This document shows, piece after piece, positions 1 through 64,000 of a stretch of 64,000 nucleotides of DNA. The stretch lies in the NCBI GenBank assembly GCA_000004985.1, contig GG738899.1, one strand, 5' to 3'. Numbering within the stretch: the first letter of the stretch is position 1; every line of letters begins with the position of its first letter. This stretch comes from Naegleria gruberi (taxonomy: Eukaryota). The notes beneath the pieces were generated by a model. That model made no database searches. It was not told where the DNA came from and saw nothing but the letters and a program-made list of their open reading frames with translations. A program made the translations under genes and the position numbers.

Positions 1-1218
1 GACTGGTTCTGATTGTTCCATTCCTATCTGTTATTCACAAACAGGATCTTCAGCTTGTGGTGGTTCAACTAAGGGTACTTGTACAGCTCCAAACTCTTGC
101 TCCTGTAATTCTGGTTGGTCTGGTTCTGATTGTACAACTCCAATTTGTTCAGGTGGTTGTGGTAATGGCGTTTGTAGTTCACCTGGTTCTTGTTCCTGTA
201 ATTCTGGTTGGAGTGGTGCCACTTGTACAACTCCNNNNNNNNNNNNNNNNNNNNNNNNNNNNNNNNNNNNNNNNNNNNNNNNNNCAGTGGATGGAGTGGA
301 TCTGATTGTAGTGTTCCAATTTGTTCAAGTGGTTGTGGAAATGGATATGCCAGTTCACCTGGTTCTTGTTCCTGTAATTCAGGTTGGAGTGGTGCTACTT
401 GTACAACTCCTGTTTGCTCTGGTGGTTGTGGTAATGGTTATTGTAGCTCACCAGGATCCTGCTCATGTAATTCTGGATGGTCTGGTGCCTCTTGTACTAC
501 TCCTGTGTGTTCAGGTGGTTGTGGAAATGGTTATTGTAGCTCACCAGGTACTTGTTCCTGTAATTCTGGATGGTCTGGCACAACATGTTCAACACCTGTC
601 TGCTCTGGTGGCTGTGGTAATGGTTTTTGCAGTGCTCCTGGAAAATGTACTTGTAATTCTGGATGGTCTGGCACAACTTGCACAACTCCAGTTTGTTCAA
701 GTGGTTGTGGTAATGGCGTTTGTAGTTCACCTGGTTCTTGTTCCTGTAATTCAGGTTGGAGTGGTGCTACTTGTACAACTCCTGTTTGTTCAACATGTAA
801 TGGTAGAGGTTCATGTGTTGGTCCAGAAAGTTGTTCATGTAACAGTGGATGGTCTGGAAATCTCTGTCAAACACCTGTCTGCTCAACCTGCAATGGACGT
901 GGTACTTGTGTTGGTCCAGAAAGCTGTTCTTGCAGTAGTGGATGGACTGGAAACTTGTGTCAAACACCTTCATGCACCAATAATTGTAATGGACACGGAA
1001 CCTGCACTGGGCCAAATACCTGTTCCTGTAATTCTGGTTGGAGTGGAGCTGCCTGTGAAACTTGTAGTAATTGTTGTTATGGTATTCCAGCTTCTGATCC
1101 AAGTGTTTGTTCCTGGGGTCAAGGTAGATGTGTGAGTGGTGCTTGTGTCTGTATTGGTCCTTACTATTGTGGTGCACAATGTCAACAATGTGGTTGTAAC
1201 AAATATATGTGTCCTTAA
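1..1218 (+). CDS. 5'-partial secreted cysteine-rich protein made of tandem tenascin/laminin-type EGF-like repeats
   Basis: Reading frame is open from position 2 into the ORF ending at 1218. It contains at least 10 repeats of ~31 aa of the form C-SGGCGNG-xCSSPGSCSCNSGWSG-xCTTPVCS (6 Cys each, EGF spacing). The 50-N gap at 235-284 interrupts the frame. The upstream part of the gene lies outside the window. Confidence 0.75.
235..284. other. assembly gap (50 N) inside the EGF-repeat gene
   Basis: Run of N characters. Gap length is arbitrary, so the reading-frame phase across it is unreliable. Confidence 0.99.
300..780 (+). repeat. near-identical ~93-96 bp tandem DNA repeats encoding the EGF-like modules
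   Basis: Repeated blocks 'tgttcaggtggttgtggtaatgg..tgtagttcacctgg..tgttcctgtaattctgg(a/t)tggtctggt..' seen directly. Such repeats are prone to collapse or expansion in assembly. Confidence 0.8.
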
Positions 1219-1430
1219 TTAACCAAATAAATAATTTTATCTAAAGGTCTAAGAACAATAATATATGCGTTGTAAAAAAGATATTGTGTTGAGCAAAAGG
1301 TAAACCATCCAACTTCAAAACCATCCCACAAGTTTTAAATCGTGTTGATCTAATGAAAATTACATTTATTGTAAACAAATAACCAAACTTGAAATGTCAA
1401 TTTGAAAGAAAAAACCTCATCAAAAAAAAA

Positions 1431-3380
1431 ATGGTTTACATCCATGATGATTGTCTCTTTCACATTCTCACCTTTGTTCCATCGTTGGATTTGTTGAAAA
1501 ATTGTTTACTAGTTTCGAAACAATTTCAAGAGAATGCCAGAAGAGTTTCATTCACATTGGATTTTTCTGCCAATCTCCGAATGAGGAATTATGGAATTTC
1601 TCTCAAGGATGATTCTGAGAAAAAGGCAGATAATAATTGTTTGATCCGATTTAATGTTGAAGATTTGTTGAGTTGCCAATATTTGGAGAGATTGGAGAGT
1701 TTGAATTTGTCTTTTAATAATTTCGGAAGTTATGGAGCCAAATTAATTGCAGAAAGTAAATATTTAATGAATTTGAGAGAATTGATATTGAATGGATGTA
1801 CTATTCATGGAGAGGGGCTCGATTACTTGTTGAATAATGTTGAATTGGTGTCCAAATTGACTGGATTGGGATTAGCGAGATGTTGTCTTACAGATAAAGC
1901 TATTCAAAAGTTGGCAAACAACAAATCCAACCTAGAAAATTTGAAATATTTGGATTTAGAATATAATCATATTGAAATGATTGAATTTACTAATCTTATC
2001 CGTAATTTACCATGTAATTTGAAAGAGTTGAATGTATCACATTGTGGTCTTAATTGTGATCAATATATCCTTCAAGGGGATTCAATTCCAGAGCTCAGCT
2101 TGGAGGCTTTAAATTTATCATTTACGGCCATATTGGACGAACATTTAGAAGTATTGTGTAACAAATTGAAAAAATTGAAAACACTCCATCTAGTAAGAGT
2201 ATCAGTGGATGGAAGTTTTAAAAAGATTGTTTTGGACAAGTTACCCCAATTGACCTATCTTGATATTTCAAATGTTAATGCAACAAGCATTCTTTCAGAC
2301 CTGCGATCATGCGAAAAGTTGAAAACCTTGATTATGGATCGATGTCGGCTCAAGACTTTTGACCAGTTCCAGGATAGTAATTACTTGTCAGGAATTGAAA
2401 CTCTATCACTAATGGATAATGTATTTAATGAGAGTGTTGTTCTCACTATTGCACAAACTGCCAAGAAGAGAGGAATTAATTTGAACATTGATGTTTCCAT
2501 AAGTTCTGGACATCGAAAGAATTACAGAAAGATATTGACAAACTTGGTTGATAACAAAGTTTCCAAAATCAACCCAAAATTTGAAATAGAGGATGGCTTG
2601 TCTGATATTTTGAGCAAATTTGAATCTATAACATTTAAAAGCCGTGTTCCATCCTTAATTAATTCATGTGAATATTTACGAAATGTAACCATCATTGATC
2701 TTTACGACAATGAACTTGGAGATGAAGGTTTCAGAAACCTTTTCACAAATAATGTCATGCACAATTTAAGAAAATTGCTGCTTGGCTACAATGCTATCAA
2801 AGAAATACCATCACCAGAAGAATGTCATTCCAATTTGAAAAGCTTAACTCATTTGGATTTGAAATATAACTTGCTTGGAGATAATGGACTTATTCAACTT
2901 GTTAAAAATCCTCACTTGTCAAATTTGAGAATATTAGATCTTGAAATTAATGGAATAACTAAGGAAGGAATCAAATATCTTGTTGAAAGTCCCCACATGT
3001 CCAACTTGAATAGTTTAAATTTGGATGGTGCTGGTGGAGGCGACAGCAAAAACCATGGAATTCAACAGAATAAGATTGGAGATGAAGGATTTGAAATGCT
3101 CCTCAATTCAAATCTCAATAACTTGTTAGATTTGTGTGTTAGTTACAATGAGTTAGGAAATGAATCAGCCAAAGTTCTGGCTAACCACAAAGGAGCAAAG
3201 AATCTTGTTGAGATAATCATGTTCGAGAATACTTTCAATGATGAAGCCATTCCATACTTGACAAGTCCAGCCATTTTTAAACTTCACACCTTGAGAGTTT
3301 TATATAGTGAAATTTCCCCTGAAGGAATTCTTCAAGTTTTAGCCAGTCCTGCCTTCTCTGGTCTAAGTTATTCCATCTAA
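1431..3380 (+). CDS. F-box-like / leucine-rich-repeat protein (ribonuclease-inhibitor-type LRRs)
   Basis: ORF 1389-3380; first in-frame ATG at 1431 lies in an A-rich context. N-terminal motif 'CLFHILTFVPSLDLLKNCLLVSKQF' is F-box-like. Repeated LxxLxLxxNxIGDEG LRR units run throughout. Confidence 0.7.
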   Translation: MVYIHDDCLFHILTFVPSLDLLKNCLLVSKQFQENARRVSFTLDFSANLRMRNYGISLKDDSEKKADNNCLIRFNVEDLLSCQYLERLESLNLSFNNFGSYGAKLIAESKYLMNLRELILNGCTIHGEGLDYLLNNVELVSKLTGLGLARCCLTDKAIQKLANNKSNLENLKYLDLEYNHIEMIEFTNLIRNLPCNLKELNVSHCGLNCDQYILQGDSIPELSLEALNLSFTAILDEHLEVLCNKLKKLKTLHLVRVSVDGSFKKIVLDKLPQLTYLDISNVNATSILSDLRSCEKLKTLIMDRCRLKTFDQFQDSNYLSGIETLSLMDNVFNESVVLTIAQTAKKRGINLNIDVSISSGHRKNYRKILTNLVDNKVSKINPKFEIEDGLSDILSKFESITFKSRVPSLINSCEYLRNVTIIDLYDNELGDEGFRNLFTNNVMHNLRKLLLGYNAIKEIPSPEECHSNLKSLTHLDLKYNLLGDNGLIQLVKNPHLSNLRILDLEINGITKEGIKYLVESPHMSNLNSLNLDGAGGGDSKNHGIQQNKIGDEGFEMLLNSNLNNLLDLCVSYNELGNESAKVLANHKGAKNLVEIIMFENTFNDEAIPYLTSPAIFKLHTLRVLYSEISPEGILQVLASPAFSGLSYSI

Positions 3381-3471
3381 TCACTTTCCATTATTTATTA
3401 TTATTATTTAAAATCAAATTTCATTTCTGAAAATAAATTTGAAAATATTTTTCGTAACGGTCATAAAAAAA

Positions 3472-4366
3472 ATGGAAAACTTGTCGAGAGCTTCCTTGCC
3501 ACTAATTCTTTCTTCTTTTGCTGTGGGTGTTTTATCGGTCAAGTTTTGTGAGTGGTTATTATTGAAGAGGAAGGATGAGGAGAAGATTGTTTCCACTTCA
3601 ACGCCATCTAATGTAGAACCTGTAACCACTACCACCACAACAACAACAACTCCAGAAGCATCATCAACAACAACAATAGAAAAGAAGGAAGAAAATGATG
3701 ATGAGGATTGGGAAGATGAAGGTGATGATGATGATGAATTTGATGAAGAGGAATCGGGTGAAGACTACTCTGACGAAGAGGATGACGATCCTAAAAAGTT
3801 ATTACTATTGGTGAGAACAGATGTAAATATGCAAAAAGGAAAGATGTGTGCTCAATGTGGACATGCTAGGTTTGTAATATTATAATAATTTAAATTAATA
3901 ATATTAATTCATCTACAATACTCTCATCTTCATATTAATGGATGAATTTGGAATTATATATTTGTGGATGTTNNNNNNNNNNNNNNNNNNNNNNNNNNNN
4001 NNNNNNNNNNNNNNNNNNNNNNTGGTTACACAAATGGATCATTATGGTGCTGCAAGATTGCTGTAAAGGTTGATAAGATCAAATGGATTTCTTCCAAACT
4101 GAAGCTAAGAAGAGAGGCCTCCCAACATACCGAGTGATTGATGCAGGAAGAACACAAATTGAAAGAGGAACAGCAACAGTTCTTGGTAAGTTTTCCTTCA
4201 TCATTTTGGAAATTAATTCAAATTTCATCAATTTATGTTACCATCTAACTATTAATGTTTTTAATATATTTGTCTAATTATTATTGCCATCTAACTATTA
4301 ACAACAGCTATTGGACCATGTCCTAATAGATTATTGGACTTTACCAAGGAATTGAAATTATTGTAA
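3472..4366 (+). CDS. peptidyl-tRNA hydrolase 2 (PTH2) with N-terminal TM anchor and acidic/Thr-rich linker; multi-exon, with the middle disrupted by a gap and apparent frameshifts
   Basis: Exon 1 is 3472-3869 (ends ...GKMCAQCGHA + GTTTGT donor) and carries the PTH2 motif 'GK.AAQCxHA'. After the N gap, fragments in two frames read '..HYGAA/KIAVKVDKI..' and 'AKKRGLPTYRVIDAGRTQIERGTATVLG' (PTH2 'DAGRTQIAPGSQTVLG'). GTAAGT donor at 4189. The last exon 4308-4366 encodes 'AIGPCPNRLLDFTKELKLL*', matching the PTH2 C-terminus. Confidence 0.75.
3973..4022. other. assembly gap (50 N) inside the PTH2 gene
   Basis: Run of N characters. Confidence 0.99.
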
Positions 4367-4470
4367 TTAAGATCTATTGGGTGTGGAATTTGTGGAGAAT
4401 AGATTTTGAGGAATGATAAATTTTGTCTTGACACTAGTCAATTAATTATCTATTTATTATTTAGTGTTTT

Positions 4471-6894
4471 TTACATTTTAATTGGAGAATTAATGATGGA
4501 AACAGCATCTCCAGCACTATAGAGGGCAACAGCAAAGTAAAAGATATCATCTTCGCCATTCAATCGTTTAACAATTTCTTGGAAAGCAATTCCTAAAGGT
4601 TGACTATTCTTTACAAATGAGAGAGTGCCATTGGTTCTCAAATCAACTTGGACTTTGAAGGTATCTCCCGTTCCACCTCCACCGAAATTATCATCATAGT
4701 GGAGTGAGTGGAAATTGTGACAAGTATGACCATTGTACAGGTAATAACACCAACCATTTTCATAATTGAGATTTCCGTTCAAATTCACATCAGCTTTGCA
4801 AATACCAATGTTGATAATGCCCTGGGCGGTCTTGTTAACTTTGAGATTGAATTCTTTACGTTGTCCAAATCTGATTGGCTCGACACACAAATTTACAGAC
4901 CATCCATCAATGTTAATCTTGGTAAGGGTTTTGCCTTCGTTGGAAACTTGTAAATCTTTACCAGTCATGAGGAGATCAAATCCACTGACAATTCCACTCA
5001 CGTGGTGTCGAGGCTTTGTTGTGAAAAAGTCGTCATCGCTAGATACTCCAATTACTTCAGAGCTATCAAAGATCGAGGTTGGACTCAGTACAGAAATCTG
5101 TTCTACATGCATCACTGGAGCAGAAAGTAAATTGCTGGTACTAATATTGGCAATTCCAGCAAGTTGTTGAGTGGTTGTCTTTTGGAGAGCCAATTGTTGA
5201 TTGGCCTTATCTACCTTGTGTACTATTGTATTGAGTTGACAGCTCATTGCCTTGGCAATCTTCTTTAAAAGCTTGACTTGCAGTTCCAGATCTGCCACGT
5301 ACTTTTCAGGGATGGAAATCAAATAGTGCAAACATTCAGGAGACAAGTATTGGAGACGAATATGATTTAACAGAGTTGGGAAGTATTTCTTTCTCACTTG
5401 GAAATCGTATTCTACCCACAGAAGAGCAGCATTTAAAATATCGTCCTCAGTTCTCACATTCAAGTCATCTCTCGAAATAATGTTCAGCACTGTTTCAACA
5501 TCTCCAATTAAATTCAATTGACCATTCTTGCATATGATAAAGAATTTCTGGGCTATGAATTGGCTGGCCTTTGTTTTGAGAGATTGATATTTGGAATTTT
5601 CCAAGAAAATACACGAAAGCACATTAAATTCGTTCAAATTCTTCTCCAGATATGCCTCGCAAATCGATGCCAAATCCACAAACATGTACTTATCAGCAAT
5701 CTCCAACAGTGGAGCAGAATCGCACTCCAAACAATCCACTTCCAAAGTATACATTGTCTTGATCATTATACAGAAAATTCGCACATCCTCATATCCTATA
5801 TCGTTCTCCTGATCTTGATTATTATGAAAATCAGGACACTCCATCACTGAATGATCCATTATTTCAATAAAATCACATTTCGTTTTCATCTTTCCAAACA
5901 TCATTTCTTTAAAAAATGGACTATACAGTGATAGAATTGCCTTATTAACATAGAGTGTTGTTGAGGTCAGTTGAGGAATATCATTCGTCTTGATTGTCAA
6001 ATTGTCCTGCAACGAATCCACTTCTGTTGCATTGGTATGTAAACAATTTGGTAGTGTTGATGAACTGTCTTCCTTGTCTGATGAATTTTCACAACACGAC
6101 AATACATTCCCCAAATTCAACTTGTTCGAATGTTTCATCACAATCCTAAAATCAGCCAACTCCTCATTATTAAACAAACTCGGTACATTACTCTCAAAAC
6201 TCTTCCCAAATGTAATTTTCGCCTTTTGCAATCTCACATTATTCTCAGAGAGAACAAATCCTCTCAGTGAACTATTCAATATCGTGTTGGTCATGCTCAA
6301 ATTCCTCGTGTGATGTCTCTGTGGAGGTGTTTGTCCCCCCATCATGATTGGTGAACTAGGTGGAGGTGGTGGATTAAAATTGATAGATTGTAAAATTGAG
6401 GGTGATTGCTGATTGGTTAGGGATGAACTGTTACTTCCTTCACTTGTGGTGGTGCTAGTGGTGCTGTTAGAAATGGCGATGGGTGAAGATTTTGTTTGAT
6501 TGTTATCGGTTGTTGATGTTGCGATTATTGATGATGAAGTGTTTAATGAAGTGGGAGAATTATTCGAAAGTAAAGTTTCTTTGGAATCTTGTTCGGTTGC
6601 TTGGAGAATATTTAGTGGATTTGATGAGGGAGAAACATTTTGGACTGCAAGAACCATTCCTGAAAGTGTTTCCGATGATGAATTTGTTATTGTTGTATTA
6701 ATTTCTTGATTATCCGAAGATGTTGTATTATTCGAAATGTCATTCGAAACATTTAAAACTAATTGCGTCGGTGAAGAGGAAAATTGTTTAGTGTTGNCGG
6801 ATCCACCAACACTTGTTTCGAATATTGTTCTTGGTGAAGAAGAAGATGATGCATTCGATGATGATGACGAATTATTCGAATACCTCTTTGACAT
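4471..6894 (-). CDS. BTB/POZ-BACK plus SPRY (B30.2) domain protein with Ser/Thr/Asn-rich N-terminal region
   Basis: 807-aa ORF. BTB motif 'LYVNKAILSLYSPFFKEMMFG..' followed by a BACK-like region. C-terminal SPRY signature '..NGWCYYLYNGH...GDTFKVQVDLRTNGTLSFVKNSQPLGIAFQ'. Contains one N at 6797. Confidence 0.7.
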   Translation of the reverse strand: MSKRYSNNSSSSSNASSSSSPRTIFETSVGGSXNTKQFSSSPTQLVLNVSNDISNNTTSSDNQEINTTITNSSSETLSGMVLAVQNVSPSSNPLNILQATEQDSKETLLSNNSPTSLNTSSSIIATSTTDNNQTKSSPIAISNSTTSTTTSEGSNSSSLTNQQSPSILQSINFNPPPPPSSPIMMGGQTPPQRHHTRNLSMTNTILNSSLRGFVLSENNVRLQKAKITFGKSFESNVPSLFNNEELADFRIVMKHSNKLNLGNVLSCCENSSDKEDSSSTLPNCLHTNATEVDSLQDNLTIKTNDIPQLTSTTLYVNKAILSLYSPFFKEMMFGKMKTKCDFIEIMDHSVMECPDFHNNQDQENDIGYEDVRIFCIMIKTMYTLEVDCLECDSAPLLEIADKYMFVDLASICEAYLEKNLNEFNVLSCIFLENSKYQSLKTKASQFIAQKFFIICKNGQLNLIGDVETVLNIISRDDLNVRTEDDILNAALLWVEYDFQVRKKYFPTLLNHIRLQYLSPECLHYLISIPEKYVADLELQVKLLKKIAKAMSCQLNTIVHKVDKANQQLALQKTTTQQLAGIANISTSNLLSAPVMHVEQISVLSPTSIFDSSEVIGVSSDDDFFTTKPRHHVSGIVSGFDLLMTGKDLQVSNEGKTLTKINIDGWSVNLCVEPIRFGQRKEFNLKVNKTAQGIINIGICKADVNLNGNLNYENGWCYYLYNGHTCHNFHSLHYDDNFGGGGTGDTFKVQVDLRTNGTLSFVKNSQPLGIAFQEIVKRLNGEDDIFYFAVALYSAGDAVSIINSPIKM

Positions 6895-8030
6895 TTTTTT
6901 TCCGACGGATTTAGTATTAACTCTATTGTAAACCCGTTCCAGTACATTTTGATTTTACAAAATACTGATAACATCTAGAAACAAGTCGATTGGAAAAATT
7001 GAAACTGTTATTCATTAGCAGCAACGAAATTGGAGCGGAAGGAATTAAATCGAAAGATCTCCACATGTTGTTGAGGTCTAACTATGTACATGTTGTGAAA
7101 TTGTAATTTCCTTCATCATGATCCTCAGCATGGAAACTGAGAATGGAAATGGATTCCATCGATTCAATAACGACATAATCAATACGCACGCATCGTTCCT
7201 TCACAAACCAAATAATGAGAGCCACTAAAACAACTTAAAACAATTCTTTCATTCCTAAACTCTTAAACTGGATCAAAAGAAACCCAAACAATTAATTGTT
7301 AACTTTTCACAAGATCATGACCAAGATTAATACCATTTTAATTTCAACCTCAATCATTTCCGTTGGGTTGATAATTGGCCTACTCATCATTTTATCCAAT
7401 TAAAAAAAAAAGCAATCATGAAGAATTTATTTGCCACCAATTTCAAGTCAAATAATGCTGCCGAAACCAAAACCAAAGATGCAACTGCCAATTTCTGGTC
7501 CTTTGTAGAACATTGACTGGAATGTAATACAGTTTTTATTGCTTATAACTACTATATATCTGTTGATTCTTCCAAATGATAAATGTCAGAAATCTTTCCA
7601 TTATCAACCGTGTGAATATCAATGGTCATAATACTGAATGCCTTAGTTCCATCTCAATTCGCTCCCAAAAAAATCACCAACCGATATTACCAGTGCAAAT
7701 TGATCTTACCATTACTCTAATTGTCAACTTGCAAAAATTCTTGAACGTCCCATTTGAGATTTGGTTCTTGTTGACAATCCATGCAATTTGTATCTCTTTT
7801 TTATAACATTGAATTCATGATTTTTGTTTTAAGTTTTTAACGGTAACAAAAGGCGCTTATTCACCAACATGCAAGCTAGACAAATGAATTCTATCGAAAG
7901 GAATATCAAATATTGCGTCCTCTCTATCTAGACAAGATATTCTCTTCATCAACTTTCTTGCGTTCATCTTATTGAAGATCACACAATATTTAAACACGAT
8001 TGATCATATAATGAAAACAAAAAGAAAAAA

Positions 8031-8856
8031 ATGTCCAAGCCAATACTCACTTATTTCAGCTCGAGAGGGAAATCAGAGTTGATTAGAATTATTCTTGCTG
8101 ATTGTGGTAAGTGTGGATGATGATCATTATTACAATTTTAATATTATTTAATATTATTTAATATTTATTTAATATTAATTAAAATTGTAAATAATTTGAT
8201 GAGTAGGAGTTGATTATGATGAAGTCAATGTTGGAGTTTGGCATCCAACTGAAAAATCCGATGCTTTTAAACAACTTGTAGAAAGTAAAACTCTTGCTTT
8301 TGACTCACTTCCAAGTTATCAAGATGATCAAATCTTACTTGTCCAATCATCTTCAATTGTTAGATATTTGGGTAAGAAATTTGGATTGGCTGGTAAAGAT
8401 CTCGTTGAGGAAAGTCTCATTGATCAATATTATGAAGGAATTTTGGATTTGAATGTTTTATTGAGATCGGCCTTTACTGCCTCATATCCAGTTTCTTCTG
8501 AAATCACCAATGAAAGTATCGAGCAAAAGATTCAAATCATTTTGAAGGAGAAATTACCAAAATTATTGCAATTCTTTGAAAGAGCATTGGAAGGTGGAAA
8601 GGAATATCTTGTTGGTGGTAAAATTTCATATGCAGATATTGCATTATTCTATGCTTTGGATACTTATACAGAAGTTTTGGGAAGCTACTTTGAAAATCAA
8701 TTGAATAGTGGTGAGGAATTGAAGAATTTGAAACAATTACATGCAAGAGTTAAGGCAAGAGAAGGTATTCAAAAGCATTTGAACAATCCTAATAGATTCC
8801 CTAAACAATCACTTCCAGGTTATGAAAAGATAGCTCAACAATTACAACAATAAATC
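8031..8856 (+). CDS. glutathione S-transferase (alpha/sigma-like), two exons 8031-8106 and 8207-8856
   Basis: Exon 1 encodes MSKPILTYFSSRGKSELIRIILADCG, followed by a GTAAGT donor at 8107 and a TAG acceptor at 8206. Exon 2 continues 'VDYDEVNVGVWHPTEK...SSIVRYLGKKFGLAGK...' through a GST C-terminal domain. Frames were checked across the junction. Confidence 0.85.
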
Positions 8857-9076
8857 AATCACCACCATATATGGCACTTTATTGTAATCCAATTCAATAT
8901 CCATGACATGTGTGTCCACAGCAAATAAGCACAAACTGTAGTTATATGTATGGATGATTTTGATTCTGTTTAACCGTAAGTTCTCAAGTTCATCAAGAAA
9001 AAAATACCTCAATAAGAACCTTCTGGTTTTTCAAATCCATCATCAGTTAATTTCTATTACATTATAACTATTGAAA

Positions 9077-10945
9077 ATGTGTCATGGTTGTTATGCTCCA
9101 CCATTGTTTTTGTTACCGGTTTTGTTGGTAGTAGAGGCTTTTAGAGGGATCGGGAAAGGAATACAAAGTGTTGATCAAGCAATTCGGGCCAACAATTTAA
9201 AGATGATAGAATTATTCAAGCAAAAGAAACATGATTTGGATTTATCTGCTTCTAATCAGCTGTTGGATAAGTCGAGTGTTTCCATTCAGGAAATTAAAAA
9301 ACATGTTGATGAGTTGAATGATAATGATAGGGAACAATTAGCCAAATTGTTGATTCAGAGATGTATTGCCCGATTGGAACAACCTGATTATGGATTGGCT
9401 AAGGATGATATGCTTGAGGCATTGTCATTGATGAATGCAACTGGTGAATCGGGTAATGATGGTTCTTCTTCTTTTGGTTCATTCTGTAGGAATTTCTATT
9501 TGGCTGAATACTTGTTGGGAATGTGTTATCACGGAAATGGTGATTTTAAGGAGGCTGCTATTCATTTCCAAAAATCTATTGAACACAGATCTTATGTAGA
9601 ATCTCAATTGATCGATCATCAAGACAATGAGAAGGAACTTATTGCAATGGAAGAACAATTCTTTTCCATGCAATTAGAAGCAAAGAAGCCAGTGGAAAAG
9701 GTTGCTGCTTCTTGGACTAAAAATTGGAGCTATTATGCCAATAGTGTTACTAATTTTACAAATAAGGCCAAGAATTTCTATAACCACAATTTAATGCTAG
9801 GCTCAGATAAGCCAGTCCTCAAGACCAAACCAAATACCTACATTACCTTGGAATTGTTGTACATTAGAGCAGGTGTCTCCTATTATTCTGGCACCTATTA
9901 TGCAAATGGCGTTGAATATTTCAATAGAGCTATAGAATTGGGAGAGAGCTATCAATCAGAATATTTGGAGTCATCCTATTATAATAGAGGATTGTGTTAT
10001 TATTATTTAGGAGAATTGGAAACAGCTATTGAAGATTTTACCAAATCCATTTCTTTAATGCCTCTCCTAAAACAAAGAGATGCTGTCTATTTAATGAGAG
10101 CTGCCACATATGGAAGATTGGGTATGATCAAAGAGAAGGAGCAGGACGAATATAAGGCTCGTCTCATAAATCCATTCGGAAAACCTCTTCCATTATTTCA
10201 CCTTAGATTATTAGATGATGATACACTTTGTCATATTATGAGCTTCCTTCAAACCAGACAAGTATTGGTAATGTCATCTCTGAACAAGTACTCAAGAAAT
10301 CTTGTAAAGAGCTACCTACAACAATATGATATTGAAATTAGTTATTCTGCTCTGGTTGTTACTGAAAAGAAACCAGCATCTTTGGGACAAACTTGGTTCC
10401 TGCCAAAGGAAAGTTTACCAGGAAAAGCTGAGATGGTCAATCACGTACTCCAACATTCTCTGCTTAAGCATGTAAGAAATATGAGATTGTTAGCTTGTTC
10501 GTCTCATTTTTTTACTGAAATACACTTTGAAGAACAAGTCCTATCTAAAACTAAGAATTTGAAGAGATTGGCATTGTATGAGTATACACCTGTACAATCA
10601 ATACTCCCAGTTCACTCTCCTGATCTCGAATACTTGGAAATTGGTTCGAGTATTTACAATGACTACCATTTCCGTCCATTCATCTCCAAGTTTACTAATT
10701 TGAAGCATTTAAAACTTGGAGTTGCTTTCTTCCCTTCTTTGAATCCATTCTCTGATAATCCTAATCTTCAAATTGTAGAATATTTACCAATCACTGATCA
10801 AGACACGGAATACTATGTGAATTATACTGGCTCCAAGCCAGTTGGAAATACTTGGGAAGAATTGAAATCTTTGAATCCTCACATTGTTTTTAAAGAGTAC
10901 CAAGCAAGTACCAGCAGTTGTCTCTATGATTTTACTTCTTACTAA
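9077..10945 (+). CDS. hypothetical TPR-repeat protein with internal F-box-like motif
   Basis: ORF 9071-10945 with first ATG at 9077. TPR-like segments (e.g. 'YYNRGLCYYYLGELETAIEDFTKSISLMP') and the motif 'LFHLRLLDDDTLCHIMSFLQTRQVLVMSSLNKYSRNL' resembling an F-box. No introns detected. Confidence 0.55.
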   Translation: MCHGCYAPPLFLLPVLLVVEAFRGIGKGIQSVDQAIRANNLKMIELFKQKKHDLDLSASNQLLDKSSVSIQEIKKHVDELNDNDREQLAKLLIQRCIARLEQPDYGLAKDDMLEALSLMNATGESGNDGSSSFGSFCRNFYLAEYLLGMCYHGNGDFKEAAIHFQKSIEHRSYVESQLIDHQDNEKELIAMEEQFFSMQLEAKKPVEKVAASWTKNWSYYANSVTNFTNKAKNFYNHNLMLGSDKPVLKTKPNTYITLELLYIRAGVSYYSGTYYANGVEYFNRAIELGESYQSEYLESSYYNRGLCYYYLGELETAIEDFTKSISLMPLLKQRDAVYLMRAATYGRLGMIKEKEQDEYKARLINPFGKPLPLFHLRLLDDDTLCHIMSFLQTRQVLVMSSLNKYSRNLVKSYLQQYDIEISYSALVVTEKKPASLGQTWFLPKESLPGKAEMVNHVLQHSLLKHVRNMRLLACSSHFFTEIHFEEQVLSKTKNLKRLALYEYTPVQSILPVHSPDLEYLEIGSSIYNDYHFRPFISKFTNLKHLKLGVAFFPSLNPFSDNPNLQIVEYLPITDQDTEYYVNYTGSKPVGNTWEELKSLNPHIVFKEYQASTSSCLYDFTSY

Positions 10946-11208
10946 AAATGGAGTCCTTAATAAAGCTGATGATGATTTTAATAATTAATTAACTGATAAA
11001 TGGATCTTGATATCTTTGAGTTCTCTTTCTTTTGCAGTATGAACAAAATATTAACACAAATCATAATAAATATTGATGTGTTTTTGAATTTTTTTAACAT
11101 TCACTGAAATGTTTTATTATTGGAAATATATTTGGCCTCAACCCATCATCATTTGCACTTGTCATCACACGGAAAGTTGACAGAAATTAAAAATCAATTT
11201 AAAAAAAA

Positions 11209-13261
11209 ATGTCAGAAACCATCCACTTTGAATTTATCAACATTCCTGCCTCCGAAAAGGACCCATTCGTCATCAAAATTGGTGGAAATGAAGTTTATTC
11301 GTAAGTTTCCACCACTTTCTTCTAACATTTCCAATAGAGCTACCGAAACCTTGAAGGACACTAAATTTTCCCTCAAAATCTCACCATCCGGTCTATCTGC
11401 CATCCATCGTGAATTTATCAACTTTATAATTCCACAAGCAGACATTGATGAATTAAATCAATATGATTTAACTAATAAGGGATATTATCTGAAAGTTCGT
11501 GTAAAGAATTTGGGAGAATTATCAGTAACTCAGGGAGTGAATGCTGCTATGGATGAAGCTAATGTCATTGTTGATGATCAACGTAAATTCTATGTTGATG
11601 AAAAGACTGGAGAATATACCTAGTAAGTTTAGTTTTATTTCGGATAAAAATAATTTAACACTGGATTAATTACTTGATGATTTTGAAAAATTAGTAAATA
11701 TAACAAACCAGCCTATCTTGCAGATGATTATGAGAAAAGTCCAAAGAATAAGCTTACAAAGGCAGTTCACAATTCAGCAGACTTTGGAACTGATTCCACA
11801 CGTATCTGGCTTCACTTGTCAGGAATTGATGCCTCAGAAGAAGATCCTTTTGAAATCTTGGATGCTGATCAAAATGATAAGAGAATCATGCATACCACTA
11901 AACCAATCTTTAGAAAGAAGGAAATGATGATCTATGTCAAGAAGAATGATCCTCAAGCTAAAACACACATTGCTAATTTGCATATCAAGATTCCAAGTGT
12001 TGGTGTTGATACAGTTAGTGATTTTGATTTGACTACTTTGGGTACCCATATTTTGATTGCTGTTTTGTAAGTATTTAAATTACCATATTTGTTAATATTT
12101 ACAATATATATATGAACAAATACAAATATAAATGAAAAATATAGAAATGAAGGATCCAATGTTGAAATTCAACAAAGAACAAACAAAATGTTCGATGAAA
12201 AATACTTTAATCCAGTTCACTATGCAAATGCTGAACAAGAATACAAACAAAAAAATAGAGAAAAGTCACTTGTAAAATATGATGATGATTCCAATTCTGG
12301 ACCAGTTACTGAAACTCAAATGAGAGCAGGCGATTCTGATTCATTAGATGAAGTGACTCTTTCTTTATATGTTAATAATATTCCAGCTTCCAAAAAGGAA
12401 CCATTTACCATTTATATCAATGGTGATGAATTTTTCAAGAGTGAAGAAGAAATTCCACTCACAAGAACTACTGTATTGAGAGCTTCATTTGAAAAACCAC
12501 CACGTGGTGAGGAATTGGTCATTGAAGCTCGTTTCAATATTGAAGCTCGTGATGTTGACACCAAGCAACAATTTAACATTACCAAAAATGGTACATTCAT
12601 GTTCTTTGGTATCGAAAAAGTTGGAGACAGTGAACGTATCCAAATGAAACAACAACATAATGATACTTTTGGACCAAAATCTGGAGAAACTATGACTAAA
12701 TCAAGTGGTGCTTCTGCTAGCTCAAAGAGTTCAACTGAACAAATTCCAGTTTACTTCCATTTGGCTGGTATTAATGCTACTGAACAAAAACCATTCGAAA
12801 TTTATGTTAATGGTCAACAAATTTACAAGCAAACTCAAGATCTTGGAGATAGAATGGCCATTGTAACTGGAAGATTGCCAAATGTTGATGATTTGAGAGT
12901 TACTGTTAAGGCAGTTTCTCTCCTCGATGGTTTGGAAGAAGAATCTGAAGTTAACGTCTCCAAGTATGGTAATTACATCAAGTTGGAAGTTAGCAGTGAT
13001 CGTTCTGTTATTGACATTACTCAATCAAAGAATGCTGAATTTGACAATGCCACCATTGTTGATTCAAAGAAGATGCCAAAATCCATTCCAAAAGTTACTC
13101 CTTCCACTACCTCAACAACTACAACTGCAAAGCCAGCAGCATCAACAGGAGGAAGTGAAGATTATTTGGATGTTTTGAAAAAGTTGGGTGAATTGAGAAA
13201 GGCAGGTATTTTGACTGAAGAAGAATTCCAAGCAAAGAAGAAACAAGTTCTTGGTTTGTAA
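11209..13261 (+). CDS. four-exon gene encoding a protein with three related 'ASEKxPFxIxIxGxE' modules and a C-terminal SHOCT-like motif
   Basis: Exons 11209-11300, 11338-11622, 11695-12066 and 12145-13261 were deduced from GTAAGT donors (11301, 11623, 12067) and AG acceptors (11337, 11694, 12144), with frame continuity verified across each junction. The C-terminus 'DYLDVLKKLGELRKAGILTEEEFQAKKKQVLGL' fits the SHOCT consensus. Confidence 0.65.
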
Positions 13262-15266
13262 ATAAAGTAGAACCACATTCTTTGGATTTATTTTGCTTTG
13301 CAAATCGACTTGGCAGCTTGTCTGGTAAGGATAACAAGGATGGACACGAGAGAGCTTGTTTGACTTGTGGATCTTCCCTCAAGTGTTTTGGTGCATACAA
13401 GTAGGCAATTGGGGAGTAACTTTCCATACATTTCAATAAGAGATCCTTGTCAGATCTAACTCTTTCCGAAGCATAAATGTAAATGCTACTTTCTGAATTT
13501 TCAATCGCTGTCTTATCATCTCTCATCTTTGATGTAAATAAACGTGGATCAATATTACTCAAATCTGAAGGATATTCTTCTCTCAAAATATCAATTGGTA
13601 CCACTCCATAGTTCAACAAATCTGGATTCGATTTCAAAGCCGTAATCCAGAAAGTATTATCCTTACGAAGCTTACTACTCACTAGAACGCTTGTATATGC
13701 TGATATTTCAAGCAAATGCAACATAAACTCATCATCTTTCAAGTATTCTGCTGGGATGAAATTTTGTACTGCATTGTAATTCATAGCATAGTCAATATCA
13801 TCGTCTTCCATATTTCTCAGTATTTCCAAGATTTGATCCATTGTTAAGTTTAGTCCACTGACATATGCCAAAGCTTTTGGATTTGCTAATATTTTGACAT
13901 CATTCTTGAGAGAATCACCAATAAAAAGAGCACAATTTACATTGATATCAATGCATTCTAACATGAATTCCCTATTATTTCTCAATTCAGGAGAAGCAAT
14001 ACTTAAGAAAATTACATTTCTACGTGAGATTTCCTCAAGAATTACATCTCTATCCTCCAAATATTCATTAGTCTTGTAATTTCTATGGAAGTGTTCATTG
14101 ATAACTTCAACCATGAGTGTTAAATTGTTCAACAATTCTGGCTCTACTGATTCAATATCCAATGTAACCTGTAAGAACCTTAAAATGTCTTCCTTTGTCT
14201 TAATTTTGAAGCCAATTTCACCCAAACCTATAGTATAGACCCAGTGTTTAGCCACTTCTGGATCATTGATGAATTCTGTTTGAACACGATATGGATATAC
14301 TAAATAAGGGTAATGCTTCATTAATTTGATTGTAAACTCTTTATCCTTTCTTAAACTATGATGTAAGAAAAGGTGAGAACTATTGATATTGAACAAATTA
14401 AAGTAAGCATCCTTATCCTTTCTGATTTCTGTAGGAAAAAATGCTGGAATACGTTGAATAAAAGAATCTGGATCAGTTTCGAATAATTGTTTGACTGCTC
14501 CCAATATTTCTGGATCTCTTCTCAATTCAACACTGAGATATGGATAGAAATTAGCATGCACTTTCAAAAACTCGACAAGATCCTTCTTATCTCCTTCTTG
14601 CATAATTTTCACATACTTTTTCATGTTATCTATCATTTCTTCTTCTGGATAAACTTCATTACCAAGTAATGAAATTGGTTTGATTACATGAATTGGAATA
14701 CTCTCAATCCAATCTTTGATATGTCCAATGCATTTCAATGATGGGAACATTGTAGTACCTGTCTTTAAATAAAAGAAACCATTTCTCTTATCTAAAAGTG
14801 TCACTACTGTAGAGTACAAATGTCCTGTCTGAACCATTATCAAATTCTCTTGCCATTGATTTTCACCAAATTCACTGTCCAATAGCAAGGGAAAGGTTGA
14901 ACGTTCAGAGATTGGTGTTTCTACAACAAATTCCCAATCATCAACCGGGGCAATGGTAATTAAATTAGAGAAATGATATCTGCCACTTGCACAATTAGTC
15001 AACCAAACCTTCAAGTGAAATTGCATATTGGTAAAACCAAATTGATTAATTAAATTGGCTAATTGTTCATTGCTGAGTGCAGGAGAATCGTAATCATGGG
15101 CAAGTTCTTGGCAATATTTATGCCATTTGTCAATCAAGTCATTCTTCTCTTCTGTGTGATAAATTGCATCAAAGGTTGTGTTTATCAATCTGCTGTGTGC
15201 TCTGTCTATTGTTGAAAGGAATGGGAAAATCCTAACAACAACTTCTGGGATGTGGAAGATATTCAT
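13119..15266 (-). CDS. hypothetical protein with N-terminal F-box-like motif
   Basis: 715-aa ORF. N-terminus 'IPEVVVRIFPFLSTIDRAHSRLINTTF' is F-box-like. Its 3' end overlaps the 3' end of the convergent gene (13119-13261), so the true stop is uncertain. Confidence 0.55.
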   Translation of the reverse strand: MNIFHIPEVVVRIFPFLSTIDRAHSRLINTTFDAIYHTEEKNDLIDKWHKYCQELAHDYDSPALSNEQLANLINQFGFTNMQFHLKVWLTNCASGRYHFSNLITIAPVDDWEFVVETPISERSTFPLLLDSEFGENQWQENLIMVQTGHLYSTVVTLLDKRNGFFYLKTGTTMFPSLKCIGHIKDWIESIPIHVIKPISLLGNEVYPEEEMIDNMKKYVKIMQEGDKKDLVEFLKVHANFYPYLSVELRRDPEILGAVKQLFETDPDSFIQRIPAFFPTEIRKDKDAYFNLFNINSSHLFLHHSLRKDKEFTIKLMKHYPYLVYPYRVQTEFINDPEVAKHWVYTIGLGEIGFKIKTKEDILRFLQVTLDIESVEPELLNNLTLMVEVINEHFHRNYKTNEYLEDRDVILEEISRRNVIFLSIASPELRNNREFMLECIDINVNCALFIGDSLKNDVKILANPKALAYVSGLNLTMDQILEILRNMEDDDIDYAMNYNAVQNFIPAEYLKDDEFMLHLLEISAYTSVLVSSKLRKDNTFWITALKSNPDLLNYGVVPIDILREEYPSDLSNIDPRLFTSKMRDDKTAIENSESSIYIYASERVRSDKDLLLKCMESYSPIAYLYAPKHLREDPQVKQALSCPSLLSLPDKLPSRFAKQNKSKECGSTLFTNQELVSSLLGILLQSKYLPFSIHPTFSKHPNNLHFLLLMLLALQL

Positions 15267-15459
15267 TTTTTTTCATGAGATGATTATCCCAACAGCAGTC
15301 AAGTTTAAAACCATTTAAATTGTGTAAATTTAATAGGTTACACTTGTCTATTCAAGGTTTCATATGATCTGTTTCTAATTTAGCAATTTACTTGCCATGC
15401 ATGGTCACATCTTATCATCAAATGTAAAAAGCAGTAATTCATGTAGAAATTTAACATTT

Positions 15460-18400
15460 TCAAATTCTCTCCACAATATTCTCAAGCAATTCATAAATCT
15501 TATTGAAAGAAGGCCTCTCTGAAGGATTGTGTTTCCAACATTCTGTCATTAAATTGATGAATAATTGCACGCATTCAATTGTATCATCATTAGTAAAGAG
15601 TTGAGTATTGGTAGTAATCCATTGATTAATCTCATCTCTATTCGAAACATCAAAGGGAAGGAGAGGTCTTTGGCCATTAATAACAAGTGGTGGAACTTTA
15701 AATGTGTTTTTCACATGTTGGAATGGAGTGGCTCTGAAAAACATTTCCCACATAATTATAGCAAATGAATAAACATCAATTTTGCTGGCTTCCTTATTCT
15801 CTATTTGTGTATCAGAAACAAATGTCTCAGGGCTGTAATTAATTGTTACATTATACTAAACTAACACGAAACTTACCTGCAGTATAAGATGGTACCTATT
15901 TGTTTAGTCATATTTGTTTGAACAGTGTTGCTAACGAGTTTCACAAGACCAAAATCTGAAACCTTTGCCTGATTCTTATCGTTTAGCAATACATTGCCAG
16001 GTTTCTAATAAAAAGATGAATAATACTTATAAATTGGAAAACCTACCAAATCTCTGTGAATAATCGCTGGTTTCAGTGAATGTAAATAAATCATGCCATT
16101 AGATATGTGAAGTAAAATTTTTAACACATTTTGGAAGTGTTGGTTTGTGAAATTGGAATATTTCGAATTGGAAATAAATCGATCCAATGCACCATTTTCC
16201 ATGTACTCTGTAACAATATACTTGCTCTTCTCAGTCATACATACTCCGTAAAATATTAACACGTTGGGATGTCTCAATCGACTCAAAACTGCAGCCTCCT
16301 TTTCAAACTCTTCATTGTTAATTGAACCTTCTGAGAAATCATACTTGAGGGATTTGATAGCAACATTAATATTTGACCATGAGCCGAGGAAAACATTAGC
16401 TGAACCACCTTCTCCTATCCTCTTTTCAATAGTGATTTCTTCGATTGGAATAATGAAGGAGTCGTCCTTTTGATATTTGGATGTTTTAGAGTTGCTTTTC
16501 ACTAATGATTGGGAAAGCTCTGTATCGTTAGTGAGAGATCTATACTTGGTACTACCTCCACTCGAACCATTGTCAATACTGGAAGCTTTATCATAGTATT
16601 GCTGTTCTTCTTCAGTAAATTCAAATAGCATTCTCTTGTCAATGAGTTTGTTTTCAATAGCTTGCTCTGCTCTTTCTTTTTTCTTCAATCTGTTTAATTT
16701 TTTGATGATCGTTACCATACAATACATTCCCAATCCAAGTAAAATACCCAGAATGAATAAAAAAAGAGAGGTTCCAATAATAATTGCAACGTATGTTTCT
16801 ACTGGAAATTCAGGAATTTTCTTACATTCAAAATTGAAAACATTAGCCTCTTGGGTCAGTGATTTATCTAATGCTGTTCCACTCTTACAATTTCCTATTT
16901 GAATTGGTAGTTCGATTGTGCTAAATCTATTTTCAATTATGATTCTTGTAGGTACTTTGAAATACTCATCCAAGGTTTCATTTCCAAAAACATTAATAGT
17001 GAATGTAATGTAATTCATATTGTTAGGCTGCTTGTTTGACAGTTTGATATAGGATGAAGATGAATAAAAATCAAAAATCTCATCAGAGAATGGTGCTATA
17101 GTTCCATCCTTGGTTGTTTTTACAATAAATGAAATATTGTATCTCTCTCCAATTAATAATTCATAATTTCCATTCACAATTTTTGGAGTTATTCCAGTGA
17201 ATTCTGCTGAGGATAATCGTAGAGGAATAGTATTATCCATTCCCATTACTGCTACATTTCCATTTAATGTACATCCACTTAAAGTTGGAAGGGTTGCCTG
17301 ATTGAAAAACATTGCCCCTCCACTCAGTCTTGCTGTATTATTTACAAACTGTGAATATTGGAAATTTAATTGATATGAACCAGTTGGAAAATAGATGGCA
17401 CCACCACGATCTGCATAATTTCCAATGAAATTTACGCCATTAAATTCGTATGGAGGAGTAAATTTGGCATCATTTACTGCGGACTCTATTGAAATGGCAC
17501 CACCTCCACAAAAAGCTCCATACCTAGACATTGGATACAAATTACAAGTAACTCTATTATTAATAAACTTGCTTCCCCTGATGAACAAATTAGCTGCCAA
17601 ATATTTCACACGAACAGCTGCTCCACTGAAAGTGGCTAGATTATTATAAAATTCGCAATAATCAATGAACAATCTTTGTACAGACTGAATCGTCACTGCT
17701 GAATCATATGAATTATAAAATTTTGAGTTTGAAAATAAAACTTGAGATCTGTAGCCATTGCCAGAAATGTCGTAAATGTCAAATTGTCTCCTCTGTGAAA
17801 ATTCACAATTTACAACAGAAAGCACCGAGTACGATTCCACGCGTACGTGAGCGAATCTATTATCAAGTTTGATATTTCTCAGTGTGGTATAAACAATTTC
17901 TTTAAAGATTAGAAACGCGCTCACAAGATCTTGAGATGGAATTGCGTTTCCTGTCATTGTAATATTCTCAAATATTGCATTTTGGAAAGAGGTAACAGAG
18001 GAAAATAACTTTCCTGAATAGACTCTAATATCCTTCACTATGATACTAGTTCCAGATTGTGCTAAAATGCTTAAAATAATACCTCCAAACTTTTGCAAAA
18101 CACCTTTGAGCTTAGTACTCTGGTTAATATCAGATGTCTCACAATTAGTAAATGTAACATAATTACAAGCAAATGTATGAACAACACTAAATATAGTTCT
18201 CTCCACATGAACTATACTCGATTCCTGAATATTGACCAGTGTTTTTGCAATACTATCCAAGATTATTACTTCGTCACATAAATAGAAAACAGAGACTAGA
18301 TCCAAGGTTGACCTATTAACTACTACCTTGTTTCTATAATTGACAACAATTGTTTCTGAAAAAAATGAATTTTCTACAATGAAATATCTAGATTTCAAAT

Positions 18401-19172
18401 TGGATTCCACTTGTCCAGGGGTATTGTTATCCATAATTCCTGAACCATTAAAATAACAATTCTCCACCAACACTGAAATGAATAAATCGAAAATAATAAT
18501 ATCATTCAGTACCAAATCGTGTAAATATAATGCTTCAAATCCATATGGAATTAGTAACCCTTTCGAAAATAATGGTAACGTCTGAACACATGTCAGAACA
18601 CTCGAACGTCCATCCAAGTGAGTGATTTCCATGAAGAATCTCACTAGTTCAAATTCTTCCATTTGATACCACTCTAGCCCACATAAAAAGGGTTCATTTC
18701 CAATAACAATAACTTTTAAAAGTACATTTCTCTCCACTGATTTCATATTTAAAAAATCGGAATAATCTCTATATAATGTCTCATTCAATGAATAGAAGAG
18801 TTGAGTAAATGCTACACATGGATTTTCCATAGAATGTCCACAATTCACATTTGTTGAAGAATTACCATTAATACCTCCCAAGTACAAGGTAATATTTACG
18901 GTCATTTCCATGGAAGAATTATTCGTTATCAATGACCAAAAGGCCTCCTTCGGCCTCTCCACAACCAAGGTTGGTTCACCATTACTTGTTGATGAAGAGG
19001 TGGTTGCTGTTGTTGTTGTTTGTATCATCATTGGTTCGTCCATATTCATATTCATATCAAGAGCATGTGAATTTATTGGTGTTGACAGCTGTATCAACAC
19101 CATCATAGCCAAAAGTAAGAGAAGTAATGAAGACCTTTCCAGAGAAGGAAAACGTAAGGGTTGTTCCTGCAT
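15460..19172 (-). CDS. receptor-like protein kinase: signal peptide, ~800-aa ectodomain with parallel beta-helix (PbH1 'GGAI/GGAM') repeats, one TM, and a TKL/tyrosine-kinase-like domain; 3 exons
   Basis: Exons 16037-19172, 15877-16004 and 15460-15832 (minus strand). Donors are GTAGGT and GTAAGT; acceptors TTAG and ACAG; frames verified. Kinase motifs: G-rich loop 'IGEGGSANVF', 'AIK', 'HRDLKPGNVLL', 'DFGL', and C-lobe '...DVYSFAIIMWE'. TM segment 'YVAIIIGTSLFLFILGILLGLGMYCMV'. Confidence 0.8.
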
Positions 19173-19954
19173 TTTTTTGTCGATTGTAGAGCTTTGAAAT
19201 AATAGGAGTGTTGATGACTCCGTTTTAATATGCGGATTACATTACACCAGTTTAGATTAGCAAAGGTTTCCCTCAATCGATACTTTAAAATCGAGAAACA
19301 TTCTAAAACTCTGCTAGCTGCTACTTTTGGAGTTCCGACATTTTTTCATTTTAAAAAAATAAATTTTAATATTTTAATTGATGAACACGAATTACACGCA
19401 TGTAATATGCTCTCATGATATCACAATACACGACAAACAAATTTATCAGTAACAAAGCACATTCTATTGAATCATCGATGATTCCATTACAAAACCAACT
19501 CTTCAACATCTTTCCCTCTAGAAAAGAACTCGATGAACTTCAAACAATGCAAAATTAGCACTCAAGCCTTTCAAAATTTCTCTTCAAAAAAAGAACACCA
19601 ACAAGTGTTGCATCATAATCACCACGTGTTCATCTGTAGCATCATCACCATTGAAAAGCAACCATCAATTTTATTATTGAGGACGAATAGATTTGATCAA
19701 ATATATACATCACGTTATTGTTGTTGTTGATGATTAAAAAAAGGCATTAAGAGTAGTTTTAATAATTATAATAGTAATAATAATAATGGTTATTGATAAG
19801 ATTCCTTGTTTGTATGCATTAAGTAGTGGTTTAACTATTACTCCTTCTTCGGATCAAGATAATTTCATCACCATCATCAAATGGTTCTCTGAGACAAATT
19901 CCACCAGCTAAATTTCCTCTCATCTCAACCTCAGAGGCTGACCAGATTTTACAT

Positions 19955-21258
19955 TTGGCTGAACGATGTAATTTTGCAGTCTTTTCAGGTAACCTTCCTC
20001 GAAATAGCTCCCCTCCAAAGAATATATTTGTCTATGATTTGAACAAGTATGATATTTGTGATATTGTTGCTGGTGAGGATTTTGCAATCTTTGTTAATAG
20101 AGCTGGAAATTGTTATTTATTGGCTGATGGAATAGAGGACAAATCTAAAAAGTGGAAGGTTTGGATGGGATTGGAAGATGTTGAATTGAATGGGAAAGAT
20201 GCTGTTTTGATACCATTTACTGTGGAAGATCCTATTGAGATGGTATTTGCTCATTCGTTTTGTGTACTTGTAAATAGACATGGTCAGGTTTATTACTTTC
20301 CAGAATATGATAATAATAACACCATAGGTAGCCAACCAACTCTTCTTTCAAAATTGAGTATGGATTTGTTTGGAGGAGAGAGGATTGTACATTGTGGACT
20401 TGGAAATGAACATGCCTTGTTTTTGACTGAAAGTGGAAAGGTGTTTGGAAGTGGAGCTAATTGTAAGTAGTTTAAATTTGATTTGATATATTGATTGTGT
20501 TAAAAGCTAGCGGACAATTGGCCAATGCAAAGTGGTATTCTGATCAAAAGTTTGTTCAATTACCAACTGACCATATTCCAGACAAGATTGTAAAGGTTTT
20601 TGCTACTTATAACACCTCATTTGTGCTTACAGAAAATAATGAAGTTTGGAGTTGTGGAGATACTACTTATAATGCCTCTGGTCACAAGGCCAACCAAAAT
20701 AACAAAACAACTGAGCTTGTGAAAATTCCAATAGATGAGAAAATCGTAGATATAGAGCCAGGTCTATTTTTCGTGGCCTTTAAAACAATAGGTGACAAGT
20801 ATCTTGTTTTTGGTTATAACAACTTTTCACAATTTGGAAGATCGGAAACCTTGGCTGAGAGAATTGATGGTCCTCATCCATTAGATACCTTCCCTAATGA
20901 AAATATTCAAAAAATAGTATGTGGAGGTTACAATTCAATAATTATTTCTCAAGATAGAAAATATTATTCAGCTGGATGGACCATCGATGCCCCTTTCTAT
21001 CCATCAAAAGAAAATTTTTACAATCTTATTGACATGCAAAGGTTTTTAGGAATTAGAAGACCATTCACAGATTCATCAGTAGAATTGTGTGCAACTATGG
21101 GACGATACTTCTCAATCTTTTTTTCCAGGGATAGTGCAAGAAGACCTCTCAATTTCAAGAAATCTTTCAAAATTTGTGATATTCTCATCAAGACACAAAA
21201 TGGTGGAGATGTAGTTGGACAAGAAGAATATTCAAACTTTATGTATTCAAGTGATTAA
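19955..21258 (+). CDS. RCC1-repeat (beta-propeller) protein, 2 exons 19955-20462 and 20507-21258
   Basis: GTAAGT donor at 20463 and AAAAG acceptor at 20506 join the two ORFs in frame. Repeated '...HALFLTESGKVFGSGAN', 'VWSCGDTTYNASGH' RCC1-like blades. Confidence 0.65.
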
Positions 21259-21300
21259 TTGTATTTTATGGAACCACTATTACATTGTATTGATAAAGAT

Positions 21301-22779
21301 TTATTCTTCCAATTGGGAAGAATTATATTTGGATTGAGATTCTTTCCACTCCATAAACCAAGATCTATTTGGAAAAGATTTCATGTTATCATTTACAATA
21401 CGTTGAGAAACACCTCTATCATCATTGTTAGAAGTATCTACTGGATGTTTACCTCCATCAGTCAACTTATCCAAGATGAAATTCAATCCCTTGGCCATTG
21501 TTTTACCTCTCATTTTACAAAACTGCCCCACAGTCAAATTTTGTAAAGGTAATTGAAAGTCAGTGTACATGATATTCATGAAACGAGTGGTATTGTCGTT
21601 AACTCTCATCATTATATAATAACACAAGCCATCAATTATTAATGAATTAGGAGGAGGACTCGTAACACCCTTTGGAAATTGAGCACTATGTAGCAATATC
21701 ATATACATGTCAAAACCAGCATCCTTAATGCAAGTGACAGATGATTCAACAAATCTCTTTTTCAATAGTGGAATTTTAGTATCAAAGGTGGTGGTCATAA
21801 TCTTAATTCCATATGGACACGTCATTCCATGGAAATCTTGATTAGGTTCAATATAATCAAGATATTTGAGAGCATTACAAAACATGGGTTCGAAATGTTG
21901 GTGATTGACTGGATTTGTCCACATTCCCCAAACATCTTCTAAATTGTAAGGTAGATCAATAGCTAATTTACAAAGTTTGAATCCTTTCAATTGGTCAGAA
22001 TTGAAAACATAACCAGTTCTTGACGTAGTAACTGTCAAATTATTTTTTTCGTACACAACCTTCCAATCTGGAGTATCCTGAGCAAGTGTGATCCCAAAAT
22101 AAATGTGGTCATCTGTAACGATTGGGGATTTCAAATCGTGAGGTTTGAATCTGAGATCGACTTTGTAACCTTTCGAAATATCAATTCCAATCTTTCTGGT
22201 ATATTCGATTCCCATCTTGTGGAGGAAATAATGAAATTGATCTGAACGAGAGAATTTGGTAAAGTGTCCCATTCCCAAATCCACCAGAATTACCAGAATG
22301 ATTGATCCTAAAAGCTTTCCAGGATGTAGCTCATCCAATATTTCCTGAGAATCGAAACTAAATGTTTCATTGTTAAGCTTCTCACTAGTTTCTTTCCATA
22401 GCTTGAGAGAGGATCGTTGATGAGGGCCAATATTTAATTCTTGTTCTCCTCCAACTTGAAGAAAAGTCTTTACTATTGCATTCATCTTTTCCTGCAGAGA
22501 ATCCAAGTTTCGTCTAACAATCTTTTGTACACTAACTCTACGAGCTACATCAGTTTCCAATTGTTGAGTTTCCTTCAACATCATTAAAGAGAAGTTATCA
22601 GCTGAAATTCCTGCAATCTTCTTATACTCTTCAGTGTATTCAATCACCTTGTTGATGAATAGAATACTTTCCTGGTTGTGATGTTTCTCTAGGAATTGTT
22701 GAAACACTCTTCGAAACTGAGAACATTTGATGGCTTCTTCGAATACAATCTGATAATTTCGAGGATCAAAAGCGTTCAT
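21301..22779 (-). CDS. RGS-domain protein with additional C-terminal domain of unknown type
   Basis: 492-aa ORF. The N-terminal ~120 aa ('FEEAIKCSQFRRVFQQFLEKHHNQESILFINKVIEYTEEYKK') resemble an RGS domain. Confidence 0.5.
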   Translation of the reverse strand: MNAFDPRNYQIVFEEAIKCSQFRRVFQQFLEKHHNQESILFINKVIEYTEEYKKIAGISADNFSLMMLKETQQLETDVARRVSVQKIVRRNLDSLQEKMNAIVKTFLQVGGEQELNIGPHQRSSLKLWKETSEKLNNETFSFDSQEILDELHPGKLLGSIILVILVDLGMGHFTKFSRSDQFHYFLHKMGIEYTRKIGIDISKGYKVDLRFKPHDLKSPIVTDDHIYFGITLAQDTPDWKVVYEKNNLTVTTSRTGYVFNSDQLKGFKLCKLAIDLPYNLEDVWGMWTNPVNHQHFEPMFCNALKYLDYIEPNQDFHGMTCPYGIKIMTTTFDTKIPLLKKRFVESSVTCIKDAGFDMYMILLHSAQFPKGVTSPPPNSLIIDGLCYYIMMRVNDNTTRFMNIMYTDFQLPLQNLTVGQFCKMRGKTMAKGLNFILDKLTDGGKHPVDTSNNDDRGVSQRIVNDNMKSFPNRSWFMEWKESQSKYNSSQLEE

Positions 22780-23202
22780 AGGTGTTTGTTAGTTTTTTTG
22801 TTGGCTTGAAATACATCTGATTGTCCCAATCATACTAATTTGTTAAGAAATATTAGTTTTGGTCATTCGAAATATGTTCAAATTCACCTATTTACCTTCT
22901 TCTCTCCAATCACTAGAAATAAGAACCTTTCGAACAATGAAAAGTTGACATGTTGCAACTGATAATTAATTATCAATTGCCAAACAGACAACTTATTATT
23001 TTCTGACAATTGATACGTTGTTCATTTTGTATTTTTGCATAATTAATTGTTTGATTTCATTTGGATAATCTTGATTACAGTTCTATCTTTTGCCTATTAT
23101 TAATAGTAAATAAGCATTTAAGGAAATAGATATTATTTAGGAGATATATTATCAAGAAGCTCGGTGAAAGGTTAGATTTAAATTTGTGTCTTATTTGGCT
23201 TC

Positions 23203-24499
23203 TTAATAGTTTAAATTCTTCCATTTTTTAAAGGAACTCAACATGTTACACCCCTTTTCTTCAACAGGATTTTCATTAATAAAAATGGAAGTGAGGTTTG
23301 GCATGTTTTCACAAATTATTTTGACACCTGCGTCTGTGATATCATTCCATGATGCATCAAGATAAGTCAAATTTTGCATTCCACTAATCAGTTTGATTCC
23401 TTTATCATCAATGAAGTTCCCAGAAATATCAAGTTGCGTAAGATTATCCATTTGGCTAAATATTTTAGCGGCTTCCCCTAATTCAATATCACGAAATTTG
23501 AGAATTCGTAATTGTTTCATTCCACTAATGCTTATGGCGCCTTCTTCACCTATTTCACGATTATCAGAAATATCCAGATCGGTCAATTGTACCAGCTCAC
23601 TGATTGATTCTACATCAAATGGTGAAAGTCTATTTTCACTAACATCCAATACTGTTAAATTTTTCATTTTGGAAAATAAGTATGATAAATCATCTAGAGA
23701 ATTATTAGAAATGTCAAGATCTGTCAAATTAACCAATTTAGAAAGAAGTTTTGCACCCTTATTGGATAGATTGTTACGGGAAATATTGAGCTTGACTAAA
23801 TTCTGCAATTTAACAATAGGTTGAGTGTCATCACAACCCTTAATACCATTCCAGCTCACATTGAGTTCAGTCAAATTGTCCATTCCGCCAATATCACCAA
23901 AGTATCCCAATCCATGAGTTACAGACAGCTTTCTCACTTGCTTTAGTTTACTAATTTTTGCCATCAGCTCCAAAGGTAAATCAAAACGCCAATGCAAATC
24001 AAGTTCAACTAAATTATTCATCATTTCAAGAGCACAAACAAACTTTGTACAGGCAAAATGCAAGCAACTATCAAATCTAATTTTTTGTATATTTTCCAAA
24101 AACTGACTTTTCATCAATGATTCACTCCATGCCTCATCGATTTTAAAGTATCGAAATGGTCCTCCTCTAATCAACAAATTAAGTTTAGAATATTGTCGAA
24201 CTAAATCAAACCATTGTTTCGATATCTGTGCACAACTTCTCACAATAAACATTGAATCATCAGCAAGATAGGATAAAATTTCCAAACAAACATCATCAGA
24301 AAATATTTCTTTATGATCAGAATATTAGTAATAATATATTGATCAATTCAATTTTCTAATCAATTCTAATCGCAATAATATATAACAAACCTTCGGAAGG
24401 TCTCTTTTCTAATGTACAATAAATAATATTCTCTTCAGTAGATTTTTTCCCCTTTGTAAACAAAAGAGAGAAGACTTCCTCTGGTCTTGCTCGTTTCAT
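23203..24499 (-). CDS. F-box / leucine-rich-repeat protein (FBXL-type), 2 exons 24391-24499 and 23203-24308
   Basis: Upstream exon MKRARPEEVFSLLFTKGKKSTEENIIYCTLEKRPSE is followed by a GTTTGT donor and a 82-bp AT-rich intron ending AAAG. Exon 2 begins with F-box 'DDVCLEILSYLADDSMFIVRSCAQISKQWFDLV' and continues as cysteine-containing LRRs 'LTxLDISxNxI'. Confidence 0.75.
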
Positions 24500-24605
24500 C
24501 ACGATCTGTTTTAAATGCTATTTTTTTTTGATCATAAATCTTCCAGTTGTTTGGGGATATTTAGTCTTTCCGCCAAAATAACCCGTTAAAACAAAAAATT
24601 TAAAA

Positions 24606-25901
24606 ATGCCACAACATTCTCCCTTCATCACCTCACATCTGGTTGATCTGCTTCCAAGTTGCAACAATGAAACTTTAACAACAACACTCATGATGGCAAA
24701 GGAGAACAAATTGATAGTACTATACATTGTCGATAAGTATTTGCATTTCCATACTATTTGTGGTAGGACGATCGGAACAAGAAATGATGAGTGTAAGAAA
24801 GCCTTTGAACCGATTTGCCTTGAATCGTCCACAGAACCCATTGATAATTATTATTTTGATAATATAAAGATGGTAGAAGTGAGGGATAAAGTTTATTTAC
24901 TTTCTACCTTCCAGAATCTTGATAAAAACCTCCTTGAGGAGAGAATTGATAGAATTATATTTGATGAAAATAATCAAGTGGTTAAATTGGAATGTATTTA
25001 TCATGTCAAAAATGATTTTATTAGAAATTGTACACCACCTATTGCAGATTCTAAAAGGAATTGTATTTACATTGTTGGAGGCATTAGTGATAGTGGTGCA
25101 AGTCAGTATGCCAAAGATGTCGTAAAGATTAGTTTGGAAACATTCGTATGGGAAGTGATTGGATCAATTAACATTTATCCAGCAATGTATTGCCAATCTT
25201 CTTTACTTTGGAAGGAAAAGTTCATTATTGTGTTTGGTGGTTACAATACGTCATGTAGCGCTACTAGTGATATTCTTGCTTTCAATGTTGATTCAAAGGA
25301 ATGGTCAACTCTGTATTCCTATGATCGTTATGATAGGCCTGAAATATATCCTATTATTTATCTCTTGGTTGAAGCTGGAATGCAACTCGTAACAAACAAA
25401 TGGGCATCTCAATTTGATAAGTCCATTCCAAGTAACACGCAAGAGAATACACTTATTATTTATGGTGGAAATATCGATTGCTTTGTGGAGAAAACTCAAA
25501 TTAACAGACCTACTCACCAAGTTTTTCTATTCCATTTGGACGAATCTGAGTGGAACTCAACAGACATTAGCAAGACGAGAATTCCATTCAATTTGACTGA
25601 CTATTGTACACCTGACGATAGAAAGCTTCCTCCAATACATCAACGGAAGCAAAAGAATCCAGTTACAAACTCAAGAGGAATTCTTTTGGAAGATGGTGAT
25701 GATAATGAAGAGTATAAACTTCTTCCAGCAATGGAAAATGTAACAATGCACAAAATCAACAACACTCAATTGTTGGTTATTGGTAATACTCTCGACTGCT
25801 ATTTGTTATCCCTTAATGAACAATCAATATTCACAAAATTTCATTCAAACAATAAGCTTTCTCAATTATCAGATATTTCAACAATAACACAAACATTCTA
25901 G
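24606..25901 (+). CDS. Kelch/galactose-oxidase-type beta-propeller repeat protein
   Basis: 431-aa ORF with repeated '..IYIVGG..','..IIVFGGYN..','..LIIYGGN..' Kelch-like blade motifs. Confidence 0.55.
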   Translation: MPQHSPFITSHLVDLLPSCNNETLTTTLMMAKENKLIVLYIVDKYLHFHTICGRTIGTRNDECKKAFEPICLESSTEPIDNYYFDNIKMVEVRDKVYLLSTFQNLDKNLLEERIDRIIFDENNQVVKLECIYHVKNDFIRNCTPPIADSKRNCIYIVGGISDSGASQYAKDVVKISLETFVWEVIGSINIYPAMYCQSSLLWKEKFIIVFGGYNTSCSATSDILAFNVDSKEWSTLYSYDRYDRPEIYPIIYLLVEAGMQLVTNKWASQFDKSIPSNTQENTLIIYGGNIDCFVEKTQINRPTHQVFLFHLDESEWNSTDISKTRIPFNLTDYCTPDDRKLPPIHQRKQKNPVTNSRGILLEDGDDNEEYKLLPAMENVTMHKINNTQLLVIGNTLDCYLLSLNEQSIFTKFHSNNKLSQLSDISTITQTF

Positions 25902-26087
25902 AATTGAAAAAGTCCATGTACTGACCACGATAATTAATAATATCTGATTTGAGTGTTACTTTACCTCAATTCTTCCTAAATTAACATACCACTACAAGGT
26001 TCACCACTCTCTTTCCTTATTTAACATGCTTTTCCCCGAGATTATCAAAAATCTCAAAACATTAAAAAAATAACTCAAGATAACAAT

Positions 26088-29000
26088 ATGACAGAAAAGT
26101 GTAAAACCTATGAGAGAGATGGTCAATGTAATAACGAAAATTGTACACTGATTCATCAGACGTGTCCAAAATTTAGATCACGAGAAGGATGCTCCGAAGG
26201 TTCTTCCTGTCCATTGATTCACAATAGAAAGGTCTTTCAGAAAGATTGCCCTCGTGGTGAGTCATGTAATCAAGGATTGGCATGTAAATATTTCCATCGG
26301 AGAAGTGTTAATTTCACACAACAACAACAAAAACCTCCACTGCAACAACAACATTCTAATCATCAATTTAGGGAGAGAACCAAAGCAAATGAAAGTTCAT
26401 CAAATTTCAATGAAAAGAGAAAGTTTGAAAGAGATTATGATAGACGATCAAATAGAAAATTGGATCAAGTAGAAATTACCAGTAGCAGTAGTAATAGTAG
26501 TAATAGTACTAATTTCGGAAACGTTGATACAGAGGGAGATTATATTATGAAAGAAAATTCCTCTACATCTTTTAATGTGGAAGAAGAAATTGAAATTGTG
26601 GAGGATGTGAAGAAAATTGATTTGCTTCCGAACTCTACTACTAATAACCTATTTGTGTTGAAGGTGGATAAAAGAGATATTTCCGATGAATCTGCAAAGC
26701 TGCTAGGAGATGAAAAATCCATGATACTAATGGTGGAACAAGTAAATGCAGAGTTTGATAAAAAGAAGGAAGAATTGACAAGAAAATTATTAGATATGGT
26801 TGATGATAGAGAAGAACTTGCCACAGAAGGACCAATTATTAGAAATGAACGTAAACTATTGGAGAAACAACAAGCAAATTTCCAGAGACAAGTTCAGCAA
26901 ATTTTTTCACTCAAAGACCAGTATCCACTCTCTACAATTTTACATGCACTCTATAGAGAATGCTGCCGAGGAATGAAGAGCCTTCCTTTGTATGCATTTA
27001 GATCTGATATTATTGCAAGTTTACAAAATAATAATGTCATTATTTGTATTGGTGAAACAGGCTCTGGTAAATCTACACAAATTCCTCAATACATTCTCGA
27101 GGAAGGATATGGAAGATTTGGTAAAGTAGTGTGTACAGAACCTAGAGCAGTTGCTGCAATGTCTCTTACAAAGAGAATTTCTCAGGAAATGTCCATTAAG
27201 GAAAATAGTCTAGTGAGCCATAATTTATATGGAAAGGTTAATAACTGGTCCGATTTACTATTCATGACTGATAGAAAGTTATTGAATGAATTTCAAAATG
27301 ATGCTCTACTCTCAAAATATTCAGTTATCATTGTCGATGAAGCTCACGAAAGAAATCTATGTTCCGACATTCTAATTTCACTATTGAAGGAATGTGTAAT
27401 CAAGAGAAGTCAATCAACAACTCTAAATCCACTCAAATTAATTATAACTTCAGCAACTATTGATGAAAATCTATTTTCAACATTCTTTAATAATTGTCCA
27501 GTTATTAAAGCTCCTGGAAGAATGTATCCAGTGGATGTTTATTGGACTAAACAAAGAAAAGAAGATTACGAACAAGCAGCTGTTCAAAAAGTGTTAGAGA
27601 TTATTTCAAACAACAAATTGGAAGGTGACATTTTGGTATTTCTAAGCTCACCAGACGAAATTGATAGATGTATTAAGAAATTAGAATTTCACTCAAGGGA
27701 AAACAGAGCTCTTTCTCGCTGTTTGATTCTTCCACTCCATGGAGCACTCACGCCTGAAGAACAAGAAAGAGTATTCGAAAGAGTAAATTCTAGAAGAATA
27801 ATCTTTTCAACACGTATTGCTGAAAACTCTGTCACTATTGATGGTGTGAAAATCATTGTGGACACTGGTGTTTCACGAGAAAAATTCTACGATCAACAGA
27901 GAAACATGTCTATTCTCAAAGTGAATAATATTAGTCAAAGTTCTGCCATTCAGAGAAAGGGAAGAGCTGGTAGAACTTCATCAGGTGTATGTTTCAGATT
28001 ATTTTCCGAACAAGACTTCTCCTCAATGAGTGTAAATCCAACTCCAGAAATTTTGAATTCTAATTTAGGATTGACTTTATTGAGATTATTTTCAGCTGGT
28101 GTGAAAAATGTATTGGAATTTGATCTAATTGAAAAACCTAATCTGGAGGATATGAAGAAATCTCTCAAGAATTTAACCGACTTGCAATTTGTGGATGAGA
28201 AGCAAAACATTACACAAATGGGTAAGCAAGCTTCCAAGATGGAAATTGAACCTTCTCTTGCAAGAATGATAATTGAGGGAATTAATTTAGGAATTGGAGA
28301 TGAAATTATTCAACTAGTGTCCATTATGTCATTCTCCAACATGATCTATGCAAAATCTAAGTCTACAGATTATTTAGAAAAAGATATTATGAAAGTCTCA
28401 ACTTCAAAGGAAGGTGGTGATCTGATAACACTTCTTCACATCTTCCAAGGATTTCTTCAAGCAAAAGATAAGCGAAGATATGCAAAAGATGGAAATTTCA
28501 GTCTGAAAACATTGATCCAAGCAGAAGAAACCATGACAGATATTAGGAAGAGATTGAATTTTGAAAGATCTAGCAATAGTGAATCAAAAACAGTTGAATC
28601 CATTCAAGAAATAATTACCAGATGTGTTTGTTGTAGCATGTTTGATAATTTTGCCTATTTTCATGGCATTATTAATGGAAAGAGAGTTTACAAAATTCTC
28701 TCATCAAATATGGAAGCTTTTATTCATGGTTCATCATTTTCTAATTATTCAAGCGAGCCAATTGACTATGTAATATATGGAGAATTAGTCAAGACGGAGA
28801 AACTATTTATGAAAAATGTAACTCCTATTTCTTTAGAGTCAATCAAACCATTCATTACTTTCAATCAATCTCTAAATGTTGTAAAGAAGAAAGTGATATA
28901 TCCACTCACCAGAGGAATATTCGATTGTTTAAATGCCAATAACGGAGCATTGTTAGAATATTTAAGATTGAATATTGGATCAATTGTTGAAATGGACCCA

Positions 29001-31100
29001 GATAGAAACGAACTCGTTGTATATTTATCTGAAGGAGATCAAGTCGAAACAATCCTCAAATATGTTTATGATACAGCTGTTCAAAGATCAAATAATGAAT
29101 TCCTCGAACATCAAGTTGATTCAAAAGTAAGAGCCCTGATTGGAAGAGGAATGCAAGTTGTCAAATTACTTTTTCCAGGAGAGTTTGTAAAATGCAATAT
29201 TCTTAATATCCCAAATATGGATTATAATCACATGAGGGAAGTATTCGAGATGCATAATCTTCCAATACTCGATTGCAAACTATTCTTTGAATTGCCATCC
29301 AATAGGTATGGGACTGTAATTTTTGATTCTCCACAAACATCCAAGAAAGCTCGTGAATTATTTTCTGATTGTCAAGAGTTTCGTATAACCACAAGTGATT
29401 CAACAATAGTTCCAGAAGAAAAAGAAATGAAAAACTATCCACTCAACATTTATTTCTACTCTGAGCACGATGGTAAATGTTTCATCTATTCAGATAACGC
29501 CAATGCCCTAAACATTATTCAATCTCAGTACCTTTATGGTCAAAAGATGTTCCGTAATATTGAAAAGAAAAACCTAAAAATTGCAAACTTATCCTTCACA
29601 CTTGATGAGCACAGAATTAGAGATTTCATTCCAAGAGAACTTCATAACGATATCAGGATAGTTATGAATAGAGATAGACTTGGTAAGGAACAAGAAAATC
29701 AATTTGTTAAAAAGATGGTCAACACTATTAGACCAATGATGGAACTTTTTGGAGAATTGGAAATGTTTGAGTATGTTCCAACCAAAGACCTTGTAGGACA
29801 GTACAAGATATTGGCCAAGTTTACCAACTTGGAAAGTACAATGACAGCAATGAAAAGTTTAAATGGAGCTAGCGTCGGTGACAAGTTTATTTGGGTGGAA
29901 CCTGAATTTACGGACATCATACCATTCCCACTTGATTTGGACACTGATAATTTATTTAGAGAAGAGTTAAGGAAAATGATGAAGGAAATTTTTTCTGTTT
30001 ATGGATGCAGGTCTGGAATGTTTGAAATGAAGAATGGAAGACAAAAGGCTTTGAAAGTTAGAGCAAATTCAGAAGAAGGACTTACTAGAGCAATGGCTAT
30101 CGCTCACAAATATCTAAAGCCATATGTTCTAAAATTGGGAGTATTCGATTTCTCTATTGCATTCAAGAAAAAGTTTAGAATTCTTGAATTGACCAAAAAC
30201 TTCAAAGCTTATATTGACTTTGATATTAAGAATAATAATGTCAATATTTATCAACTCGGAATTAATCAAATGAAAGATATTGTCACTACTATTCTACAAG
30301 AAATTAGAAATTCCAATAAGGACATTATCAAGTTAACTCAATTGAAACCAATTATTGGAAATCAAGGAAAAGTTTTAAAATCTCTGCAAGAAAAATATGG
30401 AGGAAGAATTGATTTTGATTACAAACAAAAAATTATTTCTATTAACAGTTCAGATCAAGAGGAAATCAATAATTTTAAACAGGAAATTAGAAATATATTA
30501 GAAAGCCACCAAACTACCAACGAAGAAATATCTCCAGAAGACTGTCCAATCTGTTATGGACCAAAAGAGAATCCAGTTCTCTTATCGTGTGGCCATTCAC
30601 TTTGTAGAGATTGTTTTATATGTCAACTTGATCAAATGACATTTAATTGTTGTGAATGTGACAGTTTGCTAACCATTCCAGAAATCAATCTTTCTCAGGA
30701 TTTGAATTTAATTGAAAAACAAGCTCAGTATGCCGTTGAAAAATATCTTGAAAGACATCCAAATGATTTTAAACACTGTTCATCAGCTCATTGTTCTGGA
30801 ATTGTCTGCATTGATCAAAGTCAAGTAGCTCACTGTCAATCCTGTAACAAAACTTATTGTATCAAGTGTAATGAACCTCCACACCCTGGATTGGATTGTT
30901 CTAATGAGGAAGAAGCTCTAATCATTGAGTGGAAGAAGGCCAACACAAAACCATGTCCAAAATGTAAAAATAATATTGAGAAGAATGGAGGATGCAATCA
31001 CATAACTTGCTATTATTGTGGAGCTCACTTTTGTTGGTTGTGTGGATTTTTGGCCAATGGGGCTGTTGGTGTTTATACACATTTACAAACGTGTAGATAA
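26088..31100 (+). CDS. CCCH zinc-finger – DEAH-box RNA helicase – RBR (RING1-IBR-RING2) E3 ubiquitin-ligase fusion protein (plant DEAH11/12-like architecture)
   Basis: 1670-aa ORF. N-terminal C-x-C-x-H fingers. Helicase motifs 'GETGSGKSTQIPQ', 'VIIVDEAHERN', 'STRIAENSVTIDGV', 'QRKGRAGR'. C-terminal 'CPICYG..CGHSLCRDCF' (RING1), IBR, and 'CPKCKNNIEKNGGCNHITCYYCGAHFCWLCG' (RING2 catalytic Cys). Confidence 0.85.
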   Translation: MTEKCKTYERDGQCNNENCTLIHQTCPKFRSREGCSEGSSCPLIHNRKVFQKDCPRGESCNQGLACKYFHRRSVNFTQQQQKPPLQQQHSNHQFRERTKANESSSNFNEKRKFERDYDRRSNRKLDQVEITSSSSNSSNSTNFGNVDTEGDYIMKENSSTSFNVEEEIEIVEDVKKIDLLPNSTTNNLFVLKVDKRDISDESAKLLGDEKSMILMVEQVNAEFDKKKEELTRKLLDMVDDREELATEGPIIRNERKLLEKQQANFQRQVQQIFSLKDQYPLSTILHALYRECCRGMKSLPLYAFRSDIIASLQNNNVIICIGETGSGKSTQIPQYILEEGYGRFGKVVCTEPRAVAAMSLTKRISQEMSIKENSLVSHNLYGKVNNWSDLLFMTDRKLLNEFQNDALLSKYSVIIVDEAHERNLCSDILISLLKECVIKRSQSTTLNPLKLIITSATIDENLFSTFFNNCPVIKAPGRMYPVDVYWTKQRKEDYEQAAVQKVLEIISNNKLEGDILVFLSSPDEIDRCIKKLEFHSRENRALSRCLILPLHGALTPEEQERVFERVNSRRIIFSTRIAENSVTIDGVKIIVDTGVSREKFYDQQRNMSILKVNNISQSSAIQRKGRAGRTSSGVCFRLFSEQDFSSMSVNPTPEILNSNLGLTLLRLFSAGVKNVLEFDLIEKPNLEDMKKSLKNLTDLQFVDEKQNITQMGKQASKMEIEPSLARMIIEGINLGIGDEIIQLVSIMSFSNMIYAKSKSTDYLEKDIMKVSTSKEGGDLITLLHIFQGFLQAKDKRRYAKDGNFSLKTLIQAEETMTDIRKRLNFERSSNSESKTVESIQEIITRCVCCSMFDNFAYFHGIINGKRVYKILSSNMEAFIHGSSFSNYSSEPIDYVIYGELVKTEKLFMKNVTPISLESIKPFITFNQSLNVVKKKVIYPLTRGIFDCLNANNGALLEYLRLNIGSIVEMDPDRNELVVYLSEGDQVETILKYVYDTAVQRSNNEFLEHQVDSKVRALIGRGMQVVKLLFPGEFVKCNILNIPNMDYNHMREVFEMHNLPILDCKLFFELPSNRYGTVIFDSPQTSKKARELFSDCQEFRITTSDSTIVPEEKEMKNYPLNIYFYSEHDGKCFIYSDNANALNIIQSQYLYGQKMFRNIEKKNLKIANLSFTLDEHRIRDFIPRELHNDIRIVMNRDRLGKEQENQFVKKMVNTIRPMMELFGELEMFEYVPTKDLVGQYKILAKFTNLESTMTAMKSLNGASVGDKFIWVEPEFTDIIPFPLDLDTDNLFREELRKMMKEIFSVYGCRSGMFEMKNGRQKALKVRANSEEGLTRAMAIAHKYLKPYVLKLGVFDFSIAFKKKFRILELTKNFKAYIDFDIKNNNVNIYQLGINQMKDIVTTILQEIRNSNKDIIKLTQLKPIIGNQGKVLKSLQEKYGGRIDFDYKQKIISINSSDQEEINNFKQEIRNILESHQTTNEEISPEDCPICYGPKENPVLLSCGHSLCRDCFICQLDQMTFNCCECDSLLTIPEINLSQDLNLIEKQAQYAVEKYLERHPNDFKHCSSAHCSGIVCIDQSQVAHCQSCNKTYCIKCNEPPHPGLDCSNEEEALIIEWKKANTKPCPKCKNNIEKNGGCNHITCYYCGAHFCWLCGFLANGAVGVYTHLQTCR

Positions 31101-31154
31101 CCATATTTGCCAAATAGATCAAGTAGTAGAATTGAATAGTACTTAGAATAAAAC

Positions 31155-32264
31155 TTATTGATTGTTTAATAATGGGATGTGAAAAACTAAATCTTTCGAA
31201 TAAGGAATTACAGTGTCCTCCTTCTTGATGATATAACCTAATTGATTGGAGACCAGAACTGTTTTTCCATCTGTAACTCGAGGGTTGTCCAAATATAAAA
31301 AGGAATTTCGGTGAGTGTGTCCAAAACCCCAGAACGAAATATTTGAATGTTGTTTGATTATGTGATCCAAGTTTGTAGCCATACCACTTGCAAGAAACAT
31401 TTCATCTTCAAGAACAGTTCCATTAATGAATGGAGAATGATGTGTAAGAACAGCAATAGTTTCTTCTGGATGTTTTTCACATTCCTTTCTAATATATTCA
31501 ACCAACCTTTCGTGCATTTCAATGGTTTCGGATATTGTTACACATTTCTCAGAGTTGGTTTTAATTCTTCTATAATCATTCATTGAGTATTCGACTTTCG
31601 ATCTTTCTTTCAATGGTACATTTGTCCATAATGTCCCACCAACAAATCTAATTCGTTTCCCACTTTCATTTTCATATACGAAACTACTCTTGTTCAAAAA
31701 CACAAGATTATCCTTCTTTTTACAAATATCCATAATCCTCTGATCAGTTTCCGATATAATATTCCTATAATATTCATGATTTCCAGTAACAATAAACACA
31801 ATCTTGAATTTTTCAGCTTGCTCCATCACGAATTGTTCATATTCCAAACTAAACGGATCACCAATATCACCCAATAACCCTAAAACCTCACCTTTTGCTT
31901 CTATGATATTCGTTTCTCGACTAATTTTTCCATCCTCCTCTGCAACATTACTGATTAAAGCCTTTACTTGAGGAAATTCTAAATGAACATCGGAAGCAAG
32001 TTGAATGGTTAGATAATTTTCCAAATTGTTAGGATTTATTTGTACAGGATCAAATGATGGAAGCAGCAATTCCAAAGTTGCACCAGAATCTTCAATAGCT
32101 TCACTCGATTCTGCTTGTCCCATTTTTTTTTGATTTTTTTGTAAATTAATGGATTCTAATTGGAAGGTTTCATTGTAAGCTGCATCATGTGAGTGGATAA
32201 AACCCAACAATATCAACAATCCTATTGACAAACTTTCCATCGATATCATATTGTTCCAAACCAT
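31155..32264 (-). CDS. secreted calcineurin-like metallophosphoesterase
   Basis: Predicted signal peptide 'MVWNNMISMESLSIGLLILLGFIHSHDA' starts at the ATG at 32264. MPP motifs 'SDVHLE', 'GDIGD', 'VTGNHEYY', 'LTHHSP', 'GFGHTHR'. Confidence 0.75.
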   Translation of the reverse strand: MVWNNMISMESLSIGLLILLGFIHSHDAAYNETFQLESINLQKNQKKMGQAESSEAIEDSGATLELLLPSFDPVQINPNNLENYLTIQLASDVHLEFPQVKALISNVAEEDGKISRETNIIEAKGEVLGLLGDIGDPFSLEYEQFVMEQAEKFKIVFIVTGNHEYYRNIISETDQRIMDICKKKDNLVFLNKSSFVYENESGKRIRFVGGTLWTNVPLKERSKVEYSMNDYRRIKTNSEKCVTISETIEMHERLVEYIRKECEKHPEETIAVLTHHSPFINGTVLEDEMFLASGMATNLDHIIKQHSNISFWGFGHTHRNSFLYLDNPRVTDGKTVLVSNQLGYIIKKEDTVIPYSKDLVFHIPLLNNQ

Positions 32265-32475
32265 CAATTTGATTGCCAAATTCCTTTCCTAATACGGATA
32301 TCAGATAGTTCTTATCCCACTCTGAATAATTCCAATAACAAAGATCCTCTTCTTTACATAATGGCTTTGGTAATAATTTATCCCCTAATAACACCTTATC
32401 CTGTTCATCAATTGGTAAATGTTGCTTTCCCAAAAGAGTTTCTGATAACATTTGCACAACCTTTTCTCCATCCAA
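32185..32475 (-). CDS. hypothetical 96-aa ORF overlapping the 5' end of the MPP gene in another frame on the same strand
   Basis: Non-repetitive protein-like ORF 'MDGEKVVQMLSETLLGKQHLPIDEQDKVLLGDKLLPKPLCKEEDLCYWNYSEWDKNYLISVLGKEFGNQ...'. Its frame stays open upstream to ~32510. Its relationship to the MPP gene and to the 32534-32764 ORF is unresolved. Confidence 0.3.
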   Translation of the reverse strand: MDGEKVVQMLSETLLGKQHLPIDEQDKVLLGDKLLPKPLCKEEDLCYWNYSEWDKNYLISVLGKEFGNQIDGLEQYDIDGKFVNRIVDIVGFYPLT

Positions 32476-33044
32476 AAAACGAAGAATAAATCTCTCTGCT
32501 ATAAAGCTTCCACTCCTAAACTTGAATCTGTTCTTAAAGAGTATTCAAATCTCTCAAGCACAACAACAAAACTTCATGCTTAACCTTCTTTGCCTCCTTG
32601 CTGCTATTCTCTTCAAAAGCTGTTGAAAGTAATTGATGGTATGAATTATCTTCAAAGGGATTCTTGCGCTTCCTATGGGATACTATTTTTTTTTTGCTTA
32701 ATTTTCTCCATTCACCAGAAGAAAACATAACTGTAATATATTGAAAAGTTTGAATCCCCTTCAATTAAAGTTTAATGGTTTTAAGGTTTGGAAAATTTGA
32801 ATATTTTGGAACCAAAAGTAAAAAATATTAATTATTGTAAATTTTCAAATAGATCACTGAATGAGTTAATAGGTAGCAATCATACTGCAAACCAACCCTA
32901 CTACAGGAGACTCGAGCTGCAGGTTAGGGTCATAGAAGGGGATTGCTGTAAAAAACCCGGAAGTGACCTCTGTAGTTTTTTACTTTATGATTTCCTTTTT
33001 CGTTTCTGAGGAACAATGAACAGTTTTACAAAAAATCAAAAAAA

Positions 33045-34172
33045 ATGTCGCAAGAATATTCAGCGATCGTGCTAGATAATGGCTCTTGCTCCATCAAAGC
33101 AGGTTTTTCAGGATGTGAGAATCCACAAGTAGTTTTTCCATCACTCATTGCTTCTCCTTTAAAATCCAAAGAATCTGAAAATATCAAAGAAATATACCTT
33201 GTGGGAGATGAAGCTAAAATTGACAGTAGAAAGAATGTTATGGTCAGATATCCAATAGAACATGGAGTAGTGACGAATTGGGAGGGGATGGAACAGATTT
33301 GGCGTCATGTTTTTAGTCAATTACAGGTGGATTGTGAAAATCATCCTGTTTTATTGACTCAACCTCCTTGTAATCCAAAACAAAATAGAGAAAAGATGAC
33401 TGAAATAATGTTCGAAACATTTAGAATACCATCCATGTATGTTTCTATTCCTGCTGTATTGTCCTTGTTTGCAACTGGGAGGACAACTGGAATAGTTTTA
33501 GATTCTGGAGATGGTGCGACGAATATTGTTCCAATTTTTGAATCACATGCTTTAGAATATGCTGTTAGGAGATTGGATTGGGCAGGTCGTGATTTGGATT
33601 ATTATATGTCTAGAATTCTAAGTGAAAGAGGGTTCTCATTCTTTACACGAGAGGAAATGGACATTGTGAGGGAAATTAAGGAAAAACTGTGTTATGTTGC
33701 ATTGGATTTTGATAAAGAAATGGAAAATACATCAAATAGCTTGGATGTTGATTATGAATTACCAGATGGTAACATTCTCACGATAGGAAATGAAAGGTTT
33801 CGATGCCCAGAAGTGTTTTTCAAACCACACTTAATAGGAATTGAAGAACAAGGCATTCATGAGGTGATAATTAATTCAATTGGAAAGTGTGATGTGGATA
33901 TAGGACATTTGAACTTGTATGGGAATGTAGTTCTTTCAGGAGGATCCACAATGTTTACAGGAATTGGAAAGAGGCTACAAAAGGAATTATCTGAACTAGC
34001 TCCTTACTCTATGAAAATTTCGGTTGTTGATTCCCTAGGGTTTGATAGGAAATTTTTGTCATGGATTGGAGGTAGTATCCTATCATCAATGACTGCATTT
34101 CAATCTGATTGGATAGTATCAAGAGAATATAAAGAAGTTGGAAGTAGCATCGTTCACAGAAAGTGTTTCTAA
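33045..34172 (+). CDS. actin-family protein (divergent actin / actin-related protein)
   Basis: 375-aa ORF that aligns end to end with actin ('[17 protein letters not shown]', '[24 protein letters not shown]', '[16 protein letters not shown]', '[19 protein letters not shown]', '[13 protein letters not shown]') but carries many substitutions. Confidence 0.85.
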
Positions 34173-34217
34173 AATACTAATTGGTAACGTAAAACACAAT
34201 AAGTTTAAGAATTTTAT

Positions 34218-37052
34218 TTACTTTTTGAAAATCAACTTTTTGGAAATCCACTCATTCATATCGGCTTCATTAACATTTTCATTCACTGCCTGTTCAATTA
34301 ATTCTGGAATATCAAAGTTGTTATCACTCATTACTAATTTCATATTCAATAAAGCTTGATGGTAGAATTGTTTAGTTTTCACAAGAACTTCCTCAGTCAA
34401 GTTTACAACCTTTTCTTGGAGAGGAGCCAATTCAGTTTCTAATTGAGCCTTTTGTTGAATGAGCTTATTTTCACTTTCCTTTTCAAGAGTTTGTTTTTGC
34501 TTTTGTAATTCTTCTTCCATTTTTTGTTGGAGTTTTCTTTCTGATTCCTGGTTTTCATTTCTCAAAGTTTCGAGTGCCTTTTCGTATTCTTCCTTCAAGA
34601 TAGATGATTGCTTGTTGAAATTTCTTTCAACATCTTCAACAGTTTGTTCATGCTTTTGGTTCCAAAGATTCTTTTCATTTTCCATTTCAAGGAGCCATTT
34701 TTCTCTTTCGATAGAAATTAATTCTTGAACATCTTGTTTCCATTTGATTTGTTCTTGTTGAAGGACTTGGGCAATTCTGTTTTCGATGGCTAGTTTTCTT
34801 TCTTGTTCCTCTTCTGCAGAACGTTTCAGATCGACTGTAGGTTGTGAGCTATTCTTCTCCAATTGCTTGGATTTCTCATCAAGTTCCTTTTCCCTTGTTT
34901 CCAAATTGAGTTGGAGTCTTTCACAGAATTCAGATAATTCCTTGTTGTGTTCTTCCTTTTCTTCAATTTGACTCTTTAAAGAATTTGTTTGTTGTTCTAG
35001 CTCTGCTTTTTCCTTTTGGATAATTTCCAAAGTTTCAGTTAAATTCTTAACTGAGTCTTCCTTTTGTAGATTGTTAAAGCTCTCCTTCTTGAGTTCGATA
35101 ATTAATTCATCCTTATAGGAAATGTCCTTTCTGAGCTCTTCCAATTCTTGACTCAGAATAATGATTTGTTGTTGGTAATCATCTTCCAATTCCTTCATGT
35201 GCTCTTCCATAAGTTTGAGAGCATTATCTGTTGGTTGTGTTGATTCAGAGCTTGCTGTTTGAGTATTATCATCTGAGGAATCACTCTTATTGATAACAGA
35301 GTTCAATTGTTGCATCATTGAGGATGTGAATTGAGCTGATCTTCTACTGGACATGACTGAAAACTCATCATTTCCGAGAGCTGACAAGTTGATAGAAAAT
35401 CTATTACTAGATCTTGGTGTTGTGACAGAGGAGCTTCCACTTGATTGTGAAGGGAAAATTTGCTCTGCATTCTCAATCAAAAATCTACAGACTTGACAAA
35501 TAATTGGTAGAGTTTGTTGTTGCTTTTGTAAGTGAGCACGAATGGACATTCTCTTGAAATCATCCAACACAACAGCGACAGATGATTGAGGGACGAACAT
35601 TAAATTAGTAGACATGACAATAGCCATAGTCTTTGGTGTCATTTTAGTGTCATTGGCATACTCACCAATAGAGGCCATTCTCAAAATACTCAACAATTCT
35701 CTCAGAACTGCTTGATTGACCTGAGGTAGAGTGTGAACAAGTCTCTTAGTTGATTCCAAAACATGGAAATAGTCCTTACTGGCTTCTTGTGTAATTCCAT
35801 CTACATCAGCATGAGGTTCAAACAATCGAATGAATTCATCGTATTTCTCATAACTCAACAATGGATCTTGCATTTCACGAAGGAAACGTTTGATGAGATC
35901 AGCAACCAAGTGAGCATCTGTATTTGGAGGGAAATGAATTCCATTAGGGAAAATAGTTGGGAAGGCCAACAAGGTATTGAACTTTTTCATAAACTTTTCA
36001 ATCTTGACCTTGGATCCAGCTTGTCTGAAGATTCCTTCATTGGCCACACGTGGAGTTTGACTTGAAGGATCGTTGGACTTTAAAAAGTGGAAACAAGCTC
36101 TCAAAACAAAAGGAATTTTCACATCTCTCAACAGGTACAATGTTGGTTCTTTCACATGCAAACGTTCTTCATCTGTCAGTGATGCATATAATGTGTCAAT
36201 ATTCTTCAAATCTACATTATTTGCACAGAGTGAGAGTGTTTGGGGTGAGAGAACAGTTAGTGGACTGAGAAGTGTTGTGAATGGAGTCTTTTTTCTAGAT
36301 TCAATCTCTGAAATAATCCAATTACTATTTAAGGTGTTATAAGTCTTTAAACTCTTCATTAAAAAGTGGAAATTGAAAAGAGTTTCATTCTTACAAATAG
36401 TTTGTAAGTAATTTCCAAATACTTTAGCTTTGAAAGGTGCACAATTTGGGAATAATTCCAAATAAAGAGTGTCAATTGTTGGTGGTTGATTATCAGCTGA
36501 AATCAAATGATAACTATGAGCATATTCCTTCATGGAAAATACAGTTGATTTCATCTTGATGAATTCTCTCTTCATTTCTCCATCATTCATCTCATCAGAA
36601 TCATTAGAAGTAGTACTTTGATGTGAAGTATTCTTTGAAACTAAACCTTCTGAAATATCTTGTTTATCATAGTAGAAACTTCCTGGAATACTCTTTCTCT
36701 TCTTTCCTCCACCGTATACCATTCCAACCAAGTTTGCTCCAAAACTCTTCATTCTGTCATGTTTTGATGAACTAGCGTCATTAGAAACACTTGACATATC
36801 AGAAGTGTCATCACTCAAACCAACAACCATTTCTGAAGAAATATTTGATGTAGTTGTCATGACAAAACACGAATTTTGTGGGAAAATCATTTGAAGATCA
36901 TCTTGTAATTGTAGTAAAATATCGTTAAAAGTTGTTTGTTTTGATTTCTTCCCATTCAATTCGAAAGTTTTTGTGTGGAGAACAGAATTTGATTGATCGG
37001 TAGGAGAAAGTTCAATATACAATCGAATTTTTGTTAAATTATTTGAGGACAT
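34218..37052 (-). CDS. RhoGAP-domain protein with long C-terminal coiled coil
   Basis: 944-aa ORF. RhoGAP signature 'EGIFRQAGSKVKIEKFMKKFN ... VADLIKRFLREMQDPLL ... MTPKTMAIVMSTNLMF'. The C-terminal ~350 aa are E/K/Q-rich heptad repeats. Confidence 0.8.
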   Translation of the reverse strand: MSSNNLTKIRLYIELSPTDQSNSVLHTKTFELNGKKSKQTTFNDILLQLQDDLQMIFPQNSCFVMTTTSNISSEMVVGLSDDTSDMSSVSNDASSSKHDRMKSFGANLVGMVYGGGKKRKSIPGSFYYDKQDISEGLVSKNTSHQSTTSNDSDEMNDGEMKREFIKMKSTVFSMKEYAHSYHLISADNQPPTIDTLYLELFPNCAPFKAKVFGNYLQTICKNETLFNFHFLMKSLKTYNTLNSNWIISEIESRKKTPFTTLLSPLTVLSPQTLSLCANNVDLKNIDTLYASLTDEERLHVKEPTLYLLRDVKIPFVLRACFHFLKSNDPSSQTPRVANEGIFRQAGSKVKIEKFMKKFNTLLAFPTIFPNGIHFPPNTDAHLVADLIKRFLREMQDPLLSYEKYDEFIRLFEPHADVDGITQEASKDYFHVLESTKRLVHTLPQVNQAVLRELLSILRMASIGEYANDTKMTPKTMAIVMSTNLMFVPQSSVAVVLDDFKRMSIRAHLQKQQQTLPIICQVCRFLIENAEQIFPSQSSGSSSVTTPRSSNRFSINLSALGNDEFSVMSSRRSAQFTSSMMQQLNSVINKSDSSDDNTQTASSESTQPTDNALKLMEEHMKELEDDYQQQIIILSQELEELRKDISYKDELIIELKKESFNNLQKEDSVKNLTETLEIIQKEKAELEQQTNSLKSQIEEKEEHNKELSEFCERLQLNLETREKELDEKSKQLEKNSSQPTVDLKRSAEEEQERKLAIENRIAQVLQQEQIKWKQDVQELISIEREKWLLEMENEKNLWNQKHEQTVEDVERNFNKQSSILKEEYEKALETLRNENQESERKLQQKMEEELQKQKQTLEKESENKLIQQKAQLETELAPLQEKVVNLTEEVLVKTKQFYHQALLNMKLVMSDNNFDIPELIEQAVNENVNEADMNEWISKKLIFKK

Positions 37053-38094
37053 GTTATTTGATGATGATGATATATTATGCTGCTGATGATGATTTTAACA
37101 AGTAAGAATTTTGATCATTAAATTCGTCGACTTTCTTTGTGAAAGTTTCTTGATTTTTTTCAAATTCGTACAAAGCTTGTCATTCATCAATCAGAGAATG
37201 GGAAGGTGATACTTGCTTTGTGGAAGATGTTCGACAAATGAATTATTGTTATCTTCACAATTTTCTTCTTCATCATATTTTACATCTAACCGATGAATGA
37301 AAGAACAAGTTGAAGGAGTTTATTATTGTCATCATGAAGGAAGAATATTGTGTGATGTGGTATCAATCTTTACCTGTACGAGGAAGGAAGGAGAGAAATT
37401 TACTGGAAGGCACTGGTGGGTTGCCTTCTTGTTATTCTCTCCAAAGTACATCACCATGTGTGGTTAGAATATTATCGTGAAGCCTTCTTCACCTCTGTCT
37501 AAGACAATGTTAATTCATCATTGAATTGTTCCGTGCAGAGTATTACTCCAGAGTATTACTTCTTCTGTACAAACAATGTCTTTTCTCTCTGGAAGGATCT
37601 GGGGAAAGCCGTTATATCTTCAACGACGAAGTCCTAACAAGATGATCCCACCATTAAACTCTGACAAAATCATAATAATGTGATGAATTATATTCTTCTT
37701 CTTCTTATCGGAGAGGTACCAATAAATTCGTTGTTCAACTTGGGTGTTGGTTGCTTGTGGCGCAAGATGATGAAGAGCCTTGTTTGTTGTTGGTTCAAGA
37801 CTTTACATTCCGTGTTGATGATTATCTACCTGTGTGAGCGTTAGGTTTGGAAGAGCCTTGTTTTTTCACCAATGTTAATAGTGTGTAATACTGGCGAAGA
37901 ATATTTTGTAAACACAAAGTGGATCCAAATGTAACGGTTTTGTAAACTCTTCTTACCGTTACCAAATTTTTGAGAAAGTGACGAAACCGCTGAGTTATTT
38001 AAAATGGCGCGTTTTCACACCGTTTTTAAAATCAACAAACAAAAAAAAAACAAAACAATTCGTATTTACGAACAAACAACAACAAAACAAATAA

Positions 38095-38412
<318 letters not shown>

Positions 38413-38772
38413 ATTGCTTTGCAAATTAGTAATTAATAATTATTGGATGATGAAAATCATCTAGCAAACATTTTCCCAACAAACAACTCGTCAAGAAATT
38501 GACACCCTAGGCTCTTGTACAAATAAATTATTAAAAATCAATAATTATTGAATATAATTTTAATTAAATTGTTTTGTTGGTGCGTATAATTCCAGCATAA
38601 TGAACTATTTAGTTTGTAGATAAGAGTGATATTAACAGAGATGGAAGAACAATTTACAAGAGATTTTATCACGCTCAATCTAATAATAAGATCAAGTTCT
38701 TTCATGCAAATCTCTTCATAAGAACAATTGGAAAATCAAAACATCACAGAAAACAATAAAAAGAAAATACAA

Positions 38773-40420
38773 ATGCTACCATCATCCGATACTAACAAAC
38801 CAAACAATACTTGTTACGAAATTGCAGGTGTTGGCTTTGCTGTTGCCCCCAAGACAGATTGCCCACACTTTGACTCTGAAGAGCACTTTGCTGTCCCATG
38901 GAATGATAGAAAGGCCATCAAGGAACTCTTCACAAAGGATGCTCCGTGTAGACATTGCCACTCCACAGCAGAGAATTGGTTCTGTCTCAAGTGCCAAGAT
39001 GTTTGTTGCTCTCGTTACCAGAAGAGCCACATGTTGCATCACTATGAAAAGACTGGTCATGCTTTGGTGTTGAGTTTAGCCGATCATTCATTGTATTGCT
39101 ATGAATGTGATGCCTATGTAGAGAACAAGACTTTAACAAGATTGCTCTTGAGAGAGTTACATCATGTAAAGTTTGGAGAATATCCAGGTGCTAATGGAGC
39201 CTCAGTAGAGATGGAAGAAGCCATTGAAAAGTTGAGAAATGTCTCTGAAGCCATTGAAGAGGAGAAGAAGAAGGTTGATTCGGAGAAGGAAAAAGCCTTT
39301 GAAATTCTAGCTGAAAAGATTCAAAGTGCCTCTGATGAATCAATTATTGTATTGACTGGAGCTGGATTGTCCACTAGGTAGGTTTATTCATTATTATTAT
39401 CCTTATTATTGATTGTTAATATTATTATCATCATCATTATACTTGTTATAATATTCAATGATTCAATTGTAATATTTAAATATTATTAATGATAATAATT
39501 GGATAGTGCTGGAATTCCTGATTTTAGAACTCCTGGAACTGGATTGTATGATAATTTACAAAAGTATAATTTGCCTCATCCAACAGCCATTTTCGAGTTG
39601 AAATATCTTCCAACTAATCCTCATCCATTCTTCCATTTGAGTAGAGATTTCATTTCTTCTGGATATAAACCAACTAAAGCTCACTACTTTATCAAATTGT
39701 TGGAAGAAAAGAACAAGTTGAAGAGATTATATACTCAAAATATTGATGGTTTGGAAGCCAAGTCAGGTAGGTTTGTCAATATTACAGAATATTTATTGTG
39801 ACAATTTTCAATCATTTAAAGGAATTACAAAGGAGCACTTGGTAAATTGTCACGGAATGTACGATATTGGTCACTGTATTGAATGTTCAAAGGAATATTC
39901 ATTGTCTGAAATTGTAAAAAAGATGGGAACTGATGAAGAAGTCCAAATTCCAAAGTGTGACAAGTGTGGACATATTGTCAAACCAGATATTGTCTTGTTC
40001 GGAGAGTCATTACCTAACAAATACGTAGATTGTTGCAAATCAGATTTGCTTCGTTCCAAGGATTGTGAAGTCTTCATTGTCATTGGTACTTCCTTGTCAG
40101 TCTAGTAAGTAATTGAATTATTTTTTTATTGACCTAATAATTGTAAAAATAGTCCTGTTGCTGGTTTACCAGAATATGCTCCAGAAGGATCAACACGTGC
40201 TCTTCTTAATCGTGAAAAATGTGGACCTTTCAGTAAGGTGAAAGGAAATGTTGCTGAAGTTGGAGATGATTCAGATTATTTGGATTTGTTCCTTGGTGGA
40301 GAGGATTCATCCATTGATGAATGTGTTGAAAAATTATGTAAATTATTAGGATGGGAAGCTGAATTGGAGGAATTATATGTTAAAGGACCAGTCGATCTCG
40401 TAGAATTGAGTAAGAAATAA
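38773..40420 (+). CDS. sirtuin (Sir2-family NAD-dependent deacetylase) with N-terminal UBP-type zinc finger; 4 exons
   Basis: Exons 38773-39377, 39507-39766, 39822-40104 and 40153-40420 (donors GTAGGT/GTAGGT/GTAAGT; acceptors ATAG/AAAG/ATAG; frames verified). ZnF-UBP: 'CPHF...[48 protein letters not shown]'. Sir2 motifs '[21 protein letters not shown]', '[10 protein letters not shown]', '[14 protein letters not shown]...[17 protein letters not shown]', '[14 protein letters not shown]'. Confidence 0.85.
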
Positions 40421-40629
40421 ATGCAACAATTAACTTCATCTCTCTACTTCTTCATGTACTGAAAAGGTTGGAATAACAACAAAGAAAAATACATAGAGAA
40501 GGGCAGAGAGAAACAATTGCATTTATCAGAGAATCCCATAAATACAAGAATTGACTTCCTTTGAACTTCTTAGAACATTTTTGAAAATTATTAGTGAAAG
40601 GGCGAGATCTGTAAATCAAGTTAAAAAAA

Positions 40630-41439
40630 ATGGTGTTTCGTCTCTTCTCAAAGATTCGAACAGTTGATGCTAATGATGACCTTTCAACTGTTTCAGAACA
40701 AGAATCTCACGTTCCAGTTCCAGTGGTAGTTTCTGTTAAAGTTTCACCATTAAAAATTACACAACATTCTCTCAAAATATTAGAAAAAGTAAATAGGGAT
40801 GAATTATTAATTGTTGGATGTTTTCTAAATACTTCCGAGCTAGCAAATCTTGCTTCATGTAATCAACAATTACTGGAATTTTTCTTTAATTTGACAATTG
40901 ACAAGGTCAATTTAATAGCAAACAGGAAAAAAGAATTCTCAACTGTGAACATGGATTCAAGAATTGTTTCAATCAAGGATGTTTACCAAGAGAATGATGA
41001 ATTATTCTCAACAACTCAAACAATAATTTGGAAACCACTTGTTCTACATTATTTTCCAAGTTATTCGAAATCTCTGAATGTGAAAAATTGGATGCACATA
41101 TTAAGGAGAAGATTCACCCACCTTCAGATACACATGCCAAGATCCAAAAACCAAAACCAAATTCAAATAATTGGCGGTACTGATAAATATCAAAGGGAAT
41201 TCGTTGAAGGTTGCGAATGGGAATACGAATGTCCACTCAAAATCACCTCAATGACTTTCATTTCCGAGGAAATGGTGTTTTGCAATGTTTGTAAGGAGAA
41301 TATTTACAAAGTTCATAATGAAACTGATTTGAACTATCACACCGAACAAGGACATTGTGTAATTCTAACCGAAAAAAAACGACTTAGAATTGGAAAGACG
41401 TATAATCCTAATTATCATAAACTTCCTGCTGTTCGTTAA
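40630..41439 (+). CDS. hypothetical protein (possible F-box-like region, C-terminal Cys/His cluster)
   Basis: 269-aa ORF with an A-rich start context. No recognisable catalytic domain. Confidence 0.45.
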   Translation: MVFRLFSKIRTVDANDDLSTVSEQESHVPVPVVVSVKVSPLKITQHSLKILEKVNRDELLIVGCFLNTSELANLASCNQQLLEFFFNLTIDKVNLIANRKKEFSTVNMDSRIVSIKDVYQENDELFSTTQTIIWKPLVLHYFPSYSKSLNVKNWMHILRRRFTHLQIHMPRSKNQNQIQIIGGTDKYQREFVEGCEWEYECPLKITSMTFISEEMVFCNVCKENIYKVHNETDLNYHTEQGHCVILTEKKRLRIGKTYNPNYHKLPAVR

Positions 41440-41748
41440 CTCCAATTTTTTTGTTATTATTTTCATGTAGTTTATCAAATAGGTTGCTTTTTCTGAACTA
41501 TCATTTAGTCAACTGAAAAATATGAGAAAGAGGTGAAGTTAATACTCTTGCTCACCGTCGAAGATGGTTTGAATTAAGGTAAACACTTGTACAAAAAGAA
41601 TACAGAGAAGCGTCCAACAGGTGTCATTGTCCTGACATATGCCAAAGTTGTTATATATGCTCAGATTCAAATAAATTCACTTAATTCCTATCCTAGTGAC
41701 TTGTTTCAACTTAAATCGGTTTATATTTCACAAGTTAAGATTATGAAT

Positions 41749-41867
41749 GGCTACGGCCATATCACGATTCATGCACCTCATCCCGTCCGATTTGAGAAGT
41801 TAAGCATCGTCGAGCCACATCAGTACTGAGGTTGGAGACAACTTGGGAACCTGTGGTGCTGTAGTCT
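41749..41867 (+). rRNA. 5S ribosomal RNA gene (copy A)
   Basis: GGCTACGGCCATA...CCGTCCGATTTGAGAAGTTAAGC...GGTTGGAGACAACTTGGGAACCTGTGGTGCTGTAGTC aligns position by position with eukaryotic 5S rRNA. Helix I pairs 5' GGCTACGGC with 3' GCTGTAGTC. A T6 run follows immediately. Confidence 0.9.
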
Positions 41868-41873
41868 TTTTTA
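41868..41873 (+). terminator. Pol III oligo-T terminator of 5S copy A
   Basis: TTTTTT directly after the 5S 3' end. Confidence 0.7.
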
Positions 41874-41971
41874 TTTTTTCTCTATTTCTATTTTTCTGTG
41901 ATATAAAGCACCTTAATTAATATCAGTTGTGGACTAGATCTATTAGCAACTTATTTTCTTCTTGAATAACT

Positions 41972-42043
41972 TCCCGTGTAGTCCAATGGCTAGGATACCT
42001 GGCTTTCACCCAGGAGGTCCGGGTTCAATTCCCGGCATGGGAG
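41972..42043 (+). tRNA. tRNA-Glu (anticodon TTC), copy 1
   Basis: TCCCGTGTAGTCCAATGGCTAGGATACCTGGCTTTCACCCAGGAGGTCCGGGTTCAATTCCCGGCATGGGAG: 7-bp acceptor stem, anticodon loop CTTTCAC, T-arm GGTTCAATTCC. Confidence 0.9.
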
Positions 42044-42117
42044 GATAATTTTGCAAAAGATAATTTATTTGGTAACCTTTTATTAATGGAAAGGGTTATT
42101 GAAATGGAACAGTTGAC

Positions 42118-42612
42118 TTAATCAATAATGGTTTTCTTTAACTTTTCTTCAATTTCTTCCTTTTGCTTTTTCACACTTTCAGCTTGTTGTTTCAAACTTT
42201 CAATTCGATTATTGAGTTGATCACTGATGGTTCCTCCCAATAACAACACAGTTTCATTTTGTGCATTCATTTCTTTCTGAACCATTTCTAATTCTATTAA
42301 CATGTATTCTAATTGCATAGACATCTCTTGGAAGTCTTCAGCTTTTCTCTTTTTCATTTCTATCATTTCAATGAATTGTTTCTTGACATTTTCAATTTCG
42401 AATAATTCTTGTGATGCTTGTTCAACTCTATAAGCTTTTTCTCCGATCACTTTCGAATAATTCTTGATCAAGGTTCTCCAAAAGGTTTCTGATTGAACCA
42501 ATTGTTCATGAATTTTTTTGTTGATCGAAAGAATATTTCCCAAATGTTTAACGGAGAGAATGGAAAATATTTCAATTTGCAACTCGGAGGGAAGATCAAC
42601 AAAGTTTGACAT
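42118..42612 (-). CDS. small F-box-like coiled-coil protein
   Basis: 164-aa ORF. N-terminus 'LPSELQIEIFSILSVKHLGNILSINKKIHEQL' is F-box-like; the remainder is predicted coiled coil. Confidence 0.5.
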   Translation of the reverse strand: MSNFVDLPSELQIEIFSILSVKHLGNILSINKKIHEQLVQSETFWRTLIKNYSKVIGEKAYRVEQASQELFEIENVKKQFIEMIEMKKRKAEDFQEMSMQLEYMLIELEMVQKEMNAQNETVLLLGGTISDQLNNRIESLKQQAESVKKQKEEIEEKLKKTIID

Positions 42613-43115
42613 TTTTTAAAATTGTTATTGGATGAGATTTTTGAAATTGCATAATATCATGATTTGATGAAGGTAAATAATTTATTGTTGTCATTCTTCC
42701 GATCAAAGCTTTGATTTCATATTAGATTTTATCTATCTTAAAGATTTTGCTTTGTGTTTTCTGGCTGATTCCGAAGGAGAATTAAATAATTTATTTAATT
42801 CATTGTAAAAAAGAAGAATATTAATATTGCAATCAGACTGAATTTGAACCACTCTATTTTTAAATTATACAAAGCAACACAAAGAATATGAAAATGAATG
42901 TGCATATTTGAAATTGAAGATGAGGGTCATTTTCGTAAGTGAATCAGATTCAAATTCAAACACAAGTCTGAAAGTGAAGCTGTGGTGGAGGTTCAAATTG
43001 AAAACAAGCTATTTAAACAGCTCTCGAGATATTCTCACTCCATCAAACCAAACAAAAAAAACAAGTTAACAAACAGCTCATTCAGCTCAATATTCAAATA
43101 CAGTAAATTTAAAAT

Positions 43116-45680
43116 ATGGTCAAGTTCAGTAAAGAAATACTCGAAAGGCTCTTACTCGACAGTAACAAGATTCGTAACATTAGTATTATTGCTCACGTTG
43201 ATCATGGTAAATCAACACTCACTGATCAATTGGCTTTAGCAGCTGGTTTAGTGGATGAAGATGCTGCAGGTGAGAAGAGAGTTTGCGACGTCGATAAGAA
43301 TGAAATTGAAAAGGGTATTACCATTAAATCAACAAGTTTGAGTATGGTATTGGAAAATCCAGACAAGGAGAATGATCATCATTTGGTTAATTTGATCGAT
43401 TGTCCAGGTCACATTGATTTCTCATCTGAAGTTAGTACAGCTTTGAGAATTACTGATGGTGCAGTGTTGATTGTTGATGCTGCTGAAGGTTGTAGAGGTC
43501 AAACTGAAACAGTAATTAGACAATCTCTTCAAGAAAGAATTCGTCCAGTTCTCTTCATTAATAAGGTTGACCGTTTGATTGAAGAAATGCAATTTACTGA
43601 AGAAGAAAGTTATCAAAACTTTTTAAGAATTATCGAGTCTGTGAATGCTCTATTATCAACTTATTCTGATGAGTCAGTTTCTGTTGATCCAGTTGACTGT
43701 AACATTGCTTTTGGATCAGGTAAGATGGGTTGGGCTTTCACTTTGGAGCAATTCGCTCAATTATATAGCAAGAAGTTTAAACTTCCTGTTGAGAAGGTTA
43801 TTAACAAATTATGGGGTGAAAATTATTATGATCACTCAACTAAGAAGTTTACCACTGAACCTTATTCATCGACAAGTGGTCAACAATTGAAACACACTTT
43901 CTGTGAATTCATTTTAGAACCTATTTTCAAGATTTTCAAGTTGGTTAGAGAACATCAAATTTCGAGTGAAGGTATTTTGCCAACAGATTTGGAAAATATC
44001 ATTAGTGCATTGTCTATACCTCTGACGAAAGAAGAAAAGAGAAAGGAGCCGAAACTTTTAGCTAAATCAATCATGAGAAAGTTCCTACCAGCTCACAAAC
44101 CTCTAGTTCAAATGATTATTAACCATTTACCTTCTCCTAAGGAAGCTAAAAAGGTCAGGTATGATAATCTCTACACTGGTGAAGATTTGACAGATCCATA
44201 CGCTACTGGTATTAAGGAATGTGATCCGAATGCACCACTGGTTGTCTATGTCAGTAAGATGGTACCTATGCACTCTAATACTAGCTCTAGTATGAGTAAT
44301 AATGTTGGTCGTTTTATTGCTTTAGCTCGTATCTTCTCTGGCAGTTTGACTCAATCAACTAAGGTAAGAATTCTGGGTCCTAACTATGATCCAATTGCTA
44401 AGAAAGATGTTTTCCATACAAGCATTCAAAGATTGTTAGTCATGGTTGGTAAAAATACTGAAAGCATCACTCAAGCTTCTTGTGGTGCCATCGTCGGTAT
44501 TGTTGGTCTTGACAAGTACATTATCAAATCATGTACATTGACAGAAGAAGGACAAGTTGCATGTATGCCAATTAAGAATATGAAATACTCTGTGAGTCCT
44601 GTTGTTCAAATGGGAGTTGAGCCAGCCAATCCAGCTGATTTATCTCGATTTGTTGAAGGTTTGAAACGTCTCGTTCAAAGTGATCCTCTATTGGAATGTA
44701 AGCAAAATGATAGTGGTCAACATATTCTAGGAACAGCAGGTGAATTGCATTTGGAAATTTGTTTAAAGAATTTGGAAGAAGAATATGCAAGAGGAATTCA
44801 AATTAAAAAGTCTCCTCCTGTTGTCACTTTCCACGAAACAGTTTCAAATAAGAATGGAGACATGGTCATGGCCAGAAGTGCAAACGGTCACAATCGTTTA
44901 TACATGCAAGCTGAACCAATCAGTGAGGAATTGATTGAAATGATTAAGGAAGGTCAATTGCCAATGGATGATCAAAATAAGAGAGCAAAGATTTTAGAAA
45001 TTGACTTTGAATGGGATCCTAGCATAACAAAGAGAATTTGGAGTTTTGGACCTGAAGCTGATAAGGGTAGTAACATTTTGGTTAATGCAACCAAGTCAGT
45101 TGACTATATTAATGAAATTCAACAATATGTTGTCACTAGTTTCCAACAAAGCAGTTCTTCAGGAGGTTTATGTGATGAAGCAATGAGAGGTGTTTTATTC
45201 AAATTTAATGATTGTAATCTTCATGCAGATTCTATCCATCGTGGAGCTGGTCAAATTCTCCAAGCAACATCACGTGTCATGACTGCTAGTCAATTGAGAG
45301 CTGATCCAAAGTTAGTTGAACCAATGTATCTTGTTGAAGTTCAATGTCCTCAATCAGTGATGGGTTCTGTCTATAGTGTCATTTCCAATAGAAGAGGTGT
45401 TATCAAATCTACTGAAATGGTAATTGGTACTCCTCTCGTTAGTATTACAGGTAATTTACCTGTGCTGGAAAGTTTCGGTTTAACAGAAGAGTTGAGAGGT
45501 GTGACTCAAGGACAAGCTTTCCCTCAATGCAGTTTCAGTCATTGGAAAGTAATGGAAGACAATGTTTATGATCCTCAATCTAAAGTTCACAAGCTCATCA
45601 AATCTATCAGAAAGAGAAAGGGTCTTAAGGAAGATATACCACTCTACACAGATTACTGTGATGCAATGCCTAAACAATAA
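43116..45680 (+). CDS. elongation factor 2 family GTPase, divergent eEF2 paralog
   Basis: 854-aa intron-less ORF. G-motifs 'AHVDHGKST', 'DCPGHIDFSSEVSTALRITDG', 'NKVDR'. The diphthamide-loop 'HADSIHRGAGQI' and C-terminus '...SIRKRKGLKEDIPLYTDYCD' match eEF2, but the overall sequence is much more diverged than canonical eEF2. Confidence 0.8.
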   Translation: MVKFSKEILERLLLDSNKIRNISIIAHVDHGKSTLTDQLALAAGLVDEDAAGEKRVCDVDKNEIEKGITIKSTSLSMVLENPDKENDHHLVNLIDCPGHIDFSSEVSTALRITDGAVLIVDAAEGCRGQTETVIRQSLQERIRPVLFINKVDRLIEEMQFTEEESYQNFLRIIESVNALLSTYSDESVSVDPVDCNIAFGSGKMGWAFTLEQFAQLYSKKFKLPVEKVINKLWGENYYDHSTKKFTTEPYSSTSGQQLKHTFCEFILEPIFKIFKLVREHQISSEGILPTDLENIISALSIPLTKEEKRKEPKLLAKSIMRKFLPAHKPLVQMIINHLPSPKEAKKVRYDNLYTGEDLTDPYATGIKECDPNAPLVVYVSKMVPMHSNTSSSMSNNVGRFIALARIFSGSLTQSTKVRILGPNYDPIAKKDVFHTSIQRLLVMVGKNTESITQASCGAIVGIVGLDKYIIKSCTLTEEGQVACMPIKNMKYSVSPVVQMGVEPANPADLSRFVEGLKRLVQSDPLLECKQNDSGQHILGTAGELHLEICLKNLEEEYARGIQIKKSPPVVTFHETVSNKNGDMVMARSANGHNRLYMQAEPISEELIEMIKEGQLPMDDQNKRAKILEIDFEWDPSITKRIWSFGPEADKGSNILVNATKSVDYINEIQQYVVTSFQQSSSSGGLCDEAMRGVLFKFNDCNLHADSIHRGAGQILQATSRVMTASQLRADPKLVEPMYLVEVQCPQSVMGSVYSVISNRRGVIKSTEMVIGTPLVSITGNLPVLESFGLTEELRGVTQGQAFPQCSFSHWKVMEDNVYDPQSKVHKLIKSIRKRKGLKEDIPLYTDYCDAMPKQ

Positions 45681-46019
45681 GAGTTTTAGCATTTAGTAAT
45701 AAATTGCCTTTTTCTCCAATCTTTCAACAGTACATAACAATCGGGGATGATTCTTAACAAGTTTGAATCAATATCTATCAATATCTATCAATATCTCAAA
45801 TTGAATCAATCTTCAATAACCATATGGTAAAGTATTATTTTTTATTTTAACAAAAATTCAGTAAGGATTTTGAGGCGCTTGTTACCATTGTTGATTTTCT
45901 TGATGACTGCTTTCTATCATTGATTAGCGTTTTCAGAGGCGATACTAGAAATGATATTGAAGACAATGATTTATAATAAGGAAACAATACAAAAAGTTGA
46001 AGGAGAAACAAGCAAAAGT

Positions 46020-46100
46020 TGCAGAAGGTGGGATTTGAACCCACGAAGCTTGCGCAGTAGAACTTGAGTCTACCCCCTTTGACCACTCGGGAACCCCTGC
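46020..46100 (-). tRNA. tRNA-Leu (anticodon CAA), class II with long variable arm
   Basis: Reverse complement GCAGGGGTTCCCGAGTGGTCAAAGGGGGTAGACTCAAGTTCTACTGCGCAAGCTTCGTGGGTTCAAATCCCACCTTCTGCA. D-loop GAGTGGTCAAA, anticodon loop CTCAAGT, T-arm GTGGGTTCAAATCCCAC. The acceptor stem has two G-U pairs. Confidence 0.7.
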
Positions 46101-47303
46101 TTCATATAATCTTATAAACCTGGTTGTTCACTTTGAATATACCAACATTCTGTATTTTCAAGTTAGCCCATTGCTCACCTTAGCATCTTATTTTCATTAT
46201 CTTCCACAATATTCTTTATCATCTTTATTCGCCTTGAAACCAATCCTTAATTTATTCTCCCAGCTTATTCAACTATTTTCTTGAATTGAATTTCCAATTT
46301 TCCCAATTTTTTAACCATAACTTTTCCTCGCAACATTTCACACTTTCACAACCAATATAACATCATTGAGGATGCAAGATTGAAAAAACCATTGACTGTA
46401 CTTCTACAGGATCTTTTCTGTAGGAATACATAAACTCGACTTTTTTGAGTCAATCTGACCTTTGAGGTTAACCAAGATGAAGACTCTGTAGTCACATATC
46501 TTGAGCATGATATCGAACTGGAAACATGCTTCGTTGTAGGTTTCCTCGTTCATAGATGATTGCTGCATTCCTTACCAGCCATGGTTTGTGAATGGGGGAT
46601 TTGTGAACATGCAGATTGGTACCTTAAACTTTTTATCAATTAAAAGAAAAATATTACAACTATGCCCGAGAGCTGCCAATTAAACTCTATAACAAAACTT
46701 TCCTTTTATTATTAATCAACATGGCCCGTCGTATCTTCATTGCACTGTATTGGAGTTAGGGTTTTATTTTGTCTTGGAAAGCAAATATTTGAAGACTCAA
46801 ATTCGAAATTTGAAGGTTTATTGATCAACCACAAGTTTCTCTTTCTAAATAGATAAAATTCAAAGGTGATAAATATATGGTCACGTTGCAAGTTCTTCTA
46901 AACAATAACTTACTGAACCAACAATCAATAGATTCGTTGCCTTCACTGTTCATACAGTCAAAGACTGTAGCGGGATTGTCGCCATATTCCTGGCAGGCTT
47001 CCCGTCTAATTTACCAATTGAACAATATCACAACATATTCCCTTTTACTGTATTCCTGTAATAAGGGCAGTACATTGATGTAAAAGCTTTCTTAAAAGTT
47101 ATCAGGTTTCTCCTGTTGATTATTGTTTGATAAGAAATAATTACCATTAAGGCAAATTCATTTAAAATTACAATCCATTAGTTCCTGACAAATAACTATG
47201 CATGAATTTGTGACTTATGGCCAAACTGTAGGATAAAATCATTTTGTTAAAAAAAATGAAACATTTGGTGCAGATTTATATTGCAGAAATTAGGTTAATT
47301 GAT

Positions 47304-47421
47304 GGCTACGGCCATATCACGATGAATGCACCTCATCCCGTCCGATTTGAGAAGTTAAGCATCGTCGAGCCACATCAGTACTGAGGTTGGAGACAACTTG
47401 GGAACCTGTGGTGCTGTAGTC
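47304..47421 (+). rRNA. 5S ribosomal RNA gene (copy B)
   Basis: Identical to copy A apart from ~3 substitutions (cacgatGAatgc vs cacgatTCatgc). Followed by T7. Confidence 0.9.
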
Positions 47422-47428
47422 TTTTTTT
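47422..47428 (+). terminator. Pol III oligo-T terminator of 5S copy B
   Basis: TTTTTTT directly after the 5S 3' end. Confidence 0.7.
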
Positions 47429-47459
47429 CATATCAAAATTTGTTTTATTAAGCTTGCTA

Positions 47460-49901
47460 TTAAAGTAAGTCTTGAAGTGAATCACTGCAATTCTCCTCAG
47501 GCAACAATTGCAACAATCGTTTAGACCTTTCGAATAAATTTAGAACAATTGGCGAATCACTCCAAACATTAGCCAATCTTTCACACAAGCAATACAATTG
47601 GAAATAGTGCTGAGAGAACAACAAATCCCTTACCAGCAACAAATCCTTTTCCATCTTCTTCTCATATTCAGAGGCCTCATTCCTGAATGCTACTAAATTG
47701 TAAATGCAAGTTGAATTACTCTTTCCTCTCAATTTGAGTAGATCAACAAAGTGAAAGATAAATTCCTCCCTCACCTTATCAACAATCTCACCACTCACAA
47801 GGATGGAACCAAAGTTTTGAGCGAGTGATTGTAATCTTAATGCAATGTTACACTCGTCACCAATTACTGTAAATGACATTCTGCTCTTACTGCCCAAACA
47901 ACCAACAAGCATTTCACCACATGTAATTCCAATAGAAATATCCAATTGAATACCCATTAGAATCTTCCATTTAGAGTTCAAATCCTCAATTACTTCCATG
48001 CATTCAATGGCAGTTTTACAAGCTCTTGATTCATGATTTGCACATCTGAATGATTTTTCATTCCAAAATACCATTACAGTACCCTCAATGAATTTATCAA
48101 TAATTCCACAATGGGCCTCAATGACCTGTGATATGGAGCTATAATATTCTGTAATGATTCGAATAAATGCTGTAGTTTCGGTCTTTTCAGAAAGTGTTGC
48201 AAAATTATTGATACCACAATACAGAACTGTCATGCTCGGTTCTAATTTCATACCAATTTTACCGTACTCTTGCTTATTTGAAACAATCATCTTGGCAATA
48301 ATGTGTGGAACATACTTGCTGAATGCAAATATTCCTCTTTGGGTGATTTGAATATTTTCGTCCATTTCCTTGATTTCACTGAAAATTGTAACATGTTTCT
48401 TGTATGGAGTTTCTAAACCTTTGAATGAAATGAGATGATTCATTTGCTTGGTAATGTCTATCAGTGGTTGATTAATTGATTGAACAACGCATAAAACAAT
48501 TAAGGTTTCTAATACAAAAAAAATGATAAATAAAATTACAGAAACAACACCAGAAGAAATGACCTCGGAGAAATATGTCTTCTCCAAACTCGTCGTGACC
48601 ACAGTGCATGTCAGATTGTAGGTATCCCTCACTGTTGAAACTTCTACAATTTTCCCCTTATAATGAAATATGTGAGATTCGTTTGCATTCAGATTCAAGT
48701 TGTTTAAATCAGAGCGATGAATTTCTTCAGAAATATCATCAATAGATGGATCGTTCTCACTGCTTCTTGCAAAAATACCTCCAGTTCCATTGATAATGAA
48801 TGAACTGTATAGAAGAGCTGTGGATGAGTTCGCAACATTGACATTTTGAATTTTGAATTCCAAAGCAACTATTCCAAATAAATAATCATTATGTGCACCC
48901 TTCATACGCTCTAATTCCTCAACTTGAATGGCATGAAGAGTGGAATTACCTCCTGACAATGTATAATTTCTTACTGGAATATGACTATATATGGGATAGA
49001 CAAAAAAAACTGAATATAAACCCTCCTCGTTCAAGGAAGCACTTGTCCAACATGGTCCAGCTACCTTCTTCGACTGCCTAATCTCTCTGTACCAATCACA
49101 ATCGGTTGGTGATGAATTAATTGACTGGTTTTCTGCCTTGCTGTCAACCAAATCTAAATCATCATATGACAACAGGTGTGAATTCGTATCTCTTATTCTA
49201 TACGTTAAACGAATATGCTCCTCTTCTGAAGAATTATTTGGAAACTTTCCAGTTTCGAACAAATTATGATTTTTAAATATCAAGTAATAATCGTCAAATC
49301 TTACAAATTGAATGGAAACTAGTTGAGTACTGGTAAGCATTCTGTCAGTGGCTCTTATTACTCGCATCCATTCAATTTGTTTGTCCAATTCCATCATTTT
49401 CCCAATAAATAAATTGTAAAACATCAAGTCAACCAGATTTCTAGCAGAATTGTGAATTTTCACAACTCTCATTCTCAATCTGTACGTAGTTTCCCATCTT
49501 TCATATCCACTTGTGCTTTTGTAAATCTCAGATCCACTTGAGAAGAGCAAAACGAAAGAAGCCAAAATTCCAAAGAATGTTTGAAACACAAACAAGACGA
49601 AAATTAAATTCATAATTCGGAAACCATATCTAGTGCAGTTTAGTCCACATTCTCCACATTTTGTTTGATGGTTCTTCTTCTTTGATTTCTTTAGAGACAA
49701 TATTTGACTTTTTGATTCAGTTTCGTTTGTTTCTTCTTTTGCATTGTAGCGATGAATTATTGGAAACTCATTACCATCATCGCTATCAAAATCAGATGAG
49801 AACGCATCCATGAAATCTAATCTAGACTGTTTTCTCATTTTCCCTCCTCCAATAATTGATTCTCTTCTGTTTTGATGTTTTCCATTCGTGTGTGAAAACA
49901 T
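47460..49901 (-). CDS. membrane class III adenylyl/guanylyl cyclase with extracellular sensor domain between two TM helices
   Basis: 813-aa ORF. TM1 'LIFVLFVFQTFFGILASFVLLF', a ~300-aa extracytoplasmic region, TM2 'VVSVILFIIFFVLETLIVLCVV', then a class III cyclase domain ('...FTVIGDECNIALRLQS...'). The topology is reminiscent of the dictyostelid osmosensing cyclase ACG and of bacterial sensor cyclases. Confidence 0.7.
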   Translation of the reverse strand: MFSHTNGKHQNRRESIIGGGKMRKQSRLDFMDAFSSDFDSDDGNEFPIIHRYNAKEETNETESKSQILSLKKSKKKNHQTKCGECGLNCTRYGFRIMNLIFVLFVFQTFFGILASFVLLFSSGSEIYKSTSGYERWETTYRLRMRVVKIHNSARNLVDLMFYNLFIGKMMELDKQIEWMRVIRATDRMLTSTQLVSIQFVRFDDYYLIFKNHNLFETGKFPNNSSEEEHIRLTYRIRDTNSHLLSYDDLDLVDSKAENQSINSSPTDCDWYREIRQSKKVAGPCWTSASLNEEGLYSVFFVYPIYSHIPVRNYTLSGGNSTLHAIQVEELERMKGAHNDYLFGIVALEFKIQNVNVANSSTALLYSSFIINGTGGIFARSSENDPSIDDISEEIHRSDLNNLNLNANESHIFHYKGKIVEVSTVRDTYNLTCTVVTTSLEKTYFSEVISSGVVSVILFIIFFVLETLIVLCVVQSINQPLIDITKQMNHLISFKGLETPYKKHVTIFSEIKEMDENIQITQRGIFAFSKYVPHIIAKMIVSNKQEYGKIGMKLEPSMTVLYCGINNFATLSEKTETTAFIRIITEYYSSISQVIEAHCGIIDKFIEGTVMVFWNEKSFRCANHESRACKTAIECMEVIEDLNSKWKILMGIQLDISIGITCGEMLVGCLGSKSRMSFTVIGDECNIALRLQSLAQNFGSILVSGEIVDKVREEFIFHFVDLLKLRGKSNSTCIYNLVAFRNEASEYEKKMEKDLLLVRDLLFSQHYFQLYCLCERLANVWSDSPIVLNLFERSKRLLQLLPEENCSDSLQDLL

Positions 49902-50165
49902 CTTTTTGTGAATTGTATTTTGTAAAAATTTCTTTTCTTATTGGAGTAATTCATCATTTTAGGATAGAGTTCATTGTTTAGAGTTTAAACCTATTTAACA
50001 ATATTCCATATAACACTAGATTCTTATGGATGTTCAATTAGTATTAATGCAGCTTTGGGAATTAGGTTCTTAGAATAGAAATTGGTTAGCACGTTTTAAA
50101 GAGAACATTGTAATAAAATAATTAATTCCGTGTATATATGGAAACTATTTTCATAATGAATAACA

Positions 50166-50237
50166 TCCCGTGTAGTCCAATGGCTAGGATACCTGGCTTT
50201 CACCCAGGAGGTCCGGGTTCAATTCCCGGCATGGGAG
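50166..50237 (+). tRNA. tRNA-Glu (anticodon TTC), copy 2
   Basis: 72/72 identical to copy 1. Shared immediate flanks: 'gaataac' upstream and 'gataattttgc.aagataatt' downstream. Confidence 0.9.
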
Positions 50238-51530
50238 GATAATTTTGCCAAGATAATTTTCTTTGAACAAGTATGAAGATTTTTGAGACATTGTTCTTAT
50301 TTGGAATGTTTTGAATACAAGATGTGAATCCTATTACTCTGATATGAAATTGAGCAAATTTCCAACAACTATTTTTGAGCATGTGGATATTAGCTGGCCT
50401 TGACCAGTTCAATGAAACGCATCTGGGTTTCCTCACTCAACACGCAGCAAAATCACTCACAATCAATTATTTGATGAGCATTCAACAGACCTTTGATTGC
50501 AACACCTCAAACCATTTCAACTTCCTTCACATACATCATGTACATCTACAATCAACAAGGTAGATCAACAAAGTGTTGAGGATAAGCAACAAGATGGTTC
50601 ACACTTCATAATCAACAAGACGAGTTTCATGATGCAGCCTTTTCAAAGTGGCCTTTCACATGTAAGGTTGGCGCTTGTAATTGAACTTCTAAAGTCTCTG
50701 AATGCAACAAGCAGATACTCAACATGCCATACATACAAATTTTTGCATCACTTGAATAACCTTTTCATTTGTCTATCAACACTCATGCGCTTCTTTTTTA
50801 TTGGTTATTGTTGGAAGAAAATTCCACGAGTGTAAGAGAGCCAAGTATAAAGGCAACCATACTACTATACATAATAATCTATTAAAACAATAGTTGATAA
50901 TGCCAAGCACTGTTCTAATATTCATGATGAGAGCAAGCCTTACACAATGAAGGAGTTGAACATTTTTAAATAAACTAGAAGCCAAGCATCAATGATGCCC
51001 AATATAATAACAATTCTTAAAGTTATTATTTATCCTGGAAGTTATTCATTATATTATGAAGGTATTTATTACTAAATATTACCTGAGAAAGATGATAAGT
51101 TGAGAAGGAATACAAGTTGAGGTGAGATCATCTCTCTCGGGTTGGTCTTCCAAAAATTGTTCCAATTCAATTTCCTTTTCATCATCTTTTGAAGAGAGAT
51201 GCAAAAAGGAATACTAGACATTTAACCATTTGCCAGGTTTTGAGATAATGGTGGGCTTAGAATTTAACGAAAAAGGTTTGCCTGTTGTTTGCCTTCTTGA
51301 TGTGTTTTGAAGCTATGGGAGTACACTACAATTTCCTTTTTGCTTAAAATTTTTATCTCAAAACGCGGCATGGGAATATCCTTTTCACTTTGAAATAGAA
51401 CGGTCATCTATTCTTCCTTAGAGACAACGCAGAATGGATATGTCAAGATTTGGAAAAGGTATGAACCTCTATTTAACTGTCTTACTCTAGAATGTAACAA
51501 TACACCAAAATTCAATAACAAAAAAACAAC

Positions 51531-52925
51531 ATGATAAGTGAATCGAGAGGAAGAGCACAATTTTTCATTGGCATATTGCAGTGGCCAGTTCTAGTGTGGG
51601 CAATTTTGAATTTAGCTACAGGAATACTGGGCATGATTGTGTATGGTGCATTTACAGCCAGTTATGGACCCGTCTATATTGTGAATCAATTTGTTGGCTT
51701 GTGGTTGTGTGTCTTATTGACCTTTTTTAGTGCACAAACAGTGTATATTGAATTGAAGCCAGGCGATTCGAGTGAGCGAAGAATTCTCAGAGTGATTACT
51801 TTGGTGGTGAACATTCTGTATTTTGGTGTCATCCTGGTTGGTTCATTCATTCTATTTGTGTTATATTCGAGAGCTGGAACTCGTCCTGATGCTATTGTCT
51901 GGACAATTTTGATTATGATTATTTGTTTGCTGAATGTTATTGCTTTGATTTGCAGATGGTATTCAAGTGTTGGAGCTGGAAAGGAATTCATTCCAGACGA
52001 ATCAAAATGTTTTCAACTCATTAAGGAAAAGTCTGCTGGTGCATCTGGTGTTAGCATGTGTTTGTACATTACTGCCATTGTGGTGAATGTATTGTTGAGA
52101 TTCATCTTTTTGATTTTCCTTGGATTGTTGATTAGTGGCAGTTCTGCTGCTTCTAATATTAAGAATTATCCAATGAAGGGAAAACTAATTTCAGTTCCAT
52201 TGAACGATGGTTCAGGAAGAAGTCAAAACATTCACTATTTGTGCGAGGGTCCAACTGAGGGAAATTCATTCACATTCCTCTTTGAAGGAGATTTCACACA
52301 TGGTTATGCTGATTATTATGATATTCAAAGATATTTGACAGCTCTTGGTCGTCGTTCTTGCATTTATGATAAACCAGGCTTAGGATATTCTGACTATTTG
52401 TACAAGGACCAAAAGGATGAATCTACATTTTACTACAACTTTTTAACGAGTATTGGAGAAAAGACTCCATATGTCATGGTTGGCTGGGGAGGTGGTGGAC
52501 ATATCATTTACAAATTTGCTTTGGAACATCCTGAACTAGTCAAGTCGCTCACTTTCCTAGATGTTTTCCCACCTGGAATTGAATTTACCTCAATGAAGGA
52601 TTTGAAAAATTGGAGTCAAGAGCAATTTAATACGTACAAGAACCAAGAATTGAGAGGAAGAAGAACCTTATTTGGAATTATCAATGGATTGGCAGTTCCG
52701 TGGGGACTCATGTCTATCTTTGTTGGATCATCATCCAATACCAGCAATGCAGATGAAATTACTTTCTGGATGAGCACTGAAAAGACATGGATTACTCAAT
52801 CATCAGTTCTCGATACAGCATATGCTGACACTGGATCCTATCTGAAACAAAATCTCACATCCACCATAAGTGTCAATTTGGTTGTTACCAAGCATGATGA
52901 TAATTGGGTCATTAAGAATAATTAG
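51531..52925 (+). CDS. polytopic membrane protein with C-terminal alpha/beta-hydrolase-like domain; the ORF probably continues to 53123 through an in-frame TAG
   Basis: 464-aa ORF with at least 6 predicted TM helices in the N-terminal half, then '...KTPYVMVGWGGGGHIIYKFALEHPELVKSLTFLDVFP' (hydrolase-like GxSxG-position motif). A 66-codon open frame follows the TAG at 52923-52925. Confidence 0.55.
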   Translation: MISESRGRAQFFIGILQWPVLVWAILNLATGILGMIVYGAFTASYGPVYIVNQFVGLWLCVLLTFFSAQTVYIELKPGDSSERRILRVITLVVNILYFGVILVGSFILFVLYSRAGTRPDAIVWTILIMIICLLNVIALICRWYSSVGAGKEFIPDESKCFQLIKEKSAGASGVSMCLYITAIVVNVLLRFIFLIFLGLLISGSSAASNIKNYPMKGKLISVPLNDGSGRSQNIHYLCEGPTEGNSFTFLFEGDFTHGYADYYDIQRYLTALGRRSCIYDKPGLGYSDYLYKDQKDESTFYYNFLTSIGEKTPYVMVGWGGGGHIIYKFALEHPELVKSLTFLDVFPPGIEFTSMKDLKNWSQEQFNTYKNQELRGRRTLFGIINGLAVPWGLMSIFVGSSSNTSNADEITFWMSTEKTWITQSSVLDTAYADTGSYLKQNLTSTISVNLVVTKHDDNWVIKNN

Positions 52926-53518
52926 GAAGGAGCCGATTCCACTAATTGTAAATTCGAAATTGAGAAGAATAGGTACTATCTCAACTCACAATTGAATATG
53001 ATTCCAAAACAGAATGGAGGATCCACAACTTATTGTACAGATGATGCTTGTGGACTTGCATATTACACATTTACAAATCCAAAGTACACAGCTGATACAT
53101 TGAACACACTTTATGCCAAATAAATTGTAAATAAATTGCCATCGATTATGTGTCATCTTTCAATCAGAAATCAAAAAAAATGAACACAATATCTACCTTC
53201 TCAGATCCATCTCATCAAAAATTATAGAATATTAATTTTAAATAATGAAAAATCATCATGAAATTAACCTCAAATTGAAGTGATAAGGAATACCGTAAAA
53301 TTTCACTCCGGAGTAAATATACTTCACAAACAGATACTTTCTCCAAGAGACGTTGAGCTGTGTGTTCCATAACTTAAAAGATCCAATGTTGCACTCCATG
53401 AATCAACGTTGCCAAAGTTCCTGACGCCATGAAACTATCCTTCGCTCAATCCTTAATTTTCCCTTAATTTTCCATTAAATCAAAAAAAATTGAAAATCAG
53501 GATTAATTATATTAACAT

Positions 53519-54904
53519 ATGCCAAGGATTGTGGATTCTCATCAAATACTTTTGAGTTTGATCTTGTTGGCCCTAATATTTCACATAGTAACTTGTTCAT
53601 CATCACAGCGGACACAGGATCATGAAGTGAAACGATGCATCAATTACTCACCCATCTTCTTCAATACTAAGAATATCGATGTTGCAGTGGCTTCCGAAGA
53701 AAATCACTACAAGATCCTTCTTCCCTATTTGAAACAGCATGGTGTAAATTGTATAAGATTGTACTTTACTGATTGGAGGAGGTATCATGCCGATTTCTTC
53801 AAAGTTGTGAACGAGTTACACATGAAGGTTATGATTACATTCTGGCAATACACTGATTCGACTCCAAATCTTGCAGATTCCAAGGAGAGACAAAAGACGC
53901 ATGATGATGCAGTCTTTTTGTTCAAGACAATTTCGACAGAACCTTCAGTTTTTATGATTTTCTATGGAAATGAATTGGATTTGATCTATCCCTATCAAAT
54001 TCCACTAGTTTTCGTTGCATTTCAGGAATTTATAGATTTGCAACGACAGGTAATTCCAGATCCAACGAAGAGAAAATCACTTTCTCTTCCATTATCTGAT
54101 TCTGGTTTTAATTTGAAATATGTTGCTGATTATGATTGGGTTCAAGCAGATTATAACACTTTTAACATTTATAGAGGTTCGACATTTCTTGACTTTGTGG
54201 AATCGTACAAGATGGTCAATCCGAGCAAACCTCTCATTATAGCCGAAACTGGTGCTTCTTCATACTATCAGTTTCCACATCAAATACCAAAACCTTATTA
54301 TGTTTACAATGCAAGTGATCCAAGTATTCAATTGGGAGAACGATATCAAGCCATGAATCATCAAAGAGTCTTGATGGAATATATTGCCTCTTCGGTGGTC
54401 AACCCAGGTTTATTGGATGTTTTATGTTTATTCGAAGCAACAGATGAATATTGGAAAACTTCAAATGATCTCAATCCATATTGTCAGTCAAGGGATGGTC
54501 ATTTAGCTTCAAGACAGAATACCTGCGGATATCAAAATGTTAATTACAAGGACAAGATGATTCATGAGGCATTTCTGGGTTTGATGCGTCAGGATTATTC
54601 GAAAGATGAATTTTCACTCATTCCAAAACCTTCATTCAATGTGATGAGTTTTTACTATAGAAGTATGGAGAATATCAGTCAGTGGTCATGTGAAATATCT
54701 CAGAGTGGCTGGAATTCAGACATTTTGAACACGAGAATAGTGCCAGATATTGTGTATAATGTTCCATACGAAACCTTACGATTATTTGAAACTGTATTTC
54801 AAACCAAGATTGGAGAGAAGATATTCACTTGTAAATTTAAAGGAAAAATGGAAATATTACAAGCCCTTCCTCTTAAAATGAATCTTTACAATTACCATAT
54901 ATAG
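53519..54904 (+). CDS. secreted clan GH-A glycoside hydrolase / transglycosylase (GH72- or GH17-like beta-1,3-glucan-active enzyme)
   Basis: Signal peptide 'ILLSLILLALIFHIVTCSSS'. '(K)QHGVNCIRLYF' (GvNxiRvY), 'MIFYGNELD' (acid/base NE) and 'LIIAETGASS' (nucleophile E) are spaced as in (beta/alpha)8 GH-A enzymes. Confidence 0.55.
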   Translation: MPRIVDSHQILLSLILLALIFHIVTCSSSQRTQDHEVKRCINYSPIFFNTKNIDVAVASEENHYKILLPYLKQHGVNCIRLYFTDWRRYHADFFKVVNELHMKVMITFWQYTDSTPNLADSKERQKTHDDAVFLFKTISTEPSVFMIFYGNELDLIYPYQIPLVFVAFQEFIDLQRQVIPDPTKRKSLSLPLSDSGFNLKYVADYDWVQADYNTFNIYRGSTFLDFVESYKMVNPSKPLIIAETGASSYYQFPHQIPKPYYVYNASDPSIQLGERYQAMNHQRVLMEYIASSVVNPGLLDVLCLFEATDEYWKTSNDLNPYCQSRDGHLASRQNTCGYQNVNYKDKMIHEAFLGLMRQDYSKDEFSLIPKPSFNVMSFYYRSMENISQWSCEISQSGWNSDILNTRIVPDIVYNVPYETLRLFETVFQTKIGEKIFTCKFKGKMEILQALPLKMNLYNYHI

Positions 54905-54915
54905 ATTTTACTGCT

Positions 54916-57900
54916 TTGGATGATTTTTGGAATATTTTCATGCTGGTTTTATTTGTATCTTTTATAACCTATATAATTATCTATCAGGTATTAGATAGAT
55001 TGGGATTGAGTTGTAAAATTTGCTGTTCTTTCTGTAGATGCAGTGGTGGACTTTTCATTTCAGAAATTGATGGAGACTTCGATTGGAAACCAAATGAATC
55101 TCTATTAGAAAGGATACAAATACAGAATGTACTCTTTCTTGCTTACAATTTTACAGAATATCTCAAGAATATGGATCATACATTTTCTGCTCCGCAATTA
55201 TTCCAAAAATTTTACAAGAATGAAATTAATGTTGAAGGTTTAAATCAATTTTGTAGATATGAAGGCCCAAAAAGATCAACATTTGTAAGAATACTTGAAT
55301 GGTTGCTTCCAGATCCAAAAAGCTTGTTTCCCTATATGGAAACTAAATATATTAGCAACTTAAATTCAATTCCCATGACAACTTGTAATTGGATAAGACA
55401 TTTAATTTGCCATTTCAATATTTATCAGATTTTCCTCAGATTGTTGCTATTTACTATCCTTCTTAACGGAACTCCACTTATTAATTTATTAATTTACATT
55501 GACTTTTATTTTAGTTTAGGATATAAGGCAATTCAATTAATTTACATTCTCTCTTCATTTATTCCAAGAAATGGACAAAGTTTTATTGGAATGATTATAA
55601 GATTTATTAGATTCTTCGGATGGATTCAAATTGTGGAAACCATTGCCATGATTTTAGTCATTTCATTTTTTAATCATGAAAACGAAACTGTGTTACTCTA
55701 TGAATTTAATGGAGAAAGATATAATTTTATTCGATTCTTCAACTATGACGGTTTTGATATCGTGTATTCTCACAATTCTGTTATCATTCTTGTAGTCACT
55801 GTTGCTTTTGAGATTGTGAAAGAGTTTACAAAATTTGTACTTTTTTGGAAAACTAGTTTAGAAGAAAGAGGAAACAAGGTTTTGAAAATTCTTTACAATA
55901 TTTCCTTTTTCCAAACCTATCTCTTTATTCATGTACTAGGATCTGTGCTGTGGTTCAGTAGATTATTTAGTGGACTATTATCAATTAATTCGATTTGTAT
56001 TGCAAATATTGGACAAGATGAAACTATGTGTGAAATTGTGATTTTACCTTTCGTATTTTGTTTTGGGTTTATGTGCACGATTGCTATTTCTTCGTATATC
56101 TATACTTTGCTTATTATAACCATTTCGAATTTAATAACTGTTTTCGAGGGAATTAGAATTGGAAAATCGAAACCTAAAAAGGTTAAGAAACCAAAAACAA
56201 AATCTATTCAGTTGACGGAAATGGCCATAGAACGCTTGATTTTGGATGAGACACAACCACAGCAGCAAGATCACATTTTGAAAGTTTGTTATCCATCTGA
56301 TTCTCAACCAACGATTGAAAATTTAGTCAACCTGGACACACAAATTGAAAAGAGTTTTCAAGATTTTTCTGCAGCAGAAAGAGATTATTTGCAATGTATT
56401 TACAAATCTGGTCTCCAGAGATTAATTCCCTTCCAAAAGCACAAGAAAACCACGCTTGACATTGTTGTGGTTCTTTGTGCTGAACAAGTTTATTCCAAAG
56501 ATGATGAAAGTAGAACGAAATTTAAATGGATATCAGATAGATTCAAACTTGATACACTCAATAGAACACAAGATGAAATAAGAAAGATCATGTCTTTAAA
56601 GGAGCAAACCATTTACAAAACTGTGAAAGGTCTTGCGGATTTCAAGAAGGGAATGGAAGATTACTATTCTATTTTGGATTGCAATGAGGAAGACAGAATT
56701 TCAGTGAATTATTATCTTTGTTTACAAAAATATCATGGGCTAGATGAAAACTACTTCCCAAAGATCGAAGAGGACATGTCAGAAATCCAGAAAAAGAGAA
56801 TTCAATCAGAAATTGACTTTACCAACGAAATTAATGAATTATGTATGGAATTTCCATTCATTAGAAGAATATATGAAAAGCAAATATCTGATCAGTTTAT
56901 CAAGATTGAACATCTTGACAGCTATTTCAACAACTGCCAAATACTAGACTCTGTCAAACTTCAAAGGAAAATCAATTGTAAATTTTATGGAGAAGGTAAA
57001 TCCATGAACCAACTGAACAGTGCCATGTTCCTCAAGGGAAAATACATGCTCTCCCTCGACTCCAACATGGACGCTTACTATTTCGAAGGTATCAAATTCC
57101 CATGCTTGATGCAAGAAGTCATGAACTCGAAAAGTCACATTTTTGGAATGAGAACTCACACCTACACTGCTTTTACTTCTCAGGTTGGAAAGAACATGGC
57201 CTGTGCTGAGCATGTCTTTGTGGCCACATGTTACAAAGCCATGTGTCTGCTCGGCAGTAGATTGCACTATGGAAATGCCGATATTTTAGATAGAGAATTC
57301 TTTATTGAGAAGGGTTTATTTGCAGATGCGGATCGATATCTGAATTTGAGTGAGGATGTGTTTCTTGGAAAGAGATGTCTTAAATTTGGAGGAATTATTC
57401 GATACTCTGAGGGTGTTACGTTTGGTAAGGGAAGAGAAACTAACCTGAAGGAATCTGCTGGGTTCTATACAAAGATTGCTGGAGGTGCTGCCATGCAGTC
57501 GAGTTCAAGTATCGAATACGAATTGAATAGTTCATTGCCTCTTTGTATGTTGATGCCACTCTAGTGTTGGATTCTTCTCCTTGCATTTATTTATTGACAT
57601 TTCGATCATTCTAGCTCCTATTTTATACGTCTTGTTGAGCATCTTTGGGGTTTCGTATACTACATTGGATACTTTGAATTCATCATTTGCAAAAATTTGG
57701 GTTCTTCCATTCTACCTTGTCACTTTACTTCCACTCGTGCTGGAAAGCTTAGTTCAGGGCTACAGCTATGCTAACTGGGTTGATTACCTTCTCTCTTTCC
57801 CATTCTTTGCTTTCATTGACAGATTAATGTCATACAGTTATTTGACAGGAACATTTTTAGAGAAGGTGACCTATGTATCAACCGCCAGAGAAACTGGCCA

Positions 57901-58714
57901 CGCTCCAGCCAATGTTCATGACCTGATGCACAGCTACTACTTTACTACATTCAGAAGTTGTCTATTCCAATTGGTTACCTTCTTAATTTTCATTCAAGTT
58001 ATGGGAATTGATAAGATTTTATACATTGGCTTACCGATACTCAATTGGGCAAGTTGTTTGGTAGCTCCATTCCTATTCGAAAACCTAAAAATTTCTCATT
58101 TACATGATTGGCTAGATATTAAGAATGATTTACTCAAACAATGGAATGAATTCTATGCCGAATCATTTTATGAAGGAAATGTCAAGAAAAATAAGCATTT
58201 TCTATTGAAATGGTTCAATTATGGAAGATTGAGGATGCTGAAGTATGTTTATCCAATTATATTCCAAATGGCATTGCTGTATCCTATTTGCTATGTGTCT
58301 GTTTTGACTATTGCATCGGATTTCCAAGAAAAGACAAAGACAAATGCCTATTTTTGGTTTGTTATGACTTCTCCTTTCCAATTCATTTTGGGAATTACCT
58401 TATCTGTTAGATTATTGAAATCCAAACACAAAATATTTGGTTTCTTAATGTTGGTCAGTGAGGCAATCTTATTCTTTTTTGAATCCATTAATGGTGGTGG
58501 TTTCATTACGCTGTCAAAAGTCTTTTTAGGAATCCACAGTCTTTTCATTATCATGTCAGTGTTTTACATTTTGGTTTTGTTTATGGATTTGATTTGGAAA
58601 TCTGGAAGATTGTACCTTGAAGCTGAATTCTTTATTGTGAAACTCATAACCTATCCAGCTCTATTATTTGCCGTTGGAGTTCAAGTCATTTCGAGAGGAG
58701 TCCACAATATGTAA
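54916..58714 (+). CDS. GT48 / FKS1-like (1,3-beta-glucan synthase-related) polytopic membrane protein; reading frame disrupted at ~57555-57580 (ORFs 54916-57564 and 57581-58714)
   Basis: First ORF: TM cluster plus a cytoplasmic domain with FKS-like motifs 'YMLSLDSNMDAYYFEGIKF' (cf. IQLIDANQDNYLEE), 'GKNMACAEHVFVATCYKAMCLLGSRLHYGNADILD' (cf. [30 protein letters not shown]), and 'LNLSEDVFLGK...SEGVTFGKGRE..' (cf. LHLNEDIYAG...QCGKGRDLG). The second ORF lies in the +1 frame and encodes a further TM cluster, as at the FKS C-terminus. Confidence 0.55.
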
Positions 58715-58850
58715 ACGTTTTTAAATTTATGCCCAATTCCACAATGCTATCTTCCTTAAGCTCTTCAGGTAATTGAAAAACCTAAATTTATTTAATTGTT
58801 TAATTAACACCCTGAATAGTAGTGAATATATTGGAAAGATCAATACCAAG

Positions 58851-59951
58851 TTAAACCATTTGATGAGTCATTGGAATGGTAGATGTGGAAAATTGTGGCA
58901 TGAATTGATCTACAAGTATTACTCCTCTATTTCTGAAAAATTCCCTCATATAAGTAGCTCCACTCATCACATCATCTGGAGTCAACTCGAGTGGCTTTGA
59001 AATATTCACCTTCTTTCCATCCTTACTAATCAAAGAAAGGCAAAAATCTGGTTTCTTTCCATCAGAAATCTTGTGAGCTCTAATATCATGAATTTGATCG
59101 TATGGAATTGAATAGGTTGAGAAAATGAAATGTTCTCTCAAATATCTAGCTCTACTTGTCATTCTTACTTCTCTCTTTTCATCATCAAATTCAATAATTG
59201 TAATCTTTTCATAATAAACAATCAAAAATAGAGCAATTGGAGCTGTTACAATGTAAATACCTGCCAAAATAGCCAAACTCAACACCAAAATAATGCACAA
59301 TATGACCATCAATATGAGAACTCCCTCTCCATCACAATTCCAACCGCTACCTGAACAACAATCTGTACAGGAACAGCAGCCACCACAACAACCTCCACAG
59401 CAACCACCTCTAGATCTGGAAGTGGCAGCTACAGCAATTGCAGCTTTTTGATTGGATGTCAAATTTGTTCCATTACCATTGGTTGACAAATCTTCAGATG
59501 GAAGCATTGTAATGTGTGAAATTTGGTTTTTCAAACTGCAAACTCTGAAACAACCAAGAGTTGCACAAAACAAGTAAGTGAGCATGCTGTCTTGATTTTG
59601 CAAGATTAATTCATGTAGAGAGGATGACTTTTGACTGATGAGATTTTGGAAAGTTGTGGTTGTCAACTTTTGCTTACCATTCATCATCACATTATTTGCA
59701 GCAACTGGTGGCATTGTCGGTAAAGGTTGTTGCTGTTGTTGAATCATGACAGGTGGTTGATAGATTTGTTGTTGAACATTTGGAATTGTTTGTGGAGAAT
59801 AGTTTACATTCGGTTGTTGATTAGGATATTGTTGTTGAGAATAGTTTACAATTGGTTGATGAAAATTCGGATTATAGACTTTTTCAACATGTTGATAGGA
59901 AGCAGTGGTTGGCTCGACAAATGGTTTGCTGTTTGGGTCTTGTTGTTGCAT
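58851..59951 (-). CDS. Q/P-rich membrane protein with (GGCC)3 cysteine cluster
   Basis: 366-aa ORF. N-terminal Q/P/N-rich low complexity, 'GGCCGGCCGGCCSCTDCCSGSGWNCDG' directly before TM 'VLILMVILCIILVLSLAILAGIYIV', then a C-terminal ~120-aa domain. Confidence 0.5.
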   Translation of the reverse strand: MQQQDPNSKPFVEPTTASYQHVEKVYNPNFHQPIVNYSQQQYPNQQPNVNYSPQTIPNVQQQIYQPPVMIQQQQQPLPTMPPVAANNVMMNGKQKLTTTTFQNLISQKSSSLHELILQNQDSMLTYLFCATLGCFRVCSLKNQISHITMLPSEDLSTNGNGTNLTSNQKAAIAVAATSRSRGGCCGGCCGGCCSCTDCCSGSGWNCDGEGVLILMVILCIILVLSLAILAGIYIVTAPIALFLIVYYEKITIIEFDDEKREVRMTSRARYLREHFIFSTYSIPYDQIHDIRAHKISDGKKPDFCLSLISKDGKKVNISKPLELTPDDVMSGATYMREFFRNRGVILVDQFMPQFSTSTIPMTHQMV

Positions 59952-60447
59952 GACAGATTGATGTTTGACTTTTTTTATGAAAGAAAATCAAGTAATTGCG
60001 AGTGAATATTGTGAAATCAAGCCAAACATTGCGCTCCTCCTCTTGGTTGACTTTCCAAATATCGATTCTAATAACATTCAAAGATCTTCTGATTTGGAAT
60101 TATCATTCCACTAACCTTCCACACATGATGAAAATTTGATATTCAAATGTTCATCCAAATTGCATTAAGCTTCCACCTCCACAATAAATGGAACAAATTT
60201 CTGATTGCAAATTAATTTTCAAGCTTTGAGCTTTATAAATTTTGATCCACAAAAAAAACTTGATACAATAGTGGATTTGGTTTGGATAATTACATCATCA
60301 TTTCAACAATTGGAAGTGCTTGAGAGTGTATCATATATTCTTCAGTTAGAACGGTTGTTATTCTGTTTTTGTTTTGATTTTCATACACTTCAACAATTTG
60401 TTGCGAAATTCATTTTAATAAAAATTTACAAATAAAAATCAAAAAAA

Positions 60448-61503
60448 ATGTCCAAATTTGAACTTGAGAATGAATTGTACGAAGCCTTGAAAAAAACACA
60501 AAACAAGGGAGGTGAAGATGATCAACCAACAACAACATTTGCAGAAGAAAATGATGATGCGGAATATGAAGATGATGAAGAATATGATGATGAAGATTTC
60601 GGAGAAGAAGAATATGAAGAAGAAGTTGTAGAAATTAGTGAGAATGAAATGTTAGCCTTGTTGGATCAACAACAAGATCCTTTTGAAGTTTGTCAACAAA
60701 TCTTTGATAAGGAAAAATTATTTGAAGCAAATCCCGAACAAGTCTTGATTGAACCAAATGTAACTGTTCAACATTTTAGAGATTTATATAATAATGGTTA
60801 TGTTGTGGTGGATAATTTCATTCCTTTTGAACAAGCTCAAGAAATTCATGATTTGGCAAAGAAACTTTCACATACTTTTAAACCAGCTTGTGAAATGAAG
60901 ATGAGTTATGAAGATGAAGCAGAGGATACTTTTAGAGATAATACAGCAAGAAGTGATGTGATTCGTTGGTTGCATCCTAAGGATTTTACTTCTGAATTGA
61001 CTGATGAAAGCAAAAAGACATCCCTATCATGTTGTTGTACTGATAGCAGTGAAGATATTATACAATGGAAGGGAAATGAAACTTTGAGAGGAGTTGTTCT
61101 TAACAAGTTTAAAGTCATTCAAAAGAAAATCAATGAATTTGCACCTTGTGTTAAATATGATGATGCTAAAATGGAATTAATGTGGAGCTTGTATAAATCT
61201 CATGGAACTTACTATGAAAAACACAGAGATTCATTCCCAAGCAATGGAAAGGATGAAGGTCCATTGGATCAACGTAAAGTAACTGCCCTCCTCTATATGA
61301 ATACTGAATGGAAAGATGAATCAGATGGTGGCCAATTGAAGATTTTCATCAAACCAGAAAATGCATCCAAACACACTGAAAGAACAACCAAGCTCATTAA
61401 CCCAACTGCTGGTCGTTTAGTTTTATTCTTGAGTGGTGCTCTTGATCATGAAGTGATGGCTTCTTTTAAGGACAGAGTAGCCCTTACTTCTTGGTTGTCA
61501 TAA
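60448..61503 (+). CDS. PHD/EGLN-type 2-oxoglutarate/Fe(II)-dependent prolyl 4-hydroxylase with acidic N-terminal tail
   Basis: 'HRDSF...RKVTALLYMNTEWKDESDGGQLKIF...INPTAGRLVLFLSGALDHEV' parallels PHD2 'HVDNP...[25 protein letters not shown]...[21 protein letters not shown]' (HxD...H triad and basic-residue position). Confidence 0.7.
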   Translation: MSKFELENELYEALKKTQNKGGEDDQPTTTFAEENDDAEYEDDEEYDDEDFGEEEYEEEVVEISENEMLALLDQQQDPFEVCQQIFDKEKLFEANPEQVLIEPNVTVQHFRDLYNNGYVVVDNFIPFEQAQEIHDLAKKLSHTFKPACEMKMSYEDEAEDTFRDNTARSDVIRWLHPKDFTSELTDESKKTSLSCCCTDSSEDIIQWKGNETLRGVVLNKFKVIQKKINEFAPCVKYDDAKMELMWSLYKSHGTYYEKHRDSFPSNGKDEGPLDQRKVTALLYMNTEWKDESDGGQLKIFIKPENASKHTERTTKLINPTAGRLVLFLSGALDHEVMASFKDRVALTSWLS

Positions 61504-61537
61504 ATTTCGCAATTTCTCTAAAGGTGTTTATTTGTAA

Positions 61538-61968
61538 TTACCAACTGGATTGATATTTGAATATGGTATCGTCTGGATAATTCTTAATAGTATCAGAGAT
61601 GAGTTGAACAGTTTGCTTGACATCACCAAAATAATACTCATCATACTGAGTACCTCCAAAGAAAAAGCCTGATCTTGTTGGAAGAAGGAAACTAGCCTTT
61701 GAATGATCTTCATCAACTTGTGTTAAAACACTCAACAATGATTTTAAATGTTGAATTGTTACAGGATATTCGTTGCAATCATCCTCACCACCTAAACATG
61801 ATTCCGATAGGGCAGAGATCAATATGAATCGAATAGAAATTCAGAAATGAATTACGTGAGTGATAACAAACCTTGAACATTCTCAACAAACCAAGCATGG
61901 AGAGCATTAAACTTTCTCCAGTAGGCCACTTCCACTTCTCCAAGAGCCAAAAACATATCCAGACCCAT
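61538..61968 (-). CDS. small conserved hypothetical protein, 2 exons 61872-61968 and 61538-61791
   Basis: Exon 1 encodes MGLDMFLALGEVEVAYWRKFNALHAWFVENVQ, followed by a GTTTGT donor and an 80-bp intron ending TTTAG. Exon 2 encodes GGEDDCNEYPVTIQHLKSLLSVLTQVDEDHSKASFLLPTRSGFFFGGTQYDEYYFGDVKQ... Confidence 0.55.
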
Positions 61969-62123
61969 GTTGGTGTATTTTTTTCTATTTTGTTTTTATC
62001 TAAGCGAGAGTTGAAATTGCATTTCAAGCCTCATAATTGTGTGATGAGTTTAGAACGAAGGCTTTGCCTTGTTGATAAACAAGCCTTTGGAAGAATTATT
62101 CTTTGAAATAAATCGAATAGAGA

Positions 62124-62996
62124 TTAATCAGAACTATTTATTCTAGCTCGGAGCTTCTTTACTCTTTTCCTCAATTTGATTGGTTTTGTAATTCTATTTT
62201 CCACATCGGACTTGATTTTAGTCTTCTTTACAATAGTTTCTGATTCCTTATCTTCATTTTCAAGTTTGATTCGAGTGTTTGCATATATAGCGTCAGAACT
62301 AGTAGTTGTACCTTGTGTATTAGTGTCATTGGTAGTATTAGTATTATTATTAAACTTAACATTGTTAGTACTATTACCAGCTTGAATATTGTTCAGGCTA
62401 ATACTATTATCATTACTAATTGTATTGTTGCTGTTGCTATTTGTAATAGTATTAGTGTTATTAACCCTATTAGTAGTATTATCAGCTTGAATAGTATTCA
62501 GGCCAATGCTATTATCATTATTACTAATTGTATTGTTATTGCTAGTTGTAATAGTATTAAAATTATTAAATAATTCCTGTCGTGGTTGAATATTAACTTT
62601 AGGTTTGATAGAATAAGTAACTCCATCAACATTAACCAAGCAAGAAATAGGTTTATCCGATGAGAGTGAAATATCCATCATTGAAGTTGATATCATCACT
62701 TGATGTTGTTGTTTCTCCACAGTAGCACCATCACTTATCTGCATACTACTATTGAACGGTGTCAATGCCGGTGCTGATGGTGCTGATGATGATGAAGGAA
62801 TTAATATGTTGCTATCATCAACATTATTAATTCTTGATGATGAACGTGTTGGACGTGGTTTTCTCTTCTTCTTCAATATCTGTTCTTCGTAGAGTTTAAC
62901 AAGATGAGCCTTTAGATGGGCTCCTTTAGGAATTTCAATATTATTCTCTTCAAGAATTTCCTTCAAACCAGCAACAGTGTAACCATTCGCATCCAT
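62124..62996 (-). CDS. SAP/HeH-motif protein with Asn/Thr-rich low-complexity repeats
   Basis: N-terminus 'GYTVAGLKEILEENNIEIPKGAHLKAHLVKLYEEQ' is SAP/HeH-like, followed by a basic patch. The central region is encoded by the 62313-62573 tandem repeat. Confidence 0.5.
   Translation of the reverse strand: MDANGYTVAGLKEILEENNIEIPKGAHLKAHLVKLYEEQILKKKRKPRPTRSSSRINNVDDSNILIPSSSSAPSAPALTPFNSSMQISDGATVEKQQHQVMISTSMMDISLSSDKPISCLVNVDGVTYSIKPKVNIQPRQELFNNFNTITTSNNNTISNNDNSIGLNTIQADNTTNRVNNTNTITNSNSNNTISNDNSISLNNIQAGNSTNNVKFNNNTNTTNDTNTQGTTTSSDAIYANTRIKLENEDKESETIVKKTKIKSDVENRITKPIKLRKRVKKLRARINSSD
62313..62573. repeat. two ~120-bp tandem repeat units inside the coding region (encode NTxNS/NNT-rich segments)
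   Basis: 'gcttgaatattgttcaggctaatactattatcattactaattgtattgtt...' recurs as 'gcttgaatagtattcaggccaatgctattatcattattactaattgtattgtt...'. Confidence 0.7.
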
Positions 62997-63282
62997 TCTT
63001 TGTATTTTTTAAACATCATAGAATTTCAGGGTTGTTTAACCACACTAGTGATTTGCCCACTTCCTAATAGGTAAGTTGGCCCTGTGGTAAAACTTGTCCG
63101 TGTTCTTGCTGTGGTATTGTAGATTCACTTCACCTCTTGATTACGCAGTCATTCAAGTGTGCTCGTGTTGCACGGGAGAAATTCATATTTTTTTTAAATA
63201 AAACTGGTTGGCGATTTACTTAATTATTATGTACAATTAGGGATTATGCAACAATTTCAAGACCATTTAGATTATTTGAACA

Positions 63283-64000
63283 TTATCTTCGTCTAGGTTG
63301 TGGACCATCTCCACTGACACCACTCAAATTAAGCCCAGAGTTTGTACCCATTTGCCTCATTATTCCATTCCAATCTAAATGTTCCAATTCATTATTTCTG
63401 AATGTGTTGAATGCATCTTGAATTTTGGAAGATTTCTTTCTAATTATATTGGGATGATTAGTGCTTTGAAATTGCTTGTAATTGTCCAATAGCTCAACTA
63501 CATCTTTCGAATTCTTTCCACTCCCTCTTGCTATTCTCAGAATTCTTGATTGCATGTCGGATAACTTTGTAAAATCAGCACAATCCAACTCAGTTTCATT
63601 CATAGAGCCCATGATAGTCAAGTATTTCTTTACCTTATATTCTTGACCTTCTATTTTTGGGAATTCACTAAATCCAAATATCATTGACAATACACGCGAT
63701 GGTGGTCCCATGTTCACAATTGAAAGTAGTTGTTCTTTCAAATCCCTCATTGTAAAAACTCCATTTATGGGAAGTGAAGAGTTGAGTACTGAAATTTCAG
63801 TACTGTCACTAGCTTGTGGAACTGCACCGAATAGTATTGTGTAATTTCCCTCTCCCAACAATCTAGAAACAAAACCTTCAACTTCAAATGGTTGCAAACT
63901 ATCATAATATTCACCTGTGCCAATAAAGCTGATTGGTGTCTTGGTTGCAGCAATTGCACTCAAGGCACCTCCACCCTTAGAATGACCATCCAATTTAGTA
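63283..64000 (-). CDS. signal recognition particle 54 kDa protein (SRP54), 3' portion; continues beyond window end
   Basis: 'LDGHSKGGGALSAIAATKTPISFIGTGE' (end of the G domain) followed by M-domain 'FTMRDLKEQLLSIVNMGPPSRVLSMIFGF', 'LTIMGSMNETELD', 'RIARGSGKNSKDVVELLDNYKQF'. The frame stays open to the window edge. Confidence 0.85.
   Translation of the reverse strand, partial: TKLDGHSKGGGALSAIAATKTPISFIGTGEYYDSLQPFEVEGFVSRLLGEGNYTILFGAVPQASDSTEISVLNSSLPINGVFTMRDLKEQLLSIVNMGPPSRVLSMIFGFSEFPKIEGQEYKVKKYLTIMGSMNETELDCADFTKLSDMQSRILRIARGSGKNSKDVVELLDNYKQFQSTNHPNIIRKKSSKIQDAFNTFRNNELEHLDWNGIMRQMGTNSGLNLSGVSGDGPQPRRR

Follow-up and report, generated by a model that had tools for sequence, protein, structure and literature searches.

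The Naegleria gruberi open reading frame (ORF) located at positions 26088 to 31100 of the window, the 64,000-nucleotide stretch of contig GG738899.1 analyzed here, is a real, intact protein-coding gene. Sequence comparison places its product, as a divergent member, in the Helicase/Plant I (DEAH11/DEAH12-like) subfamily of RBR ubiquitin ligases. The domains are arranged in the order three CCCH patterns, spacer, RecA1, RecA2, winged helix (WH), ratchet, OB fold, RRM-type region, three KH-type domains, and RING1-IBR-RING2. One gene encoding an RBR ligase coupled to an RNA helicase best explains this arrangement, and we regard this reading as probable.

The ORF starts with an ATG, is preceded by an in-frame stop 21 codons upstream, and comprises 1,670 codons free of stops, versus 83 to 183 stops in each of the five other frames of the same interval. 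The probability of 1,670 codons without a stop, computed from base composition, is ~1e-61. The single intron-less ORF described in an earlier note on this DNA was therefore found as proposed. The same note had raised the possibility of frameshifts, given the length of the ORF. An independent copy, 99% identical and carried by an ENA metagenome contig (L001/P0001), keeps the frame throughout. The two copies differ by 22 synonymous and 13 nonsynonymous codons and by indels of 3 and 9 nucleotides, both in-frame and both located in the low-complexity spacer. This pattern argues against frameshifts and points to purifying selection on the ORF. No N. gruberi protein with at least 90% identity was found among 15 billion sequences, so the public N. 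gruberi protein set seems to lack this gene model. A scan for bacterial promoters and terminators, which is irrelevant to a eukaryote, revealed no enrichment.

Table. Features of the N. gruberi helicase-RBR gene; positions refer to the window and residues to the 1,670-residue product.
Feature	Residues	Positions	Strand	Basis
Complete CDS with stop codon, no intron needed	1-1670	26088..31100	+	ORF reading, ATG start
Three tandem CCCH-type zinc-finger patterns	5-70	26100..26297	+	Regular expression and shuffle test
Low-complexity S/N/Q/K/E-rich spacer	71-215	26298..26732	+	Sequence reading; no Pfam match
Helical N-terminal helicase extension	216-296	26733..26975	+	Family consensus alignment
RecA1	297-480	26976..27527	+	Pfam DEAD (35.4 bits), motifs, PDB alignments
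Motif I, GETGSGKS	322	27051-27074	+	Motif search
Motif II, DEAH	417	27336-27347	+	Motif search
RecA2	499-660	27582..28067	+	Pfam Helicase_C (49.5 bits)
Motif V, TRIAENSVTI	575	27810-27839	+	Comparison across 25 family members
Motif VI, QRKGRAGR	622	27951-27974	+	Motif search
Winged helix and ratchet (HA2)	692-782	28161..28433	+	HA2_C, Prp22/Prp43 alignment
OB fold of DEAH/RHA helicases	843-919	28614..28844	+	OB_NTP_bind (44.5 bits, above cut-off)
Small alpha/beta domain at linker start (predicted)	933-1002	28884..29093	+	AlphaFold model m34343c567c50, fragment elements 13-82
RRM-type RNA-binding domains (predicted)	1006-1272	29103..29903	+	Counterparts in plant members
Three KH-type domains (predicted)	1274-1343, 1344-1410, 1411-1475	29907..30512	+	KH_1, boundaries, predicted structure
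RING1, C3HC4	1486-1524	30543..30659	+	ARIH2 alignment, invariant ligands
IBR	1544-1604	30717..30899	+	Pfam IBR (46.4 bits versus 24.3 cut-off)
RING2/Rcat	1617-1670	30936..31097	+	IBR_1 (38.5 bits), IBR_2 (35.8 bits)
Catalytic Cys, TGC codon	1636	30993-30995	+	GGCNH aligned to ARIH2 GGCNHM

A complete DEAH/RHA helicase, as first proposed, occupies residues 297 to 920. The Pfam models DEAD (residues 307 to 462), Helicase_C (residues 499 to 630), HA2_C (27.6 bits, residues 721 to 782), and OB_NTP_bind scored above their cut-offs, HA2_N (17.3 bits) scored below, and motifs I, Ia (TEPR), Ib (TDR), II, III (SAT, residue 455), and VI are canonical. About 620 residues (297 to 916) aligned to the solved structures of Prp22, Prp43, and DHX8 at E~1e-114. 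The extension that precedes RecA1 is conserved in the family and runs into a RECxR...LPxYA motif, and the PDB alignments begin at residues 259 to 297. The core and the WH-ratchet-OB region are alignable with those of Prp22/DHX8, Prp43/DHX15, and Prp16/DHX38, and 3'-to-5' translocation on single-stranded RNA would be expected (PMC6486627). Unlike the N. gruberi protein, these helicases, which serve in the spliceosome and in ribosome biogenesis, are devoid of an E3 module, and they rely on G-patch activators. We know of no G-patch partner for the helicase-RBR family.

The C-terminal residues 1486 to 1670 form a complete RING1-IBR-RING2 module that aligned to ARIH2 at E=1.3e-16. The invariant residues of RING1 in a 45-sequence family alignment are C1486, C1489, C1501, H1503, C1509, C1521, and C1524; Pfam RING models, including zf-RING_UBOX, gave only subthreshold matches to this domain, which is presumed to be the docking site for E2~ubiquitin. 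In the IBR, the eight zinc ligands C1564, C1569, C1583, C1586, C1591, C1594, H1599, and C1604 are invariant in the same alignment. The models IBR_1 and IBR_2 exceeded their cut-offs on residues 1617 to 1653 of RING2, whose ligands C1623, C1626, and C1652 are likewise invariant, with C1641, C1644, and C1649 conserved in at least 90% of the sequences. The proposed catalytic cysteine aligned to that of ARIH2 and was identified as Cys1636, found in 45 of 45 sequences; His1638 is present in the N. gruberi protein. ARIH2 and ARIH1/HHARI (7od1 and 4kbl) are the best RBR matches among solved structures (E=1e-16), share the GGCNH loop, and are presumed to share the thioester mechanism. The N. gruberi protein is outside the Ariadne subfamily; it has neither the Ariadne auto-inhibitory domain nor an acidic/UBA-like N terminus, and shows no sign of depending on a cullin. 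The qualifier "Parkin-type" used in the earlier note holds for the chemistry but not for membership in the Parkin subfamily, since the Pfam search returned no Ubl or RING0 match and Parkin aligned over RING2 alone.

Motif V carries two substitutions (N576R and T580N in the comparison of 25 members) relative to TN.AETS.TI, a consensus that is near-invariant in the family, and these changes could alter the grip on RNA or the coupling to ATP hydrolysis. The core has also drifted in relatives, with a DDAH rather than a DEAH motif II in Willaertia magna and an N. gruberi paralogue (EFC43245.1/D2VJ97, 1,145 residues) whose gene model is devoid of the RecA core, and RBR ligases, such as Parkin, HHARI, and HOIP, are typically auto-inhibited. 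The protein could accordingly be a pseudo-enzyme, with a helicase that clamps RNA without translocating or an RBR that is permanently auto-inhibited, acting as a multivalent RNA-binding scaffold. We consider this unlikely, though more probable than the other alternatives. Motifs I, II, III, and VI are intact, and motif V retains Thr575 and Ser581, whose equivalents contact RNA and act as a sensor, respectively (PMC6486627). The position of the Asn-to-Arg change varies in active helicases and is occupied by Ile in Drosophila DHX36 (PMC6486627). Cys1636 and the zinc ligands of the RBR are preserved, as detailed above, and the strain comparison points to purifying selection. The conserved residues suggest instead that the protein would have ATPase and helicase activity and that its RBR would act as an E3 by thioester transfer.

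The helicase and RBR modules are connected by a linker of about 550 residues (921 to 1475), not described in the earlier note, for which domains of RRM type and three of KH type are predicted. The AlphaFold model of the linker has a mean pLDDT of 80.9 and displays RRM folds as well as the RBR fold; the small alpha/beta domain at its start has pLDDT values of about 60 to 81. Residues 1006 to 1272 are the probable counterparts of the RBD_DEAH11 and RRM_DEAH11 domains of plant members plus an extra beta-alpha-beta-beta-alpha-beta unit. Pfam KH_1 scored 25.8 bits, above cut-off, on residues 1422 to 1468, the boundaries of the KH-type domains agree with those of KH_DEAH11_1st, KH_DEAH11_2nd, and KH_DEAH11 in plant and scallop members, and their predicted secondary structure is beta-alpha-alpha-beta-beta-alpha-like. 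Since the DEAH11-specific Pfam models of the linker fell below threshold on the N. gruberi protein (10.2 bits versus 27 for KH_DEAH11), homology of this region rests on the full-length alignment and on predicted structure. The linker is predicted to be a folded RRM/KH region and not a spacer.

Tandem CCCH fingers had been proposed at the N terminus. As a pattern, they are confirmed: three were found (C-x8-C-x4-C-x3-H at residues 5 to 23, C-x8-C-x5-C-x3-H at residues 26 to 45, and C-x5-C-x5-C-x3-H at residues 54 to 70), which take up all nine Cys and all three His of residues 1 to 75, and three such patterns were obtained in none of 100,000 composition-preserving shuffles. As a domain, they are probable, the Pfam profile cut-offs not being reached (17.1 bits versus 20.5 for zf-CCCH and 9 to 14 bits versus 21 to 30 for the other CCCH models). 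A profile built from the fingers and their heterolobosean homologues matched exclusively CCCH-finger proteins in the PDB, the best being Nab2, CPSF4, ZC3H12A, TTP, and Roquin at marginal E values of 0.003 to 0.1, and weaker matches, up to E=7, were to CCCH-finger proteins as well. The AlphaFold model of this segment, based on a five-sequence alignment, was unusable (mean pLDDT of 46). Of the 285 proteins fetched, just three showed N-terminal CCCH patterns, and all three are relatives from the heterolobosean clade (P0277/P0132 of N. fowleri and P0129 of a protist). The spacer that follows the fingers is probably disordered, judging from its composition.

The mechanism that we propose for the helicase-coupled RBR ligase is derived from the established behavior of the component families. 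The CCCH, RRM, and KH modules would bind single-stranded RNA in a ribonucleoprotein, and the DEAH core would thread this RNA through its tunnel and translocate 3' to 5' at the expense of ATP. RING1 would recruit E2~ubiquitin, and ubiquitin would be transferred to Cys1636 of RING2 as a thioester and then to a protein located on or beside the bound RNA. Engagement of the RNA would thereby set the site, and possibly the timing, of ligase action. We infer the coupling of helicase and E3, as well as all substrates, from these parts by analogy, and "helicase-coupled ubiquitylation" is in this sense an extrapolation.

The earlier note had suggested a role in RNA surveillance or translation quality control; in this narrower version of the scheme, the E3 would act on stalled ribosomes or aberrant mRNPs. 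The evidence in its favor is circumstantial: many modules for binding single-stranded RNA are combined with an E3, and the CCCH profile is nearest to the poly(A)- and mRNA 3'-end-binding fingers of Nab2 and CPSF4. There is also a functional analogue, ZNFX1, in which RNA binding and helicase activity are combined with a ubiquitin ligase in one polypeptide that converts RNA sensing into ubiquitin signaling (bioRxiv 10.1101/2025.10.14.682297). ZNFX1 is not a homologue, since its helicase belongs to SF1 rather than to the SF2 DEAH group and its E3 is of the RZ-finger/Miz-like type rather than an RBR. Against a surveillance function, the N. gruberi protein bears no likeness to known ribosome-quality-control ligases, no ribosome-binding domain was found in the Pfam search, and the sole functional report that we found on a family member describes repression of a transcription factor by the cotton RNA helicase GbDEAH12, without E3 biochemistry (PMC13407882). 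We hold this assignment to be unlikely, slightly more so than the scaffold.

A further reading, which we regard as a long shot, is that the RBR of the family ubiquitylates RNA itself, perhaps in addition to proteins, for example at a ribose hydroxyl of an RNA end that the DEAH motor would deliver to RING2. HOIL-1 is an ester-forming RBR that acts on sugars, and ligases of the DTX type act on nucleic acid ends. The one pointer to such an activity in the family is the unusually dense set of RNA-binding modules packed against the RBR. If this were true, the Nab2/CPSF4-like CCCH fingers of the Naegleria clade would steer the activity to poly(A) and 3'-end regions.

Assignment of the helicase-RBR protein to the Helicase/Plant I subfamily was based on comparisons that include full-length, collinear homology to more than 100 DEAH11/12-like proteins. 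The link to plant DEAH11/DEAH12 made in the earlier note was borne out, as the best full-length matches are DEAH11/12-like proteins, collinear over 83 to 91% of the query. Its description of the architecture as rare elsewhere was not: Pfam helicase and IBR domains occur together in 114 of the 120 best matches, which come from angiosperms, gymnosperms, a fern, liverworts, molluscs, echinoderms, and a spider, and further members were found in a coral, W. magna, and N. fowleri. Nor is the source organism an amoebozoan, as had been implied by the proposal to look for orthologues in "other Amoebozoa"; N. gruberi belongs to the Heterolobosea (Discoba). An exhaustive search with the linker and RBR alone (residues 921 to 1670) returned end-to-end matches from W. 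magna, N. fowleri, and others at E=1e-43 to 6e-55.

Arabidopsis DEAH11 and DEAH12 (At4g01020 and At5g10370) and soybean GmHELRP1/2 have the same domain order as the N. gruberi protein (PMC2904391, PMC3904995), as do the homologues from molluscs, echinoderms, the spider, and the coral, and all are of similar size (about 1,600 to 1,750 residues). Plant and animal members share with it the N-terminal helical extension, the DEAH/RHA helicase together with its WH, ratchet, and OB domains, an RRM/KH linker (predicted in the N. gruberi protein) of about 550 to 750 residues, and the C-terminal RBR with its invariant catalytic Cys. The N. gruberi protein differs from them by its low identity (23 to 26%, and about 24% for plants), its altered motif V, its subthreshold scores with the DEAH11 linker models, and its N-terminal CCCH pattern, which the fetched plant and animal members do not have. 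The heterolobosean relatives comprise N. fowleri FDP41_008854 (XP_044557319.1, 1,834 residues), W. magna KAL9658444.1 (1,592 residues), which has no CCCH pattern, and the N. gruberi paralogue mentioned above. They fall in the same tree cluster and are collinear with the N. gruberi protein over the linker and RBR at 22 to 33% identity, indicating that they are paralogues or fast-evolving orthologues.

This collinearity also bears on the origin of the ORF. Chance or an assembly error could have joined adjacent helicase and RBR genes, or, as the earlier note envisaged, the two parts could be separate transcripts. We found nothing in favor of this, consider it highly improbable, and have rejected it: the 5 kb are free of stops, the same frame is continuous in the ENA copy, the helicase-linker-RBR junctions are spanned by alignments to plant, animal, and heterolobosean homologues with the same domain order, and a folded linker is predicted. 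A recent horizontal acquisition from a plant or an animal, evoked by the title "DEAH12, chloroplastic-like" of the best named matches, has a negligible probability and was likewise rejected, since the protein has lower identity to plant and animal members than to W. magna and N. fowleri (30 to 33%), a neighbor-joining tree (without bootstrap) groups the heterolobosean sequences with one another and apart from plants and animals, and the GC content of the gene (0.32 to 0.34) equals that of its flanks.

The literature search retrieved no published E3 biochemistry for any helicase-RBR family member, no helicase biochemistry for a DEAH-RBR protein, and nothing specific on a Naegleria RBR. A Boechera FAS4 preprint was discarded from the family literature, as it deals with a different helicase (At1g33390) and "RBR" stands there for retinoblastoma-related. 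The architecture is not a new category, since the Helicase/Plant I subfamily is recognized (PMC2904391, PMC3904995) and had been described as ancient by 2010, and Pfam contains dedicated DEAH11 domain models; the present result is a sound annotation and not a discovery. It provides N. gruberi with a correct gene model and the ancient helicase-RBR family with a representative from Discoba. The compact, intron-less, CCCH-bearing heterolobosean variant may also offer a convenient construct for asking whether RNA binding or translocation gates an RBR ligase. The neighbors of the gene at this locus encode actin, RhoGAP, and RGS proteins.

The earlier note had read the target gene as a single intron-less open reading frame (ORF), and this observation was confirmed. 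The frame contains no internal stop codon over 26088..31100, the remaining five frames containing 83 to 183 stops each, and the probability of 1670 codons without a stop, computed from base composition, is ~1e-61. An in-frame stop is located 21 codons upstream of the ATG, and 186 bp lie between the ATG and the end of the preceding Kelch-propeller gene. Downstream, a convergent metallophosphoesterase ORF ends ~54-55 bp past the target stop (31101-31157). Since only ~54 bp separate the two convergent stops, the 3' untranslated regions of these genes must be very short or overlapping. An AATAAA hexamer is present between them at about 31147-31152.

The exact 1670-residue product was absent from a collection of 15 billion protein sequences, and a word-based protein search returned no N. 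gruberi entry (NCBI or UniProt) at 90% identity or more, matching only an ORF of an ENA metagenome. The gene may therefore be missing from the public reference gene set, and the target provides a corrected N. gruberi gene model. Metagenome contig L001 (7501 bp; ENA ERZ929261, run ERR1078381, project PRJEB11402), which encodes protein P0001, is 99% identical to the locus across 7.4 kb, including the upstream Kelch gene. The reading frame is maintained in L001, with 22 synonymous versus 13 non-synonymous codon differences and two indels (3 and 9 nt), both inside a low-complexity spacer, the final few codons being an artefact of the contig end. This pattern indicates purifying selection on the gene, and the conserved frame removes the concern that its length might result from frameshifts. 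Based on the 99% identity, another N. gruberi strain was present in the environmental or host-associated sample from which L001 originates.

Features of the window and their coordinates
Feature	Position	Strand	Description
Target ORF	26088..31100	+	ATG start, 1670 codons plus stop
Actin ORF	33045..34172		
EF-2 ORF	43116..45680		
Small-RNA cluster around EF-2	41749-41867, 47304-47422, 46392-46620, 41971-42044, 50166-50237, 46020-46100		Two dispersed 5S rRNA genes, U3 snoRNA, two tRNA-Glu(TTC), tRNA-Leu(CAA)
DUF4116-repeat protein	13119-15266	-	
1055-aa protein	16005-19172	-	Right-handed beta-helix region, then C-terminal kinase domain

The predicted DEAH/RHA helicase was recovered by four Pfam models (DEAD, Helicase_C, HA2_C, and OB_NTP_bind), all over their cut-offs, and residues 297 to 916 were alignable to Prp22, Prp43, DHX8, Prp16, and Prp2 (E = 1e-102 to 1e-114). 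Motifs I (GETGSGKS), Ia, Ib, II (DEAH), III (SAT), and VI (QRKGRAGR) are canonical. Motif V (window 27810-27839) reads TRIAENSVTI, versus TN.AETS.TI in nearly all of the 22 other family members compared. In the Prp22 and Prp43 structures, the first and seventh residues of this motif are a strictly conserved RNA-contacting Thr and a "sensor" Ser, and the second position (Asn) is variable among active helicases (PMC6486627). Because both residues are retained (Thr575 and Ser581) and the second position tolerates variation, the helicase is expected, with a caveat, to be an active ATPase. The corresponding motif V site is AEMS in N. fowleri, and motif II is DDAH in Willaertia; the helicase cores of the heterolobosean members seem to be drifting.

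The C-terminal module was detected by Pfam IBR (46.4 bits), with RING2 matched by both IBR_1 and IBR_2. The full RING1-IBR-RING2 region aligned with ARIH2 (E = 1.3e-16), placing Cys1636, in GGCNH, opposite GGCNHM of ARIH2. In a 45-sequence family alignment, Cys1636 is invariant, as are the zinc ligands of RING1 (C1486, C1489, C1501, H1503, C1509, C1521, and C1524), the IBR (C1564, C1569, C1583, C1586, C1591, C1594, H1599, and C1604), and RING2 (C1623, C1626, and C1652); RING2 residues C1641, C1644, and C1649 are retained in at least 90% of the sequences.

Residues 921 to 1475, overlooked in the earlier note, are not a spacer but a domain-bearing region. AlphaFold modeling of residues 921 to 1670, with the 45-sequence alignment as input, gave a mean pLDDT of 80.9, and KH_1 was over its cut-off at residues 1422 to 1468. 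When the Pfam boundaries of RBD_DEAH11, RRM_DEAH11, KH_DEAH11_1st, KH_DEAH11_2nd, and KH_DEAH11 in a scallop homologue and in DEAH12 of oil palm were carried over to the target, they coincided with the predicted domain boundaries. RRM_1 was above threshold in the linkers of heterolobosean relatives.

Whole-protein searches returned DEAH11/DEAH12-like proteins, as the earlier note had anticipated; the note was right on family and chemistry, wrong on rarity and taxon. Helicase and IBR Pfam domains were found together in 114 of the 120 best matches (counted from the table of matches), in proteins of 1.5 to 2.7 kaa, many spanning 83 to 91% of the query. On the plant side these came from angiosperms, liverworts, one fern, and one gymnosperm; the animal sources were bivalves, gastropods, sea stars, a crinoid, and a spider, and many others were encoded on eukaryotic metagenome contigs. 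The architecture is therefore not rare outside plants: "Helicase/Plant I" had been defined as one of three RBR subfamilies common to unikonts and bikonts, frequently lost and with a DEAD/DEAH helicase as its hallmark (Marin, PMC2904391), and a soybean survey reported the identical layout (PMC3904995). Among plants, Marin found the subfamily in angiosperms only, foreseeing that this might change (PMC2904391); full-length proteins from Marchantia, Riccia, Adiantum, and Cryptomeria are among the listed matches. The host is not an amoebozoan but the heterolobosean amoeboflagellate N. gruberi (Discoba), since the EF-2 and actin ORFs are identical to its proteins EFC39469.1 and EFC39465.1, respectively, which share one 331-kb scaffold.

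An exhaustive HMMER search with residues 921 to 1670 alone gave end-to-end matches (E = 1e-43 to 6e-55) in Willaertia magna (KAL9658444.1), Naegleria fowleri (FDP41_008854), N. gruberi (EFC43245.1), and further protists. EFC43245.1 (P0131; UniProt D2VJ97, "RBR-type E3 ubiquitin transferase") is a paralogue of the target, located on another scaffold; in its 1145 residues, the RBR and RRM/KH linker are accompanied by an OB-fold end. The RecA core is absent from this gene model, which is either truncated or a helicase-less derivative. Heterolobosean sequences clustered separately from plants and animals in a neighbour-joining tree (no bootstrap), and identity to the target was 30 to 33% inside this clade and 23 to 26% outside. 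These results disfavour horizontal transfer and fit vertical descent. The target is a new, divergent member of a family already on record, to which a CCCH module specific to its lineage has been added.

The claim of N-terminal CCCH fingers stood in part. Residues 5 to 70 contain three tandem C-x5-8-C-x4-5-C-x3-H patterns, which take up all Cys and His of residues 1 to 75 and occurred in 0 of 100,000 composition-preserving shuffles, but curated CCCH profiles remained below threshold (zf-CCCH, 17.1 versus 20.5 bits). The AlphaFold model of the segment was of too low quality for use. A PDB search with a profile of the target and heterolobosean fingers retrieved CCCH-finger proteins only: Nab2, CPSF4, ZC3H12A, TTP, and Roquin (E = 0.003 to 0.1) and, more weakly (up to E = 7), M2-1, Yth1, and others. 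The fingers are probably real. Among 285 family and neighbouring proteins fetched, only four entries besides the query carry such patterns at the N terminus: its twin P0001, N. fowleri P0132 and P0277, and protist protein P0129. This restricted distribution makes the module look like a heterolobosean-clade accessory added to an older helicase-RBR architecture. The longer of the two N. fowleri models has four fingers.

RBR ligases transfer ubiquitin from a RING1-bound E2 to the RING2 cysteine and then to the substrate. DEAH/RHA helicases move 3'->5' on single-stranded RNA by one nucleotide per ATP (PMC6486627). Combining both activities, the most likely model is that the helicase tunnel, together with the CCCH, RRM, and KH modules, would engage RNA in a ribonucleoprotein, ATP-driven translocation would position or remodel the complex, and a protein on or near the bound RNA would be ubiquitylated via Cys1636. 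The residues required at each step are present and conserved. RNA surveillance or translation quality control, the role previously proposed, is one among several possible contexts. ZNFX1 is a functional precedent for coupled helicase and E3 activity, although its sequence is unrelated. The only functional report on helicase-RBR members found in the literature search concerns cotton DEAH12, which represses a NAC transcription factor, in a study without an E3 assay (PMC13407882). The target is a compact candidate for first biochemistry on these ligases.

Elsewhere in the window, the kinase domain of the 1055-residue protein is seemingly cut near profile position 125 of 260, which suggests an intron or split ORF. 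The distance from one of the 5S rRNA genes to a downstream tRNA-Glu(TTC) is 104 bp. GC content is uniform (0.31-0.37), except that the first kilobase reaches 0.43 and the stretch at 57-58 kb 0.40. Runs of N, marking assembly gaps, occur in the first 7 kb (235-284, 3973-4022, and 6797).

Follow-up and report, generated by a model that had tools for sequence, protein, structure and literature searches.

Results

Organization of the locus

We analysed a window of 64,000 nucleotides from contig GG738899.1 of Naegleria gruberi (assembly GCA_000004985.1), in which a gene of four exons on the plus strand, between positions 38773 and 40420, encodes a sirtuin with an N-terminal UBP-type zinc finger (ZnF-UBP). 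In the translated gene model the coding sequence measures 1416 nt, stays in frame and closes with one terminal TAA, yielding a protein of 471 aa. Its features are, in order:

38719..38721, plus strand: upstream stop codon TAA, in frame; the translation of 38653-38802 has no ATG before 38773
38773..39377, plus strand: exon 1, aa 1-201 plus 2 nt; ORF uninterrupted
38860..39180, plus strand: ZnF-UBP domain, aa 30-136 (from Pfam, HDAC6 matches, residue mapping and Foldseek)
39205..39327, plus strand: acidic, lysine-rich helical linker, aa 145-185 (AF2 helix 145-185)
39378..39506, plus strand: intron 1, 129 nt, GTAGGT...AG, phase 2
39507..39766, plus strand: exon 2, with the GIPDFR cofactor loop, the helical module and the QNID motif
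39767..39821, plus strand: intron 2, 55 nt, GTAGGT...AG, phase 1
39822..40104, plus strand: exon 3, with the catalytic His299 (codon 39851-39853), the Zn-ribbon cysteines C307/C310/C334/C337 and the GTSL motif
40105..40152, plus strand: intron 3, 48 nt, GTAAGT...AG, phase 2
40153..40420, plus strand: exon 4, with the end of the Rossmann fold and a SIRT2-like C-terminal helix; TAA stop at 40418-40420

The gene model proved accurate to the nucleotide. Its product is identical over all 471 residues to XP_002672211.1 (EFC39467.1; UniProt D2VUK6, UniRef100_D2VUK6). The N. fowleri ortholog aligns with 64 % identity over aa 10-470, and all three splice junctions lie inside ungapped conserved blocks of this alignment, that of intron 1 within a block of 14 residues. 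The three short GTA(A/G)GT introns (129, 55 and 48 nt) that an earlier note on this DNA had proposed were thereby borne out, with 5' ends GTAGGT, GTAGGT and GTAAGT and AG at every 3' end. The same note had the finger spliced in frame to the sirtuin core; the in-frame product stood, but the join by splicing did not, as exon 1 encodes, in order, an N-terminal beta-hairpin, the ZnF-UBP, the helical linker and the first sirtuin strand with its Gly-rich NAD motif GAGLST, whose codons start at 39358. The fusion is independent of splicing, since a single ORF of exon 1 carries both the finger and this first sirtuin NAD motif. Furthermore, the Willaertia magna ortholog (P0003) is a single uninterrupted ORF of 1398 nt that translates exactly to P0003, and its locus gives one tblastn HSP spanning query aa 20-471.

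The gene, its exact product and the domain pair are already public, and nothing at the Naegleria locus is new. The public name of XP_002672211.1 is 'silent information regulator family protein', with the zinc finger unmentioned. A second N. gruberi record, XP_002668581.1, comes from a 12-kb scaffold; it is labelled 'partial' and, at 269 aa, takes in only exons 2-4. The idea that the N. gruberi annotation lacks exon 1, which had come from the 269-aa 'partial' sequence P0002 (100 % identical), was dropped, the full 471-aa XP_002672211.1 being in the same 90 % cluster. Likewise rejected was the reading of the finger-less N. lovaniensis protein P0004 (396 aa) as an ortholog with a lost domain: the true N. 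lovaniensis ortholog, P0274 (500 aa), keeps the finger, so P0004 is a paralog, and no finger coding was found within 5 kb on either side of its locus. N. gruberi itself has finger-less paralogs, P0006 and P0008.

A zinc finger of the HDAC6 type

A Pfam search on the translation called both domains expected from the earlier note, namely zf-UBP (PF02148; aa 59-120, 66.2 bits against a cutoff of 22.7, E 3.2e-18, profile positions 1-62 of 63) and SIR2 (PF02146; aa 196-384, 187.1 bits against a cutoff of 24, E 3.8e-55, profile positions 1-180 of 180), with scores that exclude chance matches. The finger in exon 1 is complete, as had been claimed, since besides the full Pfam match all twelve zinc ligands occur at HDAC6 positions (C30, H32, C59, C62, C71, C74, C79, H86, H90, H96, C109 and C112), each of them invariant or at least 90 % conserved among 48 family members. 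Slade et al. likewise count 12 such Cys/His residues in the ZnF-UBP (PMC3191509).

The predicted pocket for the ubiquitin tail is formed by W69, R81, Y82, D104, Y108, Y110 and Y115, which correspond to W1143, R1155, Y1156, D1178, W1182, Y1184 and Y1189 of HDAC6. In HDAC6, the double mutation R1155A/Y1184A abolished ubiquitin binding (PMC3268394); the Naegleria counterparts of the two residues, R81 and Y110, are both present. Across 72 fused sirtuins, the arginine is retained in 69, the aspartate in all 72 and the residue at the Y1189 position in 71. The one pocket substitution with respect to HDAC6, W1182 to Tyr (Y108), is conservative, and USP5 has Tyr at this very position.

By sequence, the closest solved relatives of the finger are HDAC6 ZnF-UBP domains (E 5e-21 to 1e-17), with about half of some 80 aligned residues identical when counted on the printed alignments, and the human and zebrafish structures (PDB 3c5k, 3gv4, 3phd, 5g0f) have the same twelve ligands and the same diglycine pocket. 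The fold points the same way: the AF2 model of N. gruberi exon 1 (mean pLDDT 84.6) found its best PDB matches in full-length HDAC6 ZnF-UBP chains (Foldseek TM 0.83-0.91, rmsd 1.6-2.2 A), and superposes, among others, on the ubiquitin complex 3phd with an rmsd of 1.7 A. The earlier analogy to HDAC6 is thus apt, the finger being nearest to HDAC6 and not to USPs both by sequence and by predicted fold. The relatives of the finger were taken from an exhaustive search, a word-indexed search with the finger alone giving 1 match; among the 144 newly retrieved proteins of its 150 closest relatives, SIR2 occurs in 29, Hist_deacetyl in 16 and a USP catalytic domain in none. Not every ZnF-UBP domain is a ubiquitin binder (those of Ubp8 and USP39/Sad1, for instance, are not known to be), and the fold by itself is therefore no proof of binding. 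Judged by its ligands, pocket residues and modelled fold, however, the Naegleria finger is apparently competent to bind ubiquitin tails.

A SIRT2-like catalytic core

In agreement with the earlier assignment to class I, human SIRT2 is the best PDB sequence match of the core (E 5e-72, over Naegleria aa 149-458), followed by SIRT3 (2e-59), Hst2 (2e-58) and SIRT1 (3e-40), with bacterial and archaeal Sir2 proteins further off (1e-24 to 1e-34). The NAD-binding motifs, the catalytic histidine and the four Zn-ribbon cysteines, which had been reported as present, were all found and all align to human SIRT2: G196-A197-G198-x-S200, G204-I-P-D-F-R209, Q279-N-I-D282, H299-G300 and C307/C310/C334/C337. In an alignment of 48 family sequences, G196, A197, G198, S200, G204, P206, D207, F208, R209, Q279, N280, D282, H299, C307, C310, C334 and C337 are invariant, and I205 and I281 are at least 90 % conserved. 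A C-terminal LLGW..EL helix is common to the Naegleria protein and SIRT2. Structure was modelled for the N. fowleri ortholog at full length (pTM 0.65) and for N. gruberi exon 1 alone; the former has human SIRT2 as best fold match (TM 0.85, ~45 % identity), and the fold ranking agrees with the sequence ranking. The core is assigned as a class I, SIRT2-like sirtuin with intact NAD-binding, catalytic and Zn-ribbon residues. Slade et al. 2011 give PFA and an Ala before the HG motif as markers of class Ib (PMC3191509), whereas the Naegleria protein reads ...SVYPVAG... and ...VNCHG..., that is, PVA and C-HG against the PFA and A-HG of the family consensus and of most relatives. Because of these two departures we place it in class I, as SIRT2-like on the strength of its best match, and not in strict subclass Ib. 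Between the two domains, the linker is predicted by AF2 as a helix of roughly 40 residues that runs into the region aligned with the N-terminal helix of SIRT2, the SIRT2 alignment starting at aa 149.

A widespread family of fused sirtuins

The finger is present in 84 of 121 sequences, comprising the 120 best homologs and the query, and stands N-terminal in 79 and C-terminal in 5 of them. Named fused members include N. fowleri, N. lovaniensis, Willaertia, Acrasis, Andalucia, Dictyostelium, Pelomyxa, Planoprotostelium, Tetrahymena, Paramecium, an ochromonad, Galdieria and several chytrids. The architecture was found in Heterolobosea, Amoebozoa, ciliates, stramenopiles, red algae and chytrids. 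Both domains also occur together on complete Trinity transcriptome ORFs from other protists. By these sequence comparisons, the Naegleria protein is a member of a widespread, conserved eukaryotic ZnF-UBP-sirtuin family that includes Thd14 of Tetrahymena thermophila and Sir2A of Dictyostelium discoideum. In contrast, the named animal SIRT2 proteins among the matches listed, as well as the solved Hst2, are without ZnF-UBP.

In an unrooted neighbor-joining (NJ) tree, animal SIRT2 adjoins fused amoebozoan and chytrid proteins. The tree has no outgroup and its deep nodes are weakly supported, the grouping of all Heterolobosea reaching 18 % bootstrap, and the named animal SIRT2 proteins never formed an exact clade in it, as unnamed sequences fell inside. 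For these reasons, we claim no rooted history.

Discussion

A published precedent for this architecture is Thd14 of T. thermophila, in which an N-terminal UBP-type finger, itself closest to that of HDAC6, likewise precedes a class I sirtuin core (PMC3191509). Slade et al. 2011 proposed an HDAC6-like link to ubiquitin for Thd14, found histone deacetylase activity in immunoprecipitated HA-Thd14, confirmed the coding sequence by cDNA sequencing, and counted only one Tetrahymena sirtuin with this finger domain (PMC3191509). Neither the fusion nor the analogy to HDAC6 is therefore new, both having been published for Thd14 in 2011 (PMC3191509). From the species, the length, the presence of 11 of the 12 ligands and the existence of a single such sirtuin in Tetrahymena, we infer that our homolog P0095 (471 aa; 36 % identity with the Naegleria protein across 97 % of its length, E 1.4e-72) is Thd14. 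The two proteins differ in that the finger of Thd14 has 11 of 12 zinc ligands, with Asp at the position of HDAC6 H1160, whereas that of Naegleria has all 12. Moreover, cDNA, deacetylase activity and localisation are on record for Thd14, while the Naegleria protein is known from sequence alone.

A second named relative, D. discoideum Sir2A (DDB_G0283917, Q54QE6; P0265), has the same domain order, and P0054, a close relative of Sir2A, shares 43 % identity with the Naegleria protein in the core. The earlier note had pointed to dictyostelid sir2 paralogs for comparison; N. gruberi is a heterolobosean and no dictyostelid, yet Sir2A falls in the same family of fusions. The linker of Sir2A, however, is much longer than that of Naegleria, with low-complexity Thr/Ser/Glu sequence. 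Sir2A, which is distributed throughout the cell, was cloned in the Sir2D paper, in which the finger goes unmentioned; the primers published for its cloning encode MYAVNPI... and ...NQIVKN, matching the Q54QE6 protein.

The resemblance to HDAC6 is a functional analogy through a common accessory finger and not membership of the HDAC6 family, as the catalytic parts are unrelated. HDAC6 has its finger on the C-terminal side of two zinc-dependent class IIb deacetylase domains, whereas the Naegleria finger precedes an NAD-dependent sirtuin, and a Pfam search of the Naegleria protein for Hist_deacetyl (PF00850) gave no match down to E 0.1.

The fingers of HDAC6 and USP5 bind the free C-terminal tail of ubiquitin. 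Our preferred reading, to which we assign a probability of roughly 0.7, is that a single gene here joins a three-zinc finger of the HDAC6 subtype to a SIRT2-like core, and that binding of free ubiquitin tails by the finger brings or gates the deacylase. By analogy with HDAC6 and USP5, the finger would recognise unanchored ubiquitin, or chains of it, by the free ...RLRGG tail at the C-terminus; this binding would bring the NAD-dependent deacylase to ubiquitin-rich sites, or gate its activity there, and nearby proteins would thereby lose acetyl or longer acyl groups from their lysines. Candidate substrates, put forward only by analogy with Thd14, SIRT2 and HDAC6, may include histones, tubulin and proteins destined for degradation.

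An unlikely, though by no means negligible, alternative is that the finger keeps the ZnF-UBP fold and reads something other than ubiquitin, such as another protein C-terminus, a ubiquitin-like protein or a histone tail, or that it serves as a structural or docking module as in Ubp8 and USP39. We found no measurement of ubiquitin binding by any sirtuin-linked finger in the accessible literature, and Slade et al. left the binding of the Thd14 finger to future work (PMC3191509). Thd14 resides in nucleoli, mitochondria and the degrading macronucleus, which has no obvious fit with HDAC6 biology, and one pocket position, W1182 to Y, is unlike HDAC6. Against this, the Arg and Tyr of the HDAC6 double mutant are present together with the whole remainder of the pocket, the HDAC6-ubiquitin complex is among the closest fold matches, and the pocket is nearly invariant in lineages from at least five eukaryotic supergroups, the pattern expected from selection on a diglycine pocket.

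A finger that does bind ubiquitin could also act as an allosteric switch and not as a targeting device, free ubiquitin tails turning the deacylase on or off so that the enzyme would report the pool of unanchored ubiquitin. We regard this as a rather improbable variant, to which the single polypeptide and the confidently predicted long helix linking the finger to the N-terminal helix of the sirtuin nevertheless lend some weight. The fusion furthermore arose in both orders (of the 121 sequences, 79 have the finger N-terminal and 5 have it C-terminal), which speaks for domains that are functionally coupled rather than fixed in one geometry; simple tethering, however, would explain both orientations equally well. 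It is very hard to credit, finally, that finger and sirtuin are made as separate products, whether from an internal promoter or by retention of intron 1, where an in-frame TAG at 39379-39381 would end translation at once after GAGLST and leave a finger-only protein of 202 aa: N. gruberi does have the finger-less P0006 and P0008, but finger and first sirtuin motif lie together in a single exon and ORF, a sirtuin begun after intron 1 would be without its GAGxS NAD loop, and the Willaertia ortholog is intron-less.

Returning to the reading of a ubiquitin-guided deacylase, its evolutionary depth is a separate matter. Tentatively, and at somewhat below even odds, ZnF-UBP-SIRT2 could be the ancestral eukaryotic form of SIRT2, lost in animals, Dikarya and plants, with one 'deacetylase-type' ZnF-UBP subfamily having moved between sirtuins and HDAC6. 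The spread of the fusion over Discoba, Amoebozoa, SAR, red algae and chytrid fungi, the placement in the NJ tree and the counts among the relatives of the finger are all consistent with such a history. If it is true, lysine deacetylation would have been tied to the sensing of free ubiquitin tails from early in eukaryote evolution onwards.

The broader significance, though modest, is genuine: as judged by sequence conservation, there is a widespread and conserved family of sirtuins with an apparently competent ubiquitin-tail sensor. Naegleria, Dictyostelium and Tetrahymena would offer tractable systems in which to ask whether unanchored ubiquitin directs or gates NAD-dependent deacylation.

Domain architecture and the sirtuin core

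A single polypeptide in N. gruberi combines an HDAC6-type three-zinc ZnF-UBP, a predicted helical linker of ~40 residues and an intact SIRT2-like core. Pfam called both domains at full length, as the earlier note had anticipated: zf-UBP at aa 59-120 (66.2 bits, E 3.2e-18, profile 1-62/63) and SIR2 at aa 196-384 (187 bits, E 3.8e-55, profile 1-180/180). Among solved structures, aa 149-458 matched human SIRT2 best (E 5e-72), followed by SIRT3 (2e-59), yeast Hst2 (2e-58) and SIRT1 (3e-40), and the predicted structure of the ortholog from N. fowleri (pLDDT 83.4) matches SIRT2 with a TM of 0.85. Residues G196, A197, G198, S200, G204, P206, D207, F208 and R209 as well as Q279, N280, D282, H299, G300, C307, C310, C334 and C337 do not vary across the family alignment and also align with human SIRT2, bearing out the proposal that the NAD-binding residues, catalytic His and Zn-ribbon cysteines are intact. 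In place of the class Ib sub-motifs of Slade et al. (PFA, and Ala before HG), the Naegleria protein has PVA and C-HG; therefore the core is class I and SIRT2-like, as initially read, but not strictly Ib.

The finger and its predicted ligand

Against solved structures, the N-terminal 154 residues matched the HDAC6 ZnF-UBP best (zebrafish 5g0f, 5e-21; human entries, 1e-17 to 1e-18), whereas USP fingers scored far below (USP49 1e-13, USP16 1e-6, Ubp8 1e-5, USP33/20 1e-4). The AlphaFold2 model of exon 1 (mean pLDDT 84.6) can be overlaid on solved HDAC6 fingers, the ubiquitin complex 3phd among them, with a target-normalised TM of 0.83-0.91 and an rmsd of 1.6-2.2 A against full-length HDAC6 ZnF-UBP chains; the next fold match is USP49, with USP5 much weaker. 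The comparison with HDAC6 drawn in the earlier note thus holds for both sequence and predicted fold, and the module encoded by exon 1 is complete, as all 12 zinc ligands are present (C30, H32, C59, C62, C71, C74, C79, H86, H90, H96, C109, C112). The pocket was mapped in human HDAC6 numbering, anchored on the sequence alignment to the HDAC6 ZnF-UBP.

Predicted ubiquitin-tail pocket of the N. gruberi finger
HDAC6 W1143: N. gruberi W69
HDAC6 R1155: N. gruberi R81
HDAC6 Y1156: N. gruberi Y82
HDAC6 D1178: N. gruberi D104
HDAC6 W1182: N. gruberi Y108
HDAC6 Y1184: N. gruberi Y110
HDAC6 Y1189: N. gruberi Y115

In HDAC6, R1155 and Y1156 close over the diglycine, and the R1155A/Y1184A double mutant is folded but has lost ubiquitin binding (PMC3268394). 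Across 72 fused sirtuins the pocket positions keep R in 69, D in all 72, Trp/Tyr in 70, Tyr in 63 (Phe in another 5) and the Y1189 position in 71, and a 48-sequence family alignment exhibits the same near-invariance. Mainly from this conservation over such distances, we infer that the N. gruberi finger still reads a free -GG terminus.

Relatives of this kind have been described. Tetrahymena Thd14 was confirmed by cDNA sequencing and immunoblot, and the HA-Thd14 immunoprecipitate displayed histone deacetylase activity; its finger, nearest to the HDAC6 PAZ/ZnF-UBP, has 11 of 12 zinc ligands and every residue needed for ubiquitin binding, and its function was deferred to future study (Slade et al., PMC3191509). 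Thd14 was found in nucleoli, mitochondria, a starvation-induced nuclear aggregate and the degrading parental macronucleus. We take the T. thermophila protein P0095 to be Thd14, since its species, its 471 aa and an Asp at the H1160-equivalent position fit that description. Dictyostelium Sir2A (Q54QE6, P0265), whose exact N- and C-termini are encoded by the published cloning primers, also belongs to the family; the tagged protein spread over the whole cell, and the cloning paper does not mention the finger. In the open-access literature we found no published measurement of ubiquitin binding by a sirtuin-linked finger, and it is conceivable, though unlikely given the pocket, that the finger reads a ligand other than ubiquitin.

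If ubiquitin is the ligand, the finger would capture unanchored ubiquitin or ubiquitin chains by their free C-terminal RLRGG, and this may concentrate the NAD-dependent deacylase at sites with exposed tails of this kind, or gate it there; any deacylase substrates are speculative. That the finger acts allosterically instead of by targeting seems slightly less probable still than a different ligand.

Gene model

The ZnF-UBP and the sirtuin are one gene, independent of splice prediction. The gene has four exons:

38773-39377, +, sirtuin exon 1
39507-39766, +, sirtuin exon 2
39822-40104, +, sirtuin exon 3
40153-40420, +, sirtuin exon 4

These coordinates are exactly those first proposed. The introns (129, 55 and 48 nt) start with GTAGGT, GTAGGT and GTAAGT, respectively, and all end in AG; the joined CDS of 1416 nt is in frame, with one terminal TAA and 471 residues. 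The N-terminus is not open-ended, because an in-frame TAA (38719-38721) precedes the first ATG (38773). Exon 1 runs stop-free from the finger through the linker into the first sirtuin strand and Gly-rich NAD loop (G196 codon at 39358), and intron 1 lies inside the sirtuin domain, not at the finger/sirtuin boundary. Hence, of the suggestion that a ZnF-UBP exon is spliced in frame to the core, the in-frame splicing stands, but the domains are already joined within the exon 1 ORF. When the product is aligned with its N. fowleri ortholog (64% identity, aa 10-470), each of the three splice junctions sits within a conserved stretch free of gaps, and the Willaertia magna ortholog P0003 is one uninterrupted 1398-nt ORF, found as one tblastn HSP (query aa 20-471). 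The exon 1 ORF and the single Willaertia ORF argue strongly against the ZnF-UBP exon being a separate upstream gene, and it is highly improbable that the two domains are expressed as separate products.

Retention of intron 1 would meet an in-frame TAG directly after exon 1 (39378-39381), yielding a 202-aa finger-only protein that ends just past GAGLST.

Distribution and history of the fusion

Labelling of the 120 best homologs plus the query with an HMM of the aligned fingers placed the finger N-terminally in 79/121, C-terminally in 5/121 (one protein with two copies) and nowhere in 37/121. Among named organisms, the finger is carried by N. fowleri, N. lovaniensis (P0274), Willaertia, Acrasis, Andalucia, Dictyostelium and other dictyostelids, Pelomyxa, Planoprotostelium, Tetrahymena, Paramecium, an ochromonad, Galdieria and several chytrids, and the finger-less proteins are mainly animal SIRT2 and unnamed metagenomic sequences, with a few heterolobosean paralogs. 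The fused Naegleria/Willaertia proteins and the finger-less Naegleria paralogs P0006, P0008 and P0011 group in 98% of the bootstrap replicates of an NJ tree (unrooted, with weak deep nodes), which suggests that the gene was duplicated within the lineage and the domain then lost. N. lovaniensis retains its fused ortholog besides a finger-less SIRT2-like paralog, P0004 (L001, PYSW02000028.1, 5001-6340), which has a Ser/Lys-rich low-complexity N-terminal tail and no finger coding within 5 kb either side.

A minority of SIRT2-like proteins carry a C-terminal ZnF-UBP, the HDAC6 order (P0012, with two copies, P0018, P0019, P0032, P0058, P0151 and P0260); P0018 and P0019 have N-termini that by eye are arthropod SIRT2-like, and fall next to animal SIRT2 in the tree. 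The existence of these proteins, and the position of the latter two, suggest more than one origin of the fusion.

With the finger as the sole query, an exhaustive HMMER search retrieved 1644 proteins at E<=1e-3. Pfam, run on the 144 newly retrieved proteins among the best 150 of these, called SIR2 in 29, Hist_deacetyl in 16 and a USP catalytic domain in none, so that sirtuin-linked and HDAC6-linked fingers look like one subfamily. Other fusions among the 144 involve ADP-ribosylglycohydrolase (1), GGACT/AIG2-like cyclotransferase (2), RING plus ZZ (3) and a deaminase (1).

Genomic neighbourhood

The neighbouring genes (RhoGAP, histone H4, F-box-like ORF, EF2-like, actin, LRR, kinases, adenylate/guanylate cyclase, DUF4116) fit a Naegleria nuclear chromosome. 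The features of note are:

26088-31100, +, 1670-aa ORF, DEAH-type helicase (DEAD, Helicase_C, HA2, OB_NTP_bind) with a weak KH match and C-terminal IBR domains
38101-38412, +, intronless histone H4 gene, 360 nt upstream of the sirtuin gene on the same strand
40630-41439, +, 269-aa ORF directly downstream of the sirtuin gene
41749-41867, 41971-42044, 46020-46100, 46392-46620, 47304-47422 and 50166-50237, loose small-RNA gene cluster downstream, with protein-coding genes in between

By its domains, the first is a predicted fusion of a helicase with an RBR-type ubiquitin-ligase module. The H4 protein ends in YGFGY, where histone H4 usually ends in YGFGG. The 269-aa ORF has by eye an F-box-like N-terminus and a C-terminal CxxC...H..GH pattern, but nothing in Pfam matches it, even with the threshold relaxed to E 5. 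The small-RNA cluster holds two 5S rRNA genes (100-105 bits), two tRNA-Glu(TTC), one tRNA-Leu(CAA) and a U3 snoRNA (76.7 bits).

Significance

The spliced product is letter-for-letter XP_002672211.1 / EFC39467.1 / UniRef100_D2VUK6 (471 aa; 90%-identity cluster of the first 100% match), named 'silent information regulator family protein [Naegleria gruberi]'; the gene model of the earlier note is therefore exactly the reference one. The window thus comes from N. gruberi and not from a dictyostelid. Another public entry, XP_002668581.1, is a 269-aa 'partial' protein from a 12-kb scaffold and spans exons 2-4 only. The gene is thus already annotated and of an already described kind, with the fusion confirmed and its interpretation supported; the interest that it holds lies in the biochemistry of the finger and in the possibly deep history of the fusion.

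Follow-up and report, generated by a model that had tools for sequence, protein, structure and literature searches.

The small-RNA genes at this Naegleria gruberi locus are, in our confident reading, loosely clustered on a nuclear chromosome and transcribed independently of one another, an arrangement ordinary for the genome. All six such genes of the 64-kb window, the whole stretch of DNA analysed, lie inside 8,489 bp, and this clustering is not chance (P = 2.2e-4 under uniform placement of six points). A permissive Rfam scan found no further small-RNA genes in the window. Spacers within the cluster vary between 104 bp and 2.7 kb, with three protein genes interspersed. We read the cluster as two of the ~279 dispersed 5S rRNA genes and three of the ~924 tRNA genes of N. 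gruberi, together with one U3 snoRNA gene, interleaved with those three protein-coding genes. Each 5S gene is a self-contained unit of ~153 bp, comprising a TATA-like box at -29..-22, an internal control region and an oligo-T terminator, and each tRNA gene likewise comes with separate A and B boxes and ends in a T4 terminator. Neither co-transcription nor a composite 5S/tRNA module would be involved.

Both 5S genes are intact. The preliminary description had proposed an Infernal search with Rfam model RF00001 as a check on its 5S calls, and both copies score far above that model's gathering score of 38. Copy 1 (gene 41749-41867, unit 41720-41872, plus strand) reaches 100.3 bits and copy 2 (gene 47304-47422, unit 47275-47427, plus strand) 105.4 bits, each covering the full model, 1-120, in the Infernal Rfam cmscan. 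The same TATA-like sequence, TTTATATT, precedes both genes at -29..-22 (41720-41727 and 47275-47282); it occurs seven times in 128 kb (both strands), two of the seven at this equal offset from the two 5S genes. A T6-A-T6 terminator begins at 41867 in copy 1, and copy 2 ends in T7. Earlier put at about 3 nt, the difference between the copies is in fact two adjacent nucleotides, positions 21-22, which read TC in copy 1 and GA in copy 2. Copy 2 is probably the canonical sequence, and a 5S gene on an environmental Naegleria-like contig (L008) is 1 nt away from it. Variant copy 1 folds into the canonical three-way junction minus one G-C pair of helix II, at -37.6 kcal/mol against -41.5 kcal/mol for copy 2. 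Both copies are presumably expressed, the variant more tentatively so given the lost helix II pair.

The tRNA genes are equally well defined. Two tRNA-Glu(UUC) genes on the plus strand (41972-42043 in unit 41941-42071; 50166-50237 in unit 50135-50265) each score 67 bits against RF00005 and are called Glu(ttc) by ARAGORN. As described earlier, they are identical, at 72 of 72 nucleotides, and an alignment extends into short flanks common to both. In unit 1 the conserved flank covers ~27 nt upstream (..ATTTTC..TGAATAAC) and the trailer ~28 nt (GGATAATTTTGC...), with a T4 terminator inside; the B box, GGTTCAATTCC, lies at 42022-42032. The tRNA-Leu(CAA) gene (46020-46100, minus strand; RF00005 48.7 bits; ARAGORN Leu(caa)) is an intronless type II gene whose product has a long variable arm. 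Upstream lies a TATA-like sequence (TTTATAAGATTATATG at -20..-5), the B box is at 46031-46041, and a T4 terminator follows 3 nt after the gene.

A U3 snoRNA gene completes the cluster. Infernal and ARAGORN bear out the coordinates first given for the two 5S genes, the two tRNA-Glu genes, tRNA-Leu(CAA) and the eEF2-like gene, but that gene list had overlooked U3 at 46392-46620 on the plus strand. The gene scores 76.7 bits against RF00012 (gathering score 34) over the full model, 1-219, and the alignment takes in the 5' box A region, the C'/B/C boxes and the terminal stem. It stands in divergent orientation to tRNA-Leu, with AATATAA at -38..-32 and a T5 run ~10 nt beyond its 3' end. T-runs follow every small-RNA gene in the cluster, and Pol III would transcribe these elements, although U3 may belong to either Pol III or Pol II.

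Protein-coding genes lie among them. A 164-aa F-box-like gene (42118-42612, minus strand) is convergent with tRNA-Glu copy 1 and forms a break between the Pol III genes; its match to Pfam PF12937 is weak (E = 7.7e-5, 22.8 bits, under the curated cut-off of 24.3). A membrane adenylate/guanylate cyclase gene of 813 aa (47460-49901, minus strand; Pfam Guanylate_cyc, E = 5.2e-14) sits between 5S unit 2 and tRNA-Glu copy 2. The third is an intronless eEF2-like GTPase gene of 854 aa (43116-45680, plus strand) with the complete set of EF-G/EF-2 Pfam domains (GTP_EFTU, D2, EFG_III, EFG_IV and EFG_C). Its product is 99.3% identical to an N. gruberi NEG-M protein (P0001), and the next best matches come from its congeners N. 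fowleri and N. lovaniensis, at 64-65%, and from Willaertia, at 58%; identity to canonical N. gruberi EF2 (P0081) is 48%. In keeping with its first description as a divergent eEF2-like gene, these identities place it in a divergent paralog clade of heteroloboseans only, and not with canonical eEF2.

Scattered 5S genes in N. gruberi were already published in 2012, and this locus is ordinary, typical of the genome. Feng et al. (2012, PLoS One 7:e36878, PMC3369914) reported 279 putative 5S genes, not with rDNA units and bearing an internal control region (ICR) and a TATA box, and did not find TFIIIA in this species. The two genes here are alike in organism, in chromosomal placement unlinked to rDNA, and in their internal control region and upstream TATA box. 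Parsing Table S1 of that paper places the 279 genes on 117 scaffolds, dispersed across the genome and loosely clustered: only one same-scaffold gap is under 1 kb and 38 do not exceed 6 kb, and 72 of the 279 genes have another 5S gene no more than 6 kb away, where a random distribution would give ~22. The 'tandem: yes' entry for N. gruberi 5S in Table 1 of Feng et al. is at odds with these coordinates. Two scaffold_55 entries, R33737 (169752) and R33450 (175307), lie exactly 5,555 bp apart, as in the window, and the upstream one has a similarity of 0.733 versus 0.75, a 2-nt difference that fits the TC/GA variant; by spacing and similarity values, they are very probably the window's two 5S genes. 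Feng et al. covers 5S genes only, and the neighbouring tRNA-Glu, tRNA-Leu and U3 genes are not described there. The genome holds 924 tDNAs (PMC2888827). What is mildly new at this locus is the divergent tRNA-Leu/U3 pair alone.

The rDNA of Naegleria makes this placement unsurprising. Its extrachromosomal plasmid, a circle of ~13-15 kb, carries 18S, 5.8S and 28S only (PMC12482156), and chromosomal 5S genes are therefore the expected state and no departure. The preliminary description had set the locus against the dictyostelid rDNA palindrome, but the host is N. gruberi (Discoba, Heterolobosea), so that comparison does not apply. Large rRNA genes are extrachromosomal in Dictyostelium discoideum as well, yet its palindrome carries 5S, unlike the Naegleria plasmid, and it belongs to a different supergroup. 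The evidence supports both 5S copies as genuine chromosomal genes outside any rDNA unit, amid protein-coding genes and adjoining tRNA genes, as first proposed.

A functional Pol III neighbourhood of trypanosomatid type, in which U3 would rely on TFIIIC bound to the A and B boxes of the divergent tRNA-Leu as in Trypanosoma and Leishmania, is unlikely. Pol III clusters of Leishmania major and L. tarentolae join tRNA, 5S and U1/U3 genes (Padilla-Mejia et al. 2009, Charette & Gray 2009), with dispersed 5S genes that are always tRNA-linked (PMC2695483; PMC2784804) and a divergent tRNA upstream of U3, and both Heterolobosea and Euglenozoa fall within Discoba. The divergent tRNA-Leu/U3 pair, the T5 run and AATATAA of U3, and the significant clustering of the six genes would all suit such a neighbourhood. 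The spacing does not: tRNA-Leu and U3 are 291 bp apart, against a functionally required spacer of 71-106 bp in Leishmania, and the tRNA-Leu B box lies ~350 bp from the U3 start with no B-box-like element between. In a genome of 66% A+T, ~7% of positions should have a T5 run within 20 nt. Leishmania clusters are also compact (mean spacers ~200 bp, 13 genes in 2.7 kb) and free of protein genes, unlike this one, and Leishmania has only 11 5S genes versus ~279 in Naegleria. The pair is a single instance, and there are no small-RNA genes at the orthologous loci of N. fowleri, N. lovaniensis and Willaertia magna.

It is very unlikely that either or both of the 5S copies have decayed into inactive pseudogenes or relics, or that collapsed or misjoined repeats created the arrangement in assembly. 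The variant does give some ground for suspicion, in that its two changes abolish the terminal G-C pair of helix II and leave it 5 bits and ~4 kcal/mol worse, and the published catalogue includes truncated entries of low similarity (PMC3369914). However, both copies are full length and retain the TATA-like box and oligo-T terminator, their flanks are unique sequence, and the 5,555-bp spacing recurs with the upstream 2-nt deficit in the independent NEG-M Sanger assembly. The preliminary description had also allowed that other 5S copies might sit on a tandem rDNA unit; the published copies are dispersed. Because the Infernal scores clear the threshold by a wide margin and the remaining copies are scattered, the genes are real and the contig is no chimera.

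The repeated units are short and separate, consistent with a cluster of independent genes. Repeat family D1, the 5S unit, is 153 nt and comprises the TATA-like box at -29, the gene and the T-run; D2, the tRNA-Glu unit, is 131 nt (88%). Beyond D1 and D2 there is no shared repeat, and nothing links the units or reaches into the flanks. Start-to-start spacing is 5,555 bp for the 5S units versus 8,194 bp for the tRNA-Glu units. The statement that each 5S gene is followed by tRNA-Glu holds closely for copy 1, at 104 bp, and only loosely for copy 2, where the gap is 2,743 bp and the opposite-strand cyclase gene intervenes. Segmental duplication of a composite Pol III module, 5S then tRNA-Glu, bracketing the eEF2-like gene, would explain the two same-strand occurrences of both gene types, their repeated order and the near or full identity of the copies, but it is contradicted by these separate units, their unequal spacings and the lack of any similarity joining 5S terminator to tRNA-Glu leader, and is highly improbable. 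Environmental Naegleria-like and other 5S-bearing contigs each carry a single 5S gene with unique flanks and neither an rRNA operon nor a tRNA, the Naegleria-like one having no tRNA within 0.5-1.3 kb. We propose no multi-gene segment duplication; the independent genes may instead have spread as short units of ~130-150 bp, or gene conversion may have acted among such units, and selection or homogenisation would maintain their near-identity.

Fungi offer further parallels for dispersed 5S genes. In Neurospora crassa and Schizosaccharomyces pombe, as in N. gruberi, solitary 5S genes are scattered among protein genes, and all that is conserved from copy to copy is the gene with a short flank near the promoter, which holds a TATA-like element near -30. 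We know of no report of systematic 5S linkage to tRNA or U3 genes in either fungus. Copy numbers in such genomes are in the tens to hundreds (~30 dispersed copies in S. pombe, cited in Acker et al. 2008, NAR 36:5832), but these two species, unlike N. gruberi, are fungal lineages. Yarrowia lipolytica also has 5S genes scattered outside the rDNA, many beside tRNA genes as here, and TFIIIA-independent expression has been discussed for them (Acker et al. 2008, NAR 36:5832). Its dicistronic genes are co-transcribed fusions with the tRNA immediately 5' of the 5S; in Naegleria, by contrast, the 5S comes first, has its own TATA-like box and is separated from the tRNA by the T6-A-T6 terminator.

The window also differs slightly from NEG-M. 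Six residues of the eEF2-like protein differ between the two, despite the matching 5S spacing and 2-nt deficit, and on these substitutions the window represents a slightly different strain or haplotype.

The window holds a loose cluster of six small-RNA genes. An Rfam scan of all 64 kb at the gathering threshold returned exactly six matches, all within 41,749-50,237: 5S rRNA copy 1 (RF00001; 41749-41867, +; 100.3 bits) and copy 2 (47304-47422, +; 105.4 bits), both spanning model positions 1-120; tRNA-Glu(ttc) copy 1 (RF00005; 41972-42043, +) and copy 2 (50166-50237, +), each at 67 bits; tRNA-Leu(caa) (RF00005; 46020-46100, -; 48.7 bits); and a full-length U3 snoRNA (RF00012; 46392-46620, +; 76.7 bits, threshold 34). 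ARAGORN assigned the types of the three tRNAs. Rfam and ARAGORN together bear out the two 5S, two tRNA-Glu and one tRNA-Leu genes of the preliminary description, and both 5S scores stand well clear of the Infernal threshold of 38 below which those calls would have fallen. The earlier gene list was incomplete, as it left out U3. A second, permissive scan that admitted E values up to 1 found no small-RNA gene in the window beyond the six, and neither scan matched SSU or LSU rRNA anywhere in the 64 kb.

The added gene is a recognizable U3. We called U3 on a score above the gathering threshold together with a 5' box A region, boxes C', B, C and D and a terminal stem, all of which are present at 46392-46620. 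The alignment runs the full length of the model; box D reads CAGA in place of CUGA, and posterior probability is low in the central part. AATATAA lies upstream at -38..-32, and a T5 run follows about 10 nt past the 3' end. Our literature searches turned up no account of U3 genes in Naegleria.

U3 and tRNA-Leu form a divergent pair separated by a 291-bp spacer. In trypanosomatids, a divergent tRNA 71-106 bp upstream of U3 is needed for its transcription by Pol III (PMC2784804), and the geometry we took as trypanosomatid-type places the tRNA A and B boxes ~100-160 bp upstream of the start. The Naegleria U3 shares the divergently oriented upstream tRNA, but its spacer is about three times longer and the tRNA-Leu B box sits ~350 bp away, at 351-361 bp upstream of U3. 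No B-box-like element was found between the two genes. Because of the long spacer, the distant B box and the lack of one in between, the geometry that defines the trypanosomatid arrangement is absent, and the resemblance, a single instance, may be due to chance. It is conceivable that U3 is transcribed by Pol III with help from tRNA-Leu, through TFIIIC/TFIIIB recruitment or nucleosome exclusion; the divergent pair, the T5 run and the cluster shared with 5S and tRNA genes would fit such a scheme. The T5 run, however, is the sole Pol III sign for such tRNA-dependent transcription and counts for little in a genome of 66% A+T; we consider this reading very improbable. The divergent tRNA does raise the question of whether Naegleria snRNA and U3 genes are linked to tRNA genes, as in its euglenozoan relatives. 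Systematic snRNA/U3-tRNA pairing in Naegleria is the only lead here that merits a cheap genome-wide follow-up.

The 5S and tRNA-Glu genes recur as two separate short units. We aligned the copies pairwise, including 200 nt of flanking sequence, and searched 39-53 kb for repeats; only two meaningful families emerged. The first, a 5S unit of 153 nt (41720-41872 and 47275-47427; 93% identical), extends from TTTATATT to the oligo-T run. The second, a tRNA-Glu unit of 131 nt (41941-42071 and 50135-50265; 88% identical), comprises a leader of ~27 nt (..ATTTTC..TGAATAAC), the tRNA and a trailer of ~28 nt that includes a T4 run. Within this second unit the tRNAs themselves align as identical at 72 of 72 nt. 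Such conserved 5' and 3' flanks are unusual for dispersed eukaryotic tRNA genes, barring recent duplication or gene conversion that includes the flanks. All tRNA B boxes are exact matches with T4 runs no more than 10 nt downstream, and a TATA-like sequence lies directly upstream of tRNA-Leu.

This arrangement contradicts the idea that a joint 5S/tRNA-Glu module was duplicated as a segment. The preliminary description had each 5S gene followed by tRNA-Glu, which holds for copy 1, where the spacer is 104 bp, and fails for copy 2, whose tRNA-Glu lies 2,743 bp away, beyond an oppositely oriented gene for an 813-aa cyclase. Start-to-start spacing differs likewise, at 5,555 bp for the 5S units and 8,194 bp for the tRNA-Glu units. 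The same alignments and repeat search found no similarity between the 5S terminator and the tRNA-Glu leader or anywhere outside the units. Target-site duplications, A-tails and longer repeats were likewise looked for around both kinds of unit and not found; only 18-25 nt repeats at chance level occur there. The separate families and the spacers of 104 versus 2,743 bp rule out a composite segment as the unit of duplication. With the two families separate, their spacings unequal and their flanks unrelated, the copies appear to have been generated or homogenized as separate short units. We conclude that the region comprises independent, short putative transcription units.

A co-transcribed pair of the Yarrowia kind fares no better. 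The tRNA-5S dicistrons of Yarrowia (PMC2566860) have the tRNA directly 5' of the 5S gene, lack a terminator between the two and are transcribed as a fusion. In Naegleria the order is reversed; T6-A-T6 lies between 5S copy 1 and its tRNA, and copy 2 has no adjacent tRNA. In function, the 5S/tRNA/U3 grouping of the window resembles the Pol III clusters of Leishmania. There, 5S genes are dispersed, always beside tRNA genes, and sometimes clustered with U3 and U1 (PMC2695483; PMC2784804).

Both 5S copies have the features of complete genes. Positions 21-22, TC in copy 1 and GA in copy 2, are their sole difference (..CGAUUCAUGC.. versus ..CGAUGAAUGC..), which upholds the reported near-identity and lowers the count from about three nucleotides to two adjacent ones. 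Minimum free energy folding gave the canonical Y shape with a three-way junction for both; helix II of copy 1 is shorter by its terminal G-C pair (-37.6 versus -41.5 kcal/mol for copy 2). Reading each gene, we located box A-like (AAGTTAAGC) and box C-like (GGTTGGAGAC) internal elements, the latter with two mismatches to the quoted consensus, and T6/T7 runs at the 3' ends. TTTATATT stands at exactly -29..-22 of both copies; the octamer occurs seven times on the two strands of the window, roughly the number expected by chance, and two of the seven are at the 5S offset. A type 1 Pol III gene is marked by an internal control region and a terminating oligo-T run, to which many protists and fungi add a TATA-like box upstream. 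Judged by sequence, the 5S copies fit this TATA-assisted layout, as Feng et al. proposed. Pol III would transcribe the small-RNA genes of the region, with both 5S copies presumably active.

The closest match to the region is the published 5S family of N. gruberi itself. Feng et al. (2012) listed 279 putative 5S genes in strain NEG-M, located away from rDNA units and carrying an internal control region as well as a TATA box upstream; TFIIIA was not detected (PMC3369914). The Naegleria rDNA plasmid carries a single 18S, 5.8S and 28S and no 5S (PMC12482156). Dispersed 5S organization is thus already published and ordinary for N. gruberi. We parsed the coordinates in Table S1 of PMC3369914 anew and found the 279 genes spread over 117 scaffolds. 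Gaps between 5S genes on the same scaffold have a median of 34 kb; 38 are at most 6 kb and only 1 of 162 is shorter than 1 kb, so N. gruberi has no real tandem array. A 5S neighbor lies within 6 kb for 72 of the 279 genes, versus ~22 expected at random, which makes a pair 5.5 kb apart typical. Table 1 of the same paper scores N. gruberi 5S as 'tandem arrangement: yes', against its own Table S1 coordinates; the genes are better described as 'dispersed with loose clusters'. In the window, the 5,555 bp between the copies, their unrelated flanks and the lack of SSU and LSU likewise dismiss a tandem 5S array or a 5S gene within an rDNA unit.

The two 5S copies are themselves very probably in the literature already. 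On scaffold_55, entries R33737 (169752) and R33450 (175307) of Table S1 are exactly 5,555 bp apart, the distance from 41749 to 47304. The upstream entry is listed at 0.733 versus 0.75, equivalent to two fewer nucleotides and matching the TC variant of copy 1. From published coordinates only, these entries very probably correspond to the two 5S genes of the window. Recurrence of the same spacing in the independent NEG-M assembly argues against misassembly, and a chimeric contig is rejected. The dictyostelid comparison in the preliminary description is also misplaced: the window is heterolobosean (Discoba), with N. gruberi as the best protein match, and the linkage had seemed surprising because a dictyostelid was assumed. 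The value of the region lies mainly in annotation, as a typical N. gruberi example of hundreds of solitary ~150-bp 5S units, each provided with a TATA-like box and loosely clustered among protein genes. Its useful outcomes are the heterolobosean correction, the exact extents of the 5S and tRNA-Glu units and the unlisted U3.

Small-RNA genes of N. gruberi are loosely clumped, a pattern that is not ancient at this locus. If genes were placed uniformly over the 64 kb, the chance of six of them falling within 8,489 bp would be P = 2.2e-4. N. gruberi has 924 tDNAs (PMC2888827); with 279 5S genes in ~41 Mb, the expected number of Pol III genes is 1.9 in 64 kb and 0.25 in 8.5 kb. The low P and the closeness of 5S genes in Table S1 together indicate the clumping. 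We extracted the regions around the eEF2-like orthologs in N. fowleri, N. lovaniensis and Willaertia magna, taking 10 kb on either side as far as the contig reached (that of N. lovaniensis ends ~1 kb downstream). These loci, 58.7 kb in all, gave no Rfam match; the cluster is not conserved.

Environmental sequences add further solitary 5S genes. Searching metagenomes with a 27-nt 5S core yielded 13 short contigs (1-7 kb), all 13 with a solitary 5S and neither a tRNA nor an rRNA operon, a sample too small to give a rate of 5S-tRNA linkage. Only one, L008 (Ga0247722_10036048), is Naegleria-like; its 5S (539-657) differs from copy 2 at a single nucleotide of loop B (GAAA for GAAT). Upstream of this gene the TATA-like AAATTATAGA stands at -26..-17, versus -29..-22 in the window, which means that close relatives do not keep the box at a constant position. 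The other 12 contigs come from other organisms, and 11 of them (L004-L007 and L009-L015; VFQM.../VFQO...) carry one common, distinct 5S that shares the loop C/helix III core with Naegleria and differs elsewhere. Each of the 11 has a single 5S with unrelated flanks and a short T-run, so another protist too has dispersed 5S genes.

One protein gene among the small-RNA genes is, as first described, a divergent eEF2 paralog. The 854-aa ORF at 43116-45680 has the full Pfam EF-2 domain set, and its translation keeps AHVDHGKST, DCPGH, NKVDR and HADSIHRGAGQ (G motifs and diphthamide-His loop). Identity is 99.3% to the NEG-M homolog (6 substitutions), 65% to N. lovaniensis, 64% to N. fowleri and 58% to Willaertia magna, versus 48% to the canonical N. 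gruberi EF2 (P0081). A rough neighbor-joining tree, which carries no support values, places it in a Naegleria paralog group distinct from the canonical one, and Willaertia branches outside the two. It has the five-domain architecture of a canonical eEF2 ortholog but does not group with P0081. The divergent paralog group takes in N. fowleri, N. lovaniensis, W. magna and perhaps Acrasis as well. The EF2-like genes of N. gruberi number at least three. In one further paralog, P0007 (60% identical), the G3 motif is degenerate (DCPAFMNY, not DCPGH) and the switch region is shortened; for these reasons the protein may be a pseudo-GTPase.

The window as a whole is ~34% G+C, with long, mostly uninterrupted ORFs. 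Upstream of the small-RNA genes lies a histone H4 gene (38101-38412, +), and after it come three ORFs (38728-39381, 39499-39801 and 39743-40105) that together encode one product. Judged by the translations, this product begins with a zinc finger (UBP-like) and has sirtuin-like motifs (GAGLSTxxGIPDFR...); the gene at 38728-40105 is probably an intron-containing sirtuin.

Follow-up and report, generated by a model that had tools for sequence, protein, structure and literature searches.

Eukaryotic elongation factor 2 (eEF2), which moves the ribosome along mRNA, is ordinarily a single, extremely conserved, and essential protein. Two paralogs in the EF2 family have other tasks, namely EFL1/Ria1, a GTPase in 60S maturation, and Snu114/EFTUD2, the GTPase of the U5 snRNP. 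Pairs of elongation factors are known from bacteria and organelles, where EF-G1/EF-G2, spdEFG1/2, and mtEFG1/mtEFG2 each combine a conserved main copy with a faster-evolving second copy in which the GTPase motifs are intact, often with subfunctionalisation (Atkinson 2015, PMC4342817). The same survey listed nine eEF2-class and 13 EF1A-class matches in Naegleria gruberi, in several versions and highly divergent, and described this set, without further analysis, as a species-specific massive duplication (Atkinson 2015, BMC Genomics 16:78, PMC4342817). That N. gruberi contains eEF2 genes of divergent type had been catalogued previously, and hence is not new. The gene described here belongs to that published set, and is shown below to represent its main divergent type, which is common to other Heterolobosea. 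The bacterial and organellar pairs provide an analogy to the heterolobosean pair rather than a family to which it belongs, having arisen in another domain of life by independent duplication. Given that ribosome recycling in eukaryotes uses ABCE1, the division of translocation and recycling between the EF-G copies is no obvious model for the paralog.

The gene lies within a stretch of 64,000 nucleotides of contig GG738899.1 (assembly GCA_000004985.1), referred to as the window. The first-pass annotation of this DNA had presumed a dictyostelid host, which was wrong, the organism being N. gruberi of the Heterolobosea. The open reading frame is unbroken from ATG to stop, is intron-less, and encodes 854 amino acid residues. 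An exact-sequence look-up identified the protein as N. gruberi NEG-M XP_002672213.1 (EFC39469.1, NAEGRDRAFT_52377, UniProt D2VUK9), and the last of these names is used throughout. Strain NEG-M carries four ~99% identical copies of the gene, and the three others differ at only 10 residues. As had been noted from the sequence, the gene is embedded in a cluster of Pol III genes, with two 5S rRNA genes, three tRNA genes, and one U3 gene around it.

41749..41867, + strand: 5S rRNA, upstream copy (100 bits; repeat D1)
41972..42043, + strand: tRNA-Glu(TTC)
43116..45680, + strand: divergent eEF2 paralog, complete open reading frame and stop codon, exact match to XP_002672213.1
46020..46100, - strand: tRNA-Leu(CAA)
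46392..46620, + strand: U3 snoRNA gene (76.7 bits)
47304..47422, + strand: 5S rRNA, downstream copy, sharing 93% identity with the upstream one
50166..50237, + strand: second tRNA-Glu(TTC)

This linkage is probably local and incidental, since no small-RNA genes were found near the paralog genes at four related loci, namely those of N. fowleri, N. lovaniensis, Willaertia, and the environmental P0013; only in the environmental contig L007 is a tRNA positioned 383 nt upstream of the paralog. The paralog loci of N. fowleri and N. lovaniensis are mutually syntenic, but for the genes next to the N. fowleri paralog neither the window nor the locus of Willaertia contains a homolog.

The overall architecture of D2VUK9 is that of an eEF2. 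Five Pfam domains, GTP_EFTU (1.9e-50), domain II, EFG_III, EFG_IV, and EFG_C, score above the gathering cutoffs, and residues 1 to 850 align end to end with solved eEF2 structures (E = 8e-250). The region from approximately residues 221 to 345 aligns with the eukaryotic G'' subdomain and exceeds its archaeal counterpart in length. The AF2 model displays a pLDDT of 85.7, and its best Foldseek matches are to ribosome-bound eEF2 (E = 3e-93). The features of the gene are as follows.

43167..43775, + strand: core G domain (Pfam GTP_EFTU, residues 18-220)
43191..43217, + strand: G1/P-loop AHVDHGKST (26-34), intact
43278..43331, + strand: remodelled switch I, RVCDVD (55-60) and EKGITIKS (65-72)
43398..43412, + strand: G3/switch II DCPGH (95-99), catalytic His 99 intact
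43485..43511, + strand: subfamily signature EGCRGQTET (124-132), in nearly all canonical eEF2 EGVCVQTET
43560..43571, + strand: G4 NKVD (149-152), intact
43713..43733, + strand: G5 region GSGKMGW (200-206), with subfamily-specific K203 and M204 for canonical L-H
43947..44006, + strand: expanded, poorly conserved part of the eukaryote/archaea-type G'' subdomain (278-297)
44268..44306, + strand: Ser/Asn-rich insertion MHSNTSSSMSNNV (385-397), 13 residues, at the start of domain II
44313..44543, + strand: domain II (Pfam, residues 400-476)
44598..44804, + strand: domain III (residues 495-563), including subfamily-specific Q535 (canonical E)
44877..44903, + strand: first domain-IV tip loop SANGHNRLY (588-596; canonical SPNKHNRLY), N590 and N593 invariant
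44970..45302, + strand: domain IV (Pfam EFG_IV, residues 619-729)
45222..45254, + strand: diphthamide loop HADSIHRGAGQ (703-713), His 708 codon at 45237-45239
45312..45569, + strand: domain V (EFG_C, residues 733-818), including LESFGLTEELR with subfamily-specific L789
45612..45677, + strand: eEF2-type C-terminal tail KRKGLKEDIPLYTDYCDAMPKQ (833-854)

Motifs G1 through G5 are intact (AHVDHGKST, 26-34; GITIKS, 67-72; DCPGH, 95-99; NKVD, 149-152; GSGKMGW, 200-206). Switch I reads RVCDVD instead of the canonical RFTDTR, such that both conserved threonines are gone, and the following EKGITIKS contains the subfamily-specific K66 together with the retained Mg-coordinating Thr 69. The histidine at the diphthamide position, His 708 within HADSIHRGAGQ (703-713), is unchanged in all 60 aligned sequences. 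The C-terminal tail "KRKGLKEDIPLYTDYCD..." is of the eEF2 type (KRKGLKE..P..D). The hallmarks attributed to the protein at first pass, among them the diphthamide loop with its histidine and the tail, were thus all found. The Ser/Asn-rich insertion is confined to the Naegleria/Willaertia branch of the subfamily, and residues 387-395 form the sole segment of three or more residues in the AF2 model with a pLDDT below 50.

The canonical eEF2 of N. gruberi is encoded by a separate gene in the same genome, XP_002674553.1 (EFC41809, D2VMW0), so that D2VUK9 is neither the only eEF2-class gene nor, as the first-pass annotation had anticipated, the housekeeping one. The canonical protein shares 90% identity or more with its orthologs in N. 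fowleri and N. lovaniensis and 66-70% with the canonical eEF2 of Acanthamoeba and Acrasis; indeed, canonical eEF2s from different supergroups share 66-70% identity. D2VUK9, on the other hand, is 48% identical to XP_002674553.1 and 47-50% identical to any canonical eEF2, as opposed to a canonical norm of 60% or more, and on these grounds housekeeping orthology was ruled out. That D2VUK9 is simply the housekeeping factor evolving rapidly in this lineage has virtually no probability: the only point in its favor is the GenBank/UniProt name "elongation factor 2" on the sister copies, whereas the separate canonical protein is 90% identical to that of N. fowleri, and its gene is strongly codon-biased.

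With respect to where the two proteins differ, the initial description of a divergence concentrated in the G domain and domain II was correct in part. The lowest identities to XP_002674553.1 occur in domain II (38%), the G'' subdomain (39%), and domain IV (45%), whereas the core G domain, at 53%, belongs to the best-conserved regions; the divergence is spread along the whole of D2VUK9. Both D2VUK9 and canonical eEF2 (yeast EFT1/EFT2, human EEF2, XP_002674553.1) contain five domains and a G'' subdomain and belong to the same length class, and both have the G motifs, the catalytic histidine, two domain-IV tip loops, the diphthamide-position histidine, and the C-terminal tail. Unlike canonical eEF2, D2VUK9 carries eight fixed subfamily substitutions, the rewritten RFTDTR segment, and the 13-residue insertion in domain II.

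Neither of the other EF2-family GTPases accounts for the protein. EFL1 shares with D2VUK9 its status as an EF2-family paralog and the logic of a ribosome-dependent GTPase, but it is ~1000-1100 residues in length and contains a large insertion, whereas D2VUK9, at 854 residues, is without it and retains the diphthamide-loop histidine. A Pfam search revealed no match in D2VUK9 to PF25118, the EFL1 insertion. In the sequence alignment to solved structures, EFL1 reached only 2e-113 as against 8e-250 for eEF2, and D2VUK9 falls in the eEF2 group of the tree; the EFL1-like role had been rightly dismissed at first pass. Snu114, also an EF2-family paralog, is similar in overall fold, with a Foldseek TM of 0.8 because the AF2 model takes a compact domain arrangement. 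Its acidic N-terminal extension of ~110 residues is absent from D2VUK9, however; Snu114 chains align from approximately residue 116 and D2VUK9 from residue 6. Identity to Snu114 is 30-33% compared with 40-46% to eEF2, the corresponding E-values are 8e-147 and 8e-250, and D2VUK9 lies outside the Snu114 clade. Snu114 identity was likewise rejected.

D2VUK9 belongs to a distinct subfamily whose named members come from N. gruberi, N. fowleri, N. lovaniensis, Willaertia magna, and Acrasis kona, and to which approximately 10 environmental sequence clusters can be added. A profile search yielded no named member outside of the Heterolobosea. It separated subfamily members, at 1378 bits or more, from canonical eEF2, at 1292 bits or less, by a clean gap, excepting three eEF2 records (P0005, P0008, and P0011) that are too long and appear to be composites. 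Each of the five named species encodes a canonical, slowly evolving eEF2 as well. As its signature the subfamily has EGCR[GSTA]QTET where canonical eEF2 has EGVCVQTET, together with K66, K203, K467, Q535, and L789, and D2VUK9 bears every one of these signature residues. There are eight fixed differences from canonical eEF2, five of them in G-domain motifs, and D2VUK9 differs at all eight positions (canonical EGVCVQTET, GSGLHGW, ESGEH, and ESFGF). Among the 15 aligned members of the clade, C126 and R127 never vary, and the same holds for D95, P97, G98, H99, N149, K150, D152, N590, N593, H703, D705, H708, R709, and Q713. Note that H703, D705, H708, R709, and Q713 are also invariant in canonical eEF2. 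In one N. gruberi derivative of the lineage, P0007, switch I and the DxxGH motif have disappeared and SPNKHNRLY and HADSIHRGAGQ have been kept; a near-identical environmental copy exists (P0221). P0007 is predicted to be GTPase-dead, and as such would show that the paralog scaffold can serve where no GTP is hydrolyzed, a point that counts against the translocase reading given below.

The subfamily is monophyletic with 100% neighbor-joining (NJ) bootstrap support, and its internal topology matches the species tree. In the phylogeny with EFL1 and Snu114 that the first-pass annotation had proposed, run here by NJ, D2VUK9 groups with eEF2 and outside both of them. Paralogs and canonical eEF2 together are set apart from Snu114, EFL1, and archaeal EF2 with a bootstrap of 81%, and with 68-99% across four site subsets. 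Inasmuch as the paralog is also present in N. fowleri, N. lovaniensis, Willaertia, and Acrasis, it is older than N. gruberi, and by its distribution among the sequenced species the subfamily is judged to be older than the Naegleria-Acrasis split. The NJ tree places the paralog clade outside of all canonical eEF2 with 95-99% bootstrap support. This value drops to 8% without the fast sites, and at 14 sites that distinguish canonical from paralog sequences the outgroup states correspond to the canonical residue 46 times and to the paralog residue 11 times. For these two reasons the deep position was read as long-branch attraction, and an ancient (pre-LECA) origin was rejected. Only one putative synapomorphy is common to the paralogs and the heterolobosean canonical eEF2.

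The paralog subfamily changes its amino acids approximately sixfold faster than canonical eEF2. Between N. fowleri and N. lovaniensis, dN, dS, and dN/dS are 0.059, 0.61, and 0.097 for the paralog and 0.010, 0.25, and 0.040 for the canonical gene. The description of the gene as rapidly evolving is borne out by these dN values, although not that of a lone duplicate, given its three near-identical sister copies and a subfamily that arose before Naegleria and Acrasis diverged. The paralog is under purifying selection, with a dN/dS of ~0.10, and ranges only from 0.03 to 0.16 per 100 codons along the gene in the same species pair. The dN/dS analysis suggested at first pass thus confirms the fast protein change, and the gene is not merely decaying. 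A redundant duplicate drifting to loss, non-functional or nearly so, would account for the high protein divergence, a codon bias weaker than that of the canonical gene, and the clearly degenerated GTPase motifs of P0007. It is nevertheless a highly improbable explanation in light of the low dN/dS, the invariant catalytic and tip-loop residues, and the four near-identical intact copies in N. gruberi. Full-length open reading frames are, moreover, intact in the five named species, the gene having been kept since before Naegleria and Acrasis separated. The gene for D2VUK9 is a real, intact, fast-evolving second version of eEF2 in N. gruberi.

Codon usage was employed as a proxy for expression only, with the canonical eEF2 genes of N. 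fowleri and N. lovaniensis as the reference. The bias is strong in the canonical gene (ENC 32) and weaker in the paralog (ENC 37-45). The CAI is 0.45 for the D2VUK9 gene versus 0.29-0.54 for the open reading frames of the window, and 0.39 for the N. fowleri paralog versus 0.28-0.34 for neighboring genes; the paralog is thus level with its genomic surroundings or a little above them, and a long way below the canonical gene (0.75). Relative to canonical eEF2, the subfamily is accordingly distinguished by its higher dN and weaker codon bias, and by its coexistence with a true ortholog. A full-text literature search with the D2VUK9 accessions returned no match, and the supplements of Naegleria transcriptome papers contained no expression or proteomic match for the paralog gene. 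Environmental contigs near the length of the gene (2.6 and 3.3 kb) have no poly(A) at their ends, which is uninformative as a sign of transcripts.

On the basis of these sequence comparisons, D2VUK9 is probably an active, ribosome-dependent eEF2-like GTPase, an alternative or auxiliary translocase present in smaller amounts than the canonical factor; the "specialised translocase" proposed at first pass is likewise a matter of inference. The protein would bind to the GTPase-associated center of the 80S ribosome, and the tip of domain IV with His 708, presumably diphthamide-modified, would enter the decoding center. It would then promote tRNA-mRNA translocation alongside the canonical factor. 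The subfamily-specific changes are found mostly around the nucleotide pocket, with K66 in switch I, C126 and R127 after switch II, and K203 and M204 beside G5. Because of this clustering, the difference from canonical eEF2 most likely involves GTPase activation, nucleotide kinetics, or regulation rather than the chemistry of translocation itself. In the Naegleria and Willaertia paralogs the RFTDTR segment is rewritten to RV[CL]D[VI]D, and in the Naegleria branch this might impair ribosome-stimulated GTPase activity. Escape from eEF2 kinase was considered as the key difference and rejected: the canonical Naegleria eEF2 is also without the first threonine (RFMDTR), and basal paralogs keep R[FY]TDNR. 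The domain-IV tip varies more among the paralogs than in canonical eEF2. The proline of SPNKHN is an alanine in D2VUK9, the tip-loop histidine is a leucine in the Acrasis group, and the residues flanking the diphthamide histidine vary, as in HRNAGQ of N. fowleri. This variability could reflect a relaxed or altered role in the decoding center.

The altered switch I and domain-IV tip, along with the sixfold faster protein evolution, would also suit a neofunctionalised factor that associates with ribosomes but does not act as a general translocase. Such a factor might sit in the A site and GTPase center of idle 80S ribosomes during encystment or starvation (hibernation), or it might serve in rescue or quality control. 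The pattern in P0007 and P0221 fits a ribosome binder that does not hydrolyze GTP, and eEF2 is present in many solved hibernating ribosomes, as judged from the structure titles among the Foldseek matches. We consider such a function unlikely, however, in that D2VUK9 retains every GTPase motif and the catalytic histidine, its sequence gives no sign of a new partner-binding domain, and selection is even along the paralog gene. In addition, canonical eEF2 already has a hibernation role in other eukaryotes.

The variable surroundings of the diphthamide histidine bear on another explanation, in which the paralog is a backup or decoy in an arms race with diphthamide-directed ADP-ribosylating toxins or sordarin-type inhibitors from bacterial prey or fungi. 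A quickly evolving second translocase would then sustain translation, or mop up toxin, whenever canonical eEF2 came under attack. Naegleria are bacterivores, and the flanks of the invariant histidine differ among paralogs (HADSIHRGAGQ, HPDSNHRNAGQ, HNDSSHRGALQ, and HTDSSHRGARQ), whereas the canonical sequence is nearly fixed as H[AST]DA[IV]HRGGGQ. In CHO and yeast eEF2, a change of glycine to arginine two residues after the diphthamide histidine blocks the modification and confers toxin resistance; the N. fowleri and N. lovaniensis paralogs have an asparagine at this position. In D2VUK9, however, HRGAGQ is the same as in the canonical eEF2 of N. gruberi, and there is therefore no difference at the toxin-critical positions. 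The fastest parts of the paralog are the G'' subdomain and domain II rather than toxin or sordarin sites, dN/dS is ~0.1 in each segment of 100 codons with no block of elevated values, and there is no direct evidence for this explanation, which we regard as improbable.

Beyond the auxiliary translocase that we favor, a broader and rather doubtful proposal is that the paralogs constitute a fourth functional class of EF2-family GTPases in the Heterolobosea, with a rewired GTPase center, a role outside of bulk elongation, and a GTPase-dead derivative in N. gruberi. Possible roles for such a class include translocation at certain stages or under stress on ribosomes in particular states, ribosome hibernation in cysts, and a toxin-insensitive backup. 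As a variant of this proposal, the lineage may predate the heterolobosean radiation, the relevant NJ support being 95% with all sites and 8% without the fast sites.

These findings have limited practical value, since public databases already contain the gene, the multiplicity of such divergent genes in N. gruberi has been published, and the function proposed here is a prediction from sequence. The comparisons add that the paralog is shared by several species, evolves under purifying selection, and can be recognized by a diagnostic signature. A second class of eEF2 that has been long kept in a whole eukaryotic lineage, fast-evolving yet constrained, represents a natural experiment. It reveals which parts of a translocase are changeable, namely switch I, the loop that follows switch II, the surroundings of G5, and the flanks of the diphthamide histidine, while the core is kept. 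The paralog family may also point to condition-specific control of elongation in Naegleria, the genus of the pathogen N. fowleri.

The window carries the following coding features of the eEF2-class gene, for which the domain calls were made with Pfam and all of the EF-G/EF2 domains exceed the gathering threshold.

Features of the divergent eEF2 paralog and its encoded protein
43116-45680, plus strand: open reading frame from ATG to stop end, uninterrupted, 854 amino acids
residues 18-220: GTP_EFTU (Pfam, 1.9e-50)
residues 26-34: GTPase motif AHVDHGKST, intact
residues 67-72: GTPase motif GITIKS, intact
residues 95-99: GTPase motif DCPGH, intact
residues 149-152: GTPase motif NKVD, intact
residues 400-476: domain II (Pfam)
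residues 495-563: EFG_III (Pfam)
residues 619-729: EFG_IV (Pfam)
45237-45239, plus strand: codon for His 708 at the diphthamide position, within HADSIHRGAGQ (residues 703-713)
residues 733-818: EFG_C (Pfam)

The translated frame is identical to EFC39469.1/XP_002672213.1 of strain NEG-M (NAEGRDRAFT_52377, UniProt D2VUK9), which sits on a 331-kb scaffold, and thus the source is Naegleria gruberi rather than the dictyostelid assumed in the first-pass annotation. A search against all PDB chains returned full-length eEF2 as the top matches (query 1-850, target 1-844, E = 8e-250), with weaker matches to Snu114 (8e-147), archaeal EF2 (~1e-120), and EFL1 (2e-113), in that order. The proposal of a divergent eEF2-class frame at this location is confirmed. 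The hallmarks on which it was based, namely the HADSIHRGAGQ loop and the C-terminal KRKGLKEDIPLYTDYCD tail, are both present. Catalytic His 99 is retained, as are both tip loops of domain IV, in which Asn 590, Asn 593, His 703, Asp 705, His 708, Arg 709, and Gln 713 are invariant. An AlphaFold2 model, calculated from an alignment of 60 sequences, is confident (mean pLDDT of 85.7), and the only stretch of three or more residues with a pLDDT below 50 is delineated by residues 387 to 395. The best Foldseek matches to this model are ribosome-bound eEF2 structures (E = 3e-93).

The canonical eEF2 of N. gruberi is encoded separately (EFC41809/XP_002674553.1, UniProt D2VMW0; the earlier GenBank entry Q2MM00 is nearly identical). 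Its identity is 90% to the orthologs of N. fowleri and N. lovaniensis, 80% to that of Willaertia, 70% to that of Acrasis, and 66% to that of Acanthamoeba. The window protein, on the other hand, has only 48% identity to the N. gruberi canonical protein and 48-50% across all of the canonical eEF2s compared. Since the two genes coexist, the window gene is not the sole eEF2-class gene of the genome, which supports its assignment as a paralog rather than the housekeeping factor. The divergence is distributed along the entire length of the protein, with identities to the N. gruberi canonical eEF2 of 53% in the G core, 39% in the G'' subdomain, 38% in domain II, 56% in domain III, 45% in domain IV, and 49% in domain V. 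Heavy divergence of the G domain and domain II, as originally described, thus holds for domain II and G'', but the G core is better conserved and the other domains have diverged as well. The canonical Naegleria and Willaertia proteins (records P0211, P0209, P0212, and P0121) are themselves slightly unusual, with RFMDTR for RFTDTR (the equivalent of the human Thr 56 kinase site being a methionine), HRGAGQ for HRGGGQ, and PVLESFNF for PV[NM]ESFGF.

The nearest annotated relatives of the window protein are those of N. lovaniensis and N. fowleri (65% identity each), followed by Willaertia magna (58%) and Acrasis kona (50%); approximately 10 environmental sequence clusters also belong to the subfamily. 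Each named species additionally possesses a canonical eEF2. All members share the sequence EGCR[GSTA]QTET, whereas essentially all canonical eEF2s have EGVCVQTET. Eight differences from the canonical proteins are fixed (Lys 66, Cys 126, Arg 127, Lys 203, Met 204, Lys 467, Gln 535, and Leu 789), five of which lie in G-domain motifs: switch I, the loop that follows switch II, and positions adjoining G5. A neighbor-joining tree that includes archaeal, EFL1, and Snu114 sequences as outgroups recovers the subfamily as a monophyletic group with 100% bootstrap support, and the branching inside the subfamily mirrors the species tree, with Naegleria first, then Willaertia, and then Acrasis and the environmental sequences. 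A profile built from 15 members and searched against 5.8 billion proteins returned the same set, scoring at least 1378 bits versus at most 1292 for canonical eEF2, the exceptions being three eEF2 records (P0005, P0008, and P0011) that are over-long and apparently composite. No named member beyond Heterolobosea was found in that search.

A library of representatives at 50% identity contains very many highly divergent eEF2-like proteins (P0222-P0371; 33-45% identity), many of which lack either G motifs or the diphthamide loop. One of these, the 900-residue P0286, carries the similar motif EGCKSQTET, yet is not a member of the heterolobosean clade (4% bootstrap). Uncultured eukaryotes may commonly possess divergent paralogs of eEF2.

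With all sites included, neighbor joining places the subfamily outside a monophyletic canonical eEF2 with 95-99% bootstrap support. Stepwise removal of the fastest sites, however, reduces that support from 95% to 70%, 32%, and finally 8%, and throughout the paralogs and canonical proteins remain united against the outgroups. At the 14 sites where the two consensus sequences differ, the outgroup residues agree with the canonical state 46 times and with the paralog state 11 times, and thus the paralog states are derived. On both grounds the deep position looks like long-branch attraction. A single candidate synapomorphy shared with the heterolobosean canonical eEF2s was observed; judging by the taxon distribution, the duplication more likely took place inside Heterolobosea or at its base, preceding the split of Naegleria and Acrasis.

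For the N. fowleri-N. lovaniensis pair, the Nei-Gojobori method gives a dN of 0.059, a dS of 0.61, and an omega of 0.097 for the paralog, versus 0.010, 0.25, and 0.040 for canonical eEF2. The paralog is clearly constrained by purifying selection, with an omega of 0.03-0.16 in every 100-codon block, and simple decay is strongly disfavored. Its amino acid changes have nevertheless accumulated ~6-fold faster than those of the canonical protein, in keeping with the rapid evolution suspected initially. The canonical genes display strong codon bias (ENC of 32) and a reduced dS, both expected of genes expressed at very high levels, whereas the ENC of the paralogs is 37-45. When calculated relative to the codon usage of canonical eEF2, the CAI is 0.45 for the window gene (0.29-0.54 for the remaining frames of the window), 0.39 for the N. 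fowleri paralog (0.28-0.34 for its neighbors), and 0.75 for the canonical gene. Codon usage thus suggests moderate expression, well under the housekeeping level; the literature, including the supplements of Naegleria transcriptome papers, yielded no transcript or protein data for the paralog.

Three additional full-length NEG-M proteins (EFC43897, EFC40138, and EFC40215, the latter two encoded on one 500-kb scaffold) share a 90%-identity cluster with the window protein. Only one of the four copies falls inside the window. They are ~99% identical, differing at 10 of 854 residues (256, 281, 289, 297, 345, 351, 444, 504, 780, and 850). The cluster also contains EFC35836, a 246-residue fragment on a 12-kb scaffold that may represent a redundant haplotype of the window locus, given that it shares the Asn 780 and Ala 850 variants of the window copy.

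The first-pass annotation also described a Pol III gene cluster, which is real: six small-RNA genes lie within 8.5 kb (41749-50237), interspersed with three protein genes, one of which is the paralog.

Genes surrounding the paralog
41749-41867: first 5S rRNA, 93% identical to the second
41972-42043: first tRNA-Glu(TTC)
42118-42612, minus strand: F-box-like gene
46020-46100, minus strand: tRNA-Leu(CAA)
46392-46620: U3 snoRNA
47304-47422: second 5S rRNA
47460-49901, minus strand: adenylate/guanylate-cyclase gene
50166-50237: second tRNA-Glu(TTC)

Only ~100 nt separate the first 5S gene from the first tRNA-Glu gene; between their second copies lies the cyclase gene. No small-RNA genes flank the paralog orthologs of N. 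fowleri, N. lovaniensis, Willaertia, or the environmental contig encoding P0013, and no counterparts of the genes flanking the N. fowleri paralog were found in the window. Proximity to small-RNA genes thus seems to be a local trait of this N. gruberi copy and is probably incidental. Among the loci examined, the sole other linkage is on the 3.3-kb environmental contig L007, where a tRNA gene (210-282) lies 383 nt upstream of the gene for P0002, a 65%-identical relative.

Elsewhere in the window, a plus-strand frame (26088-31100; 1670 residues) joins a DEAH-type helicase (DEAD, Helicase_C, HA2, and OB_NTP_bind) to a C-terminal IBR/RING-between-RING module and a weak KH match, an unusual helicase and E3-ligase combination. 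The actin-family frame at 33045-34172 (plus strand; Pfam Actin, 7e-121) has weak codon bias (ENC of 44, CAI of 0.29) and probably represents a divergent actin or an actin-related paralog rather than the main actin. A partial 1,3-beta-glucan synthase domain is encoded at 54916-57564 (plus strand), and an SRP54 gene is represented by its 3' part at the window edge (63283-63993, minus strand).

Outside the window, N. gruberi encodes P0007 (EFC48983/XP_002681727.1), a 60%-identical derivative of the paralog. It lacks switch I (GITIKS) and has DCPAF instead of the DxxGH catalytic motif, but retains SPNKHNRLY and HADSIHRGAGQ in domain IV together with the C-terminal tail. A copy from its 90%-identity cluster, P0221, occurs on environmental contig L006 (116-2620). 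The P0007 type is a candidate for an eEF2-like ribosome binder devoid of GTPase activity.

The paralog has been kept in all five named species, with four intact, near-identical copies in N. gruberi. Its retention, the purifying selection, and the preserved motifs, His 99, and tip loops suggest that the protein would dock at the ribosomal GTPase center and probe the decoding center as does eEF2. Most of the subfamily-specific substitutions surround the nucleotide pocket, and in the Naegleria/Willaertia branch switch I has changed from RFTDTR to RV[CL]D[VI]D; together these suggest a change in GTPase activation, nucleotide kinetics, or regulation. The most probable role is that of an alternative or auxiliary translocase. 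Other explanations are a ribosome binder that does not translocate, acting in hibernation or rescue, or a backup factor in an arms race with a toxin or inhibitor.

The existence of divergent N. gruberi eEF2 genes is already known: the window gene is deposited in GenBank and UniProt, and Atkinson 2015 (PMC4342817) listed nine eEF2-class and thirteen EF1A-class hits in a supplementary table, presenting the divergent copies as species-specific duplications. Beyond that report, no further analysis of these paralogs was found in the literature. What is added here is that the main divergent type is common to Heterolobosea and carries a diagnostic signature, that it is under purifying selection, that its copy number has risen to four in N. 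gruberi, and that it gave rise there to a putative GTPase-dead derivative. The window gene is thus a catalogued, uncharacterized member of the eEF2 family, for which a putative role as an alternative translocase is plausible.
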